IMG/VR virus record: IMGVR_UViG_3300017963_000063
Coordinates: 1 to 54,338 of that record
Length of the DNA stretch: 54,338 nt
Direction: 5' to 3' (one strand)
DNA from: a virus
Taxonomy: Duplodnaviria; Caudoviricetes
The translations under genes and the position numbers were made by a program. A model generated the notes under the pieces. It saw only the letters and a list, made by a program, of their open reading frames with translations, was not told the DNA's origin and ran no database searches. Shown one piece after another: positions 1 to 54,338 of the stretch. Numbering within the stretch: position 1 is the first letter of the stretch; each line of letters begins with the position of its first letter.

Positions 1-123
1 CGGTCGAAGCCGGGACGCTCAAGAATCGCTCGGACCATTTTGACAGCCTTGGGCTGGCCGACGTAATCAGCCCAGCAACGCGGCCGAAACTCGCGGTAAA
101 GCTGCATCATACACCCCCTTCTC
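1..123 (+). repeat. 123-bp direct terminal repeat, left copy (circular assembly overlap)
   Basis: Identical to 54216-54338; it falls inside the AAA+ gene, so it is most likely an assembly overlap. Confidence 0.95.
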
Positions 124-135
124 CATCGGCCTTGT

Positions 136-339
136 CTAGGTCTCAATGACGCTGGCCAGGGCGCAATCCGAACAGACTGAGTAGCGACTAGGGCGCTCAT
201 CCGGCACGAAATCGCAACCACATTCCCAGCACGCCACGGGATAAGGATCGCCAGTAGCCGGATGCTTCCAGCTATCAGAACACCCCGTTTCGTGACACGC
301 TACACCGTTGATCGACATCGCTTGGCATTGATCGCACAT
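136..339 (-). CDS. small Cys-rich (Zn-binding) hypothetical protein, 67 aa
   Basis: MCDQC...CWECGC...CSDC; directly upstream of and co-oriented with the AAA+ gene across the junction. Confidence 0.65.
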   Translation of the reverse strand: MCDQCQAMSINGVACHETGCSDSWKHPATGDPYPVACWECGCDFVPDERPSRYSVCSDCALASVIET

Positions 340-1093
340 CTTGACTATCCCAGTGGGGCGGGTATCGTGGCGTGTGTCCTGACCAGCACCAGCAGTCAGG
401 GCCACGGGCCAGGCGATCCACCGCGCTGGCCCACACTGTGCATATACCACACTATCGCCAGAAAAGCAAACGAAATACAGGGAAATGCACCACTATTAGA
501 AAACCCTAACCAACTCGCCAGGCAGCACCAGCAAGGTGCGAGAAATCACGCAGCCAACCGCAAGAGGTGCGGATTTTCACGCACCAACTGCGCGATATCA
601 CACACCACGATGAGTAACACGATGGGGATCAGGCGTGCCACGCGCTACAGGGTCGCATGGGATTTTAGCTATGGGTGAGCTGACGGAGCTCCGCCCCCAC
701 CTAGCGGCTGGCTGCCGATCGAGCCCAGAAGGGCGGGCCAAGCCATGCCGATGGCAGGATAGGCGGTTTGACGGGGGTTTGGGGCTCGTTTCACTGTGCA
801 TTCCAGCTATTATGCACGGGGTAGGACGCGCCAGAGCGGTCAAGAGGCCGGATCGGCGGGCCAGGCCGCATAATGCGCGGCTCCGAGGGGGTGGCCCGGC
901 CCTTGCGGCGGCCCGTTAATAGGGAAAATACCCCATCCCGCCTCGAATTAGCCGTTTAGGCGTGTTTTCTGGTGTTTGCAGCGCAGTTGCAGCGCGGATG
1001 CGCGCTACGTCGGTTGGTCGTCAGGGTGCGGTTTGGGCTTAATGCCGTCCAATGTCTGCGTGGATCGAGTGGTTGGTCGCGGGCGGGGGTGGT

Positions 1094-1282
1094 TCAGTCG
1101 TCTTTCCAGCAGGTGGCTTTGACTGCGATGAGGGTGGCGAGAGCGCCGATGCTGGCGAGTGCCAGTCCTTCGTGGATCATTCCTAGTCCGACGGTGCTGA
1201 CGAACCATCCGCCGTAGAACACAAACTGCCGCAGCCATGCTGGGGCCTTGTCGTTGTTTGCTGGTGGGGTATTGTCTGGCAT
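1094..1282 (-). CDS. small membrane protein, 62 aa
   Basis: GAAAGGA RBS upstream on the - strand; two hydrophobic segments. Confidence 0.6.
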   Translation of the reverse strand: MPDNTPPANNDKAPAWLRQFVFYGGWFVSTVGLGMIHEGLALASIGALATLIAVKATCWKDD

Positions 1283-2177
1283 AAGCTGTTGTCCTTTCGC
1301 TGTTTGCGGTCATTCGGACCCTGGAGGTTGGTAGGCGCAGCGACCCCCGCCGAAGCGAGAGCCGCGTTGCCCTGGTGAGGAAGGAGATTCCTGCCCATTG
1401 GCCGGGGTATACGGCGGCCTCCGTATTGTTGACCCGGTTGAGGCCGCTTTCGCCCCTGCGCCGGGGGGGCTTTTGGCCTGCGCCCGGACGGTCGCACCAC
1501 CGACGCAGGGAACGCCCCGGCCCCAGCAGCCTTGGCTGCGGCCTTTGTCGCCGCGTCTGGGGCGGTTGCGGCCAGGCTCAGCGGCCGTGTTCCTAGCGCT
1601 GAACCTGACCGCAGTCGCCCGAGGTTGCCTGATCTGGGCCTGTGGGATGGATCCAGTGGCTGCGGCGTTCGCCCAACAAACAAGGCCGGTTGGGTCCGGC
1701 CGCTGGGGTGGGGCCTTCGGTGATTCGCCTCCAGCCACCCTGACCTCTCCCCAGTAAGAGGTTACTGTGGGTTGTCAAGGTGTCGGGCCGGATACTCACG
1801 CCGTTCTGGGCCAGCGTGGCACCGGCCCGACGCTCAGAGTATGGCACACGATTCCGGTTTGGGCAAGGAAAATCCGGTACTGGGTCGCGGCTGGTGGACA
1901 AGTCTGTCCGGGTGGTTGTGGAAGCGGCAGGCCGGCGCCCTGCCCGCTTCGTGCGAATCCAAGACGAATCTAGCCAAGGGGGTGACGCGCCAGAAGATCA
2001 ACAAAGTGAGGCCGCCCAGGTCGCAGCCTAGACGGCCTCGAATCTTGTGCTCCTAGCCTCAGTGTACAGCTCCTGCGGCTAGGCCAGGGGACGTGCCCCT
2101 GGATGCCCTTGTGCATCTAGTATGGCCGCTCCCTGAGAAAAAGCAAGGCTGAGCCGGGCCTTTTCTGGAGGTTTCAA

Positions 2178-2417
2178 GTGAAACCGAAAGAAGCCAACGG
2201 GAAACGTGCGCGCCGCAAGGTGTTCTGCACGTGGTTCCGCCACTGGCGCACGGGCCGGATAATCCGGGCTAAGCCGGGGCGGGTCTTTGTGTTCTACAAT
2301 TTCTGCCGGGTCCACGCGACGATCAAGACCAGCCCCGCGGTGGCGTCCGGGCTGACCGATCACGTCTGGACCCTGGAGGAGCTGATTGGGCTCTTGGGTT
2401 GAAACTTTACCAGTACC
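2178..2417 (+). mobile_element. IS1-family-like remnant: transposase C-terminus plus terminal inverted repeat
   Basis: YNFCRVHATIKTSPAVASGLTDHVWTLEELIGLL resembles the IS1-like DDE transposase C-terminus; followed by GAAACTTTACCAGTACC (2401-2417), which resembles an IS1-type end. Confidence 0.6.
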
Positions 2418-2427
2418 GAAAATCCGC

Positions 2428-2456
2428 TTGCCGCAGCAAAAAGCTGGTGGTAGTGT
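2428..2456 (+). promoter_or_regulatory. sigma70-like promoter for the morphogenesis operon
   Basis: TTGCCG-17bp-TAGTGT with extended TG, preceded by AAAATCCGC. Confidence 0.5.
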
Positions 2457-2493
2457 TTGTAGGGGTTGGAAAATGGGGCGTGGAGACCGTCTG

Positions 2494-2964
2494 ATGGCCA
2501 ACCAGCCTAAAAGCAAGACGACCGGGGCGTACACGCTGCACATCGACGAGGACGCTCTGCGTCGGATGTATGCGGGGGCGTCGGTCGAGCGAACGGACAT
2601 TGAGAGGCCGTCGCTGAAAACCGGGGGGGGCAATACGCGGACCACGCCCGAGCGGTCCTTCCGGTGGGCACTCCAGCAGTTTGACCCCTGCAAGCTGGCC
2701 AACTGGATGTGCGACAAGGGCATCACGCTGGAATGGTTCCTGACCAAGCTGCACGAGACGGCCAATTCGTCTGAGCACTCTCGCGAGCGGATGCAGGCGT
2801 TCAACGCCCTGTACTCGTTCTTCACTCAGTTGGCGATTTCGCACCCGAATGTGGACCGTGGCATGTCGACGACGACCTTGCAGGCTCGCGGGGGCGGGAC
2901 CGTGAAGTTCGACGCGGCCAGTCACGACCCGTTGCTCGACAAGATGCAACAGAAGGCAGGTTAG
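2494..2964 (+). CDS. hypothetical protein, possible terminase small subunit
   Basis: First gene of the late operon, GGAG RBS, helical, 156 aa; function inferred from position only. Confidence 0.45.
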   Translation: MANQPKSKTTGAYTLHIDEDALRRMYAGASVERTDIERPSLKTGGGNTRTTPERSFRWALQQFDPCKLANWMCDKGITLEWFLTKLHETANSSEHSRERMQAFNALYSFFTQLAISHPNVDRGMSTTTLQARGGGTVKFDAASHDPLLDKMQQKAG

Positions 2965-2966
2965 CT

Positions 2967-3377
2967 ATGGCGATATCTCTGATGGAACTCGGAGGCGGAA
3001 ACGTCATTGTCCACGACACGGACTGCGACGTTGCCGCGGGGACCGTGGCCGAGAACGACGTGCTGGCCGGCCCCTGCGAGCTGCGAGCGGTCAAAATCGA
3101 CAACTCGGCGAATGCTGCGGCCGATGTCGTGATGTTCTACGACAGCCGCGAGCCGACGGTGAACACGACCGCAACTCGGCTGGTGTTGCAGGCTGAGGCT
3201 AGCGGCGGCGTCAGTGGCGGTGACGTGTTCGTTGATCTGGTTGACGAGGATGGCAACGGCGTCGAGTTTGCGACCGGCCTGTCGTTCGCCGGCTCGACCA
3301 GGGTAGGTTGGCGTGCGGGCACTGCCGCAGACCCGGCGAGCGCGATGCTGGTGTCACTCTACGCGAGGAGAATCTAA
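2967..3377 (+). CDS. putative virion structural protein (beta-rich), paralogue of the next gene
   Basis: Shares an IDNSxN...D...PTVxT pattern with 3379-3741. Confidence 0.55.
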   Translation: MAISLMELGGGNVIVHDTDCDVAAGTVAENDVLAGPCELRAVKIDNSANAAADVVMFYDSREPTVNTTATRLVLQAEASGGVSGGDVFVDLVDEDGNGVEFATGLSFAGSTRVGWRAGTAADPASAMLVSLYARRI

Positions 3378-3378
3378 C

Positions 3379-3741
3379 ATGGCCCCTCCGAACTTCTCCA
3401 ACCTAGCGGCCAAAACGCACGAGATAGTGCAGTGCAACAACTCCCCGAAGGAAATCTCCTCGCCGACCACGTTCTACGGGGCGTATATCGACAACTCCGA
3501 GAACTCCGAGGTCGTCTGGGTGAGCCTGCTGGACGACTCGTCTTCCCCGACCGTCGGGACCGACGAGCCTGACGATTGCATTCCCGTTCGTGCCGGCGCT
3601 AAGCTGCCGTTCGTGGTCAACGGCGGCGTTGGCCGCACGATAGCCAACAACCTCTACGTGTGGTGTACGAAAACCGCGGGCGTGGCGGGCACGACCAGCC
3701 CGGCCAATGCCGTCAAGGTAACGGTCTACGCGGCGGCCTAG
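3379..3741 (+). CDS. putative virion structural protein (beta-rich)
   Basis: GAGGAG RBS; paralogous to 2967-3377. Confidence 0.55.
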   Translation: MAPPNFSNLAAKTHEIVQCNNSPKEISSPTTFYGAYIDNSENSEVVWVSLLDDSSSPTVGTDEPDDCIPVRAGAKLPFVVNGGVGRTIANNLYVWCTKTAGVAGTTSPANAVKVTVYAAA

Positions 3742-3743
3742 CT

Positions 3744-4448
3744 ATGGACGAAGCAGTAACAACCGTGTCGAGCGCCGAGTTTGTGGGCGTCGAGATCGAC
3801 AGAACCGACTTCCCTCCGCAGGCCAGGGGCGTGCTGAACAAAATCCGGGCGCGGACTTACGGCGACCTCTCCAAGTGGAGCGAACCCGGCCTGGCCAGGG
3901 TCAAGGGGGCGGGCCCGTTCGTCATCCACCTGTTCCGCGAGCACCTTACATCGCGGGGCCTGTCGTTCGCCGCTGACATGCCGGGCGACGTGTTGGTGGA
4001 CGCGGCTCACGCACAGGGCGTGGCGCCAGTCGGGGAAAGCGCGGAACAGCCGCCTACCACGCCCGACTTCCTGGAACCCGTCGCACATACCTGTCACCCC
4101 GAGATTGCCCGCCTAAGCGTCCAGCAGGCGCAGTATCTCGCCGGCACCATGCTGACCCTGCTGATCTTCGGCCGGGATTGCCGGCTGAACATCAACCCTC
4201 AGTTCCGCGAGATGCTTAACAGGACGGTCGCGGAGCATCACCCAAAGTACGTGCGGTCGTCGCTGAGCAAAGCCGTTCTCGGCGAGATCGGCGGCGTGTC
4301 CGCCGTGCGGCAATTGCCGCTTGGCGATCGGAGGCGGGCGCAAGAATTCTGTTGGGTGACCGACATACTTGAAACGATGCTGTCAAAGGCATGGAGCAAT
4401 GGCCGAGCAGCAGACAACGCTACCGACGACCACCGTCCCGCAAGTTAG
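3744..4448 (+). CDS. protein with N-terminal RNA polymerase alpha-CTD-like (HhH) domain
   Basis: IDRTDFPPQARGVLNKIRARTYGDLSKWSEPGLARVKGAGPFVIHLFREHLTSRGLSF aligns by eye with the RpoA CTD. Confidence 0.65.
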   Translation: MDEAVTTVSSAEFVGVEIDRTDFPPQARGVLNKIRARTYGDLSKWSEPGLARVKGAGPFVIHLFREHLTSRGLSFAADMPGDVLVDAAHAQGVAPVGESAEQPPTTPDFLEPVAHTCHPEIARLSVQQAQYLAGTMLTLLIFGRDCRLNINPQFREMLNRTVAEHHPKYVRSSLSKAVLGEIGGVSAVRQLPLGDRRRAQEFCWVTDILETMLSKAWSNGRAADNATDDHRPAS

Positions 4449-4902
4449 CACGGCCGTCACGTCTCGGGCCAGGGGCTTGGTGGGCCAGGCGTCTACTGCC
4501 CGATACAACCAGCAGCAACGCGGCGAGCAGGTCAAGGCGGACGAGACCACCCTGTGGATGGCGCAGATCGAGCAGTTGGCCGCGTTGACCGCCGCTGTGA
4601 GCGGGAACGTCAACTCTGTCAACGTGACTAGTAAGACCGCGGCCTACACGGCGGTCGCGCTGACCGACACGGTGATACTGTGCGATGCGACGACTGCGGC
4701 GTTCACCGTGACGCTGCCTACGGCCGTCGGGAATTCCGGCAAGCTGTTCTTCGTGAAGAAGACCGACGCGGGCGGCAACGCCGTGACGATCGATGGTAAC
4801 GGGGCCGAGACTATTGACGGCGCGGCCACCAAGGCGCTGGCCGCACAGTATGACTCCGTGACCATCGTGTCGGACGGGACGAACTGGATGATCCTGGATT
4901 AG
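4399..4902 (+). CDS. tail-fibre/appendage-type structural protein
   Basis: C-terminal TVTLPTA..GK.F.VKKTD..NAVTIDG..TIDG..YDSVTIVSDGTNW domain common in phage fibres. Confidence 0.65.
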   Translation: MAEQQTTLPTTTVPQVSTAVTSRARGLVGQASTARYNQQQRGEQVKADETTLWMAQIEQLAALTAAVSGNVNSVNVTSKTAAYTAVALTDTVILCDATTAAFTVTLPTAVGNSGKLFFVKKTDAGGNAVTIDGNGAETIDGAATKALAAQYDSVTIVSDGTNWMILD

Positions 4903-4917
4903 CCAGAAAGGTGCCCA

Positions 4918-5046
4918 GTGCCAAAGAAGGTGTGCGATCGGGCGAAGAAGATCAAGCGCAGCCTGCGCCGCCGGGGCAAAAGCGCGAAGGAGGCTGAGCG
5001 GATAGCGTGGGCGACGGCGTATAAGCAGTTAAAGAAGAAGCGATGA
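4918..5046 (+). CDS. very basic 42-aa protein (not in ORF track)
   Basis: GTG start, AGAAAGG RBS; MPKKVCDRAKKIKRSLRRRGKSAKEAERIAWATAYKQLKKKR; stop overlaps the next ATG. Confidence 0.65.
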   Translation: MPKKVCDRAKKIKRSLRRRGKSAKEAERIAWATAYKQLKKKR

Positions 5047-5297
5047 GCGACGAACCCTGTCCAGCCAACGACGAGTACGTGCGGGAATACTGGCCCGTGC
5101 GCACGCCATTGGCCAGCGACCACGAATGTCCGGCGTGCCGCGAGCGCTGGTGGCTCATGCAGCGGCTGGAAACCCGCCCGGCAAGCCCGAACGAGCTGGC
5201 GGCATTCGTGCTGATCGCGTGGTGCCTGCACTGCGGGGAGGCCCGCGTGTCGCCGGCTGGAGCGAAGTTCAAAATCGGCGGCCTGGAGGCGGCGTGA
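5043..5297 (+). CDS. Zn-ribbon hypothetical protein
   Basis: CPAC...CLHC; stop coupled to the terminase start. Confidence 0.6.
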   Translation: MSDEPCPANDEYVREYWPVRTPLASDHECPACRERWWLMQRLETRPASPNELAAFVLIAWCLHCGEARVSPAGAKFKIGGLEAA

Positions 5298-7249
5298 TGG
5301 ACTCGGCGATGGAGACCGAATACCGGGACTTCACGTTCGCCGATTACGGTCTGCCTGACAACTACGGCAAGCTGACGGCCAAAGCCCGGCGTGAGGCACG
5401 GATCGCGTCCCTGACCAGTTGGTTCGATCCCGACAAGCCCGCCGAACTGGTTGCCGATGTCGGGAAGTTCGTCAAAGCCTGTCGCCTGTGGCGCGACTTC
5501 TATTTGAAGGCCAGCCCCTGCAACGCCGGCAAGTACGACATGCGTGACCCACTGTTCAAGTGGGAGATGGTGCGGCAGTGCTTCCAACCGGCGAATCTGC
5601 CCGAGGAGCCGGCCAAAGCGGTCGTGAAGTCGTCGCGATACGCCACCAAGACCGTTACCCTCATCCATGAGGTCTGCTCGATGATCCTGGTGTGCCGACC
5701 GAACACCCGGATAGTCGTCAGCGAGGCCAACAAAGAGAGAACCCAGGACGAAGTAATCGAGACCCGCCGTCAGATCGAAGAGTGCGTGATGATCCACGCT
5801 GACTTCGGCGGCGAGGGCAGACTGTTTCGCGTTACCGGCAAGGGCAGCCGCTGGAACGACAACTTCTTCATACTGCAAAACGGCTCGCAACTGAAGGGCA
5901 TCTCGGCCAACGCCGCGCACCGTGGACGGCACCCGCACCTTATCATCGTGGACGATCCCGAGAAGGACGAGAAGAAGTCGTCAAACCCGCTGTGGCGCAA
6001 GCAATACTTCGACTGGCTGTTCCGCCAGATGCTCGGCATGTTGCGACGTGGCAACGTGATTATCTGGATCGGGACGGACGTGGGGCTGAATTCCTGTCTT
6101 GGCATCGCCATGAAGCAGCATCACACCGTGCCGGAGGATGAGGGCTTTGACCTTCGAGCCATTGACCAGCGGTTCAATGACTGGCATCGCGCGGCATTCG
6201 ACATCATCGGCTCCGACGACGACGGCAATCCTATCAGCCTGTTTCCTGATCTATTGAGCGCCCAAGGGTTCGAGGAGAAGTGCGGGGCTATCGGGCGGGA
6301 CGCGGCTATGGCGGAAATCCGGGGCGATCCGATCCGCTCTGGCGAACTTGTCTTGCGCCGGCACGAGTTTCGGCACGGATACATGCACTGCGAGCCCAAC
6401 AAACGGGTGTGCGGGGAACACGAGTATATGCTGGACCTCAAAACCGGCGAGACGATGGCGTGGCGTCCGTGGCTCGACTCGCTGGAAGCCTATCAGGCCA
6501 ACGACATCGCCGACAGCCTGGAGGCGTCCGCCTGCCCGTGCGCTTGTGTGACGACCGGAGTTGACGCGGACGGCAACTACTTCGTGCTGGATATCTGGCA
6601 GAAGCGTGCCCTGGTCGACGAGCATGTGCCGACCGCCTTCCAACTTGCCCGCCGATGGAAGGCTGTATGTATGGGCTGGGAAAAGGCCGGGCTTCAAGAC
6701 ATGGTTCGCCGCTGGGCGCTGCGGATAATGAACGCCCAGCGTGCCGCCGGAAATGTTGTGCCCAACCAAGTGCCGATTCCCAATCTGCCGGGCACAGTAC
6801 AGCGAAAAGAACTACGCATTATTGCCGCGATCAGCCATGTCCTTGACCACGACCTCATTAGGTTCCTACGGCTACAGCCGGTCGTCAGCGGCAGCATTAC
6901 GCATGTGCCCGTGCGGCAGGACCACCGCCTGTACCATCTTGATTTGCTCGATGCCGTCGACACCATGACCGAAAACGGGTGTCGGGGAGACATCGACGGC
7001 CTGGACGCACTCGAAATGTGCCTGCGGATAATCGGGGAGCGCAAGTCCCCGAACAAGCCCGTTGAAGAACACCCTACGGACAGTATACTGACGCGTTGGA
7101 AGGAGATCGGCCTGGACTTCGAGCCGGCGCTGATCCCGAGCGAGGCGTGGTCGCCGGCCATGCTGAAAGAGCATAATCGGCTGGAGCGAGAGGAACTTTC
7201 TGTGTCCTCGCCCGGCCCTGACCCGCTGTGGAACGACCTTTATGACTGA
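5297..7249 (+). CDS. terL: terminase large subunit
   Basis: Walker A-like SSRYATKT, RGRHPHLIIVDDPE Walker B, WIGT coupling motif, RNase H-like C-terminus (DIAD...DGLDA). Confidence 0.9.
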   Translation: MDSAMETEYRDFTFADYGLPDNYGKLTAKARREARIASLTSWFDPDKPAELVADVGKFVKACRLWRDFYLKASPCNAGKYDMRDPLFKWEMVRQCFQPANLPEEPAKAVVKSSRYATKTVTLIHEVCSMILVCRPNTRIVVSEANKERTQDEVIETRRQIEECVMIHADFGGEGRLFRVTGKGSRWNDNFFILQNGSQLKGISANAAHRGRHPHLIIVDDPEKDEKKSSNPLWRKQYFDWLFRQMLGMLRRGNVIIWIGTDVGLNSCLGIAMKQHHTVPEDEGFDLRAIDQRFNDWHRAAFDIIGSDDDGNPISLFPDLLSAQGFEEKCGAIGRDAAMAEIRGDPIRSGELVLRRHEFRHGYMHCEPNKRVCGEHEYMLDLKTGETMAWRPWLDSLEAYQANDIADSLEASACPCACVTTGVDADGNYFVLDIWQKRALVDEHVPTAFQLARRWKAVCMGWEKAGLQDMVRRWALRIMNAQRAAGNVVPNQVPIPNLPGTVQRKELRIIAAISHVLDHDLIRFLRLQPVVSGSITHVPVRQDHRLYHLDLLDAVDTMTENGCRGDIDGLDALEMCLRIIGERKSPNKPVEEHPTDSILTRWKEIGLDFEPALIPSEAWSPAMLKEHNRLEREELSVSSPGPDPLWNDLYD

Positions 7250-7598
7250 TATGATCGCCGCTCTCATCGTGTTGGCCGTCGGGTGCGTGTGCGTTACCAT
7301 CGTGCTGTGGCGGGCTTTTGCGGCCAGCGCGGTCGCGGCCACCGAGTCCCTGCGCGCCGCCCAGAAGGACCGCGAAGAGATGGTGGCATTTGTGGACCGC
7401 CTCATTGAAATCGGCCTGCTGGGATCGGAAAGCGTTGCCCACATGCACGCCCAGGAGCGGCTAGCGCGGGCTCAGACCGAGGCGTCTCGCCAAGTGCAGA
7501 CATCCGGCACCCGGCAGAGGATCGCGGGGGCGTTCAACAAACCAGAGCCGCAGTTCGAGGACACTAACCTGGCCACTGCGATGGAGGAAGATACATGA
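7242..7598 (+). CDS. hypothetical protein with N-terminal TM helix
   Basis: Hydrophobic N-terminus; lies between terL and portal. Confidence 0.65.
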   Translation: MTDMIAALIVLAVGCVCVTIVLWRAFAASAVAATESLRAAQKDREEMVAFVDRLIEIGLLGSESVAHMHAQERLARAQTEASRQVQTSGTRQRIAGAFNKPEPQFEDTNLATAMEEDT

Positions 7599-9667
7599 CC
7601 CGCATGGCCACAGAAACACCGCCGACCGCTGGGCCAATCCCTAACATGGAGGAGCCCGCGTCTCTACCGAAGAAAGAGCGCAAATCCGCCACCAAGATCG
7701 TCGAATGGGTCCAGAAGCAAATCGAGAAGGGCTTGGAACGCCGGCGCATGCACGCCCTTCAGTGGATTCGAGTCATTTCCATAATGCGTGGCATCCACTG
7801 GTTCACGACGACCGGCGGCGTCTGGCGTCCCATTCGACAGAAGAACAAGAGCGATAAGCAGATTTTGGCCAAGGTCAAACTGCTAAAGCCGTGGTACGCA
7901 CGCCAACTCGGCATGATGAACGAAAACGAGGTTGGCGTGGTGGCTACGCCACTGGTCGGCCAGAACCCCGAGAGCTTCTTTAATGCCGACCGCGCCCAGA
8001 CGGTCATGGGCACGTGGGCGGATGAGATCAAGCTATCCGATTACGACCGGCACGAGAACCAGTTGCTGTTGAAGTACGGGGGCGTGTTCCGCCGCAGATA
8101 CCCCTGCATGATGGATCAGCAAGTCAAGCTGCAAGCAATCCCGCAGTCCGAAGTGTTCCCTATCCCGTTTGACGCCGCCGACGCCGACAAGGCCGACGGG
8201 CTCATGTGGATCACTCACGTTTCCGAGCAGTGGCTGGAACAAGAGGACATGCTATTCAAGGCCCGCTACGGCCGCAAGCCCGACAAGCCGATGGCCAAGC
8301 AGGCCAGTATGGACACCGTGCTGCTAAGCGCAAAATCTACGACGCTCGGAACCGCCCTGCTGACCGGCGAAAAGACCGACGGCGCGGTGGCGATAACGGT
8401 GTGGATGAAGCCGACCCCGTTCAATCCGTTCGGTGAGTACATCTTCATCCTGAACGACATGCTGTACCGCTACTGGTCACGGCCGGAGGATGGCATCCAC
8501 GACCCGCTGCCTAACAAGAAAATACCGCTGGACCCAGTGTACTACCTCAAGGACCCCGATGACTTCTGGGGCGAGGGATTCTGCGAGGCGCTGGTCCCTG
8601 CGCAACGAGAAGCCGATCGGCAGCAGTCGGTCCTGCTGCGCTCGGCACTTATGAACCGCGACATCACCGTGTTCAACTCGCGGATCATCAACCCCGCGGA
8701 CATCCAGAGCGACGAGGCCGCGCTGGTCCCGGTCAACGACGACGGGCTACAGCAAAACCGCTTTGTCATCGAGCGGGTAGTTGGCAACTCCATCAACAAA
8801 GACACGGCCAGCGTCTTTAGCCTCACCATTGATAACGCCAAACGTGCGGTCGGCTACGAGTCCGGCATCATCTTCGGCCAATCGGAGGGACGTGTTGACT
8901 CGGGGCCGCCCAACACCATGCTGAACCGCAACGCCCTGGCACCGCTGCAAGCAGTTGTAGGCCACAAGTTCAAATCTTACGAACGAACACTGCCGGCCGT
9001 ACTCGACATGCTGCCACAGGTCTGGCCGGAAGACAAGCAACTGCGGACTCAGGGGGAGTATAACCTGGGCCGCTCGCTGATGCTCAAGCGCCAGCAGATA
9101 CCTAGCAGCAAGGACGTTATCCTGAAGCCGACGCCGATGGTGGCCGGCGGCAAAACCAGCATGATTAATATGTTGCTGCAACTGCGCAGTATGCCGGACG
9201 ACACGCGGCAAACGCCCATCGTCAGCGATGCCGAGTTCCGCCGGTCACTGCGCATGCTGGACGTGGCCCCGCCTGGTATCCGTATTATCGACGAGGAAGA
9301 GGAGCGCATTCGCTGGCGGATCGCCCGTTTGATCGGAGACACCCAGCAGCCGCAAGCCAAGCCGGCCGGGTGCGGCGACAAATTTGTGGACGCCCAGCAG
9401 GCAATGGAAAATCACGAGGAGGTCCTCAGTCAGATGCGCAAGGCTATCCTGGCGCCTCAATTTGACCTCTACAGTCCGCTGGTCAAGAAGGTACTGCTGG
9501 CTGAGATCAACTGGCACAATGACCGACTGCAAGGCATTGTGGCACCGCCCAACCGATTCGACGATGACATTGAGCGACTAGACTCACAACGACAAGAGCG
9601 TTATATGTTTGACGCTTACCAGAATCTGGATTCCGATGCCGGCCAATTCGTGCCGCTCGGCGCTTAG
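7595..9667 (+). CDS. portal protein
   Basis: 690 aa, follows terL; FWGEGFCEALVPAQREADR segment typical of P22-like portals. Confidence 0.8.
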   Translation: MTRMATETPPTAGPIPNMEEPASLPKKERKSATKIVEWVQKQIEKGLERRRMHALQWIRVISIMRGIHWFTTTGGVWRPIRQKNKSDKQILAKVKLLKPWYARQLGMMNENEVGVVATPLVGQNPESFFNADRAQTVMGTWADEIKLSDYDRHENQLLLKYGGVFRRRYPCMMDQQVKLQAIPQSEVFPIPFDAADADKADGLMWITHVSEQWLEQEDMLFKARYGRKPDKPMAKQASMDTVLLSAKSTTLGTALLTGEKTDGAVAITVWMKPTPFNPFGEYIFILNDMLYRYWSRPEDGIHDPLPNKKIPLDPVYYLKDPDDFWGEGFCEALVPAQREADRQQSVLLRSALMNRDITVFNSRIINPADIQSDEAALVPVNDDGLQQNRFVIERVVGNSINKDTASVFSLTIDNAKRAVGYESGIIFGQSEGRVDSGPPNTMLNRNALAPLQAVVGHKFKSYERTLPAVLDMLPQVWPEDKQLRTQGEYNLGRSLMLKRQQIPSSKDVILKPTPMVAGGKTSMINMLLQLRSMPDDTRQTPIVSDAEFRRSLRMLDVAPPGIRIIDEEEERIRWRIARLIGDTQQPQAKPAGCGDKFVDAQQAMENHEEVLSQMRKAILAPQFDLYSPLVKKVLLAEINWHNDRLQGIVAPPNRFDDDIERLDSQRQERYMFDAYQNLDSDAGQFVPLGA

Positions 9668-9681
9668 TAAGGAGCCCTATC

Positions 9682-10725
9682 GTGTCAGACAACCCGGCCC
9701 AAGAGGGCCAGAAGAAACCGGACGCCAAGCAGGCCGAAGGGAAGCCGCCCAAGCCGGATGGCGAGCAGAAACAAACCATTGTCGAGGCCCTGGCGGCAAG
9801 CGACCCGCCGCCAACGGCAGCACTGGACCCCAGCAAGGTCGTCGAGTGGTCGGGAGCGGACGGTAAGAAACGGCGGCTGGCCATCCGCGAGCTTATGGAG
9901 AGCGCCGAGGTGGCGGAGGCCGCGCCGGTTTGGATAAGCGACAAGTCCGCGGTCGAGAAGTACACGCTGATGGACCAGGCCCTACAGGGTGATGCCGGGG
10001 CGGCCTCCAAACTGCTGGAGAAGTACCCCGAGGTCATGGGCGCCGGGAAGCAACCAGCCCAACCGACAGTCGAGCACGTCCCTGTGGATCAGTTCATGGC
10101 CCTGCAAGACAAGCTAAACGCGATGGAACAACAGCTTCAGCAGATGGCTGGCACTGTCGGAGACGTGGAATCCGCAAGGACGAAACAGTCCTACCAGTAC
10201 ATGATCCAGGCCCACAAGGACAAACTGCCGTACTTGGCGGCACACCCCAAGGCCGCCGACCTCGCCATCAACAAGCTGAACGAGCTGCGACAGCAAGGGG
10301 TGGACTTCTCCCAAGTGCAGCAACCCGGCGCTGCCATCGGCATGATCCTCCAGACTGTCGAGAATGAACTTGCCGCTACAGTCCAGCTTTATGGCGGGGC
10401 GGTGCCCCCGGGGCAGGCGCCGGCACCGGGCGGAACCCAGACCGTGGTTATGGACGACCAGCAAGCCGCTGGCCAGGGAAGAAAGCGGTCGGTGCTGGAC
10501 CTATCGGGCTTCGGGAAAACAACCGACGCGGCCGGCGTACCGCTCGCCCAGCCGCCACTACAGCCCGCTGGCACGATTCCGAACCAGCCCGTAGAGTCCG
10601 TGCCCGCCGGATCAGGGGCCGTGGGGGGCATTCAGCAGCAGCCAGCGGACCTGAAAACGCGGGAAGGCGGACTGGCCCGCATGCGCGAGCGGCTGGCACA
10701 ACTCCGGGCAGCAGAAGGAGTCTAG
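9682..10725 (+). CDS. putative capsid scaffolding protein
   Basis: Q/P/A-rich coiled coil between portal and capsid. Confidence 0.65.
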   Translation: MSDNPAQEGQKKPDAKQAEGKPPKPDGEQKQTIVEALAASDPPPTAALDPSKVVEWSGADGKKRRLAIRELMESAEVAEAAPVWISDKSAVEKYTLMDQALQGDAGAASKLLEKYPEVMGAGKQPAQPTVEHVPVDQFMALQDKLNAMEQQLQQMAGTVGDVESARTKQSYQYMIQAHKDKLPYLAAHPKAADLAINKLNELRQQGVDFSQVQQPGAAIGMILQTVENELAATVQLYGGAVPPGQAPAPGGTQTVVMDDQQAAGQGRKRSVLDLSGFGKTTDAAGVPLAQPPLQPAGTIPNQPVESVPAGSGAVGGIQQQPADLKTREGGLARMRERLAQLRAAEGV

Positions 10726-10726
10726 G

Positions 10727-11065
10727 ATGTCAGGAAACAACAAGTCGCCGAAAACCATGGCATTCGACCCCATGAAGGCGGAGTTGGCGCCGAACACCGT
10801 TCTGGTCGAGAAGCTGCCCAAGGACCTTATGACAAAGGGCGGGCTTCACCTACCGGAAAACGTGGCCGAGGAACAATTTATCGGCAGGGTCTTGAAATGC
10901 AACGGGGATCGGGAGTATAAGCGGGGCGGGTACGTTCTGTTCCGCCAGGGCTCTGGGGTGGACATACAGGTCCAGGACCGAGACGACCTTGTGGCCCTGA
11001 ACTGGAAGGGCGATTTAGCCGACGAAGTGGTACTGTATTGGCCACCGGGTTCGGTTGACGTATAG
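10727..11065 (+). CDS. groES: GroES/Cpn10-like co-chaperonin
   Basis: VLVEK...TKGGLHLPEN mobile loop, GRVL, G.YVLF..GSG. Confidence 0.8.
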   Translation: MSGNNKSPKTMAFDPMKAELAPNTVLVEKLPKDLMTKGGLHLPENVAEEQFIGRVLKCNGDREYKRGGYVLFRQGSGVDIQVQDRDDLVALNWKGDLADEVVLYWPPGSVDV

Positions 11066-11070
11066 AATTC

Positions 11071-11175
11071 CACGGCGGCCAAGCGGACGCCACGACATAA
11101 CGGCCAAGTGGCCGATCTGAGGATCGTTCCACGACAGCCTTGCAGGCCAAGGCGCTTACAGGCAGTCGCGTAAGC
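11071..11175 (+). promoter_or_regulatory. multi-hairpin leader of the major capsid gene
   Basis: Five consecutive short stem-loops before the AAGGAG RBS. Confidence 0.45.
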
Positions 11176-11194
11176 AACTTGTAAGGAGCCTGCA

Positions 11195-12679
11195 ATGGCT
11201 GATACTTTTGCGCAATTCGAGACGCTTTTGATCGAGAGCGTCGACGACATGGTCTACGACCGCGAACTGCGGGACGACGACATCTCCTGGCGCATACTCG
11301 ATACGATGGCCCCGATCCCTCGGGGTGGACGAGCCACCGACGGCGCAGGACAGTCAGATGCCAATACGCCTGAATTCGAGGCGTCCTGGCGTATGCGCGT
11401 CCAGCGTGCCGGCCTAATCACTGCTGGCCAGTTCGGTGAAGGCAACCTGACAATGATGGGCGCTGACGATCACCTGGCGATGGGCCAGGACGTTGGCCAA
11501 CTCTATCCCGACCCCACTAAGGCCGCGCTGCGATCGTGGATCACGGTCAAAACGCTGTTGAAAGTGGTCAAAGGCGTTTTGCCGATCAACGAGGACCAGA
11601 TCGACACGGACCTCATCGGCAACCCGATTGAAGAGGTGGCGATGGAGCATGTCGAAGACGTGCTCGGCCTGCTTCGCAAGTACATCTGCACGAACTTCTG
11701 GTCGGACGGCTCGGGGCTGGTCGCCCAGGTCAACAACTCGGCAGGCTACTCGGTTACGACCTCGCCGACCGAAGTGGCCATCGACGTGGGCACTCCGTTC
11801 CGCTTCGAGAAGGGCCAGCGGTACATTTTCGGCAGCAACGTGGCCCAAGCAAACTACGGCTCCTCGGCCAGGACGTATCGCACTGGTGCGACCTCCGGCA
11901 CGACTGGAATCGCTCGCTGCGTGGAGATCAACGAGAAAGACCGGACGGTCTACTTCGAGGCCGAGCCGGCTTCCGGCACGATCACGCTGACCGATAACGA
12001 TGCCATCGTGCAGCACGACACCGTGGTTACCACAGGGACTACGGTCACTGCCCAGTCACTGTGCCCTAACGGAGTTGAGTCGTTGCTGGTCGATTCGGGC
12101 GACTTCCCCGACACGAGCCACACGGTCACCGATTATGAGGCCCTGCGTGCCCAGATCGCCGGCGACGAGTCGGCGAAGGTTCCGCCGAACGCCGAGAACA
12201 TGGCGGTCCTGCTCGACCAGATGATGGCTGCCGGGATCACCCCGCCTCCGCTGTGGATTTCCGAGCAAAGCGTGCAGACCCTGTACGCTCAAGCCGAACG
12301 GCAGGGCGGCGCGGTCTACCCGGTCAACCAGGGCGCCCCCTACCAGGCTTCCGGCGGGATCAGTGGTGCGGTATTCCAGCACTACAACTACACCCCGGCG
12401 TGGCTGCTGTCTTCGTTGTGCCGTCCAGGCGCAATTCACGGTCTGGACCCGGCCGACTGGATGAAGTGGATGCCCATTGGCAAAGCGGTTCGCTGGAAGT
12501 TCAAGAGCGGGTCGATGGCCGGGGCGTCCAGCATCTTCCAGCCCGTCATGTCCGGTACGCAGGTCACCGGCTTGGCCCAGGCTCCGTTCAAGACCTTCGT
12601 GCAGTTTGGCGTCAAGACGCCGCGGGCTCAGTTCCGTCGTATCGGATTCCAGAACGCCCGCGACGTGGTTGGCACCTAG
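11195..12679 (+). CDS. major capsid protein with central beta insertion
   Basis: Position, strong RBS, FWSDGSG...NGVESLL pattern of HK97-fold capsids. Confidence 0.8.
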   Translation: MADTFAQFETLLIESVDDMVYDRELRDDDISWRILDTMAPIPRGGRATDGAGQSDANTPEFEASWRMRVQRAGLITAGQFGEGNLTMMGADDHLAMGQDVGQLYPDPTKAALRSWITVKTLLKVVKGVLPINEDQIDTDLIGNPIEEVAMEHVEDVLGLLRKYICTNFWSDGSGLVAQVNNSAGYSVTTSPTEVAIDVGTPFRFEKGQRYIFGSNVAQANYGSSARTYRTGATSGTTGIARCVEINEKDRTVYFEAEPASGTITLTDNDAIVQHDTVVTTGTTVTAQSLCPNGVESLLVDSGDFPDTSHTVTDYEALRAQIAGDESAKVPPNAENMAVLLDQMMAAGITPPPLWISEQSVQTLYAQAERQGGAVYPVNQGAPYQASGGISGAVFQHYNYTPAWLLSSLCRPGAIHGLDPADWMKWMPIGKAVRWKFKSGSMAGASSIFQPVMSGTQVTGLAQAPFKTFVQFGVKTPRAQFRRIGFQNARDVVGT

Positions 12680-12696
12680 AGAAGGAGTGACTGAAC

Positions 12697-13113
12697 ATGG
12701 CTGGAAATGCTAACGTACTGAAGTCCGCCTGGCCGCAAGGCGAAGATGGGATCATCCTGTTGGAGCTTGGTCCCTTTGAAGTCGAGGCGTCCAAGACAAA
12801 TTACGTTGTCGATGCGCTTCGTGTTCCGTATGCGTTCGAGCCGGTGTATGCGGAGGTGGCGTCCCATACGGTGACGGTCACCAACGGGATCACGTTGGAC
12901 GTGCTTGACAATGAATCGACTCCGCAGCAGATCGTGGAGGACCACACGCTGGCCGCCTCGACGGCTGGCTCAACGGCCAATGCGTCGATGACCATTGACG
13001 ACTTTGGCCCGGTCCTGGCGGACGCCGTGCTGTCGGTCAGATACACGTCAGGCGCCAGCGACACCTCCGTCAACACGAAGGTCCGGCTCTGGGTCCGCCC
13101 GGTGCATAAGTAA
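12697..13113 (+). CDS. putative capsid decoration/structural protein
   Basis: Follows the MCP; beta-rich; AAGGAG RBS. Confidence 0.55.
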   Translation: MAGNANVLKSAWPQGEDGIILLELGPFEVEASKTNYVVDALRVPYAFEPVYAEVASHTVTVTNGITLDVLDNESTPQQIVEDHTLAASTAGSTANASMTIDDFGPVLADAVLSVRYTSGASDTSVNTKVRLWVRPVHK

Positions 13114-13123
13114 GGAGCGGCCG

Positions 13124-13510
13124 ATGAAAACCAAACTCGTAACAGGTATCGCAACGGTCGCCACTCCAGGCACCGCCGTACAGCTAACGTCCACCGCACA
13201 CCGGGCAATTTCCGTGCATCTGGAGGGCGACGGTAGCCACATTTCCGTTGTCGGAGACTCCAGCGTGGTGTACGGCACCGGGAACGCCTGGGCACAAGGG
13301 ACCTCTCGCGGCATCGCGGTCTCAGATGGTTCGGGCAACTCTGGAGAAGTGGCAGCAACGGATGTTACTGCTGCTGGGGCGCAGGATGTCGGGCGGCAAT
13401 TCTACGGCGGCACTCCGACGATGGACCTATCGGCGATTTACTTGGACGGCAACAACGGCTCTGGTTCGGGGACTTCAGTAACCTGGACCGCTTTGGTAAT
13501 GGAGGGCTAA
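13124..13510 (+). CDS. structural protein; domain shared with the C-terminus of 28408-29250
   Basis: VATPGTAVQL..VGDSS..DLSAIYLDG vs VAAGPTATAL..VGDSS..NLNLIYING. Confidence 0.6.
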   Translation: MKTKLVTGIATVATPGTAVQLTSTAHRAISVHLEGDGSHISVVGDSSVVYGTGNAWAQGTSRGIAVSDGSGNSGEVAATDVTAAGAQDVGRQFYGGTPTMDLSAIYLDGNNGSGSGTSVTWTALVMEG

Positions 13511-13511
13511 T

Positions 13512-14105
13512 ATGGCTGTCACGCCGGGAGTGAGTAAGTCCACCCCAGGCAGCCAGTCGGTTGCCGTCGATGTGGACACCATTGGAGACGTGCTGTACGG
13601 CACTACCGGGATCACGTCTTGGGCTGCCGGGGCCGCCCCTGCCAACGGAGTATCAATGTCGGAGGCGCTTCGGTATATCAGTGAGGATCAGAGCCTGCGT
13701 ATTGCCAACAAGGCGGCGGCCTCTTTGCCGCAATCCACGGCAGGAGCGCTGTTCACCATTGCCAGCGGTAACATCCTCGTGGTGTCGCTGGTCGGCGAGG
13801 TGACTACGGTGATCCAAACGCAGGCCAACGCAACCAAGCTCACATTCAACCCGACCGGAACTGGGGCGAGTACCGATCTGTGTACGTCGCTTGACATCAC
13901 CGCCGATGCAGTTGGCACGTTCTACTCGCTTACCGGAGTTGCGGCCGACGCACTGCAAGATGGCGTGTGGATGGTCCCCAAAATGGCCCAAGAGTTGATT
14001 CTGGGGCCGGGTACTATCGACCTTGATTGTGCCGCATCTAATACCGGCGCAGTCGAGTGGCATTTGCTGTACCGCAAAATCGACGCTTCGGCGGCGGTGA
14101 GCTAA
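13512..14105 (+). CDS. structural protein, paralogue of the next gene
   Basis: Shares QANATKLTFNPTG.GASTDLC and GTIDLDCAASNTG. Confidence 0.7.
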   Translation: MAVTPGVSKSTPGSQSVAVDVDTIGDVLYGTTGITSWAAGAAPANGVSMSEALRYISEDQSLRIANKAAASLPQSTAGALFTIASGNILVVSLVGEVTTVIQTQANATKLTFNPTGTGASTDLCTSLDITADAVGTFYSLTGVAADALQDGVWMVPKMAQELILGPGTIDLDCAASNTGAVEWHLLYRKIDASAAVS

Positions 14106-14115
14106 GGAGGCTGAC

Positions 14116-14673
14116 ATGGGAAGTTGGAACGACGTTGGTAGTCCTAACGCGACCACAACTGACAGCCTGCACGGCAAAATGGGCACCGATGCCGAGATGG
14201 GGGACACCAGCCTGTATGACATGCTCATCGCGGGCCTGCCGCAACAGGCGTCCAGGGCAACGGATACGCTGCCACAGACTACGGCAGAGGCGCTGTTCAC
14301 TATCACCGGCACCATCGAGTTGCTGGCCATCGTCGGAGAAGTGACCACTGCCATTCAGAATCAGGCGAACGCGACCAAGCTGACCTTCAATCCGACTGGA
14401 GCGGGGGCCAGTACCGACCTTTGCGCTGCGCTGGACATCGACAACGACGCCGCCGGAGTGCTATACACTATCAGCGGCGATTTCAGCGATGCAATGCTGG
14501 AAGGTGTCTGGTGTGCCGAGCGCACATCAACGGCCAACACGTCTAAAGGCGTCATACTTGGCGCCGGGACGATTGACCTTGATTGCGCGGCGAGCAACAC
14601 CGGCAACATTCAGTGGTTCGTGTTGTGGCGGCCGATTGAAAGCGGCTCAACTGTAACTGCGACCGCGGTGTAG
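14116..14673 (+). CDS. structural protein, paralogue of the previous gene
   Basis: Same shared blocks; AAGGAGG RBS. Confidence 0.7.
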   Translation: MGSWNDVGSPNATTTDSLHGKMGTDAEMGDTSLYDMLIAGLPQQASRATDTLPQTTAEALFTITGTIELLAIVGEVTTAIQNQANATKLTFNPTGAGASTDLCAALDIDNDAAGVLYTISGDFSDAMLEGVWCAERTSTANTSKGVILGAGTIDLDCAASNTGNIQWFVLWRPIESGSTVTATAV

Positions 14674-14674
14674 T

Positions 14675-15205
14675 GTGGCGAAAAGGCCGGTCAGAACGTC
14701 AATGCTCGGGCAGGCGGTCATGCCTGCTCGGGCAGATTGGAACAAGATGGGGCCGTCAATGCCCCTATGGTTCAGGGACGCCCTTCGGCAAGTCGATCCC
14801 AAGCTGGTTTTGCAGTTCATTCCTCCAGCTCACGAGATAGGGCCGGAAGGCGTCCATCCCTGGATGTTCCCGGCCGGCGTGTGGATGGTCTGCCGGAAGA
14901 TGCCGCGCACCGGCTGGCTACATGCCAGGGCAGTAATGATGCTGTACAATCAGACAACCGGGTTGCCCCGAAAGCCGACCGTGCAGGACGTGAACACCAT
15001 CCGACAGTATCGGGACGCATGGCGAAAGAACGGCCTCGACGACCTGGACGAGAAGTTTGACCGTACCTGCAAGGCTTTGATGCGGGCCAAGGATGCCAAA
15101 ACACGCGACCGGGCCTTGACAGGTATCGCGAACTGCATGCGCAAGCACAATATGACCCAGTATGGCGGAAGGAGGATTAGCGTTCCAGCCATGCCCGGCA
15201 AGTAG
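14675..15205 (+). CDS. hypothetical basic protein
   Basis: Fills the operon gap in the same orientation. Confidence 0.55.
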   Translation: MAKRPVRTSMLGQAVMPARADWNKMGPSMPLWFRDALRQVDPKLVLQFIPPAHEIGPEGVHPWMFPAGVWMVCRKMPRTGWLHARAVMMLYNQTTGLPRKPTVQDVNTIRQYRDAWRKNGLDDLDEKFDRTCKALMRAKDAKTRDRALTGIANCMRKHNMTQYGGRRISVPAMPGK

Positions 15206-15214
15206 GAGGCGGCC

Positions 15215-16288
15215 ATGGCCGAAATAGAAACCCCTAAGAAGTTCCCCGGCTGCGTAGCCGATATCGGCCAGATAGACCCAGGGGGCGGAAGTCCGCCAGT
15301 TCCGCCCCCTGGCGAGCGAGCAATACCGTCGCTGTCGCTGACGGTGTTTATTTCGTCAGCCCCGGACCCGGAGGACGGGCCTATGAAGTCGTTTTTGCAA
15401 TTGTTCTACGAGCAAATCGACGATTTCCTGGGCGACCCAAAGCTCGTTAAGCGTCTACCGCACGCCAAACGCTACGAGATGCTGCGTGTGGCCGAAACGC
15501 AAATCTGGGAAAAGCTGGTCCGCACCGTGGGGCACAACGGATCGCTCGGCCGGGCCGAGGCAACTATCACCCTTCAAGATGACGTGCGGTACTACCGACT
15601 TCCGGGCAACTTCCGCAAGTTCATTGAGTTCGTCCATCGCAACAACGGCGATCCCAACGAAATAATCAACCGGCTGCGCACCATCCCTATGAGCAGCCCC
15701 GGGCCAGGGATAGAGCTGCTGAACGCGAACCGCGGCATGGTCATTAGGCCGAACCCGGTCCTTCCCGGCGACGAAGACTGGACGCTGGTGTACGAAAAGG
15801 GGCCGGTGCTCACGCACTACGCGCAGGCCGAGGCAATCGGAGATCAGCACATCAAGTTCGGCACGCCTGGAGATGACGCCGGCGAACTGATCCTTAACGA
15901 CGACTACTACAATGGCTCGATGGTTGAGGTCTACGAAGCCGAAACCGGCAACCTCCAAACCATCGAAATCGAGGATTTCGTCTCCGACTCCAAGACGGCG
16001 TATTTGCGGTTCCCGTGGTCGCCAAAGCCGACTGGCGAAACGATCATGTACCAGATTCGCCCCGTGCTGCCCGAGAACTACTCCAACATCTACGCCCTTC
16101 GGGTCGCGGCATTGTACGCCCGGTCGCAAGGGTTCCCCATAAAGGCCCGGTCGCTGGACTCTGAGTTCAACGCCCAGTTTGCGGCCTGCGCGGCGTACTT
16201 CGCAAGCCAGACGTTCGACCGCGCGCCGAGCCGACACGAGCCTACGCCTTCGACGATGCAGGCAGTGGACATTTATGAGGACTGGTAG
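15215..16288 (+). CDS. putative head-tail adaptor
   Basis: ITLQDDVRYYRLPGNF and LPENYSNIYALRVA patterns of podovirus adaptors; position. Confidence 0.6.
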   Translation: MAEIETPKKFPGCVADIGQIDPGGGSPPVPPPGERAIPSLSLTVFISSAPDPEDGPMKSFLQLFYEQIDDFLGDPKLVKRLPHAKRYEMLRVAETQIWEKLVRTVGHNGSLGRAEATITLQDDVRYYRLPGNFRKFIEFVHRNNGDPNEIINRLRTIPMSSPGPGIELLNANRGMVIRPNPVLPGDEDWTLVYEKGPVLTHYAQAEAIGDQHIKFGTPGDDAGELILNDDYYNGSMVEVYEAETGNLQTIEIEDFVSDSKTAYLRFPWSPKPTGETIMYQIRPVLPENYSNIYALRVAALYARSQGFPIKARSLDSEFNAQFAACAAYFASQTFDRAPSRHEPTPSTMQAVDIYEDW

Positions 16289-16293
16289 TCGCC

Positions 16294-19200
16294 ATGCCTG
16301 TTACCCGCAAACGCTCTGAAGGTGACGATGCGGTCGTAGACTACGACATTTCCGTCCACGACGCCGACCTGAACGTGACCCTAGAGCGATGGGCTCTGGC
16401 CGAGCCGCAGGCATCCGTAGTGTTGGGGCGCGATGTAACTGTGCTGGGAACCATGCGGCCCGATCGCGGCCGTCGGCCTATCGGCGTTGCGCCTGTCAGC
16501 GATGCCATCTGTTGGGCGGAGGAAAGCACCTTTAGCGGCCGGGCCTCGCGAGTGTTGATGGACCGCTGGCGCGATCCACGCCCGGACTGGGCTTCGGCCG
16601 ACGGGGAAGTGTCAAGCGCTGCGTATACCGTGGCCAACAACCGGATCACCAAAGTTGCGGGGTTTGGTCAATACAATTCAACCCGCGGGCGCAACGGTGA
16701 CAGATTCGTCGTGCATTTGCCCAAGGAGCGACGCGGGGCATACGCCATACAGACTGACGACATCGACCCGGACTACATCGTCGTAGATACCGGCTGGGAA
16801 GAGGACGTGTCAGGCATTAGCGGCTGGATCGAACGGCAGGCCGGTTATGCCAGCCCGACATGGGACCTAGCTGACGACGATTTGACTACGCGAGACGACA
16901 ACACGTTTTTGATGAAGTCGCCGATGGAGTACGAAGCTACTGGCCCCTGGCCGTCTAGCGCAGTTGGCGGCCTTCTGACGCTCAATGCGGACAACCGAGT
17001 GCAGGAGTCGTCGTGGGCACTAGTGGAAAGCCGCTATTCGACTGTCAATGCGAACGACACGTTGATTCTATCGGCAGCGCTGGTCTACGCCAACACCCTG
17101 ACCTCTGAAGACAAGTTTCAGCTGGCGTACACGCAGTTTTACGACAAGCGTGGAATCTGGATGGGGGACGGGCGGCGCTTTTGGCTGCTACAGAACGGGG
17201 TGTACTACCTTTACATAGACCTGGGCAGTGACGACCTTCTGGGGCTCAGGTGGTCTCACCACCAGATTTCTCCGAACCTCATCATGTTTGTGAATCCGTC
17301 CCAGCCTGGCCGGGTTCTGCGGCTTGACGCCTCGCCACTAGCGGATGGGGAAGTGAGCGGCGACGAGACTTTGTGCGGCATGATCCCGCCGGTCAAGCCG
17401 GGCACCAAGAACGACCCGCAGACGCAAGACCGCGAATGGTTGATGGCCATCGTGGCGGCCGGTGGGTCCGTGCCCGATGGCACGTACAGCGTGCAGGTCC
17501 GGGCGGTCAATTACACGGACTTCGGGGAATCGCAGTTTGTCAGCGTCTACAGAGATACTGACACAGAGAGAGAAGAAACCACTATTACTGCGACCGGCGG
17601 CGGTACGGATGCAATAGCCGTCTACAACTATCCGGCCGAGTCACTGTCCAACCAACCGCTTGCCGGACCGCCTCAACACAGGCGCTGGACTCACATGGAG
17701 GTCTGGCGGGCCGATGACGCCGACGGCGTGTACTACCTGGAGGCCGCCATTGATCTTCCGCGTGTCGGCCAGGGTTTAGGCTGCGAAGATGTGCTTGACT
17801 ACGCAGGCAATGGAGCAGGCGTAAATGCTACTGGCGGTTCGCATTTGGTTCAAAAGACGCCCACCAACACGACAAGCGGGTATCCGTGCATTCTGTCTGC
17901 CGAGGAGTTGCAAGGGCGCACGGCACGCACAGAGTCCGATGTGCTGGCTGGCGGGCTTCCGCCGGTGTGCCAGAAGGTGGCATCAATACAGGGCATCACC
18001 GTGTGCGCGGGGCGCGCCACCGAAGACGTGTCGCCCGGCATTGCCGAAAGTCGCCAGCACTTCATGTATACCAACAGTACACAGTACACTCCCAGCGCTA
18101 CCGAGAATTCGTCCTTGCTGGACTGGCTGACCGATGACGCTGGTGGCGTCGGCCAGGCTTATGCGTTCCAAAAGGGTGACATCGTTGAAATCGTCGAGGG
18201 CGGGCAGCTACCGGCAGGCAGTGGCCCCGGCGCGATCGCGCCGGGCTCTAGGGCGACAGTTCATGCCGAAATGGCGGGGAGTAACCAAGTCACATTAAAA
18301 GGGACATACCCGCTGGGCGAAGTGTCGTTTTCGCACGCTCGCTACTGCCTGGTTCGCCAATATGACATTAACTATTCGACGGTGCAGGCAGATCACGAGG
18401 TGTCCTATAGCCGAACGGACAAGTTTGCGCCGGAGTCGTTTCCGGCTCGCGTGCTTAGCATGGACGCCCGCGGCGACACGTTTAAGAACATGGTGCTGGT
18501 CGGCAACTACGCTGTCGTCATTATGGAGCAAGGCGTCTACCTGGTTTTTGTGAGCGGTTCCGCCCTTGACCACGAGGTCATTAGCGACGTGGGCGACGGC
18601 ACGCCGTGGGGCGATTCCGTAGCCACGCTTCCAAACTCTGTGGTGTGGGCTACCTCTCGCGGACCGCGCATTTTGACCGTCAACAAGGAGCCGAACGACG
18701 TTGGCCAGCGCGGCCAGCTGTCCTACCTGGACTCAGCCGGACGGATGGATGACTGGTTCCGCGAGGCTGCCGAGAATGGCTACGACATTGACACCGGGGT
18801 CGACACTGCGAACCACTGCGTGAGGTTCCGCCGCAAGATCAGCGACAACGAGTTTCAGGTGGCCCAGTACAGCTATCGGTATGATCGCTGGACGCTGCTC
18901 GACGACGACAATGGCGTGGCCTACGTCCGCAGCGTAAATGCAACCGGCGAGGAGGGCGGGCTGCCTCGGCTCTACAGCGTAACCAAGGAAGGAAGCGTGT
19001 TCCTGGTCAATGCCGATGGCGATGAGTGGCCGTACACGGCAGACCAGTGCAGTGGCCAACTCAGCAGTCTTGACAAATGCGGGCCTGGGTTCATGCAGTC
19101 GGCGGGACGGTTCACGCCGGACATGCTTGGTGACGTGATTCGCTTTTACGGCCCGGACGGCAGCGATGAGGCGCGGATAATTCGGTCGGCAACCGTAGAC

Positions 19201-19623
19201 CGGCTGGAGTTTGACGACGTTGACGGATTGTGCGAGTTGTCGATTTACACCGTCGGGGCTACGCGATTCAAGATCAGATTCGCTCCGTACATCGGCCCAT
19301 CCCGCAACGAGCTGAAGATACTAAGGGGTGTCTCGGCACGGATCGTCCCAGGGGACCGGGAGAACGCCGGGTATCCCACCATCGCAATCGGGGTTTACGA
19401 GGACTTCAACGACCCTGTAACCGAGGAGCCAGTGCAGGTATTCCGGGACGACCAGGAAGAGTTCACCACATCCGGCCGGATTGTGGACTTGGAGGCTGGC
19501 GGGCATGCGCTGGAATTAGGCATCGAAAACTTCGCCCCTCGGGTAGATTTTCGGGTACAATCGCTGGTAGCTACGATTATCGACCGTGGCACCGAGCAGA
19601 TAGACGCAGCGGAGGACGAGTGA
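16294..19623 (+). CDS. putative tail nozzle/stabilisation (tubular B-like) protein
   Basis: 1109 aa, beta-propeller-like, VSYSRTD..PESFP motif; follows the adaptor. Confidence 0.6.
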   Translation: MPVTRKRSEGDDAVVDYDISVHDADLNVTLERWALAEPQASVVLGRDVTVLGTMRPDRGRRPIGVAPVSDAICWAEESTFSGRASRVLMDRWRDPRPDWASADGEVSSAAYTVANNRITKVAGFGQYNSTRGRNGDRFVVHLPKERRGAYAIQTDDIDPDYIVVDTGWEEDVSGISGWIERQAGYASPTWDLADDDLTTRDDNTFLMKSPMEYEATGPWPSSAVGGLLTLNADNRVQESSWALVESRYSTVNANDTLILSAALVYANTLTSEDKFQLAYTQFYDKRGIWMGDGRRFWLLQNGVYYLYIDLGSDDLLGLRWSHHQISPNLIMFVNPSQPGRVLRLDASPLADGEVSGDETLCGMIPPVKPGTKNDPQTQDREWLMAIVAAGGSVPDGTYSVQVRAVNYTDFGESQFVSVYRDTDTEREETTITATGGGTDAIAVYNYPAESLSNQPLAGPPQHRRWTHMEVWRADDADGVYYLEAAIDLPRVGQGLGCEDVLDYAGNGAGVNATGGSHLVQKTPTNTTSGYPCILSAEELQGRTARTESDVLAGGLPPVCQKVASIQGITVCAGRATEDVSPGIAESRQHFMYTNSTQYTPSATENSSLLDWLTDDAGGVGQAYAFQKGDIVEIVEGGQLPAGSGPGAIAPGSRATVHAEMAGSNQVTLKGTYPLGEVSFSHARYCLVRQYDINYSTVQADHEVSYSRTDKFAPESFPARVLSMDARGDTFKNMVLVGNYAVVIMEQGVYLVFVSGSALDHEVISDVGDGTPWGDSVATLPNSVVWATSRGPRILTVNKEPNDVGQRGQLSYLDSAGRMDDWFREAAENGYDIDTGVDTANHCVRFRRKISDNEFQVAQYSYRYDRWTLLDDDNGVAYVRSVNATGEEGGLPRLYSVTKEGSVFLVNADGDEWPYTADQCSGQLSSLDKCGPGFMQSAGRFTPDMLGDVIRFYGPDGSDEARIIRSATVDRLEFDDVDGLCELSIYTVGATRFKIRFAPYIGPSRNELKILRGVSARIVPGDRENAGYPTIAIGVYEDFNDPVTEEPVQVFRDDQEEFTTSGRIVDLEAGGHALELGIENFAPRVDFRVQSLVATIIDRGTEQIDAAEDE

Positions 19624-21617
19624 TGGGCGCCGCACAGGCAATTCTAGGGCAGTCAGGAATCACGCTTCTCGGCGACCTCATTCGGGGCTTTCTCGGCTGG
19701 CAAGCCGTACAGCAGGGGCGTGAGGACTCTCGGTCCGCCCTGAACATCATCCGTCAGAATCGGGACATGCTGGAGGACTACATTGTCGGCCAGACCGGCG
19801 GGCTGTTCGGCGAAATCCCGCTGTTCTATGGCGACGTGCCCCTAAATCCGGCCGCGACCGCACTGGGGCCATCGCCGTTTGTCGAGCCGGACCTTACGCC
19901 CGGCGAGCGATTAAACCTGGCGCCCGGCCAGCAAGGCCAGCAATTCGATCCGAGCACGCCCACCTTGCTGACTCGGGATGGCGAGCCACTGCCTTCTCGC
20001 GACGACATCTTGGACTTGTCCAAGATTTTCAATGTTGAGGACATGCTCACGCCTGGAGAGGCGTTTTCGGACTTCGTGCCGGGCCCATTTGAGTTACCAG
20101 ACCTGAACCCATACTTGGGCGGCAACCAAGGCGCACGCTTGGGCATCTCGCCGACCGCCGGGAACGTGCCGGGCGTGGTCAATGTGGATGCAGAGGGCAA
20201 CCCCATTGACACTTCAAAGCCGATTGACCTTAACCAGTTCACCTACGACCCCAGCGATTTAGAGGAGATCGCCGGCAATGTCGGCGCGGCATTTGAGGGT
20301 ATCGCTGGCGGGTTGCAGGGGCGGCGCTTGGCGCCGGGCACCTTGTTCGGTCAGGTAGACTTTCCAGAGTACGAGGGCGAGGCGGAACTTGCGAAACTGC
20401 GAGGCGACATTGCCGTTGGCAATCGAGAGGCCACAGAGCTTGCCCGCCAGCAGGTTGCCGCCCGTGCGTTGGGAGCCGGCCAACCGCTTTTGGCCGCCCA
20501 GAGTTCGCAGGACCTAGCCTTGCGGGACATTCAGGATACCGGACGCACGTTGGCCCGCAACGCCGCCGCCGACGTGGAACAGAAGGTTCTTGAGAACGAG
20601 CGGGCGCGGGCATCGATGCAGTTCGCCGGCGCGGCTACCGAGGCCGACATCAACCGGGCGCTGGACCTTGCGGCGTCTAATCTGCGGGGCACGGGGGCGA
20701 GTACGGCAGCCCACCTTTTGAGTAGTGGCGAATCGTTGGAGGCGGCTAACCTTGGTTTGCTGTCGGGGCTAGAGCAGTTCAACCTACAGTACCCGATGGC
20801 GCTACAAGGTTTATTGGACGACCGGGAGCTACAGCAGTTTTTGGCGAACTTGAGCGCCGGGCAAGCGTCGGCCGGAACTGCCGCACAGGACATCGGAATC
20901 CAGCAGGGCTCGGCGGCCAACACGCTGGCCGCGCTCGGCAACTTCATGTTGCAGCCTAACCTGTCGTTGCTACAGGGTATAGCCGGCCTGGGCACTACCG
21001 CCGCCGGCATTCAGCAGAACTTCCCGGTGTTTATGCCGACCACGAACTTTGACAGTACGGCCATCGACGCTTGGAACGCGGCGCGGCTGGCCAATGCGGG
21101 ACAGCCCAAAGATTCGTTCGGTGTGTCCGTGTTGGGTACTGGGTTCAACACGGGTTGCATCGACGGCATGGGCTGGGTGCAATTGGCGGGCGGGAAGATC
21201 GTCATGCTGATGAACGTAGAGGTCGGCGATGAGGTGGTGACGCCCAGCGGCGAAACGAGGAAGGTACTTTACAAGGATTACGGGACCAGCCCGATTCGCG
21301 ATCAGCACGTTCAGATCATTACCAACCTCGGTCCCATCGTGTGTACCCGCGATCACCGTATCGGCGGGTTCCTGGCGGACGAATGGCTGCCGGGCGAAAA
21401 AATTGAGATGGCTGGGGGCATCCGGGCGGTGGTTCTGCTGCTACGTGAGCACCCTTACGTGGTGTCTGGCGACCTGTACGTTGAAGGCAACGCGGACTAC
21501 ATCGTCAATGGGTTTGTGGTTGCGTCGAATATCGGGCGCAACATAGAATCGGTGGGTGGCTTGAGTCGCTATCTTGAACTGAAGGCCGCTCACGAAGCCA
21601 GAATACCGGAGGATTGA
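19623..21617 (+). CDS. putative ejection/internal virion protein with C-terminal Hint domain
   Basis: A/G/Q-rich helical body; CIDG..V.VGDEV..CTRDH..DLYVEG..YIVNGFVVASN at 21156-21530. Confidence 0.75.
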   Translation: MGAAQAILGQSGITLLGDLIRGFLGWQAVQQGREDSRSALNIIRQNRDMLEDYIVGQTGGLFGEIPLFYGDVPLNPAATALGPSPFVEPDLTPGERLNLAPGQQGQQFDPSTPTLLTRDGEPLPSRDDILDLSKIFNVEDMLTPGEAFSDFVPGPFELPDLNPYLGGNQGARLGISPTAGNVPGVVNVDAEGNPIDTSKPIDLNQFTYDPSDLEEIAGNVGAAFEGIAGGLQGRRLAPGTLFGQVDFPEYEGEAELAKLRGDIAVGNREATELARQQVAARALGAGQPLLAAQSSQDLALRDIQDTGRTLARNAAADVEQKVLENERARASMQFAGAATEADINRALDLAASNLRGTGASTAAHLLSSGESLEAANLGLLSGLEQFNLQYPMALQGLLDDRELQQFLANLSAGQASAGTAAQDIGIQQGSAANTLAALGNFMLQPNLSLLQGIAGLGTTAAGIQQNFPVFMPTTNFDSTAIDAWNAARLANAGQPKDSFGVSVLGTGFNTGCIDGMGWVQLAGGKIVMLMNVEVGDEVVTPSGETRKVLYKDYGTSPIRDQHVQIITNLGPIVCTRDHRIGGFLADEWLPGEKIEMAGGIRAVVLLLREHPYVVSGDLYVEGNADYIVNGFVVASNIGRNIESVGGLSRYLELKAAHEARIPED

Positions 21618-21618
21618 C

Positions 21619-22068
21619 ATGCCGGCTGGAATAGGAGTACCTACTGGAATGGTGGCCGGTACTGGCGGCGGCCTCGGGGGTTTCCTGGGCGGTGTCGGCG
21701 ATGCGATGGCTGGCCGGGGTACGATGGGGATGTTGCTGAACCAGCCCGCCTGGATGATGCGACAAATGGGGGCCGACCCGACCACGGCGCAGGCAATCAT
21801 GTTGGGGCTGGCGGCTAACCCGCTTCAAGTGCAGGCCGGAAACACCTCGTTCCAGGTTGGCGGTGGCGGCGGCGGGATTGGTCAAGCTATGCTCATGCGG
21901 CAGATGCTGAAGGGGCAAATGGACAAGGCCGCCGAGGAGGGCAAGGGGTCCATCCTCTCTGACGAGGGCGGGACTGGGTGGTCGCGAGGCAAGTGGAACA
22001 AGTTTATAGGCCAGGGGCCGATGCCTCGCATCCTTGGCGACGACGAGATGTTCCGGTTCAGCCTGTAG
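21619..22068 (+). CDS. Gly/Met-rich putative ejection protein
   Basis: GGAGG RBS; composition and position. Confidence 0.55.
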   Translation: MPAGIGVPTGMVAGTGGGLGGFLGGVGDAMAGRGTMGMLLNQPAWMMRQMGADPTTAQAIMLGLAANPLQVQAGNTSFQVGGGGGGIGQAMLMRQMLKGQMDKAAEEGKGSILSDEGGTGWSRGKWNKFIGQGPMPRILGDDEMFRFSL

Positions 22069-22078
22069 GAGATCGGCC

Positions 22079-22657
22079 ATGCCATACGGACTACCAAATT
22101 ACGGCAGTTTCGGAGGAATATGGCGGGCGCCTATGCCATCCTTCGGTTTTGGTAAATCTGCCCCCAGAAGCCGGGGGGAAATGAACACCTTTGATCTAGA
22201 GGCCAATTGGCATCGCCCCGCCCCGTTGTGGACTTCATCGGAGCTGGGAACGGGGGGGCCTGATCCTGAGCCAACAGAAGGGCCGTATGGTGATTATTGG
22301 CGCGGCACCCTGGCGCTGGGCAACAGAATGTATGATATGGGCTTCGCCGACACGCCCTTCCTCTCTTCGCGCGAGCATGAGCCACCTGCCGAGCAATTCG
22401 ATCCGAGCACACCCACCCTGCTGACTCGGGATGGCAAGCCAGCGTCTTGGAGCGCACTCGACGTTATCAATGATGCCAGGGCGACGAACAATGATCCCGG
22501 TGAGGGCGTTCGCAGGTTGCCGATCTCTAGCTGGAACTTTGCGTTCAGCCCGTGGCAAGTACAGCAGAGGCTGTTAGAGTCGGCGCTAAATATGTATCCG
22601 CAGCCGAAGTATTTGAACAGGCCGCGGCACGACGTGTTTACGCCCACTTTCAGATAA
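22079..22657 (+). CDS. hypothetical virion protein
   Basis: AGGAG RBS; shares QFDPSTPTLLTRDG with the 19623 gene. Confidence 0.55.
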   Translation: MPYGLPNYGSFGGIWRAPMPSFGFGKSAPRSRGEMNTFDLEANWHRPAPLWTSSELGTGGPDPEPTEGPYGDYWRGTLALGNRMYDMGFADTPFLSSREHEPPAEQFDPSTPTLLTRDGKPASWSALDVINDARATNNDPGEGVRRLPISSWNFAFSPWQVQQRLLESALNMYPQPKYLNRPRHDVFTPTFR

Positions 22658-22669
22658 GAGAGTATAGTC

Positions 22670-23821
22670 ATGCCGTTCATCATGCAACAGCCGGGGCGGC
22701 CGCCGTCGATGCCGTTTACTGTGCCTCAGAGGCAGCAGCGCCAGCAGGGCATCTACGCCAATATGCTGAACCCGCAGAGCGACATGATGGCAGCCATCAT
22801 TCCGCTGCTGCTCGCTCAGCAGCAGGCGCAGTTGACGCGGGAACAGATGCGGGATGCGAGGCTGGCGCGCAAAGAAGACCTTGGCCTGATGCACGAACAG
22901 TTTGGGCTGACGCGGAGTATGAATCGAGCCCAGATTGAGGCGCTTAAGAGCGAAATGACAATGGGCCGCAGGCAGTCCGATGTGGGGCTGGCTTCGGCGC
23001 TGATCCCCTTCATAGATGCTACGGCCGCGGCAACCACGGCCAGAGGCACCTCGTTGGCGCCGGATGAGGTGCTGGAAGCCAAAAAACGCTCAGAGCTATA
23101 CACCCGCACCGCTGATGTTACCGCCACTACGGCAGAGCAGTACAACCAGAGCCTGATTGAAGGCTTGGCCGCCGCAAGCACCGGGGACATAAAGTCGGCG
23201 AACACGGCCCTGAAGGCGGCTTCTCGACGATTAAGTAACCTGAAACGACCGCTAAGGTCCGACAATGAGTACGCTCGTGTGGCGGCAGTCCGAGAGCTTC
23301 GCGATTTTGTGGATCGGGCGCGAAGCGAGTTTTCCGATGCTCTTGAAAGCCAATCGCCGTTTAGGGTCGGGGCCAAGCAGTATGTCGGCCTAGACGACCC
23401 AGACACCTACGCGAAGTTCCTGGCAGCCGACCTGAGCGGCGCTACGCTGGTCCGCGGCGTCGAAGGTGATCCTGCTGATGTGTACGAGTTTAGGCAAAAC
23501 CTGGATAACATCGGCCGGATTCTCGATGAAGTTGGGGTGGCGTTGTCTGACGCCGAACAAGAGGGCGGCGAATTGGACGTGCTTGGCGCAATAAGCCCAG
23601 ATTATCTGGTGGCTAAGCGAAAAAGCGAACTGGCCCGGGGGCTGGAGGGCTCTGCTATTGGAATGAGCGAGCTGGCCGCCGCCAAGCAACAGGCCATTCG
23701 TCACCTAATGGGTTTAATGGGCGGCGTCCCGGCGCCCACTGCACCAGCGACAGCCGCCCCGATGCCCAGCAGCCGCGCCCAGGCCACGACGCCGTTCAAC
23801 TACAGCTTTGGACTGAGGTAG
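22670..23821 (+). CDS. putative internal virion protein
   Basis: 383 aa helical; position. Confidence 0.6.
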   Translation: MPFIMQQPGRPPSMPFTVPQRQQRQQGIYANMLNPQSDMMAAIIPLLLAQQQAQLTREQMRDARLARKEDLGLMHEQFGLTRSMNRAQIEALKSEMTMGRRQSDVGLASALIPFIDATAAATTARGTSLAPDEVLEAKKRSELYTRTADVTATTAEQYNQSLIEGLAAASTGDIKSANTALKAASRRLSNLKRPLRSDNEYARVAAVRELRDFVDRARSEFSDALESQSPFRVGAKQYVGLDDPDTYAKFLAADLSGATLVRGVEGDPADVYEFRQNLDNIGRILDEVGVALSDAEQEGGELDVLGAISPDYLVAKRKSELARGLEGSAIGMSELAAAKQQAIRHLMGLMGGVPAPTAPATAAPMPSSRAQATTPFNYSFGLR

Positions 23822-23828
23822 ATGCGAT

Positions 23829-24302
23829 ATGCCGATTCTGCCCCTACTTGCTAGTTTGACCGGCGGTAGCCTGTCTTTGGCGGCACTGCGGGCATTGCTC
23901 GTGCGGCTGGCCAAGACGGGCGCGGGGCACGCCGTGAAGGCCGGCGCCAAGAGGCTGGGGACCGGAGTGGCACGGGCGGCGATGTCACAGACCGCACGCG
24001 GCGGCGTCGGCCGCTATCTAACGAAGGGCGCTCTCAGGCTTGGCAAGACCGTGCCGATGGATGTTGGTATTGGCCTCGGGTTTATGCCTGGCGTGTTCGC
24101 CGTTGACGCCCTGCTGGGCGCCCAACACGAAGGCGACGTAGACACAGCGCTAGCCAACTCGCACGCTGGCCACCCGGCCCAACTTAACGCGCCGATTATG
24201 GCCGGTATCGAGCGGGATGTGATGCTTCGCCGCGCGCTCGCCGACATGGGGATTGACTTTGATGACCTCATCGACCAGCAGACTCGCGGAGGGTTGATCT
24301 GA
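23829..24302 (+). CDS. putative internal virion protein with hydrophobic segments
   Basis: GAGGT RBS; A/G/L-rich. Confidence 0.55.
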   Translation: MPILPLLASLTGGSLSLAALRALLVRLAKTGAGHAVKAGAKRLGTGVARAAMSQTARGGVGRYLTKGALRLGKTVPMDVGIGLGFMPGVFAVDALLGAQHEGDVDTALANSHAGHPAQLNAPIMAGIERDVMLRRALADMGIDFDDLIDQQTRGGLI

Positions 24303-25132
24303 TGTCTCAGTTCGCCGATCCGATGCAAGTAATTCGCGAGGCCCTAGATGTGGCGGGCACAGCGCCGGCATTTGAGCGGGGCCAGGCGTCCTCCGTAGAG
24401 GCGATGCGCAAGATTCTCTTGGCAAGTGCCAAGCAGGGCAATGTAGACGTAGCGATAGCTGGCTACCAGCAAGCCTTTGACAGCCTGAGAACCAAACGCC
24501 GCTGGTGGGATATGCTGACGCTGGCGGAAGACCTGAAAAACGAGTCCAATGACCGCATGAAGGCTATCGGGCGAACTGTGGCGGTGGAGGCAGAAGGTGA
24601 ACTGGCCAAGGTTGTAGAAACCACGAAGGCGCAGGTCCGCGCGCAAGCTGCGAACCTCCTGGGCAGGCCGGGCGGTGCGGCAGAAATCGAAGTTAGCGAT
24701 GACGCCATCCGCAACGGACTCAAAAGCCGACGACCGTCGATTACCCGAATGGCGGAGGAAGCGGCGTCCAGCAATAGGGCGCGGCTCGCATCGGCCGACG
24801 CGGCTCAGGCAGAGGTAAAAGCTGGCAAAAACACCTCGCTTGGTCGTGCGTCCCGACTACGCGGCGTCGGCGGCGTTGCGGGCGGCCTCGCCGCCGGCCT
24901 GTTGCTCAGCAAGATGTTCGGCGGCAAGGGTGACGGCGCGCCCTCGGACGGCGCTACCCAACTTCCGCCCATTTTGCAGGCTGAGCTGATGAAGGCGCAG
25001 ATCATGGCCGACGCCAGCCGACCAGATGAAAGCCAGACGCTAGTCAACCTTGCCCGACTGCTCACCATACAGAAGCGGATTGCCGACCTTGCGGGCATGG
25101 CTGGCCCCAGCCCCACAGTCGGCCTGATCTAA
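24302..25132 (+). CDS. putative internal virion protein
   Basis: Coupled start; GGVAGGLAAGLLL TM-like segment. Confidence 0.55.
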   Translation: MSQFADPMQVIREALDVAGTAPAFERGQASSVEAMRKILLASAKQGNVDVAIAGYQQAFDSLRTKRRWWDMLTLAEDLKNESNDRMKAIGRTVAVEAEGELAKVVETTKAQVRAQAANLLGRPGGAAEIEVSDDAIRNGLKSRRPSITRMAEEAASSNRARLASADAAQAEVKAGKNTSLGRASRLRGVGGVAGGLAAGLLLSKMFGGKGDGAPSDGATQLPPILQAELMKAQIMADASRPDESQTLVNLARLLTIQKRIADLAGMAGPSPTVGLI

Positions 25133-25142
25133 GGACCGACCA

Positions 25143-28124
25143 GTGCCGAGCCTGCTGGAACAGTTAGAACTCGGGGCCAACTCGATTTCGCGGGCCGACC
25201 TGGACTCACTCACCCGGCTGATCCAAGACCCCGATTCCGTGTCGCTGGACGACCATCGCACTGTCGCCGAACGGCTTGGACTTCACGGTGGCTTTTTGGC
25301 GGCGGCGGTCAACGTGTTCGCCGACCCCAAAATCTGGATCGCCGCTTTGTATAGCCGCGTCTTCCCGACGGCGGCCTTCGTGACCGGGCGCATCCCAAAG
25401 CACTTCGTAGGGTATGCCAATGAGTTTACCGGCATCTCTGCGCTTTGGCGCCCGATTACGTCGATGTTCAACGGGACCAACATCCCCCGGATGGAGGCCC
25501 TCTATCTAGAGCGTATGCAGGCGGTCACCAAGATCGGTAACCGCATGTTCGATAAGACGCGGACCCGGCCCAATTGGGCAAACGAGAAGGAGGTGGTCTC
25601 GCACCTGATGGAAGGTCAGCCGCACCCAATGGCAACGGCCGAACTGCGCTCGTTAGCCGGGTCGCTACGCGAGGACATGAACCACCTCTACAAGTTTCTC
25701 TCGCAAGCCCACCGGGTTACTGGTGGATTCGACGAGGGTGAGGCTATCGTTGCTGCGTCATCCCGGCCGTATACGAAGGCCGAAGCCCCGCGGTATCTGC
25801 GAGACTACTTGCCGCACATCCCAATCACTCACACCGACAGCATCTTCGAGCCGGGCGGACGTGAGGCCCTGGCCCGAATGACCCGGAATTCCGAGATCGC
25901 GGCACTGGCCAAAGCGGGGGCCGACCCCAACAAGGTGTGGACTGCCCGACAGAGCAACCAACTACATAGTGACTTCAACCGCTACCAGCAGTTCTTGGAG
26001 GCCGGTGGTGCAAGGTTCTTCAGCCCGCACCTGCTTCGCCGCACCCGGAATATCCCACTGACCAGCCAGATGGGCGGGCAATACTTCGTCACCGATCTGG
26101 ACATCATTTTGCAGAAGTACGTCCACTCGGTGGCCCGCACCTATGCGCTGAACGCTCCGCTGTTCAATACGGAACGACTCAAGATCACCGTGCCGGGCAT
26201 CAAGTCTCCCACCAACGAGCCCTTGATGGTCCAGATAATGAACGAGGGCTTGGCCCACTCCGGGGCTAAGTTCGAGCGGTTTCAGGTAGCCGGTCAGTTC
26301 AATAGGGACGGCACCCCGGTTCTGCGTGAGCGGCTGGTCGATAAGGGCAGTATCTGGCGGATGATGGGCCTGAAAATCCTGTCTCGGAACCTCAAGGGCA
26401 TGTCCAGTATGGACGAGGTTCTGTTTGGCGATGGCTTCGGGACCATGTTCAACAAGGCCCACGACAAGATACGGGGGCTCGTTGGCCGCGGGCAGGAGGA
26501 GCAACTTGCCCATGCGTTGGACAACCTTCGGGCGAAGGGCACCTACCGAAGCGTAGCCAACGGCTTGACCAGCTACTTCTACGCCAATATCGCGGGGCTC
26601 AACCCCTGGTTTGCGTTGCAGAACACTTTGCAGCCTATCATCGGGACTATCCCCGGCCTCGGCATCGGCTCAACCATGCTGGGCGCCAGGGACTTGGGAG
26701 CCAGGATGCCGGCATTCGTCCGGGCCACGCAGCGGCATCTTAAAGCGTCACTGGGCACTCAGACGGACTTGGCACGTATTCCTGTCGCTGGCCGTCCGGT
26801 GGACGCCATGCGCAAAATGCGCGAATCGCTGGCCAAAGCCTACGAGGACGTGTTCCCAGAGGTGGCGCGTCAGGGCCTTCGGGTTGACCCGCGGTTGTAT
26901 GATGTGAATGAGAACATCCTGCTTAGCCGCGGCGCACGCACCTACGACGAATTAGTCAAGTTCTCATTGGCCCCGTTCACGACAACTGAGTCGGTTAACC
27001 AGTTGCTGACTTTCTTCGCCAGCAAGCGGGCACTGCGTAGGGCCATCAAGACAGGCGAGTACGAGTTGCCGAAAGACTTGCCTGAGTCGGCGATAGATGA
27101 CTACCTCAATATGGAGGCTGGCATCACGGTCAACAACCTTCAGTTCCGGCCGAGCCCAGGGTCCAAGACCATCCTGCAAAACTATCTGCCGGCCCCGTTT
27201 CGGATGTTCAGCACGTTCCCCATTCGCCTGCTGAACTCGTTTGCCGAAAGCACTGTCCGCGGGGCAATGACCCAGGAGCAACTCAGTAACGCTTCGGCCC
27301 TGCGAGCCGTCATGTCGCCGCTGTCGTCCACCCGCCAGGATTGGCAAAAGCTGCTGTCGTTGGGTACGGGGCGGAATTTGGGGACGTTGGCGCGAACCTA
27401 TATGTACTCTCAGGTTGCCATCAACGGTGCCCGCGAGGTGCTGGGCGTGGATGTAGGGGAGTCGCTGGGCTTGCTGGTCCCTTTCGAGAGCATCGCCGAT
27501 GGGCGGGCGTTCTTCGGCCTGGCCCCGATACCGCCGATTGCGTCTACGGCCGTTGACATCGTGAAAGCCACCACGACCAGAGACATTCGCCGCTTGCAGC
27601 CGATGTACCTGCCGGGGTACGGCCCGATTCCGATCCCGAAAACCTTGTTCCCCGGAGGGGTGGCCACGGCCAGGGCGATTCGGGCCTTCCAGCAGTACAA
27701 GCCGGATACCGGGGGGTTTGTGGATGCCGATGAGCGCCTGATGTACTACGGCAACGACACGGACCTAATCCTGGGCATGATGGGCATCCCGCTAGACAAA
27801 AACCGCCGATTGCGGGAACATCTCGACATAGTGGCATCGAACCGCCGCTCGATTCGGCAATATCGCCGGGAGTTTGCAATGGCGAGGCTGAATTACGACA
27901 CGGCCAAGATGCAGAAGGTTGCGGCGGCGTTTGGCAAGGCGTATCCAGACATGCCGCCCTTGACCCTCAGCGACCAGGACATGAGGCGGTATCGCGAGAG
28001 CGCGCAAGTGCCGGCTATCACAAGGATGCTGAGGACGATGGGCGAAACCGGCAGGTTTCTGGAATACGATATTTACGAAGTGGACCCTGCGCTTGTCTCA
28101 CCGCCAGCGCTTGGAGGGCTGTAA
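25143..28124 (+). CDS. large internal virion (ejection) protein
   Basis: 993 aa helical protein ending the ejection cluster. Confidence 0.65.
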   Translation: MPSLLEQLELGANSISRADLDSLTRLIQDPDSVSLDDHRTVAERLGLHGGFLAAAVNVFADPKIWIAALYSRVFPTAAFVTGRIPKHFVGYANEFTGISALWRPITSMFNGTNIPRMEALYLERMQAVTKIGNRMFDKTRTRPNWANEKEVVSHLMEGQPHPMATAELRSLAGSLREDMNHLYKFLSQAHRVTGGFDEGEAIVAASSRPYTKAEAPRYLRDYLPHIPITHTDSIFEPGGREALARMTRNSEIAALAKAGADPNKVWTARQSNQLHSDFNRYQQFLEAGGARFFSPHLLRRTRNIPLTSQMGGQYFVTDLDIILQKYVHSVARTYALNAPLFNTERLKITVPGIKSPTNEPLMVQIMNEGLAHSGAKFERFQVAGQFNRDGTPVLRERLVDKGSIWRMMGLKILSRNLKGMSSMDEVLFGDGFGTMFNKAHDKIRGLVGRGQEEQLAHALDNLRAKGTYRSVANGLTSYFYANIAGLNPWFALQNTLQPIIGTIPGLGIGSTMLGARDLGARMPAFVRATQRHLKASLGTQTDLARIPVAGRPVDAMRKMRESLAKAYEDVFPEVARQGLRVDPRLYDVNENILLSRGARTYDELVKFSLAPFTTTESVNQLLTFFASKRALRRAIKTGEYELPKDLPESAIDDYLNMEAGITVNNLQFRPSPGSKTILQNYLPAPFRMFSTFPIRLLNSFAESTVRGAMTQEQLSNASALRAVMSPLSSTRQDWQKLLSLGTGRNLGTLARTYMYSQVAINGAREVLGVDVGESLGLLVPFESIADGRAFFGLAPIPPIASTAVDIVKATTTRDIRRLQPMYLPGYGPIPIPKTLFPGGVATARAIRAFQQYKPDTGGFVDADERLMYYGNDTDLILGMMGIPLDKNRRLREHLDIVASNRRSIRQYRREFAMARLNYDTAKMQKVAAAFGKAYPDMPPLTLSDQDMRRYRESAQVPAITRMLRTMGETGRFLEYDIYEVDPALVSPPALGGL

Positions 28125-28411
28125 TGGCCAAGGCCAGCATCACGCTCCAGAAGGAAGTCCCGGCCGTTATAGAAACACCCGCCGGGCTGGTCACCGTGAC
28201 TTGTCATTCGGGAAAGCGTGTTACCGTTGAATACCCCGGCATGTTGTCCGTGGTGCGTAAGAGCAGTATGGATATTGACGGCAAGTTCCTGTCCGTCGTG
28301 GACGGCAAAGCGAAGCCCAAGTTTAAACTACTGACCCCGATTACTGACGGCGATGGCCTGCTGGTCGGGCTGGAAGAACCGGGTGTGTTTCAAGTGGGAG
28401 AAGTACAATGA
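28124..28411 (+). CDS. hypothetical protein, 95 aa
   Basis: Coupled at both ends; weak CsrA-like spacing in the N-half. Confidence 0.6.
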   Translation: MAKASITLQKEVPAVIETPAGLVTVTCHSGKRVTVEYPGMLSVVRKSSMDIDGKFLSVVDGKAKPKFKLLTPITDGDGLLVGLEEPGVFQVGEVQ

Positions 28412-29250
28412 CAATACCGAGCGCAGATTTGGTGCCGCAGTGGCGCAAGGCCCGGCTCGCCACGACCAATGATACGGTTATCACGGACTACGACGCTGGG
28501 GACTTTGACGTAGACAAAGCCGTAAAGGTGCTGCCGTACCCGGCTATCGCGTTGCGTGTTCTCGGGACGGATGCTGACGGTGAGGCCGCTACCATTACGA
28601 TTTCTGGCTGGGGGTACGCACATTCGGGCGATGCCGCCAAGGTTCCGGGGCATCAGCTATGGAAGGGCACGGTAACGCTGGGCGGGAAGTCGTACACTGG
28701 CTGCGAGGCGCTGGCCGAAGATTCCACCGACACCACAACCTACTACGAAGCTGAATCGTGGAACGCCAGCGTATCTGGCGGACACAACGCCGCAGGCGTT
28801 CGCGTATACGGAGGCGCCAATCACTTCGAGCAGGCGATAATGCTTCTGCCTACGCTCGGGTACGCCTGGATCATGCTGGAAGTCTCGGGTATGTCGATGG
28901 CAACCACCGGCATCCTATGGCGCCCTCTTACCGCCGAGCAAGTTCCGCCCGACATCAACACCGATCGCGAGGCAACGCCGGTTGCCGCGACGATTGCGGT
29001 GGCCGCTGGGCCGACCGCAACCGCTTTGGTGGCCAGCCCGACGTGGGCGCAGTCAGTGACCATCCAGGCCCGCAACACTAATACCGCCACGCTTTGGGTC
29101 GGCGACAGTTCGGCCGCAGCCAATAAGGGTCATGGCCTGCAGCCGGGTGATAGTTTGACGATTACTCGCCGCACGAATCTCAATCTAATCTACATCAATG
29201 GCACGGCCGCAGAGGATGCCGACCTGTTCTACCTGAAGGAAGGTTCCTAA
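28408..29250 (+). CDS. putative tail/structural protein
   Basis: Beta-rich; C-terminal domain shared with the 13124 gene. Confidence 0.6.
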   Translation: MTIPSADLVPQWRKARLATTNDTVITDYDAGDFDVDKAVKVLPYPAIALRVLGTDADGEAATITISGWGYAHSGDAAKVPGHQLWKGTVTLGGKSYTGCEALAEDSTDTTTYYEAESWNASVSGGHNAAGVRVYGGANHFEQAIMLLPTLGYAWIMLEVSGMSMATTGILWRPLTAEQVPPDINTDREATPVAATIAVAAGPTATALVASPTWAQSVTIQARNTNTATLWVGDSSAAANKGHGLQPGDSLTITRRTNLNLIYINGTAAEDADLFYLKEGS

Positions 29251-30014
29251 TGGCTACGCGGACGATTACCAAGGCCGAAGGCGTGGCGGACGTGAACAGT
29301 TGGGAATACGCCTTCAAGAACCAGGCGGACGGCGACGTGTTCAACGTCACAGCCGATCTAACATTTGTCACCGACAACCTTGCCAACGGCAAGGGCAGCA
29401 TCATGTGGGAGTTGAACACCAACACCACGATCCAAACCGATGGCCCCCTGCGTGTCGTCGACTTTGGTGGCATGTACTACTTACGCAGCAACGGCCAGGC
29501 TGCCGGCACGACCATTACCATCGACGACCTGCACCTCAAGAATGGCGAACCCGGCAAGGATTTGGTTGTCTGGATAACTAATAGCGGCGCGATCACGGCC
29601 ACTATGACGGATTGCATTGTCTCGGGCGCCGATCAGATCGGAATTCAGGTTACCCAGCAACTTTCCACAAACCACGCCTTGTCGGTTGCGTTGACGCGGG
29701 TGACGAGTTCTGGCAATGGGTACAACGGGCTGGCGGTTACTAACAGCGAATCAGTCAACGCCGTCGATGCCGTGGTAGCATGTACCGACTGCAACTTCAC
29801 GGGCAACGGATATAGCGGCATAATTGCCGCCCAGGAGCATGGGGTCTATATAAGCCACGATGGTTCTGCCGGCAAAATCATCTTTTCAGCATCCGGCGGG
29901 CGCATCGCAGGCAATAAGGGCGACCCGATTTATACTGACGCAGGTAGCGGAACGATTGAGATACCGACGTTCTCCGGCGTCAAGATCAACGATGTCCGTC
30001 AGGTCACTATGTGA
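29250..30014 (+). CDS. right-handed beta-helix protein (tailspike-like)
   Basis: Repeating SGNGYNGL / TGNGYSGI / AGNKGDPI turns. Confidence 0.6.
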   Translation: MATRTITKAEGVADVNSWEYAFKNQADGDVFNVTADLTFVTDNLANGKGSIMWELNTNTTIQTDGPLRVVDFGGMYYLRSNGQAAGTTITIDDLHLKNGEPGKDLVVWITNSGAITATMTDCIVSGADQIGIQVTQQLSTNHALSVALTRVTSSGNGYNGLAVTNSESVNAVDAVVACTDCNFTGNGYSGIIAAQEHGVYISHDGSAGKIIFSASGGRIAGNKGDPIYTDAGSGTIEIPTFSGVKINDVRQVTM

Positions 30015-30273
30015 CGGGTGCGGAGCGTGCTGTCTGCATGCGGGCGACCCCCCTTTTGGGCACAATGATTGGCTGCGCGTGCCGCGGGCTGTGCAAAACG
30101 AATTGAACGCAATGAGGCGGGATGCCCCGCCAGGCCAGGTCAACAACCCCTGTCACTGGTTACAGCCGGATGGTGGATGCCAGCACCACGAGCACCGCCC
30201 TGATCTGTGCCGCGAGTTTGAGGTCGGGGGTGCTGCCTGCCTTAAATGCCGCTGGGAACACGGCAGCCACTAG
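29992..30273 (+). CDS. YkgJ/FliB-family cysteine cluster protein
   Basis: CDGCGACC...C.WL....C..HEHRP..CR.F. Confidence 0.8.
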   Translation: MSVRSLCDGCGACCLHAGDPPFGHNDWLRVPRAVQNELNAMRRDAPPGQVNNPCHWLQPDGGCQHHEHRPDLCREFEVGGAACLKCRWEHGSH

Positions 30274-30313
30274 GCCCAGTTGTTGGTTTTCCCCAAAAAT
30301 CCCCAAAATCCGC

Positions 30314-30342
30314 TTGACCGCTCCCAGCCCGTGGTGTAGGTT
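30314..30342 (+). promoter_or_regulatory. sigma70-like promoter for the early/middle operon
   Basis: TTGACC-17bp-TAGGTT, preceded by AAAATCCGC. Confidence 0.6.
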
Positions 30343-30364
30343 GTAGGGCGAAAGGCGGTGAAGC

Positions 30365-30559
30365 ATGTCAGAAGAACTACACGGCAAGACGCACACGGGG
30401 ACGGTGCTGGATCGGCTACAGGCCGACATTTTCGGCATTGCGCGGGCTCGGCAGAAGCTGGCCGATCTGGACCAGGCGATTGCCGGGACTGCTGCGATCC
30501 GCGATCAGCTCCGTGACGTGAATACCCGGCTTCAGGACGAGGAGCAGTCCGATGGCTAA
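30365..30559 (+). CDS. small coiled-coil protein
   Basis: First ORF after the promoter. Confidence 0.6.
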   Translation: MSEELHGKTHTGTVLDRLQADIFGIARARQKLADLDQAIAGTAAIRDQLRDVNTRLQDEEQSDG

Positions 30560-30851
30560 GTCTCAGCAAGTGACAGTGCCGATGGAATACCCGGCCTTTT
30601 GCGCTGGCGATCCGATCCTGGCCACGGCCACGGGGGACGCACGGCTAACGCCCACGCAGATCGTTGTGGAGAACGTGCACTCAATGGAGCGGCTCCACCG
30701 CAGCGCTCCTAGAAGCGAGCCGTCTTACAGCAAGCGTGTTCCGCTCCGTTTCAATCGGCAGACGGGAATGGAAATCCCACGTCGTCACCTGAACCGTGGC
30801 TGGCGACTCGCGGAAGGCTGGCGTAACGCTGTGGAGCTCCCCCATGCCTGA
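30552..30851 (+). CDS. hypothetical protein
   Basis: GAGGAG RBS; overlapping operon arrangement. Confidence 0.55.
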   Translation: MAKSQQVTVPMEYPAFCAGDPILATATGDARLTPTQIVVENVHSMERLHRSAPRSEPSYSKRVPLRFNRQTGMEIPRRHLNRGWRLAEGWRNAVELPHA

Positions 30852-31176
30852 TCTTCCAGACCTACCGCTAGACCCGCCGGAGGAGCGCCCCATCAAGTGG
30901 CCCGGAGAACGCGAGCAGCTGTGCGACCAGTGCGGGAACGGCGAAGCGCTGCGAGCCTGCTACAAGTGCGGCATGTTCTGCTGCCTGGAGTGCCTGAGCG
31001 AGGGCGAGCTTCATTTGTGCCGCGACTGCGAGGGGCTGACGGGGCATACGCTCATAGCATCGCTCCTGGCTGCACGGGACAGGGAGTTTCGGCAGGGTGG
31101 TGCGTTGACCGCGACCGTCGTGGATCGCGTGTTTGCTGGTTGGGAGAAGGACGATGCTGGCGAAGGCCGAGTATGA
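30844..31176 (+). CDS. Zn-finger protein
   Basis: CDQC, CYKC, CLEC, CRDC. Confidence 0.6.
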   Translation: MPDLPDLPLDPPEERPIKWPGEREQLCDQCGNGEALRACYKCGMFCCLECLSEGELHLCRDCEGLTGHTLIASLLAARDREFRQGGALTATVVDRVFAGWEKDDAGEGRV

Positions 31177-31633
31177 CGCAATCGTAGACGCCGCCGAGCG
31201 TGCTGACGCGTGCAGCGAGGCTATTGCCTGGGCGCGTAAGCGGCAGCGCACCGTGGCGGAACTGTCGCCCGAGTGGGCGTACTGGCTGCGCCGCTTCTGT
31301 TCGGACCTGCCGGAAGAGGTTAAGCGCGCGGCCGAGGCCAAGGCGCTGACCGAGCCAGAGTGGGCGTACTGGCTGCGCTGCTTCTGTTCGGACCTGCCGG
31401 AAGGGGTCAAGCGCGCAGCCGAGGCTAAGGCGCTGACCGAGCCAGAGTGGGCCTGCTGGCTGCGCCGCTCCTGTTCGGACCTGCCGGAAGAGGTTAAGCG
31501 CGCAGCCGAGGCTAAGGCGCTGACCAAGCCGAAGTGGGCGTACTTGCTGCGCCGCTCCTGTTCGGGCCTGCCGGAAGAGGTCAAGCGCGCGGCCGAGGCC
31601 GAACACGCCGCCCTCGCGCCGGAGGCTGAGTGA
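31154..31633 (+). CDS. helical repeat protein with four 29-aa repeats
   Basis: PEWAYWLRRFCSDLPEEVKRAAEAKALTE x4 with variants. Confidence 0.7.
   Translation: MLAKAEYDAIVDAAERADACSEAIAWARKRQRTVAELSPEWAYWLRRFCSDLPEEVKRAAEAKALTEPEWAYWLRCFCSDLPEGVKRAAEAKALTEPEWACWLRRSCSDLPEEVKRAAEAKALTKPKWAYLLRRSCSGLPEEVKRAAEAEHAALAPEAE
31268..31600 (+). repeat. 87-bp tandem repeat, about 4 copies
   Basis: Directly visible in the DNA. Confidence 0.9.
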
Positions 31634-31893
31634 TGGGGGCACAGTATCCACCCAACGTGAACTGCCCGCGGTGCAACGCCGCGCTGGATGCATACTGGCC
31701 ATACGCTAACGCCGCAGATCGGTTCGCACTGCTGATCGGTGCAACTGGTTTCCCCTTAGTCGATTGCGAAACGGTGCGCCGGCAACTGAAAGAGGCTGCG
31801 GATGAAACGGATTGGACTGTACGCCAAGCGTGTGCGCGCTTCGACGATCTTGTTGAACAGGACTTGCGGGCCGTGATAGCCAAGGCCCCATAA
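31633..31893 (+). CDS. hypothetical protein
   Basis: CPRC; its TAA stop is part of site A. Confidence 0.55.
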   Translation: MGAQYPPNVNCPRCNAALDAYWPYANAADRFALLIGATGFPLVDCETVRRQLKEAADETDWTVRQACARFDDLVEQDLRAVIAKAP

Positions 31894-31924
31894 GCGGACT
31901 TATGTGTCCTAAATTATTCGGACG
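31884..31924 (+). other. dif-like recombination site A (three-arm)
   Basis: GGCCCCATAA-gcggac-TTATGTGT-cctaaa-TTATTCGGACG. Confidence 0.65.
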
Positions 31925-31927
31925 CAG

Positions 31928-32980
31928 ATGAATGAGTTGGCACTATTTACAGGCGTTGGTGGTGGACTTCTCGGAACCCGACTTCTCGGCTGGCGATGCG
32001 TCTGCGCCGTGGAAATCGAACCGTACTGCCGGGAAGTCCTCCTGCGGCGCCAGCGGGACGGTATGCTTGACCTGTTTCCGATCTGGGACGACATCCGAAC
32101 CTTCGACGGCAGACCCTGGCGTGGCCTCGTGGATATCGTCACTGGCGGCTTCCCGTGCCAGCCGTTCAGCGTTGCAGGCCAGCGACGTGGCGAAGATGAC
32201 GAACGCAATATGTGGCCCGAAACCATCCGAGTCATTCGCGAAGTGGGACCGCGATTCGCGCTGCTGGAGAACGTACCAGGGCTGCTTGTTCACCCGTACT
32301 TTGGAACCATACTCGGAGACCTGGCCGAGAGCGGGTATCGCGTTCGATGGGATTGTATCCCTGCGTCAGCCGTTGGCGCCCCGCACATCAGGGACCGTCT
32401 GTTCATACTCGCCCGATGGAGCGGAGGTGCCGCCAGCGCCGAGTTCGGAAGTGTACTGGCCAACCCCCGACGCGACGGGCAGCAACACGCTGGAGAACCG
32501 GCACTGCCACGACAGGATACGCCCGACGCTGGGGAAGGCTGCGAGGATGTGGCCAACGCCGCGAGCTCGGGATGCAGGAGGAGCGCTTGCCGGCAGCAAG
32601 GCCACGATAAACGAGGTGGGCCGAATGGTCCGTCCAAGCGGGCAGGACTTCAGCGTGCCGTTGTGCGAAGCGGTGAAGATGTGGCCGACCCCAACGAGCG
32701 GGGACGGGCTGGCAACGGCTGTCTCGCGCCTCCTCCCGACGATGACGGCGCGAGACAGCCGAACGATCAAGGGCAACGTGCCACCGCCGAACCATCAGGG
32801 CGGGGTATCGTTGACGCAGACAATCGCCTCTCCGCAGCAGAGTGGTGGCCTGAACCCGCCGTGGGTCGAGTGGCTGATGGGGTTCCCCATCGGGTGGACC
32901 GACTTAAGGGACTTGGCAATGCCCAGGTTCCAGCAGTGGTTAGAGCAGTTTGGGAACTGATGGGCAACGTCCGACAATAG
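31928..32980 (+). CDS. dcm: DNA cytosine-5 methyltransferase, alpha-type chain
   Basis: LFTGVGG motif I, GFPCQ motif IV, ENV motif VI, HIRDR motif VIII, LGNA motif X. Confidence 0.9.
   Translation: MNELALFTGVGGGLLGTRLLGWRCVCAVEIEPYCREVLLRRQRDGMLDLFPIWDDIRTFDGRPWRGLVDIVTGGFPCQPFSVAGQRRGEDDERNMWPETIRVIREVGPRFALLENVPGLLVHPYFGTILGDLAESGYRVRWDCIPASAVGAPHIRDRLFILARWSGGAASAEFGSVLANPRRDGQQHAGEPALPRQDTPDAGEGCEDVANAASSGCRRSACRQQGHDKRGGPNGPSKRAGLQRAVVRSGEDVADPNERGRAGNGCLAPPPDDDGARQPNDQGQRATAEPSGRGIVDADNRLSAAEWWPEPAVGRVADGVPHRVDRLKGLGNAQVPAVVRAVWELMGNVRQ
31932..32960 (+). CDS. overlapping +1-frame partner of the C5-MTase (WPTP repeats, motif IX-like)
   Basis: 342-aa open frame; WPTP x3; LNPPWVEWLMGFPIGWT. 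Confidence 0.65.
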   Translation: MSWHYLQALVVDFSEPDFSAGDASAPWKSNRTAGKSSCGASGTVCLTCFRSGTTSEPSTADPGVASWISSLAASRASRSALQASDVAKMTNAICGPKPSESFAKWDRDSRCWRTYQGCLFTRTLEPYSETWPRAGIAFDGIVSLRQPLAPRTSGTVCSYSPDGAEVPPAPSSEVYWPTPDATGSNTLENRHCHDRIRPTLGKAARMWPTPRARDAGGALAGSKATINEVGRMVRPSGQDFSVPLCEAVKMWPTPTSGDGLATAVSRLLPTMTARDSRTIKGNVPPPNHQGGVSLTQTIASPQQSGGLNPPWVEWLMGFPIGWTDLRDLAMPRFQQWLEQFGN

Positions 32981-32992
32981 AGGCTAAGTTGC
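32968..32992 (+). other. dif-like site B
   Basis: CGTCCGACAA-tagagg-CTAAGTTGC at the MTase stop. Confidence 0.6.
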
Positions 32993-33022
32993 ATGAACTC
33001 ACACGCCGCAGGAGTAGCCACA

Positions 33023-33721
33023 ATGGACGCGACGATTGAGGAGCATCTGGCGCGGCGGGCCGGATTCGTGCTGCGTGAACTAGGCCCGGTGTTTGACGGG
33101 CTGCCCAACGACCGCGAGTTCTTCATTGCTGGCGGTGCCATCGCTGGGCACATCAGCGACATTGACATATTCCCGGTTGGCGACGACGACCTCAGCCAGT
33201 GGATGACCCTAGATGCCGCCAAGTACCCCATCATCAGCAGGACGAAGAACGCAACGACGTACCGCTGCGAGCCTTGGCCCGTTCAGCTTTGCCACTACGC
33301 GCATCCAACATTGCGGGGCTTGGTGGACTCGTTCGACTATGCCCACATTCAGGCAGGTGCCCGGTGCAACATCGCCTGCGCGCTTGAGGTGTACTGGACC
33401 GAAGCATTCGTAGACTCGCGGGCGCTCAGCCTGTCGTGGTTCACGGGGTCAGAGTATCCGCTGTCATCGCTGATCCGGGCCGGCAAGTATTACAAGCGGG
33501 GCGAGATGCCCCGCGGGTCATATCTTCGGGCGGTCTTGGACTGTGCCGGGGCTGTGGCCAAGCGCGGATTCAAAGACTACGCCGACTTCAAGGACCAGCT
33601 TGACGCTGTAGACCTGGGGCTTGTGCCCGAGGAGTTGGGCGACGTAGAGCGTGCTGGCCTGATTGAACTATTTGAATCGCTGCGGCGCGATGACGGTGCT
33701 GGCTGCCCGTTAAGCCCGTAG
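33023..33721 (+). CDS. nucleotidyltransferase (CCA-adding/poly(A) polymerase head-like)
   Basis: FIAGGAI...SDIDIF, QL...SFD pattern; GGAG RBS. Confidence 0.7.
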   Translation: MDATIEEHLARRAGFVLRELGPVFDGLPNDREFFIAGGAIAGHISDIDIFPVGDDDLSQWMTLDAAKYPIISRTKNATTYRCEPWPVQLCHYAHPTLRGLVDSFDYAHIQAGARCNIACALEVYWTEAFVDSRALSLSWFTGSEYPLSSLIRAGKYYKRGEMPRGSYLRAVLDCAGAVAKRGFKDYADFKDQLDAVDLGLVPEELGDVERAGLIELFESLRRDDGAGCPLSP

Positions 33722-33759
33722 TCCCATAACAGAGGTTATGTGTCTTAGCTTATAGGACG
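33720..33759 (+). other. dif-like site C (three-arm)
   Basis: AGTCCCATAA-cagagg-TTATGTGT-cttagc-TTATAGGACG. Confidence 0.65.
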
Positions 33760-33782
33760 AAGAAGATGGACCGAGAACCCTG

Positions 33783-33980
33783 ATGCATATGCTGGCGGAC
33801 TTCATTGCCAACCTAGACCCGAGGTCTGTAGGAGGGCGCGGCCGCGCTTCGCGGGCGGCAATGCGTGCGTATGCCGAAGAAATCGAAGCGACTTCGCCCG
33901 GGTTTGCCGCGGACCTGTTGGACTATGTGCGGAGAATCGACGAGGCGCAAGCCCTTAGAACGCTGGGAGTTACGGAATGA
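33783..33980 (+). CDS. hypothetical protein
   Basis: Lies between sites C and D; coupled to the next gene. Confidence 0.5.
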   Translation: MHMLADFIANLDPRSVGGRGRASRAAMRAYAEEIEATSPGFAADLLDYVRRIDEAQALRTLGVTE

Positions 33981-34195
33981 CAAACAAAACGCTCTTGCAC
34001 GAACCGGCGATGGCCAAGGTGCGAAGTAGCAAAATGCCAACGCTGGCAGCCTCCTACGAGAAGTTAGCCAAGGCTGCTGATGAGTCTAACGCGGCCAGGG
34101 CATCCCTCACGCTGGACTGGATAACTGACGGCGAGGACGTACAGGCTGAATTTGTGCCACAACTGACGATTGCCGTCGTTCGGCCACCGGACTAG
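33977..34195 (+). CDS. hypothetical protein
   Basis: GGAG RBS, ATGA overlap. Confidence 0.55.
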   Translation: MTNKTLLHEPAMAKVRSSKMPTLAASYEKLAKAADESNAARASLTLDWITDGEDVQAEFVPQLTIAVVRPPD

Positions 34196-34200
34196 GCGAA

Positions 34201-34225
34201 CGTCCGATAGACTTGGTTAAGTTGC
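34201..34225 (+). other. dif-like site D
   Basis: CGTCCGATAG-acttgg-TTAAGTTGC. Confidence 0.6.
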
Positions 34226-34238
34226 GCAGGAGACGGCT

Positions 34239-34607
34239 TTGAGACCAGCAACGTGGACAGATCGGCGAGCATCCGCGCACGGCGACTTGTCGAGTCGGTA
34301 CATCGACGAGGCCATGAGCAGCCGCTGCTTTGCCGTCATGGCTGTCGCACTGCCTTGCTGCAAGCCGCACGAACTGCCGCGGAAGCCGGATTACGAATAT
34401 GAAGACTTTGGGTGCTGGTCACCCAAGAGAACGGTCAAGGTGTGGCTGCCGACGAAGCCCGAGCGCGTGACGTACAGGTGTCCGGTGTGCGGGTACATGC
34501 GCACGTTTAGTGCAGCCGAACTGACCACCTTGCGCGCGGCTGGACGTATACCCCGGTGTTCGCGCGCGGGACACAGGCGCGGCGTCGCGATGAAGCCGAT
34601 GGAGTAG
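34239..34607 (+). CDS. Zn-binding hypothetical protein
   Basis: AGGAG RBS, TTG start, CPVC. Confidence 0.5.
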   Translation: MRPATWTDRRASAHGDLSSRYIDEAMSSRCFAVMAVALPCCKPHELPRKPDYEYEDFGCWSPKRTVKVWLPTKPERVTYRCPVCGYMRTFSAAELTTLRAAGRIPRCSRAGHRRGVAMKPME

Positions 34608-34610
34608 CCG

Positions 34611-34829
34611 ATGACAGCCAAGACCGCCGAACGAATGATGCACGTAACCATGCAGTTGCCGGCTGCCAAGGTGGCCGCCATTGACGAGTTTGGCGAGCTG
34701 CTTGTGCCGGGGTCCGACAGCCGCGCTGCGAGCATCCGCACGCTGATAGACATAGCGTTGGCGTCCAAGGCGAAGCAGATTGCGAAGGCTCGGGCCGCGA
34801 AACTGGGGTCGGGGAGCGCGAAGGGATGA
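34611..34829 (+). CDS. ribbon-helix-helix (CopG/Arc-like) regulator
   Basis: HVTMQLP..VAAIDE..SRAASIRTLI. Confidence 0.6.
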   Translation: MTAKTAERMMHVTMQLPAAKVAAIDEFGELLVPGSDSRAASIRTLIDIALASKAKQIAKARAAKLGSGSAKG

Positions 34830-35034
34830 CGTGGCTAGGTTCTGGTCCTCTATCGTTGACCTCCGCGTGGGCTGCAACAGGTGCGGCAACTGCGGGCAAC
34901 CTTTGGACCCGGACGGATGGGCACCAGTGAACCGTGGTCGTATAGAGTGCTGCCGTCGCCCACCAGATGTTGTGGCACCAGATGCAGTGCATCGAAGAGC
35001 GCACGACTGCCAGGGAGATTGGCTGAGAAAACAC

Positions 35035-35063
35035 TTGACAGGTTCCGAATAATGTGTTAGGCT
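35035..35063 (+). promoter_or_regulatory. sigma70-like promoter for the recombination operon
   Basis: TTGACA-17bp-TAGGCT. Confidence 0.7.
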
Positions 35064-35069
35064 GAACAG

Positions 35070-35196
35070 TGAAAGGCGATGAGGCTGTGAACCCCTCACT
35101 GACCAACCGATACGTGGCCCCCGGAGGCCCTTCGATGGATGCCTGTCCGCAATACCGGCTTCATCGCCTTTCAACCTCCGGGGGCCTGTTTTTGTT
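35070..35196 (+). ncRNA. structured leader RNA / attenuator candidate
   Basis: 18-bp and 12-bp interleaved helices followed by TGTTTTTGTT. Confidence 0.55.
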
Positions 35197-35207
35197 GGAG
35201 CGTGACA

Positions 35208-36449
35208 ATGCCAGATAGCACTACCGAACCACTACGGATCATCTACCTTGAAGCGGAGAACGTAAAGCGCCTGAAGGCTGTGCGGATCAAGCCGGACAAG
35301 ACGCTGGTGCGGATAGAGGGTCGCAATGCGCAGGGCAAAACCAGCGTCATCGACGCTATCTGCGCGTGCCTGGGCGGCGGGAAATGGCAGCCCGAGAAGC
35401 CCGTTCGTGAAGGCGAGAAGAAGGCCCGAGTATCGGTAGACCTTGGTGATCTTCAGGTCGAACGTCGCTGGACGGCCCGGGGTGGCACTACGTTAGAGGT
35501 AACGGCCAACGGGGACAGGCAGGCTACGCCGCAGGCTATCCTCGACAAGCTGGTAGGTGACCTGACATTCGATCCGCTGGCGTTCGTTCGCATGAAGTCC
35601 AAGGATCAGGCGGACATTCTACGTCGCCTTGCGGGGATAGATTTCGCCGACCTTGATGCCAAGAGGCAGGGGCTGTACGACGCTCGCACGGTGGCCAACC
35701 GCGAGGCAAAGTCCGCCGAAGCCCGTCGTGGACCGATGCCGGCGAAGCCCAAGTCCGATAAGCCGATTGACGTGAGGGAGTTGGCCCATAGGCAACAAGT
35801 CGCCATCACGCACAACCGCGAGGTGCAAAACGCGAGAGACGCGGCGGACCGCGCTGCTGGCGAATTGAAGGTCGCGCAAAAGACACTGGCGAACGCGCAG
35901 GCTCGCGTTGAAGAGGCCGCAGAACAAGCCAAGGTTGCACAGGAACACGCACAGAGCATGACTCCGCAGGACGTGGGCGATCTTGGTGCCGAGCTTGTAG
36001 CGGCTGAAGAACACAACAAGGCGATCGCCGAGTGGGCGGCATGGGAAAAGCGGGACGCTGAGGCTGTCGAGCTGGAGAAAATGGCCGAGAGTTACACGGA
36101 TCAGATAGAGGCCCTGGACGCCGAAAAGGCCAAGACTTTGCAGGAGGCGAGTTTTCCGCTTGCTGGCCTGAGCCTTGATGCTAACGGCGTGTGTTTGGGC
36201 GGCGTCCCGTTTGCACAAGCATCGTCCGCCGAGCAGTTACGGTGCGGAGTCGCTATCGGGCTAGCCCAGCGGAAGCGGGCGCGGCTTGGGTTTATCCGTG
36301 ACGGATCGTTGCTGGATGCCGACAACCTGCAACTTCTACACGATATTGCTGCGGAGTACGATGCCCAAATCTTTGTTGAGCGTGTAGCGGAGTCTCCTGA
36401 CGCCAGCGCAGTTTACATCGAAGATGGAGAAATCATCGATGCCGACTAA
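35208..36449 (+). CDS. SMC/SbcC-like AAA ATPase
   Basis: GRNAQGKTS Walker A, coiled coil, ASSAEQ signature, IRDGSLLD. Confidence 0.85.
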   Translation: MPDSTTEPLRIIYLEAENVKRLKAVRIKPDKTLVRIEGRNAQGKTSVIDAICACLGGGKWQPEKPVREGEKKARVSVDLGDLQVERRWTARGGTTLEVTANGDRQATPQAILDKLVGDLTFDPLAFVRMKSKDQADILRRLAGIDFADLDAKRQGLYDARTVANREAKSAEARRGPMPAKPKSDKPIDVRELAHRQQVAITHNREVQNARDAADRAAGELKVAQKTLANAQARVEEAAEQAKVAQEHAQSMTPQDVGDLGAELVAAEEHNKAIAEWAAWEKRDAEAVELEKMAESYTDQIEALDAEKAKTLQEASFPLAGLSLDANGVCLGGVPFAQASSAEQLRCGVAIGLAQRKRARLGFIRDGSLLDADNLQLLHDIAAEYDAQIFVERVAESPDASAVYIEDGEIIDAD

Positions 36450-37227
36450 CCCCGAACCTGCGATAGTGAAGGCCGAACCCGGCACGCTGGCGGAAGCGTC
36501 GTCGCTGATGCACATGGCCGTAGAGCGTGGCTTAGACATGCAGGCGGCCTGGGAAGTCTACGAGAGGGCGTGTCGCTTCGACTCAGTGAAGCAGTATAAC
36601 GCAGCCATGACGGCGTTCCACCTGGAATGCCCATCCATGCCAAGAACTGGGCGCCATGCTGGCGTAAAGCGGCTAACTGCCCGCGGCGTCAAAGAGCCCG
36701 CTTCATACACCACCCTTGAGGACATCGACGAAACAATTGACCCGATTCTCAAGTCGCTCGGTCTCTCCTACGACTGGGAAGATACAAAAATACAGGAGAT
36801 CAGCGGCAAGCCGTGGTTTCAGGTGTCGCTTCGCATCAGGCACACAGGCGGGCATTCCGAGATAAAGACTGGGCAGTGGATACCAATGGGTACGCAGGAC
36901 CTTCAACCGGCCGACTTGGCTGGGGCCGCGCAAAGCCGAGCCAGAAGGATGGCCCTGATTCACGGGTTTGGGCTGAGCTCAGTGGCTGCCGACGAGGCGG
37001 ACATGCCCCCGCCCGGTGAGCCGATGACGGAGGAGAACGCCCGGCAGATCACCGAGTTGTTGGACGGCCTGGGGCACGTCACTGACGCTGCCAATCGATC
37101 CGCTTGGGAGCGGCGGATATTCGAGCGGTTCAGCGTGGAGTCCGTTGACCAGCTACCCGCCGACAAGTTCGACGAGATTGCGTCGAAGATTCAGGCGGGG
37201 ATCGACAAGGCGAAGGGCGGGCCATGA
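36439..37227 (+). CDS. erf: ERF-family ssDNA-annealing protein
   Basis: YTTLEDI..I.P.L...GL, H.GG, GAAQSRARR.AL...GL. Confidence 0.75.
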   Translation: MPTNPEPAIVKAEPGTLAEASSLMHMAVERGLDMQAAWEVYERACRFDSVKQYNAAMTAFHLECPSMPRTGRHAGVKRLTARGVKEPASYTTLEDIDETIDPILKSLGLSYDWEDTKIQEISGKPWFQVSLRIRHTGGHSEIKTGQWIPMGTQDLQPADLAGAAQSRARRMALIHGFGLSSVAADEADMPPPGEPMTEENARQITELLDGLGHVTDAANRSAWERRIFERFSVESVDQLPADKFDEIASKIQAGIDKAKGGP

Positions 37228-37634
37228 GTGCGCGGCGCGTATACAACTTGGTTGACTTCTTTGAGTTGCTGGGCGTCACGTTTGCCACGGATTGGGATGG
37301 TGAGGTAGAGGCGACGTATCCCGAGTCGGTGCCCATAGAACTGCTGCGTTCTCTTGTGGAGGACTACACTGACGAGATACGACGAAGGATGGAATTTCGT
37401 CGCCGGCGTGCCATGCAGGTGTGCGTAGGCGGTGGGACGCTGAATGGCCAAAGGCACAGCAAGTTCTGGCCGCAGCTAATTTGCAAGCATCTAGGCAGGG
37501 CGCGGTGGGAAGTGTACGCCATAGCGCGTGATGGCCGGGCTTTCTATTGCGGCGAAGCAAGCAGCCAGCAGAAAGCGCGTCGGCTCGCCGCTGCACGCAG
37601 GGCACACGAGGCAGCGGGGCAAACGAAGCCATGA
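37224..37634 (+). CDS. hypothetical protein
   Basis: Coupled at both ends. Confidence 0.55.
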   Translation: MSARRVYNLVDFFELLGVTFATDWDGEVEATYPESVPIELLRSLVEDYTDEIRRRMEFRRRRAMQVCVGGGTLNGQRHSKFWPQLICKHLGRARWEVYAIARDGRAFYCGEASSQQKARRLAAARRAHEAAGQTKP

Positions 37635-38419
37635 TCGTCCACGATTGCCAGCAGGGCTCAGACCAGTGGAAGGACTTCCACATCGGCACGATCAGCGCGT
37701 CGAGCGTGGACAAGATCGTGACGCCCAAGACGCGGAAGCCGTCCACGCAGGTACGGGGCCTCGTCAACCGGCTGGTGGCCGAATTGATGACCGGCGAGTG
37801 TCTGATCGACGATGGGACCACGCAGTTCATGGAGCGGGGGTTGAAACTGGAGGCTCAAGCCCGGGCCGATTACGCCTGGGACCACGACGTGGACGTGCAG
37901 GAGGTCGGTTTCGTCACTACCGACGATGGGCTGTGCGGCGGGAGTCCTGACGGGCTGATCGGGGATGACGGCGGCCTGGAGATCAAGGTCCCCGGTCCGA
38001 TTGTCCATGTCGGCTACATGCGAGACCCGCAGCGGCTCGCCAACGACTACCACTCGCAAGTCCAGTGCTACCTGTGGATTACGGAACGCCGCTGGTGGGA
38101 CATTCTGTCGTGGAACCGGCCGGGCGGGCTTCCTGACGTGATCTACACGGTGGAGCGTGACGAGCAGTACATTGATGCTTTAGCCGAGGCTGTTCGCATA
38201 GTGGCGGCTGAGGTGGAGTCGATTCTGGTGCGGTTCGGCTATCGGCCGCCAGGGGGCGTTTTTAAGCCGCTGGTGGATTCTGGCGGGTCCGAGGGCGTCG
38301 GGGCGGATTCATCGCCAGGCGCGGCGTCTGAGGCCCCTTCAGCGGCAAGCTGTGGCGGGCAGGCTGGCGGCGGGGACGAGCTAGGGAGTAGGACCAGCGT
38401 GCAGGGAGGCAGTGCGTAA
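37631..38419 (+). CDS. YqaJ / lambda exonuclease family
   Basis: QGSDQW, ISAS, RG..LE, SPDGL, LEIK, QVQ. Confidence 0.9.
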   Translation: MIVHDCQQGSDQWKDFHIGTISASSVDKIVTPKTRKPSTQVRGLVNRLVAELMTGECLIDDGTTQFMERGLKLEAQARADYAWDHDVDVQEVGFVTTDDGLCGGSPDGLIGDDGGLEIKVPGPIVHVGYMRDPQRLANDYHSQVQCYLWITERRWWDILSWNRPGGLPDVIYTVERDEQYIDALAEAVRIVAAEVESILVRFGYRPPGGVFKPLVDSGGSEGVGADSSPGAASEAPSAASCGGQAGGGDELGSRTSVQGGSA

Positions 38420-39290
38420 GGCTAGGCTGGGGCGGTGGCTGCCGCGTGATGTGGCTGCCGCCCTGGCCGCCTGGCTAGCTAGACCGATGGCCCAGATCAG
38501 AGACGAGGCAACTTGGCCCGAACCCACCTGGCAGTGCCCCGGCGTGCGGCTGTACCTGGGCGACTGCCTGGAGGTGCTGCCGACCTTCCCTGACGCCAGC
38601 GTGCCCATGATCTGGACTGATCCTCCATTTGGACACGGCAACATGCAGGACGATCTCCAGGCGGCGCGGGTGCGTGACGGTGTACTGGGCGCACGGCGGG
38701 CTGACGTGCAGCCCATTGCAAACGATACCGGGGAGGGCTTTGAGCGAATACTGACAGGCTTCTTGGACGAGGCCACGCGGCTACTGACGCCCGACTGCTG
38801 CTGCTGCTGCTGCTGCGGCGGCGGCGGCGGCGGGCCGCAGCCCACCTTCGCGCGTGTGGCGAAGTGGATCGACGAGCGGCTTGAGTTCTTCCATGCCGTC
38901 GTGTGGGACAAGTCTGCGCGGGGCAATGGGATGGGCTGGCGCTACCGGCGGAACTATGAGTTCGTGATGGTGGCGCATCGGCGCGGCGGCACGCTGTTGT
39001 GGCAAGAGGGGGCGCCTGCGATTCCTAACGTGCTGCGCGACATGCCGGTTGCGGATCGCCAGCACCCTAACGAGAAGCCGCTGGCGCTGGTTAAGCGCTT
39101 CTTGGGTGTGCATGGGAACGGTGGCGGGCTCGTCCTCGACCCCTTCATGGGTTCCGGCACAACCGGCGTGGCCTGCGTCCAGCTCGGCCGCGAGTTCGTC
39201 GGCATCGAGATCGAGCCTAAGTATTTCGACATCGCGGTCACGAGAATCGACCAGGAGCGCCGGCAGGGGAGGCTGGAGTTCGGGCCATGA
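38412..39290 (+). CDS. N6-adenine/N4-cytosine DNA methyltransferase (beta class)
   Basis: GDCLE, TDPPF, HPNEKP, VLDPFMGSGTT. Confidence 0.9.
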   Translation: MRKARLGRWLPRDVAAALAAWLARPMAQIRDEATWPEPTWQCPGVRLYLGDCLEVLPTFPDASVPMIWTDPPFGHGNMQDDLQAARVRDGVLGARRADVQPIANDTGEGFERILTGFLDEATRLLTPDCCCCCCCGGGGGGPQPTFARVAKWIDERLEFFHAVVWDKSARGNGMGWRYRRNYEFVMVAHRRGGTLLWQEGAPAIPNVLRDMPVADRQHPNEKPLALVKRFLGVHGNGGGLVLDPFMGSGTTGVACVQLGREFVGIEIEPKYFDIAVTRIDQERRQGRLEFGP

Positions 39291-39595
39291 AAGTGACCGA
39301 CGAGCCAACGCTGTTCGACGTGCCCCGGAGCCGTTCGACGGACCCGGAGACGAGCCGGGAGGCCGAGGACCGCCACGCCGGCAAAGCCTGGACGCACACC
39401 AAGTGGGTAGCCCAGCAGGTGCAACTCTACCCGGGGTCAACGGCGGTCGAGCTGTGGAAGGCGTGCGGCGGCCTTGACCGCCACGAGTGGTCCCGCCGGC
39501 TGCCCGACGCCGAGCGGATCGGGCTGATACGCAGAGGCGAGCCCCGCAAGTGCCGAGTCCGAGGCGTCAAGATGGTGACCTGGTGGCCGAAATGA
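39287..39595 (+). CDS. winged-HTH phage protein
   Basis: RSTDPETS...G.TAVEL...SRRLPD...G...R.C. Confidence 0.65.
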   Translation: MKVTDEPTLFDVPRSRSTDPETSREAEDRHAGKAWTHTKWVAQQVQLYPGSTAVELWKACGGLDRHEWSRRLPDAERIGLIRRGEPRKCRVRGVKMVTWWPK

Positions 39596-39783
39596 GGATC
39601 TACTTAGGTTGCCGGAATGAATCCAGCCCGTTGACTGAGGCGTACTACGGACGCTACACGCTCGCACGCGAACTGATTGATGCTTTGCCTAAGAAGTTGT
39701 CTACGTGGTCTTTACCGCGAGACTGGGTGCAGAATCGCACATGGGCGGCATGGGAGGAGTGGCAGGCACGGACAGCGGAGTAA
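39592..39783 (+). CDS. hypothetical protein
   Basis: ATGA overlap; fills the gap. Confidence 0.45.
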   Translation: MRIYLGCRNESSPLTEAYYGRYTLARELIDALPKKLSTWSLPRDWVQNRTWAAWEEWQARTAE

Positions 39784-39787
39784 ACTG

Positions 39788-40660
39788 GTGGCAGATGAGT
39801 GGATTAAGGTCCGTGAGAATCTACCGGAGGACCCGGCCGTGGACGGAATAGCCACGCAACTCCAGATCAGCCAAGACGAGGCTATCGGCCTGCTGGTCCG
39901 ATTCTGGATTTGGGCTCCGAAATATACCACCACCGGCCGCATCGGTTGTGTGTCCGCAAAATGTCCGCAAAATGTCCGCACGGTGTCCGCAGATTGTCTG
40001 ATGGTGGACCGCATCGTAGGTGTTCCGGGCTTCGCCGAGGCCATGCTTCAGGTCGGTTGGCTGGAGAAGGACGGTGGGTTCCTGACCATACCACGGTTCG
40101 ACCGGCATATGTCCAAGTCCGCTAAGCGTAGGGCTTTAGACGCGGAACGCAAGCGAAACATCAGGGCTGGAGCCGACGAAAAAACATCCTCGAAACGTCC
40201 GCTTTCCAAGCGGACGAAACGCGGACCAGAGAAGAGAAGAGAAGAGAAGAAACAAACAACCCCCTGTAGTCCCCCGAAACCAAAGCCCGACGACTGGGCG
40301 CAGGTCCAGCCACTGGTGGCCGGGACCGACCTCGATTGCGAACGCTTCCGGGTCGTATGGGAGGGCTGGGCGAAGGACCGCCGGGACCGGGGCAGCAAGC
40401 TAACCAGCCAAGCCGTCAAGCGGCAGATCGGTCGACTACTGGGCTGGGGCCTGGACGGGGCCGTTGCCAGCATCGAGCAGAGCATTGAGGCCGGCTGGAA
40501 GGGGTTGTTCGAGCCCAAGGGGGACGCCAAGCCGCTGAAGAAGGACCGATTTCACGAGGGCTTCACGCGGCGGGCAGAGGAGCAAGCAGCAGAACGACAG
40601 GCAGACTACAAGGCGGCACTGGCAGAGGACGAACGCCGCAAGGCCGCCCGGCCGGGCTAG
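39788..40660 (+). CDS. phage replication initiator
   Basis: WIKVR..L..DP.V, PGFAEAM..VGWL, C-terminal SIEAGWKGLF; internal iterons. Confidence 0.75.
   Translation: MADEWIKVRENLPEDPAVDGIATQLQISQDEAIGLLVRFWIWAPKYTTTGRIGCVSAKCPQNVRTVSADCLMVDRIVGVPGFAEAMLQVGWLEKDGGFLTIPRFDRHMSKSAKRRALDAERKRNIRAGADEKTSSKRPLSKRTKRGPEKRREEKKQTTPCSPPKPKPDDWAQVQPLVAGTDLDCERFRVVWEGWAKDRRDRGSKLTSQAVKRQIGRLLGWGLDGAVASIEQSIEAGWKGLFEPKGDAKPLKKDRFHEGFTRRAEEQAAERQADYKAALAEDERRKAARPG
39951..39991 (+). repeat. iteron-like repeats, putative origin
   Basis: TGTCCGCA x4 at an 11-bp period inside the initiator gene. Confidence 0.65.
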
Positions 40661-40669
40661 GAGATGGCG

Positions 40670-40726
40670 ATGAGCGAGATGACCTCCCGCCCGATCATAT
40701 TCAGCGGCCCGATGGTGCGAGCGTGA
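40670..40726 (+). pseudogene. N-terminal stub of the common phage RPILFSGPMVRAIL family
   Basis: MSEMTSRPIIFSGPMVRA then stop. Confidence 0.5.
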
Positions 40727-40938
40727 TAGCGAGTCCGCGACAAGGCGACGTAGTGCAACTGTGGTATGGCCCGCGTTGGCGACGGTTCTGCCCGTGGCAC
40801 GGACACTTCGCCGTTGTCACCGTTAGCGGTCGGGGGCGGCCGCGCAATCACGGGGTGCGGGTTGGCGGGATCGGGTTGATTGTGCCTTGCGGCAACTTGC
40901 GGCGGGTGCCGCCCTTGCTGCCCGACAGGAGCGAGTGA
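40723..40938 (+). CDS. hypothetical protein
   Basis: Coupled ORF. Confidence 0.5.
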   Translation: MIASPRQGDVVQLWYGPRWRRFCPWHGHFAVVTVSGRGRPRNHGVRVGGIGLIVPCGNLRRVPPLLPDRSE

Positions 40939-41210
40939 TGAAGGGCGTAGAACCTGCCAACACGAAGATTCGCCTGCCCGACGATCGCGTCGGCACGATC
41001 TGCTGGAACCACTTGGACGGCTGTGGTGGCGTGTGGGGCATACACGACTTCAGCAAGATCGAGGAAGCGTTCAGCGACAAGTACCCAGCGCCGGAGTTTA
41101 TGCTACGCGAGAAGGATGCGGAAACGGTGCTGCGGCGAACGCATGGCCCGCAATTGGAATGCGTCGGCGACGAGTACGAAGTGCTGGATGCCGGGCGGAG
41201 GAGCGAGTGA
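40938..41210 (+). CDS. hypothetical protein
   Basis: AGGAG RBS. Confidence 0.6.
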   Translation: MKGVEPANTKIRLPDDRVGTICWNHLDGCGGVWGIHDFSKIEEAFSDKYPAPEFMLREKDAETVLRRTHGPQLECVGDEYEVLDAGRRSE

Positions 41211-41213
41211 GCC

Positions 41214-41489
41214 ATGAAGCACTACACGATTCGCATCCCGTGGCCCTATGACGCCGCCGAAGAGGAGGCAAGACAGTTGCTTGCCGCGGGGGCGGGGCTG
41301 ATCGAAAGCCACGCGGTGCTGGACGCGCTTCTAGAACAGATGCCGGACGGCGTCGGAGCAGAGTTCATACAAAAGACTGCACCCTGCAAGATTCGCACGC
41401 TTAGAGCAGCGGAGGTCCGCGATCTACGGTTTCGAATGGGCTACGGTTTCTGGTATATGCCGGGCGGAGGAGCGAGTGATGGCGACTAA
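41214..41489 (+). CDS. hypothetical protein flanked by 23-bp direct repeats
   Basis: GGAGGAG RBS. Confidence 0.55.
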   Translation: MKHYTIRIPWPYDAAEEEARQLLAAGAGLIESHAVLDALLEQMPDGVGAEFIQKTAPCKIRTLRAAEVRDLRFRMGYGFWYMPGGGASDGD

Positions 41490-41844
41490 GAAACGCTTTG
41501 GTGGCGAGCGAGAGCAGAACTACAACTGGCGTGGTGGGCGCGTCGTGGCATCCAATGGCTACGTGCTGCTTCGTGTAGGACAAGGCCACCATCTTGCCGA
41601 TGTGCGTGGCTATGCCTATGAGCATCGGATCATTGCCGAGCAGATGCTGGGGAGGCGGCTGCATGCACAGGAGCAGGTGCACCATCGCAAGACCGGGGCA
41701 CAGTTACGTCTGCCAGGAGAGCCGAATCCCCTTGTGTCATGCGCTTGCGGCTGTGGCCAAACCTTTGCGCGGTATGATGCCAATGGCAGGCCCCGGCGAT
41801 TTGTCTCGGGCCACAACATGCACGGAGGGGGCGATGGGAACTAA
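41479..41844 (+). CDS. HNH endonuclease, probably internally deleted
   Basis: NWRGG..GY..EHR..E.VHH lacks the following N..DN..NL; CACGCG domain. Confidence 0.65.
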   Translation: MATKKRFGGEREQNYNWRGGRVVASNGYVLLRVGQGHHLADVRGYAYEHRIIAEQMLGRRLHAQEQVHHRKTGAQLRLPGEPNPLVSCACGCGQTFARYDANGRPRRFVSGHNMHGGGDGN

Positions 41845-42673
41845 AATAGAATGGTGCTCCGAAGTGTGGAATGTTGTCACGGGATGCACCCCGATATCCG
41901 AAGGCTGCGAACACTGTTGGGCTGAGCGCATGGCGAAGCGGCTGCGCGGTCGGCACGGGTATCCGGCGGACGAGCCGTTTCGGGTGACGCTGCATTCGGA
42001 TCGTCTTGACCAACCTTTGTGTTGGCGGAAGCTGCGGCGCGTCTTCGTCTGCTCAATGGGCGACTTGTTCCACGCAGATGTGCCGCTAGAGTTTATCGAC
42101 GACGTGTTTCGCATGATGATGCTTGCCCCGAAGCACCAGTACCTTATTCTGACAAAACGCCCGACACGCATGTATCAGTTCGTCGTAGATTGTGAGACCG
42201 AGGCGCTCGAACGCGCATGGCTTGGCACCACCGTCGAAAGCGCCAAGCACCTTGACCGCATTGACGTGCTCCGCGACTGCCCCGCCGCCATCCGCTGGCT
42301 GAGTTGCGAGCCGCTGCTGGGGCCGCTGGATAACTTGAACCTTCAGGGTATCCATTGGGTCGTTGTCGGCGGCGAGAGCGGGCCAGGTGCGCGGCCGATG
42401 CACCCGGACTGGGCGCGCGGGGTTCGGGACCAGTGCGTGGCGGCGGGCGTGCCGTTCTTTTTCAAGCAGTGGGGACAATGGCAGCCCTGGGCAGACACAT
42501 ACACGCGCCAGGCGGGTTGGCGGTATGTATCTTATCGCGATGGCCTGGCAAGAGTCGGACCACCAGAAGACAGGGATGCCGCCATGCAAACAGTCGGCAA
42601 GAAGGCCGCCGGTCGGATACTTGATGGTCGGACCTGGGATCAGTACCCCGCCGCCGGCGGCGAGGGGGCGTGA
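41834..42673 (+). CDS. DUF5131 (phage Gp37/Gp68) family protein
   Basis: TKIEW, GCTPISEGCEHCWA, SMGDLFH, LTKR, GGESG, FFFKQWG. Confidence 0.9.
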   Translation: MGTKIEWCSEVWNVVTGCTPISEGCEHCWAERMAKRLRGRHGYPADEPFRVTLHSDRLDQPLCWRKLRRVFVCSMGDLFHADVPLEFIDDVFRMMMLAPKHQYLILTKRPTRMYQFVVDCETEALERAWLGTTVESAKHLDRIDVLRDCPAAIRWLSCEPLLGPLDNLNLQGIHWVVVGGESGPGARPMHPDWARGVRDQCVAAGVPFFFKQWGQWQPWADTYTRQAGWRYVSYRDGLARVGPPEDRDAAMQTVGKKAAGRILDGRTWDQYPAAGGEGA

Positions 42674-42707
42674 TGAGCAAGCGGAAACAAAAGGACTGGA
42701 CGGATAA

Positions 42708-43166
42708 ATGGGAACAGGGCCAATCAGTGTGGTGCTGGGACCGCTGGGGTCGCTATTGGTTCACCAAGGAGACACCGTGGACATTGGCGAAGCTATGCGA
42801 CTGTGGGAACAAGGCGAAGCGCAGCGCCCTCACCGGCGTCGTTACGTCTATCTCGTAATTGCTGCCGGGATTGTTTGGGCTCTCGCGCAAGCTATGTTTA
42901 TTTGTTGGGGTAGTCTTAGTGCAGCGGCGATATCGTTGTCGGCGTGCGCATTGATGGCACTGGCCAGCGGGCTTGACTGGCGAGCGTCGCGTTACACCCG
43001 CCGCTTTTGGAAGTGGTACGAGATAGAGCTCCAGATACGCGGGGGGTACAGCCGCAAGGCGTTCGCTGGCTATGATCTGTATGGTTTTCCGATAGGGGTG
43101 TTAGCTGGCTGGGAGTGCGAGGACGCTCACCTGCCTGGTGAATGCCCGCTGTGCGGGGCAGATTAG
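42708..43166 (+). CDS. hypothetical membrane protein (start uncertain)
   Basis: Two hydrophobic stretches; stop lies at site F. Confidence 0.35.
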   Translation: MGTGPISVVLGPLGSLLVHQGDTVDIGEAMRLWEQGEAQRPHRRRYVYLVIAAGIVWALAQAMFICWGSLSAAAISLSACALMALASGLDWRASRYTRRFWKWYEIELQIRGGYSRKAFAGYDLYGFPIGVLAGWECEDAHLPGECPLCGAD

Positions 43167-43189
43167 TCCGGTAAGGCGCGTTACGTTGC
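43165..43189 (+). other. dif-like site F
   Basis: AGTCCGGTAA-ggcgcg-TTACGTTGC between a stop codon and the HNH start. Confidence 0.6.
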
Positions 43190-43689
43190 ACGACCGCACA
43201 CGTCGCTATCTTACGGCTAGGGACTTCCCTGTGCGCCGCGATCCGGTGGATGGCATGACGCTATGCCGAATCTGCGGTGGGCGATGCAAGTACAAGCAGG
43301 CGCGGATATGCTCGGACAAGTGTCGGGAAACGTCGGATGTGCTGATGTCCGTATCATCGCAGCGGTGGCATGTCGAGCAACGAGATAAAGGCGTGTGCGC
43401 CAAATGCGGCTGGGACCTCGGGAAACTTGAGCGGGCGATTCGCTTACGCTGGTGGCTACGTCGATATCTACTCAAACGGTTCGGGCTGTATGGACACACA
43501 GCACTGTGGGAGATGGATCACATTGTGCCAGTGTCAGAGGGCGGCGGCGTTGCGCCGGATATGAGTTACGAGGAAGTTATGGCCAATCTGCGGACGCTGT
43601 GCGTACCGTGCCACAAGGCGGAAACCGCCGCACTCGCAGCAAGGCGAGGCAGGCCCGCCGCCCTCGACGCGCAGGAGCAGCAGCGATGA
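43186..43689 (+). CDS. HNH endonuclease
   Basis: RDKGVCAKC, DHIVPVSEGGG, NLRTLCVPCH. Confidence 0.85.
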   Translation: MHDRTRRYLTARDFPVRRDPVDGMTLCRICGGRCKYKQARICSDKCRETSDVLMSVSSQRWHVEQRDKGVCAKCGWDLGKLERAIRLRWWLRRYLLKRFGLYGHTALWEMDHIVPVSEGGGVAPDMSYEEVMANLRTLCVPCHKAETAALAARRGRPAALDAQEQQR

Positions 43690-43823
43690 AGCGCTATTGG
43701 CGTTGCGCAGCCACAACACAGTCGGGGAAAAGATGCCGCCGAAAACGACAGCGGAATGCCATGTTCTACTGCGCGCAGCACTGGAAAGCGTGGCAGCGAA
43801 AGAGAAAGGAGTTGCTTGGATGA
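43686..43823 (+). CDS. small C3H Zn-finger protein
   Basis: CAATTQSGKRC...C..H. Confidence 0.55.
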   Translation: MKRYWRCAATTQSGKRCRRKRQRNAMFYCAQHWKAWQRKRKELLG

Positions 43824-44041
43824 AGCCAGGCGATGCAGTGTGGGTAGCAACTCAAAGCGGCGAGTGGGCTGAGGGGTTCTTGTTGGAGTTGGTGCAGCGA
43901 GAAGCACGCCGGGCGTGGTGGTTGGCGTATCGAACACCCCACATTAGCCGCAAGGGGGACTGGGTTGTTGGTATATCCCTAGAGGCCGGCATCCGCTCCC
44001 GCGACCGGTCGCAGCGCGGCGCGGACCGGCCGGAGGAGTAG
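43820..44041 (+). CDS. MKPGD...GADRP family protein
   Basis: AAGGAG RBS; paralogue at 45997. Confidence 0.6.
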   Translation: MKPGDAVWVATQSGEWAEGFLLELVQREARRAWWLAYRTPHISRKGDWVVGISLEAGIRSRDRSQRGADRPEE

Positions 44042-44045
44042 CGAG

Positions 44046-44258
44046 ATGGCAAAGAAGAAGGCGCCTAAACCAGGACCCCAGAAGCGCGAGCGCTATATAA
44101 GCGTCCGCAGCCAGGGCCGCACCTTGTTTCTGTGGGACGGTACGCCGCTGGTGTTGTGCACAAAGCGCGAGATGCGCGCCGACCTGCGGGCCATCGGCTT
44201 GATGCACGACGAACGCATCTTCAAGCTCGTCCCCGTCAGCGAGAAGGAGTTGGGGTGA
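44046..44258 (+). CDS. hypothetical basic protein
   Basis: GGAGGAG RBS. Confidence 0.55.
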   Translation: MAKKKAPKPGPQKRERYISVRSQGRTLFLWDGTPLVLCTKREMRADLRAIGLMHDERIFKLVPVSEKELG

Positions 44259-44698
44259 TGGGCATGCCAACGGAGCCGATAGCGTTTTTCGTGCCGGGCG
44301 TCCCGCAGCCGAAGGGGTCGGCCAAGTGGGTGCGCAGCAAGTCCACAGGGCGGCCCATCGCCAAGACGAACGAGGCACTACAAAGCTGGGCTGGTGCGAT
44401 AGCTGGGGCCGCGCAGTCTGCAATGGCTCGCCGAGATGAAGGGCCAGCGCTGCTAACGATTCCGCTACATGCAGAGTTGACCTTCAACTTCAACCGCCCC
44501 AAGAGCGTGTCTGCCAAGAAGCGCCCACGGCACTCGGTCACGCCGGACATCGACAAGCTAGTGCGCGCCGCGCTGGACGGAATGACGGGCGTGGTGTACC
44601 GGGACGACGCACAGATTGACTGCGTTAAGGCGCGGAAGGTTTACACGGAAGAACAAGCAGGGCTGGCCGTGGTGCTGGCCGAGCGGCTGGAACAATGA
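44258..44698 (+). CDS. rusA: RusA Holliday junction resolvase
   Basis: PQPKG...PDIDKL..ALDG...DDAQI. Confidence 0.9.
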   Translation: MGMPTEPIAFFVPGVPQPKGSAKWVRSKSTGRPIAKTNEALQSWAGAIAGAAQSAMARRDEGPALLTIPLHAELTFNFNRPKSVSAKKRPRHSVTPDIDKLVRAALDGMTGVVYRDDAQIDCVKARKVYTEEQAGLAVVLAERLEQ

Positions 44699-45525
44699 GG
44701 ATTCTTCGCGTGTTTCCACGGCGAACCAACGCAACGCCTCGCGACGACTTGGTGCGGATAGGCGAGCCGGGGCTATTTGATCCGCCTGACTGCGATGAGG
44801 TGCATGTTAGCGTGGCCTTCACTTGGGACCGGGATCGCGGCCAGCATCTAGCCGACTCCTGGGCCAAGCATCATCCGCGCGTTCGGATCGGCGGGCCAGC
44901 GATGGGATCGCCAGCGGAGGAGTTCGTGCCGGGGCGCTACCTAGGCGAAGGCCATGTCATCACTTCGCGCGGCTGCCCGAATCGCTGCTGGTTCTGCTGG
45001 GTGCCAGAACGCGAGGGCGGTGTCCGAGAGTTGCCGATCTGCGACGGCTGGAAGATCCACGATTCCAATCTGCTGGCGTGCAGTGAACAGCATATCCGCG
45101 CCGTGTTTGAAATGCTAGACCGCCAGGCGCATCGACCAGAGTTTCTCGGCGGGCTGGAGGCGGCGCTGCTGGAAGCATGGCATGTTGATCTGCTGGCGAA
45201 CGCTCGCCCGCGCCGCATTTTCTTCGCATACGACACGCCTAATGATCTTGGCCCGCTTCAGCAGGCAGGGGCCATGCTGACTGAGCGGGCTATGCGAGAA
45301 TGCTATTGTTTCGTTCTGGTCGGCTATAGTGGTGACGATTTTGACAAGGCAGAGAAAAGGTGCCGCGAGGCCCACAATGCGGGCTTCATGCCGGTAGCAA
45401 TGTTGTATCGTGACGAGCAGGGCCAGGTAGATCGCGCATGGCGGCGATGGCAGAGAGTATGGTGCAGGCCGGCTCTGACGCGGGCGGTGCTGGCCGAGCG
45501 GCTGGAGGCGGGCGATGGCATATAG
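44695..45525 (+). CDS. radical SAM protein
   Basis: SRGCPNRCWFC (CxxxCxxC). Confidence 0.8.
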   Translation: MRILRVFPRRTNATPRDDLVRIGEPGLFDPPDCDEVHVSVAFTWDRDRGQHLADSWAKHHPRVRIGGPAMGSPAEEFVPGRYLGEGHVITSRGCPNRCWFCWVPEREGGVRELPICDGWKIHDSNLLACSEQHIRAVFEMLDRQAHRPEFLGGLEAALLEAWHVDLLANARPRRIFFAYDTPNDLGPLQQAGAMLTERAMRECYCFVLVGYSGDDFDKAEKRCREAHNAGFMPVAMLYRDEQGQVDRAWRRWQRVWCRPALTRAVLAERLEAGDGI

Positions 45526-45784
45526 CCCCGATGAACAACGAGTGCTGGAGCTACAGTACCGAACCATCGAACGCGACAATGCCCTGCGCAATTGTGCAGT
45601 GTTGCGGGCAGAGCATAAGAAACTGCAATCCGGCCTCGCCGCCGCCCGCGCGCTGCGCGACGAGCTGGCGGAAGCGCTGCATGAGTCGCTAGAGTTTGAA
45701 CCGTTCTTGACAGAACGAGTTGCAGGTATTGAAGCCCTCCTCGCGCGGCACGCCGAGGCGAAGGAAAAGGAGAAGGCGGGATGA
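45515..45784 (+). CDS. coiled-coil hypothetical protein
   Basis: GGAGG RBS. Confidence 0.55.
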   Translation: MAYSPDEQRVLELQYRTIERDNALRNCAVLRAEHKKLQSGLAAARALRDELAEALHESLEFEPFLTERVAGIEALLARHAEAKEKEKAG

Positions 45785-45996
45785 CGCGATATGTCTGCGA
45801 AGAATGTGGAGAGGTAGACGGCGAGTGCAAATGTCGTCCTAGGCCGCCGCTCCGGCTAAGTGGCGGACCATCGCTGTGCGAGCGCGTCACAGAAGGAGTC
45901 CCGCCCATGAAACCCGGCGACGTAGACATCCGCCGCCGCGACCCCGCCGCGCACGGCGCGGACAAGCCGACTGATAAAGGAAAAGGAGTCCCGCCC

Positions 45997-46230
45997 ATGA
46001 GACCCGGCGATGCGGTGTGGGTGCTGCTCAAGCCCCGCCTTCCCCCTCTACAGGCGTGGGCAGACGGCTTTGCGCTAGGGGCAGTCTTGGGCGACTCGTA
46101 TGGCGACTGGTGGTGTGCATACAGCGATGGCGCGGGCCAGTGGTTTATTGCGCGGTTCGCGCCAGCGGGCATCCACCCCCGCGCCCCCGCAGCGCACGGC
46201 GCCGACCGGCCCGACGCGGAGGTGGGGTGA
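45997..46230 (+). CDS. MRPGD...GADRP family protein (within ORF 45781-46230)
   Basis: Own AAGGAG RBS; paralogue of 43820. Confidence 0.55.
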   Translation: MRPGDAVWVLLKPRLPPLQAWADGFALGAVLGDSYGDWWCAYSDGAGQWFIARFAPAGIHPRAPAAHGADRPDAEVG

Positions 46231-46430
46231 TGGAACATCTGCCGGACCAACTTGAAGCGATGGAAGCAGCAGCCGAGGCGCGACTGGAGACGCGCGGTGA
46301 CGAGTACAAGTGTGAAGGGTGCGGCCAATGGCGACACTTTGACGACGCCCATCCGACGAGCGCGAACCCTTACTGTGTCCACATCTGCACCGAGTGTGCC
46401 GTGCGTGAGGGCGTATTACCCAAGGACTGA
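46230..46430 (+). CDS. Zn-finger protein
   Basis: CEGC...CTEC; stop lies in site E. Confidence 0.55.
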   Translation: MEHLPDQLEAMEAAAEARLETRGDEYKCEGCGQWRHFDDAHPTSANPYCVHICTECAVREGVLPKD

Positions 46431-46463
46431 TAATGGTGGTTACGACGCGGAGGTTATAGGGCG
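46424..46463 (+). other. dif-like site E (three-arm)
   Basis: GGACTGATAA-tggtgg-TTACGACG-cggagg-TTATAGGGCG then ATG. Confidence 0.6.
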
Positions 46464-46754
46464 ATGAAGATTGTCAAAACGGAACGTGGCTTCCAGCAGG
46501 TGCTGTGTCCTGTGTATCCACCCGATGGAACAAGCAAGCCTATCGTCTTGCAATCGTCTGTCATTCTCGACTACGCGGAGGCGATGGACCGCCCTGGATC
46601 GTCAGCCCTGTGGGTTGGCGAGCACCATCATCTCTGCCGCGAAGAAGTGGCGGAACTGATAAGTCGCCTTCAGCACTGGCTGGAGCACGGCCGACTAGAC
46701 TTAGTAGTCCCCGCCCCGCCCCCCGGCCCGGCGAGCGACGAGGTGAACGGATGA
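46464..46754 (+). CDS. conserved-looking phage hypothetical protein
   Basis: TERGF...QSS...ALWVG...HL.RE.V..L...LQ.W...G pattern. Confidence 0.65.
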   Translation: MKIVKTERGFQQVLCPVYPPDGTSKPIVLQSSVILDYAEAMDRPGSSALWVGEHHHLCREEVAELISRLQHWLEHGRLDLVVPAPPPGPASDEVNG

Positions 46755-46948
46755 TAACGGCCAACACAATACCCGACGACGCAACGTGTAGCGGTTGCGG
46801 TGGAACTGCCGAGGTCCGACTCTTCTTTGCAGTGCTGGATGACGACTTGGACTTGTGCCGTCCATGTTGCGGCGAGCTGGCAGGCGTTGCCCAGCAGGCG
46901 AGCGACGAGGTGACGAATGAACGGACGAGACCCACAGGAACGGCATGA
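46751..46948 (+). CDS. small Zn-finger protein
   Basis: CSGC...LCRPC; GAGGTG RBS. Confidence 0.5.
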   Translation: MITANTIPDDATCSGCGGTAEVRLFFAVLDDDLDLCRPCCGELAGVAQQASDEVTNERTRPTGTA

Positions 46949-47402
46949 CATGGCGGCAGAACGCTATGCCGACCTTGAAGCCGCCAACGCCGCGCTCCGA
47001 GCTAAGGTGGACCGGCTGACCGCCGAGGCGGCGGCGACAGTGGAGGTGCTGGAGAGGTTATTGTGCGGACTGCCCGCTGAATCCATTGTTGACGAGCATG
47101 CGCGTGAGCGCGTGGATGAAGCGGAGCGTCTGCTAGAATGCGGCGCCCCCTCCCGCGCCGCCGCCCTGCTGGACGCGCTGGAGAAGGGGCGTGCGAGAAA
47201 GAAGGCTGCCGCAGAACTGAAGGCGCATAAAGCGGAAATGCGTCTCGTCAGGGGCGCGTGTGGCGTGTGCGCAAGGCTAGAGCGTCAACACCAGAAGACG
47301 ATAGACGACGAGGACGCCGCCCTCGACAAGTACGACGGACATCAAGGCGTAGCGGCCCACGGTCCAGGCCAAAGCGCCGTGGATTCGGAGTCGGACCGTT
47401 AG
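46917..47402 (+). CDS. coiled-coil hypothetical protein
   Basis: GAGGTG RBS. Confidence 0.55.
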   Translation: MNGRDPQERHDMAAERYADLEAANAALRAKVDRLTAEAAATVEVLERLLCGLPAESIVDEHARERVDEAERLLECGAPSRAAALLDALEKGRARKKAAAELKAHKAEMRLVRGACGVCARLERQHQKTIDDEDAALDKYDGHQGVAAHGPGQSAVDSESDR

Positions 47403-47513
47403 GAAGATGCCAAGGGATGTTGGCCGCGGCGTCCCTGGGTCGGTGTGCCACTCACCCTGTCCGTGGTCGGCTCAGGGACGCCCGGGTATAACTGAAACCG
47501 AAAGGAGACGAGC

Positions 47514-47711
47514 ATGGCGGAAGTCACTATCAAACAGTGCGACGTGTACGGGAGCCCAAAGGCCGACAGCTACCGAGTGACCGTCACCACACGCCAAGGA
47601 GACGGCGAGCCGGACACAGACATCATCAAAAAGGAGGTCGATCTCAGCCCGCGGGCTCTGGCGCGGCTGGAGAAGTTCATCGAGAAAGGCGTAACACCGC
47701 CGCGGTCTTAG
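47514..47711 (+). CDS. small protein resembling the Lsr2 oligomerisation domain
   Basis: AAAGGAG RBS; MA.VT...D..G..A......EVDLS..A.ARL. Confidence 0.5.
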   Translation: MAEVTIKQCDVYGSPKADSYRVTVTTRQGDGEPDTDIIKKEVDLSPRALARLEKFIEKGVTPPRS

Positions 47712-47804
47712 GAGGGCGAGCAGCGACACAACTGCTTGCCGCGTAAGAGGTTACAGAAATCGTAGCCCGGCGGACTCGATATGGTGTATACTGTCCTCGA
47801 ACAA

Positions 47805-47876
47805 AGCGGGGTGGAGCAGCGGCAGCTCGCCGGCCCCATAAGCCGGAGATCGCGGGTTCAAATCCCGCCCCCGCCA
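47805..47876 (+). tRNA. tRNA-Met(CAT), initiator-like, no encoded CCA
   Basis: Full cloverleaf: GAGC/GCTC D-stem, CCGGC-CCCATAA-GCCGG, GCGGG-TTCAAAT-CCCGC. Confidence 0.9.
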
Positions 47877-47905
47877 GTCGGTCAATTGGTCACGGAGGCT
47901 CCAGC

Positions 47906-48112
47906 GTGAGCCGCTTTGAGTATCACATCTGCGTGGCGGTGGTATGGCTGGGCGTTTTCGCCGCTGTGTGGACTTTGGCGGGCTGCCACGTACACCTGCA
48001 CTACCACCCGCCTGCACGGCAAGCCTCCCAGTCCAGCGACAAGCCGCACGACCCCGACACCATGCTGGACTGGGCGATAGGAGATTTGATGGATGAACCT
48101 GATCCGAACTAA
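47906..48112 (+). CDS. small membrane/lipoprotein
   Basis: Hydrophobic N-terminus with LAGC lipobox. Confidence 0.55.
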   Translation: MSRFEYHICVAVVWLGVFAAVWTLAGCHVHLHYHPPARQASQSSDKPHDPDTMLDWAIGDLMDEPDPN

Positions 48113-48263
48113 GACGTTCTGGGTTGGTCTAGTCATCATCGCTACCGGCGTCATTGAAGGCGTATTCGACGGCGACTGGAGCGCGGCGATGGAGAAGATT
48201 CTGGCCGGGCTGTTGGTTATCACCGGCCGGGATGCAATCTCGAAGATAGGAGCAAACGGATGA
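48093..48263 (+). CDS. holin-like protein, 56 aa (not in ORF track)
   Basis: MNLIRTKTFWVGLVIIATG...ILAGLLVITGRDAISK; two TM segments; AGGAG RBS. Confidence 0.6.
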   Translation: MNLIRTKTFWVGLVIIATGVIEGVFDGDWSAAMEKILAGLLVITGRDAISKIGANG

Positions 48264-48346
48264 GTGCATGGTTAATCGGACTGTTTTCTGTGCTACTGGC
48301 AGCCTTCGGCGGCTTTCTAACCGACAACCCGTTTCCGTGGGGGTAG
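48260..48346 (+). CDS. 28-aa membrane peptide
   Basis: AGGAG RBS; MSAWLIGLFSVLLAAFGGFLTDNPFPWG. Confidence 0.5.
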   Translation: MSAWLIGLFSVLLAAFGGFLTDNPFPWG

Positions 48347-48347
48347 G

Positions 48348-48446
48348 ATGTTCGACTTCATCCCAGGTTCGGGCGAACTGATCGGGCCGTGGGTGGGAGC
48401 ACTGCTCGCGGCCGTGGCCGTCATCTTCGGGCGGCTGTTTCGGTAA
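48348..48446 (+). CDS. 32-aa membrane peptide
   Basis: MFDFIPGSGELIGPWVGALLAAVAVIFGRLFR; tiles the gap exactly. Confidence 0.5.
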   Translation: MFDFIPGSGELIGPWVGALLAAVAVIFGRLFR

Positions 48447-48458
48447 AGGAGTGTTCTG

Positions 48459-48893
48459 ATGCGCAAGCGGATTGCATCAGTGGCGTGCCTGTTGGCGATC
48501 CCGAGCTGCCTCGCGTCGGGGTGTGGAGTGCTCCATGCCAGGACCTCAATGGGGGCCGGTGTCTTCGGCTGGCATTTCACCGACACGAAGGACAACGACA
48601 TCTCGTTCGACGAGGCCAGCTACGACCCAGCGACCAAGCAGTTCTCGATCAAGGGTCTGGTCATCCGCAACAACGCCAGCGACCCGATGATAGCCAACGT
48701 CCAGCAAATAATGGCCATCGTCGAACAGCAGAAAGCCGCGAACGAGGGCCTCAAAGTCTTCATGGATGGCATTCAGCCCGCGCTGTCGCTGCTGGGAGGC
48801 TTGCAGGGCATCGCCGCGAGCGAACCGTCCTGCCCTATTGGCGAGGCGTTGGCCCGGCTGACGCAGCCCACTACCGATAGCGGGGGTGGCTAA
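48459..48893 (+). CDS. lipoprotein, possible spanin
   Basis: Signal peptide with LASGC lipobox; AAGGAG RBS. Confidence 0.6.
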   Translation: MRKRIASVACLLAIPSCLASGCGVLHARTSMGAGVFGWHFTDTKDNDISFDEASYDPATKQFSIKGLVIRNNASDPMIANVQQIMAIVEQQKAANEGLKVFMDGIQPALSLLGGLQGIAASEPSCPIGEALARLTQPTTDSGGG

Positions 48894-48895
48894 GA

Positions 48896-49102
48896 ATGAC
48901 CGGCGACCAGGCCCACGCGCTACTCGTGGCCGCAATAGCGGCTGGCCTTCAGCAGCCGGAGCGGTCCCGCCTGCTTGCACCCACAGTAGACGGTCACGGC
49001 CGGTCGCAGTACACGCGTGAGAAGGTCCTGGCCGACGTTGTGGCGGACGCTTTTGACGTGCTGCAACTTGTAAAGGAGCGGGCCGATGCGATTCCCGCCT
49101 GA
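48896..49102 (+). CDS. hypothetical protein
   Basis: Fills the operon gap. Confidence 0.5.
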   Translation: MTGDQAHALLVAAIAAGLQQPERSRLLAPTVDGHGRSQYTREKVLADVVADAFDVLQLVKERADAIPA

Positions 49103-50141
49103 CGCACGACAGCAGTTCGGAGGAGTCCGCGACAAGCACGAGCGAGCCCTGCGCCGGCTGCATGGAGTTGGCAGGTTCGCGGCCATCGGCTACGGCGAGA
49201 AACTTCGCAATGGCAAACAGACCGGGATGCGGGCCATCGTCGTTGGCGTCCCCGTCAAGAAACCTCCCTCCGCGATGGCAACCGGCGACCTCATTCCCAA
49301 GGAGTTAGACGGCCTAAAGGTCGATGTTATCCAGTCCGGCGAGCCGACGGCAATCTTGACGGCACCCAAGGGCCAAGCATCAACCGTGCTCACGCCGGGC
49401 GACTCCATCGGCCACTACAACATAACCGCCGGCACGCTCGGCGGGTTCGTCGCCGACACGTTGGAAGGCGATACGGTCATCCTGTCCAACAACCACGTCC
49501 TGGCGGACCAGAACCACGGCGAGCCGGGCGATCCGATCTACAGCCCCGGCAAGGCTGATGGCGGCACGGCCGCCGACACTGTTGCATACCTGCGGCGGTT
49601 CGTGCCGATGAACCTGACGAGCGGTGGCGGCGGTGGAGGAGGTGGCAACGGCTGCCGCGGCTCGCGGGCATTGGCTGCAATCCACAACGCCCTGTATCGC
49701 CTGTTCGGCAGGACGACACGGCTCACCGTCGAGGCCCAGGCCCTGCCGAACTACGTCGACGCCGCCGTAGCTGAGGTGTTCCCAGATATTGAATGCGTCA
49801 CGGCCATCCCCGAAATCGGCGAGCCCGGCAGCTTCGCCACCGAGGATGATGAGGTGGTGGGAATCGGCAACGCCACCTACGGCAGGACCGAGCCCCGCCA
49901 CAATACGGGCGTGTTCCGAATCATGGGGGCCAGCGTGACGGTCAACTACGGCAGCGACGGGACGGGGTACTTCAGGGACCAGCTAATCAGCACGCCGATC
50001 AGCGAGCCGGGCGACTCGGGCTCACTGGTGATCTTGCAGGATGGGCAGAACACCATAGGGGGCCTGCTGTTCGCCGGGTCCGACGACTCCACGATAGTCA
50101 ACCCGGCGTGGCTCGTGAAGCAGCACATGGGGGTGGCGTGA
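49086..50141 (+). CDS. trypsin-like (S1) serine protease with N-terminal prodomain-like region
   Basis: GTLG, LSNNHV, DAAVA, GDSGS, GLLFAGS catalytic-triad motifs. Confidence 0.9.
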   Translation: MRFPPDARQQFGGVRDKHERALRRLHGVGRFAAIGYGEKLRNGKQTGMRAIVVGVPVKKPPSAMATGDLIPKELDGLKVDVIQSGEPTAILTAPKGQASTVLTPGDSIGHYNITAGTLGGFVADTLEGDTVILSNNHVLADQNHGEPGDPIYSPGKADGGTAADTVAYLRRFVPMNLTSGGGGGGGGNGCRGSRALAAIHNALYRLFGRTTRLTVEAQALPNYVDAAVAEVFPDIECVTAIPEIGEPGSFATEDDEVVGIGNATYGRTEPRHNTGVFRIMGASVTVNYGSDGTGYFRDQLISTPISEPGDSGSLVILQDGQNTIGGLLFAGSDDSTIVNPAWLVKQHMGVA

Positions 50142-50464
50142 TGACGCATGGCGAGAACGCGGTGAAGTGGCAGTCCGGTAAAGCAACGCCCGTTTCCAAT
50201 ATAGAACCGATGCACACCCGGGGCGGGGTTCCCCCCCCTCCGCCTCGCCCCGGGCACCGCTTTGGAGGTCACAAGATGAGCGAAACGCAGCATGTGTGCG
50301 AGACCCGCAACGACGTGCATGGCCGGCAGCCAGTCTGCCTGGTGACGTGCTCGTGCGGGGTGCAAAGCGAGTGGATGCCGTATCCAGAGGGCCACTGCAT
50401 CGACGACGATGGACCGGCCAATCGGTGGATCGAGCGACACCTCCGCAACGTGGGAGCCGCCTGA
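50141..50464 (+). CDS. hypothetical protein (start uncertain)
   Basis: CSCG; operon position. Confidence 0.45.
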   Translation: MTHGENAVKWQSGKATPVSNIEPMHTRGGVPPPPPRPGHRFGGHKMSETQHVCETRNDVHGRQPVCLVTCSCGVQSEWMPYPEGHCIDDDGPANRWIERHLRNVGAA

Positions 50465-50466
50465 CA

Positions 50467-50721
50467 ATGGCCGAGATAGGCAACAGCACTGGGTTGTGGG
50501 GCCTGGAGATCATCGATAAGGGCGGGGACGTCATCAAGATAGTAGAAGCCGAGGGCGTACACCGCGAGGCTATCGAAGCGTGGGAGTCAGCGATGGCGAG
50601 CGGCCAGAATTCCAAGATCATTACCGCCACGGGCATGTTCGATGGGGCAGACCGGGCGAGGCGAGAAGTGCGGATTCCAGCCGAGCAGATACGATCTATG
50701 CTCCTGACGGAGTACACCTGA
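50467..50721 (+). CDS. hypothetical protein
   Basis: GGAG RBS. Confidence 0.55.
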   Translation: MAEIGNSTGLWGLEIIDKGGDVIKIVEAEGVHREAIEAWESAMASGQNSKIITATGMFDGADRARREVRIPAEQIRSMLLTEYT

Positions 50722-50722
50722 C

Positions 50723-51094
50723 ATGGCCAAGCCCATCATCTGCACAGCCCTGCTTGCGACGGGCGCCGGTGTGGCGGGCTGGCAGGTGAGCGATGCGGCA
50801 GCGGCCGTAGCCGTGCTGTCTGCCGTGGTGGCCAGCGTGCTGTGGTTCGGCAGAAACCGCTGGCAGGCCGGAGGCAAAAGCCACGCTATGGCCACGCAAA
50901 TGCAGGTCATGGTCGGCCAGCTCGAAGGGATCGAGAACGCCCAGAAGGACCACGGCGAGAAGTTGACCGAAATCCGGGTCGACGTGGCTGAGATCAAGCG
51001 TGAGTGCTCGACACGAGCGAAGATATGCCCGGCGCTGCAGCCGCGTGGTGGACGGCGCATTGCCGAGGACTTGGCGCCAGGGACGCGAACATGA
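50723..51094 (+). CDS. membrane protein with coiled coil (holin/antiholin-like)
   Basis: TM helices then LTEIRVDVAEIK heptads. Confidence 0.55.
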   Translation: MAKPIICTALLATGAGVAGWQVSDAAAAVAVLSAVVASVLWFGRNRWQAGGKSHAMATQMQVMVGQLEGIENAQKDHGEKLTEIRVDVAEIKRECSTRAKICPALQPRGGRRIAEDLAPGTRT

Positions 51095-51291
51095 TCGTGC
51101 CGCTGGCAGACCGACGCCAGGGCAAGAAGCACAAGCCCGTGCTCCGCGAGAAGGACTGCCTACCGCCGGTCAAGCCGAAGTCGGCCCTGAGCCCGCCGGG
51201 GTTCTCGGCACTCCTTTGGTCGCCAGCGGTCGAGGCCGCCGTCGAACGGATGCTGGGCTGGAAGGCGGCATTTGAGGAGATCGAAACATGA
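51091..51291 (+). CDS. hypothetical protein
   Basis: ATGA overlap. Confidence 0.45.
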   Translation: MIVPLADRRQGKKHKPVLREKDCLPPVKPKSALSPPGFSALLWSPAVEAAVERMLGWKAAFEEIET

Positions 51292-51316
51292 TGCTGGCGG
51301 GCGGTCTAGGCGTCTG

Positions 51317-51333
51317 GGTAGTGGGTCAGTTTC
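51317..51333 (+). mobile_element. IS1-type terminal inverted repeat candidate
   Basis: GGTAGTGGGTCAGTTTC; 13/17 match to the reverse complement of 2401-2417. Confidence 0.45.
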
Positions 51334-51376
51334 GCTGTCCAGCGGGGCTTGAAAGATGGATGGAAAGGAAGGGACC

Positions 51377-51631
51377 ATGGAACCACGGCTACTTCGGTGC
51401 CGGATTTCTAATGGTATGTTCAGTGACGAATACGTGGTGGAGTTTGCATTACCGGATGGCAGGGAGCGGGCCTTTGTTGTAGACGCCTCAAGCGTGGAGC
51501 AAACGGCTGATGGGTTCGTACTCAGGGTCATGGTGCCGATTCCGATGCAGGCCGATCACCCGGTAGCAGTTCTGCCAACAACTAGACGCGATCTTGTGCC
51601 TGTTGACGAAGATGATTTAATAATGGCATGA
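51377..51631 (+). CDS. hypothetical protein, lower GC, probable cargo
   Basis: GGAAGGG RBS; follows the IR candidate. Confidence 0.6.
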   Translation: MEPRLLRCRISNGMFSDEYVVEFALPDGRERAFVVDASSVEQTADGFVLRVMVPIPMQADHPVAVLPTTRRDLVPVDEDDLIMA

Positions 51632-51661
51632 TCCTATGGCCCAGTAGAGGCGAAGTACACT

Positions 51662-51955
51662 GTGAAAACGGTGGAGCTGAACTTGCAGCCTCACGAATAC
51701 GAGGCTGATGACGTGCGGCAAGTGCGCCGCTCGCTGAACGTCAGCCAAGCCGTATTCGCGCAGATCCTGGCCGCGTCGATTGAGACGGTCGAGAGCTGGG
51801 AGCAGGGGCAGCGAAAGCCGAGCCCTATGGCCTGTCGTCTACTGGACCTCATCCAGCGGCATCGGGGGCACTGGGTCAAGGTGCTCTACGATTCTGCGGA
51901 GAAGAAGCAAGAGGAAGAAGCAGCCAACCAGGGGAGGGAGCTAGCGTCCGCGTAG
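51662..51955 (+). CDS. XRE/HigA-like HTH protein, possibly N-truncated
   Basis: VRRSLNVSQAVFAQIL..S.ETV.SWEQGQRKP. Confidence 0.8.
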   Translation: MKTVELNLQPHEYEADDVRQVRRSLNVSQAVFAQILAASIETVESWEQGQRKPSPMACRLLDLIQRHRGHWVKVLYDSAEKKQEEEAANQGRELASA

Positions 51956-51981
51956 AGACAGACTAGCGCACGGTAGGGAAT

Positions 51982-52012
51982 GCCCCGGCAGAGGCTTTGC
52001 CAACGCCGGGGC
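51982..52012. terminator. hairpin between convergent operons
   Basis: GCCCCGGC...GCCGGGGC 8-bp stem. Confidence 0.45.
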
Positions 52013-52630
52013 CTAAAACGCAAACAAGTCCCCAATCTCACCATCATCCCTCAAAACGTGAATGTAAAGCGAGGTTGTACTCAGGTTGGCGTGACCAGCA
52101 GCGTCCCGGACCTCGGCCAGCGTCCGCCCGCCGGCCAGCGCGTGGCTGCAAAACGAGTGCCGGCCCGTGTGGCACGTCACCTCAGATTGGCGGTCAGCCC
52201 CTAGGCACTTGCAGGCCGTGATGAATTTCATCCGGGCCTCATTCCGGTGTAGGCGACCGGCCGTAGCGCCGACCAACGTACAGACAAAGGGATCGTTCCC
52301 ATCCGCCCCCATCCCCGCCCGGTACTCCAGCCACTGACGCAGACATTCCAGCGTCCCGCGGTCCCACCAGAGCGGCACACGGCGGCTCCTCCCGTTCTTG
52401 CCCCGGCGGACCTCCAGGTACGGCCGCTCAAGCCCGAGGTGCGCATCCCGCAGGTCCAGCCCGCAGATTTCGCTCGCCCGGAGGCCGCAGCAGCACGATA
52501 GCCGGAACACCACCTCGCGGACCCAAGCATGGTGCGAGGCGCGACTCTTGACCGAGCAGTCGGCCAGGATGGCTGCGATCTCCTGAGCCTGGAGTATCTG
52601 CGTGGGGCTTATCGGTCGGTTGGGAGACAT
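52013..52630 (-). CDS. minimal tyrosine recombinase (catalytic domain only, 205 aa)
   Basis: GLRASE, GK, HTGRH, GH, Y catalytic residues; no N-terminal core-binding domain. Confidence 0.9.
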   Translation of the reverse strand: MSPNRPISPTQILQAQEIAAILADCSVKSRASHHAWVREVVFRLSCCCGLRASEICGLDLRDAHLGLERPYLEVRRGKNGRSRRVPLWWDRGTLECLRQWLEYRAGMGADGNDPFVCTLVGATAGRLHRNEARMKFITACKCLGADRQSEVTCHTGRHSFCSHALAGGRTLAEVRDAAGHANLSTTSLYIHVLRDDGEIGDLFAF

Positions 52631-52996
52631 CTACACCTCCCGGCGCCCGGCCTTGGCGATGGCGGCGCGAAGTACGCTGTCCACCTCGTTGAAGTCAGCA
52701 CCGTGTTCGGTGCGCTTCCACTTGTCTGTGAGGTCTTGCGCTACCCTGCACGCCGCCAGGAGGTCGTCGTGCGAGTTGACGGCGCGGACGATAAATTCGG
52801 CGTTGGCTGTATTCTCGGCGATGGTGGCCTTGCTTTCTGGTCGATGCGGCCGGGTGTAGTAGCCGCCAGTCATCTTGGCGATAGAACGACTTGCTGCGTC
52901 AACGCCAATATACATCTCCCCGTACAGAATCTCACGGGCGCCAATCTTCCACGGCACTGGCGTATGCCCCGCCTCGCCTTGCGTCGGCTCGCTCAT
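52631..52996 (-). CDS. phage hypothetical protein (HTPxPW...ANA.FIVRAVN family)
   Basis: Recognisable phage motif. Confidence 0.65.
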   Translation of the reverse strand: MSEPTQGEAGHTPVPWKIGAREILYGEMYIGVDAASRSIAKMTGGYYTRPHRPESKATIAENTANAEFIVRAVNSHDDLLAACRVAQDLTDKWKRTEHGADFNEVDSVLRAAIAKAGRREV

Positions 52997-53008
52997 GGTT
53001 CCACCCCT

Positions 53009-53164
53009 TCAATGCCGCAGCGCCCGGAGCGGCTCGCACGGTTCCGCCCGGCGCTCGCGGTACACCTCGAAGTGCTCATCCTGCACGGACTGGAGCAACG
53101 CCCCAGCCACTCCGCAGGCCAGCATCAGCAGGCCCATCAGGATTAGTTCGGCCCAGTCCATCAT
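53009..53164 (-). CDS. 51-aa membrane protein (not in ORF track)
   Basis: MMDWAELILMGLLMLACGVAGALL; overlaps the upstream stop. Confidence 0.5.
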   Translation of the reverse strand: MMDWAELILMGLLMLACGVAGALLQSVQDEHFEVYRERRAEPCEPLRALRH

Positions 53165-53580
53165 TGTTTGGGTCGGTCGACCACGGCGTTAGAGGTCAGT
53201 CGCGGATCGTCGTCGGTGAATCCCTCGGCTTCCAGGCACCGGCGTAGGATGCCGTCCAGAGTGCCCGCGTCTAGGCGTCCGCATTCCCCGTTCAAGAGCC
53301 CGAGAATCCCCTCGGCGATTGCCTGCCAGTGGTCGCCTAACACACCATCATCGCCAACCCGCCCCGAGTACCGCTCCCTATAGTCGGTCGCCCACTTGGC
53401 AAGGCCCACAACCAGGAGAGTAAGACCGTCTTCAGCCGTACAACGGTGCCGGCTGTCTGAGGTGGCAAACAGCAACGCATCGGCCCAAGCCTTTACGTGG
53501 CGTTCGCCCCACCGATTCTCGCGGAATGCCTTTCTGGCCGCTTTCGCCGTTTCCGCTTCAACGATCTGTAATGCGTTCAT
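53161..53580 (-). CDS. hypothetical protein
   Basis: GGAAGGTG RBS; operon position. Confidence 0.6.
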   Translation of the reverse strand: MNALQIVEAETAKAARKAFRENRWGERHVKAWADALLFATSDSRHRCTAEDGLTLLVVGLAKWATDYRERYSGRVGDDGVLGDHWQAIAEGILGLLNGECGRLDAGTLDGILRRCLEAEGFTDDDPRLTSNAVVDRPKQ

Positions 53581-53656
53581 CGTCTCACCTTCCTTTCCAC
53601 CCGGCACAAGCGCCGGCCACGGGGCACGCCGAAACATGCCCGCAGGCCGGGGCTCG

Positions 53657-54325
53657 CTAGTCATCAGCCCGCCGCATCGCCCCGGCTTCGATCTGCTGGA
53701 GCGCTGCCCTCAGATTGTTCTTGCACGATTGCAGCAGCTTGACGTAGGCTTCGATTGGCTGCCCATCTAGGCCGGCCTGCTCTGCAACCGACTTCGCCCG
53801 CTCGGCAAACGGCTTGGAGAGCCCCTGATTCGTCAAGGTGATCTTGAAGCATCGGGACGCGAACGGCCCGCTATCGTGGTCGCCAAACAGGTCAGCATCC
53901 ACCCGGCGCGTCGTGGTGAAGATAACCGCCGTGTGCTTGGGTAGGTCCTCCAGCCACGTCAAGAACAGGTCCACCGCCCCAGCCGTGATTGCATGGGCTT
54001 CGTTGATAATCCACACGCGGAACGGCTTGTCCGGGCACGACGTGGTCAGCCAGGCCGCGCTCATCATCTTGTCAACGTAGGCTTTCGTGACCCGCGCGCC
54101 GTCAACCTCATCGACGAAAAACGGATCGGCCAACTGCTCGGCGATCAGCCACGCCAGCGCGGTCTTGCCTACCCCGGAGTTATTCGCGCCGGCCGCTTCA
54201 ATCCAGAATGCACCACGGTCGAAGCCGGGACGCTCAAGAATCGCTCGGACCATTTTGACAGCCTTGGGCTGGCCGACGTAATCAGCCCAGCAACGCGGCC
54301 GAAACTCGCGGTAAAGCTGCATCAT
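53657..54325 (-). CDS. DnaX/clamp-loader-like AAA+ ATPase domain
   Basis: LYREFRP....YVGQ, GVGKT, IINEAH, SRC finger, NLRAALQ. Confidence 0.8.
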   Translation of the reverse strand: MMQLYREFRPRCWADYVGQPKAVKMVRAILERPGFDRGAFWIEAAGANNSGVGKTALAWLIAEQLADPFFVDEVDGARVTKAYVDKMMSAAWLTTSCPDKPFRVWIINEAHAITAGAVDLFLTWLEDLPKHTAVIFTTTRRVDADLFGDHDSGPFASRCFKITLTNQGLSKPFAERAKSVAEQAGLDGQPIEAYVKLLQSCKNNLRAALQQIEAGAMRRADD

Positions 54326-54338
54326 ACACCCCCTTCTC
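54216..54338 (+). repeat. 123-bp direct terminal repeat, right copy
   Basis: Identical to 1-123. Confidence 0.95.

Follow-up and report, generated by a model that had tools for sequence, protein, structure and literature searches.

Repeated motifs that lie between the early genes of phages are a rare handle on the control of accessory genes, methylases for example, in uncultivated phages. The mechanisms of such motifs are mostly unsolved, and the best-known case is that of the ESAS/SAS elements of Cluster K mycobacteriophages. Stoperators are 13-bp asymmetric sites that are bound by a monomer and occur in 20–30 copies. Tyrosine recombinases of the Xer or IntI type act on the attP(+) of CTX phage and the attC sites of integrons, which contain inverted repeats whose inner ends are AT-rich and in which one strand of an ssDNA intermediate folds into a long, stable, imperfect hairpin.

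In their original description, ESAS/SAS elements combine an imperfect inverted-repeat pair, separated by a short spacer, with an asymmetric motif positioned 3–7 bp before the start codon; they keep a single orientation, occur in the non-structural half only, and sometimes hold the upstream stop codon within the motif (PMC3203893). The authors favoured DNA-binding proteins, because the departures from the repeat do not support RNA pairing, and also proposed a role in translation initiation (PMC3203893). As of 2025, according to a later account, ESAS/SAS function was without experimental test (PMC12699233), and an analogy with these elements thus brings no proven mechanism. Stoperators of Cluster A phages affect read-through transcription (PMC9283540). 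Recombination sites of the dif and pdif type are described as conserved in the palindromic inner parts of their arms and as variable in the outer parts and in the 6-nt centre (PMC6449649).

The window, that is, the whole stretch of 54,338 nucleotides analysed here, is a complete 54-kb tailed-phage genome of the dsDNA type in which a terminase and a portal were found. Structural genes occupy 5–28 kb, and three sites, designated A, C, and E, lie at 31.9, 33.7, and 46.4 kb, respectively. Each occupies a gap between early non-structural genes (range 33–61 nt) and contacts both the upstream stop and the downstream start; elsewhere in the genome most genes abut or overlap.

Site A (31883–31924, plus strand) consists of a left arm (31883–31893), a spacer (31894–31899), a middle arm (31900–31910), and a third arm (31914–31924). 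The left arm, AGGCCCCATAA, includes the TAA stop of an 87-aa upstream ORF, and the site is followed by the ATG of a C-5 cytosine DNA methyltransferase gene (31928–32980, plus strand; Pfam PF00145, E 2.5e-35, residues 4–162; NCBIfam dcm). Site C (33719–33760, plus strand; left arm 33719–33729, spacer 33730–33735, middle arm 33736–33746, third arm 33750–33760) begins on the TAG stop of a 242-aa ORF; after it, an ATG at 33766 opens a 5-codon ORF and an ATG at 33783 opens the first of two small genes, of 65 aa and 72 aa, with no clear family (33783–34195, plus strand). In site E (46423–46464, plus strand; left arm 46423–46433, spacer 46434–46439, middle arm 46440–46450, third arm 46454–46464), the left arm spans a TGA stop (46428–46430) and an in-frame TAA, the middle arm is a TTACG variant, and the gene that follows is a 96-aa ORF (46464–46754, plus strand) for which neither a family nor relatives were found. 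The upstream likeness of site A to E extends back to approximately 31872. The upstream ORFs of A and E were considered as paralogues and rejected on a negative comparison, and no paralogues were detected among the genes flanking the sites.

At the core of each site is an 11-6-11 palindrome, imperfect but with the inner sequence (C/G)ATAA-N6-TTA(T/C)G kept in all three. Compared with the reverse complement of the middle arm, the left arm agrees at 9/11 positions in A, 8/11 in C, and 5/11 in E. The 6-nt spacers (GCGGAC, CAGAGG, and TGGTGG) are G+C-rich, with pairwise identities of 1, 1, and 3 of 6. The third arm, TTAT-W-S-G with a GGACG-like tail, is a direct repeat located 14 nt after the middle arm, and it precedes an ATG by 3 nt in A, 5 nt in C, and −1 nt in E, where its final base coincides with the A that opens the start codon of the 96-aa ORF. 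The earlier note had placed an ATG 0–6 nt downstream of each site; in C this ATG opens only the 5-codon ORF and not the gene. Its description of the outer arms of C as a near-perfect inverted repeat was accurate at 8/9 positions, or 9/11 over the 11-nt arms.

A search of the window with ATAA-N6-TTAYG-N9-TTAT returned three exact matches (31890–31917, 33726–33753, and 46430–46457), all on the plus strand, and the same pattern had no match across 100 dinucleotide-preserving shuffles. Reading the three-arm pattern backwards gave no match in the window. When up to two mismatches were allowed, the sole addition was the minus-strand reading of site A (31876–31903, 1 mismatch), which appears because this site is nearly symmetric. 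The search pattern was fitted to all three sites, and the independent test is therefore a consensus of A and C that is blind to E, scored only where these two sites agree, at 28 of 50 positions. With this consensus, site E was the best other place in the genome on either strand, with 21/28; the next best were the minus-strand readings of A, C, and E (19, 17, and 17), and the top unrelated place scored 17. The three-arm architecture with exact spacing, proposed in the earlier note as repeated three times, was thus confirmed, with E recovered blind.

Between A and C, the conserved blocks are identical at 20/20 positions and the spacers at 3/11. All 8 mismatches fall in spacers, an outcome with a chance of 2e-5, although the block limits were themselves chosen on this alignment. 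That blocks are kept while spacers vary argues for selection on a spacing-constrained site, and block conservation at fixed spacing is what would be expected of base-specific protein contacts, not of a decaying duplication. The half-site by itself showed no enrichment in the genome (48 matches against 49.9 expected).

The placement of A, C, and E resembles that described for ESAS/SAS: an inverted-repeat pair is joined to an asymmetric, start-proximal motif, here 3, 5, or −1 nt before an ATG; all copies share one orientation, lie in the non-structural half, and overlap an upstream stop. In contrast, the sequence is unlike that of SAS, GGGATAGGAGCCC (PMC3203893, PMC12699233). In the same accounts, ESAS repeats measure 17 bp with a spacer of mostly 4–13 bp and ESAS/SAS are present in 11–19 copies per known genome, whereas here the arms measure 11 nt, the spacer is fixed at 6 nt, and copies number 3. 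The host group also differs: the phage was recovered from metagenomes of marine or sediment origin, and a weak lead points to Planctomycetota; a comparison of the terminase with 401 sampled Planctomycetota genomes gave no match at E 1e-20, a result uninformative on the host. Judged from sequence, A, C, and E are an analogue of ESAS/SAS and not a member of that family, and they provide a further, independent case in a phage that is very different. The likeness to Cluster A stoperators is looser: these are repressor-type sites in short intergenic gaps, biased in orientation and often lying over stop or start codons (PMC9283540), while the present sites differ in having a symmetric core and three copies.

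Our preferred reading, put forward tentatively and as somewhat short of probable, is that A, C, and E form an operator-like, start-associated cis-acting site on double-stranded DNA. The three would be copies of one element of approximately 45–50 bp that works as double-stranded DNA. A putative sequence-specific protein, of phage or host origin, may bind the palindrome as a dimer while an additional protomer occupies the third arm, which sits where the next gene has its ribosome-binding region and start codon. Small putative DNA-binding proteins of the phage include a 72-aa ORF (34611–34829) and a 97-aa XRE-like ORF (51662–51955). With the third arm over the start region, binding would control expression of the downstream accessory genes, namely the C5 methylase, the two small ORFs, and the 96-aa ORF, either by blocking or pausing read-through transcription from upstream or by occluding translation initiation. 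The dyad core, the variable 6-nt spacer, and the near identity of A on both strands are consistent with such an operator, as is the finding that no single-strand structure or Rfam family stands out. Against it, there are only three copies, compared with 11–19 SAS or 20–30 stoperators per known genome, and there is no site at the sigma-70-like early promoter seen by eye at approximately 35038, where repressor operators would be expected. An operator would also have to accept as coincidence the presence of a dif-like core and an Xer-like recombinase in one genome. As no close relatives were found, function is something that we infer here; the unusually clean, spacing-locked anatomy means that binding and reporter tests would be easily designed.

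Folding was evaluated for A, C, and E on either strand as RNA or DNA. The nine folds gave z values from −1.85 to +1.19, no better than shuffles, and those of E were positive, that is, worse than the shuffle mean, in 3/3 cases. A stem of the outer arms was never the minimum-energy structure at any of the three sites. Outer-arm complementarity amounts to 7/11 in A, 9/11 in C, and 6/11 in E, with no compensatory pattern. The inner parts of A and C, CATAA(G/C)...(C/G)TTATG, could pair into a 6-bp hairpin that has a single compensatory pair at its loop end; in E, 2/6 of these inner pairs are broken.

Two further sites, B and D, share a second motif type, AACGTCCGA-N10-TAAGTTGC. Site B (32966–32992, plus strand) overlaps the methylase stop and is followed directly by the ATG of the 242-aa gene at 32993; site D (34199–34225, plus strand), the second copy, comes after the 72-aa ORF. 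TCGGACG, from the third arm of A, recurs inverted in site B as CGTCCGA, and GGACG, from the third arm of C, likewise recurs inverted in site D as CGTCC. CGTCCGA occurs six times in the genome over both strands, three of them in these sites. A degenerate partner had been suggested near 46688. The string is present there, but it agrees with the B/D consensus at 12/22 positions, a score equalled or beaten at 366 places and hence no more than chance, and as a member of the second motif the string at 46687 was rejected. Two other interpretations of B and D were discarded: an integron-like one based on their AAC ... GTT ends, for which they are too short and the fold non-significant, and an ECF-type promoter in the reversed sequence, for which the spacing is one off by our own count.

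No relatives came up in IMG/VR when it was scanned with the large terminase, the recombinase, the 96-aa ORF, or the 242-aa ORF, and among INPHARED phages only the tRNA matched. Scanning for CCCATAA-N6-TTATGTGTC yielded 4 matches in contigs of 29–43% G+C with unrelated context, and scanning with the pattern fitted to all three sites yielded 1 match in a contig of 38% G+C. The second motif had one IMG/VR match, in the distant provirus G001, and in metagenomes it was found at 15 loci representing 10 distinct sequences, none related to the window; these unrelated loci indicate a chance level, and the G001 match may therefore be chance as well.

Provirus G001 also carries a 1-mismatch three-arm copy in the gap directly after a methylase gene. 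Its best copy is oriented opposite to the genes and has a degenerate third arm (TTGT). The similarity between site C and the G001 gap (16/19) was the sole site-related pair above the 99.9th percentile of the shuffle null, and one unrelated gap pair scored higher; across the two phages, 7 of 540 gap pairs scored at least 10 against approximately 5 expected, so that this support is weak. At E 0.05 no regulator common to the window and G001 was detected, the two sharing only a Gp37/Gp68-like protein and a methylase, and the repeated motif that G001 itself possesses was confined to G001. In 80 prophage-like loci found via the Gp37/Gp68-like protein (1,324,545 bases), there were no copies of either motif, and the one CATAA-N6-TTATG lay inside an ORF.

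A different proposal, which we consider unlikely, is that the sites are dif-like cores for host XerC/XerD or for a 205-aa enzyme of the phage, bordering exchangeable accessory cassettes. They would then be a phage counterpart of the Acinetobacter plasmid pdif/dif-module system, with the third arm as an accessory or overlapping binding site. The inner ends of E. coli dif are comparable to the ATAA ... TTATG of A, C, and E. In the three sites, the left and middle arms reproduce the 28-bp dif layout, in which 11-bp arms with conserved palindromic inner ends flank a 6-bp (6–8) centre and the outer ends and centre vary, and several copies stand at accessory-gene borders, two points of likeness to dif/pdif (PMC6449649, PMC13141974). 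The dyad agreement of the arms is good in A and C, as given above, while E, with its poorly mirrored arms, conforms weakly. Sites A and C enclose a two-gene unit composed of the methylase and the 242-aa ORF, the third-arm strings of A and C recur inverted at B and D, and the look-alike sites of G001 likewise adjoin methylase genes. The enzyme in question is a single-domain tyrosine recombinase with an Xer-like catalytic domain (52013–52630, minus strand), and the genome has no other candidate. Among families it matches XerC (E 4.5e-22), XerA, and XerD best, and its best solved relatives are XerC-like, XerA, and XerD.

Several observations stand against dif-like recombination. Recombining dif/Xer partner sites share an identical or near-identical central spacer, whereas the spacers of A, C, and E are unlike. 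In pdif-type modules the two bounding sites are inversely oriented and C modules alternate with D modules (PMC6449649); A, C, and E have the same orientation and the same arm order. The recombinase falls far under every Xer cut-off (78.8 versus 335 bits), is devoid of the N-terminal core-binding domain, and is encoded at least 5.5 kb from any site. An invertible segment beside its gene was considered and rejected, the longest inverted repeats there being only 10–13 nt and unlike sites A, C, and E. Contigs of two metagenomes cross A, B–D, and E unchanged, without a joint, which is weak evidence because rare forms are invisible in contigs. The contigs of four metagenome runs over 29500–48500, which likewise drop rare forms, had no joint at the sites; the joints in this interval fall inside the methylase and stem from homologues of other organisms. 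Further departures from dif/pdif are the third arm, the G+C-rich composition of the spacers, the tailed-phage replicon, and the single 205-aa, single-domain recombinase instead of a XerC/XerD pair.

The suggestion in the earlier note of a tyrosine-recombinase site thus survived in part, in that left and middle arm together resemble a core site in form, while the differing spacers and, weakly, the unrearranged contigs speak against it. Two overlapping recombinase sites sharing a central arm are possible, in view of the 11-6-11 core and the encoded Xer-like recombinase. In a broader version, A, C, and E on the one hand and B and D on the other would be two kinds of boundary in a site-specific cassette system of the phage, the viral equivalent of dif modules or integron cassettes. 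The single-domain Xer-like recombinase or host Xer would recognise the dif-like cores, and accessory genes such as methylases would be captured, inverted, or exchanged between phages; we regard this as decidedly improbable. If the dif-like reading were true, Xer-type module shuffling would extend from plasmids and filamentous phages to tailed phages and would explain how genes come to be exchanged in mosaic fashion at their boundaries.

At the level of mRNA, the sites could serve as a translational relay, in which ribosomes ending the upstream gene restart on a mini-ORF and are passed to the next gene, a role that appears quite unlikely. The mini-ORF would start on the conserved TTATG and end on TTA-TAG or on a TGA that overlaps the next ATG. 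Site A holds a 9-codon mini-ORF (31902–31931, plus strand) with its ATG inside the middle arm and its TGA overlapping the methylase ATG (ATGA); site C has two of 5 codons each (33738–33755 and 33766–33783, plus strand), the second ending in a TGA that overlaps the ATG at 33783 (TGATG). In site E, an 8-codon mini-ORF (46433–46459, plus strand) has an ATG that overlaps the upstream tandem stop (TGATAATG, giving TAATG) and stops on the third-arm TAG, 4 nt before the gene ATG. Each of the three gaps could be crossed by stop–restart steps of no more than 17 nt, and arm spacings of 10 and 14 nt place the E ATG, the A/C ATG, and the third-arm TTA in one frame. Moreover, A and C have no strong AGGAG-type ribosome site of the kind present before other genes of the phage, and a translation-initiation role has a precedent in that proposed for SAS (PMC3203893). 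On the other hand, the start arm varies (middle in A and C, left in E), the mini-ORF peptides are not conserved, and chance alone would be expected to place ATG and stop codons in AT-rich gaps. A relay also leaves unexplained the dyad symmetry and the conserved left arm upstream of the A and C mini-ORFs, and the G001 copy, if homologous, is antisense to its genes.

Repeated motifs of 30–50 nt that stand before early phage genes and are oriented with transcription are most often promoters. This background, together with TAnnTT hexamers at the same offset in A (TAAATT) and C (TAGCTT), favours promoters recognised outside a sigma-70 scan, through a phage factor or an alternative sigma, that would produce leaderless or near-leaderless transcripts of moron-like genes. 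Site E, however, has GAGGTT at that offset, no −35-like element is found at 16–18 nt, and the varying distance from the third arm to the ATG does not keep a fixed start point relative to the ATG. The sigma-70 scan of 30000–48500 found one promoter-like site (34611–34639) and none at A, C, and E. TTGACA-type promoters were seen by eye in larger gaps, at approximately 343 and at the 35038 position, both below the scan threshold; these ordinary promoters imply that the host uses standard signals, and we consider a promoter function very unlikely. A scan for intrinsic terminators gave 22 terminator-like sites, none of them at A, C, and E.

The sites might instead be passive junctions, that is, leftover boundaries of duplicated or co-transferred genes (moron linkers) with no present function. 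They do border accessory genes, no relatives were found in which conservation over time could show, and an identity of 12 bases between site A and the tRNA-Met of the phage illustrates that matches arise by chance. Such an origin is nevertheless very improbable indeed, considering the contrast between the blocks and spacers of A and C, the non-paralogous flanking genes, and the exact spacing in 3/3 copies.

The weakest proposal, which the earlier note had raised, is that the sites act through paired outer arms as compact single-strand hairpins, either ssDNA folded like CTX attP or integron attC or an RNA stem-loop, and despite the pairing within C and the possible inner hairpin it is exceedingly unlikely, since no fold beats shuffles, Rfam returned no family at any of the three, the terminase and portal of a tailed, non-filamentous dsDNA phage argue against the ssDNA stage of CTX, and the phage recombinase matches integron integrase models over C-terminal residues 143–197 only. 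The tRNA-Met (47805–47876) was the sole Rfam match reaching the gathering score, and it is its anticodon arm that holds the bases identical to site A; short identities by chance do happen.

The pattern ATAA-N6-TTAYG-N9-TTAT matches the window three times (31890, 33726, and 46430), always on the + strand, within the intergenic sites A (31883–31924), C (33719–33760), and E (46423–46464). It found no match across 100 shuffles, nor any in the window when read backwards; with up to two mismatches allowed, the sole extra match was site A again, read on the minus strand. Genome-wide, the + strand contains TTAT just 50 times and ATAA 61 times. Since all three sites had gone into this pattern, we derived a second consensus without E, restricted to the 28 positions out of 50 at which A and C are identical, and searched it against both strands. 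Site E scored 21/28, top among all other places, followed by the palindromic self-matches of A, C, and E (19, 17, and 17) and by the best unrelated place (17). Ranked first by a consensus built without it, E is a true third member, and the repeated three-arm architecture described in the earlier note is a real, well-defined element.

Each site consists of an 11-nt left arm ending in ATAA, a 6-nt spacer, a middle arm starting with TTAYG, three further nucleotides, and a right arm starting with TTAT. The left arm matches the reverse complement of the middle arm at 9, 8, and 5 of 11 positions in A, C, and E, respectively, and that of the right arm at 7, 9, and 6, while the middle and right arms agree as a direct repeat at 6/11 in every site. 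Between A and C, three conserved blocks match at 20/20 positions and the spacers at 3/11; that all eight mismatches fall in spacers has a chance of 2e-5 under random placement, a value less extreme in truth as the block limits were taken from the same alignment. Likeness among the sites begins about 20 nt before ATAA, within the last codons of the upstream open reading frames (ORFs), and extends as far as the start codon that follows.

The gaps filled by A, C, and E measure 33 to 61 nt; most neighbouring genes in this genome overlap by 1 to 4 nt. In site A, the TAA of the left arm doubles as the stop of the upstream ORF; in site E, a TGA and then an in-frame TAA both lie within the left arm; in site C, the left arm starts on the upstream TAG stop. 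The right arm ends 3 nt before an ATG in A and 5 nt before one in C, where that ATG opens a 5-codon ORF only, and overlaps the ATG by one base in E.

The blocks are conserved at fixed spacing, the arms show dyad symmetry, the spacer varies, and no fold stands out; together, these features make A, C, and E predicted protein-binding sites on double-stranded DNA. Either a regulator or a recombinase would fit. We tentatively favour a regulator, which would bind the sites as an operator-like, start-associated element, owing to their placement: all are oriented with transcription, lie in the non-structural half of the genome, and span from an upstream stop to where the accessory gene that follows has its ribosome-binding region and start. 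The extended start-associated sequences plus start-associated sequences (ESAS and SAS) of Cluster K mycobacteriophages are laid out in this way, and the authors who described them likewise give arguments for DNA-binding proteins and against pairing at the RNA level (PMC3203893); a 2025 article speaks of ESAS/SAS function as still untested (PMC12699233). By analogy, the element would be best filed under a known kind, those intergenic repeats in phage early regions that are start-associated or operator-like.

That the sites serve a recombinase is doubtful, an idea still alive but a minority view. Their 11-6-11 form resembles dif, the Xer recombination site, as laid out in PMC6449649, and the phage encodes an Xer-like enzyme; against this, the spacers are mutually unlike (1, 1, and 3 of 6 matches), the three sites share one orientation, E is poorly symmetric, and metagenome contigs show no joint at the sites. 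The enzyme is a 205-aa tyrosine recombinase (52013–52630, minus strand) whose phage-integrase-family catalytic domain is complete. Its best family matches are XerC, archaeal XerA, and XerD; since it covers no more than the C-terminal half of these models, every score falls far short of its cut-off. A weaker alignment, spanning the full length, is obtained with 200-aa FimB/FimE-type invertase models, and its solved relatives are XerC-like, XerA, IntI4, and XerD. In a protein atlas, it falls among clusters of ~200-aa single-domain recombinases, mostly from Planctomycetota and viruses, indicating that the short form is a family rather than a truncation and giving a weak lead to Planctomycetota as host. 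Inverted repeats near its gene reach 10–13 nt at most, none like A, C, or E. A 121-aa ORF of no family directly precedes it (52013–52996 for the pair, minus strand), the junction reading TAG then ATG with GGAGG 2 nt upstream.

We consider it quite unlikely that the sites act as a mini-ORF relay keeping translation coupled across the gap; the codon geometry fits in all three, but the symmetry and the conserved left arm stay unexplained. An unconventional promoter is improbable. A consensus scan of 30000–48500 returned one promoter-like site (34611–34639; shuffle average 4.0) and 22 terminator-like sites, none of either kind at A, C, or E, where no -35-like element stands at a suitable distance. 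Inspection of larger gaps by eye disclosed ordinary TTGACA-type promoters near 343 and 35038, both below the scan threshold. The former (TTGACT-N16-TATCGT) lies in a 2-kb stretch with few plausible genes and repeated CACGCA-type words (124–2177), the latter (TTGACA-N17-TAGGCT) in a 300-nt gap with three GCAAC words spaced 11–12 nt (34830–35138); these stretches are likely the main regulatory regions. That the sites are passive remnants is very improbable.

The compact single-strand hairpin suggested by the earlier note is scarcely credible, as fold z-scores against shuffles stay between -1.85 and +1.19, the proposed outer-arm stem is the minimum-energy fold in none of the RNA or DNA (both strands) folds of A, C, and E, Rfam finds only a tRNA and nothing at the sites, and no single-stranded stage is obvious for a tailed phage. 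Individual values for A, C, and E were -0.61, -0.93, and +0.32 as RNA, -1.20, -1.49, and +1.19 as + strand DNA, and -1.85, -1.23, and +0.71 as minus-strand DNA. In A and C, the inner palindrome forms a 6-bp hairpin; two of its pairs are broken in E, where nothing comparable appears.

A second intergenic motif, AACGTCCGA-N10-TAAGTTGC, is common to sites B (32966–32992, after the methylase) and D (34199–34225, after a 72-aa ORF). Along the genome, A is followed by the methylase, B, the 242-aa gene, C, two small ORFs, and D. The CGTCCGA of this motif repeats, in inverted form, the TCGGACG/GGACG carried by the right arms of sites A and C, and three of its six genome-wide occurrences (both strands) fall within these sites. 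The partner site proposed near 46688 resembles the spacer of D; it was rejected because 366 places attain its score of 12/22 against the B=D consensus.

Four protein anchors retrieved no close relatives in IMG/VR, and among cultured phages the tRNA was the sole match to the window. The pattern scan across phage metagenomes advocated previously gave, in its strict forms, matches confined to A+T-rich contigs, by chance. The second motif matched one distant provirus, G001 (30 kb, G+C 0.62), and also 10 distinct unrelated metagenome sequences, which places the single provirus match within chance. This exact copy (23526–23552, minus strand) sits in a 29-nt gap that follows a methylase gene, opposite to gene orientation; a near-copy of the surrounding 35 nt occurs at ~24352–24386, and the gap 21510–21597 holds a long-spacer look-alike, GCAACGTCC-N36-CTAAGTTGG. 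The two phages have in common only a Gp37/Gp68-like protein (38% identity) and a methylase (~30%). Early-region gaps of G001 use words similar to those of the window: a three-arm copy with one mismatch directly after a methylase stop, CATAA-N11-GGACGGTCTGATAAT in two gaps, and a 35-nt element with GGACG and GATAA in two copies just before starts. Comparing 18 window gaps with 15 G001 gaps all-against-all (540 pairs), we found seven pairs scoring at least 10 versus ~5 expected. Sites A–E appear in five of the 12 best pairs, the top score (12) belongs to an unrelated pair, and C against the G001 three-arm copy (16/19 bases) is the sole site pair above the 99.9th percentile of the null. Cross-phage conservation is suggestive only; 1.32 Mb of other prophage-like loci held neither motif.

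The record (54,338 bases, completeness rating 100%) is that of a tailed dsDNA phage whose gene set is of temperate type; a sediment and a seawater metagenome run contain it at a contig depth of ~11–14x. Its ends (1–123 and 54216–54338) carry the same 123-base sequence, which makes the assembly circular: the "direct terminal repeat" represents an assembly overlap, and the genome is circular or circularly permuted, ~54,215 bp. G+C is ~0.62 along the entire length and nearly all genes lie on the + strand, with large terminase and portal at 5–10 kb, an SbcC-like protein, Erf-type annealing protein, exonuclease, methyltransferase, and replication initiator at 35–41 kb, and a short minus-strand block including the tyrosine recombinase at the right end. 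The only tRNA, tRNA-Met (47805–47876), has the anticodon loop CCCAUAA, with C at position 33, where U is almost universal; its anticodon arm and site A (31884–31895) have a 12-base stretch in common (GGCCCCATAAGC), probably by chance.

Across the C5 cytosine methylase gene (31928–32980), two ~1-kb + strand ORFs (31928–32980 and 31932–32960) overlap in different frames, and the Pfam match covers only residues 4–162 of the first, which may reflect a frameshift or a long variable region. Methylase contigs from many other organisms pile up at 32111–32146 and 32850–32906. The ORF at 31133–31633 contains at least three tandem copies of an 87-nt unit (91–92% identical, 31267–31599), within which metagenome contigs break (31326/31496). 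Just upstream of site E, gene starts of the form AAGGAG-N8-ATGA.ACCCGGCGA recur (43799–43845, 45893–45920, and 45976–46022), as do gene ends (43985–44041, 45922–45978, and 46165–46221), which points to a putative small family of paralogous or internally duplicated ORFs.
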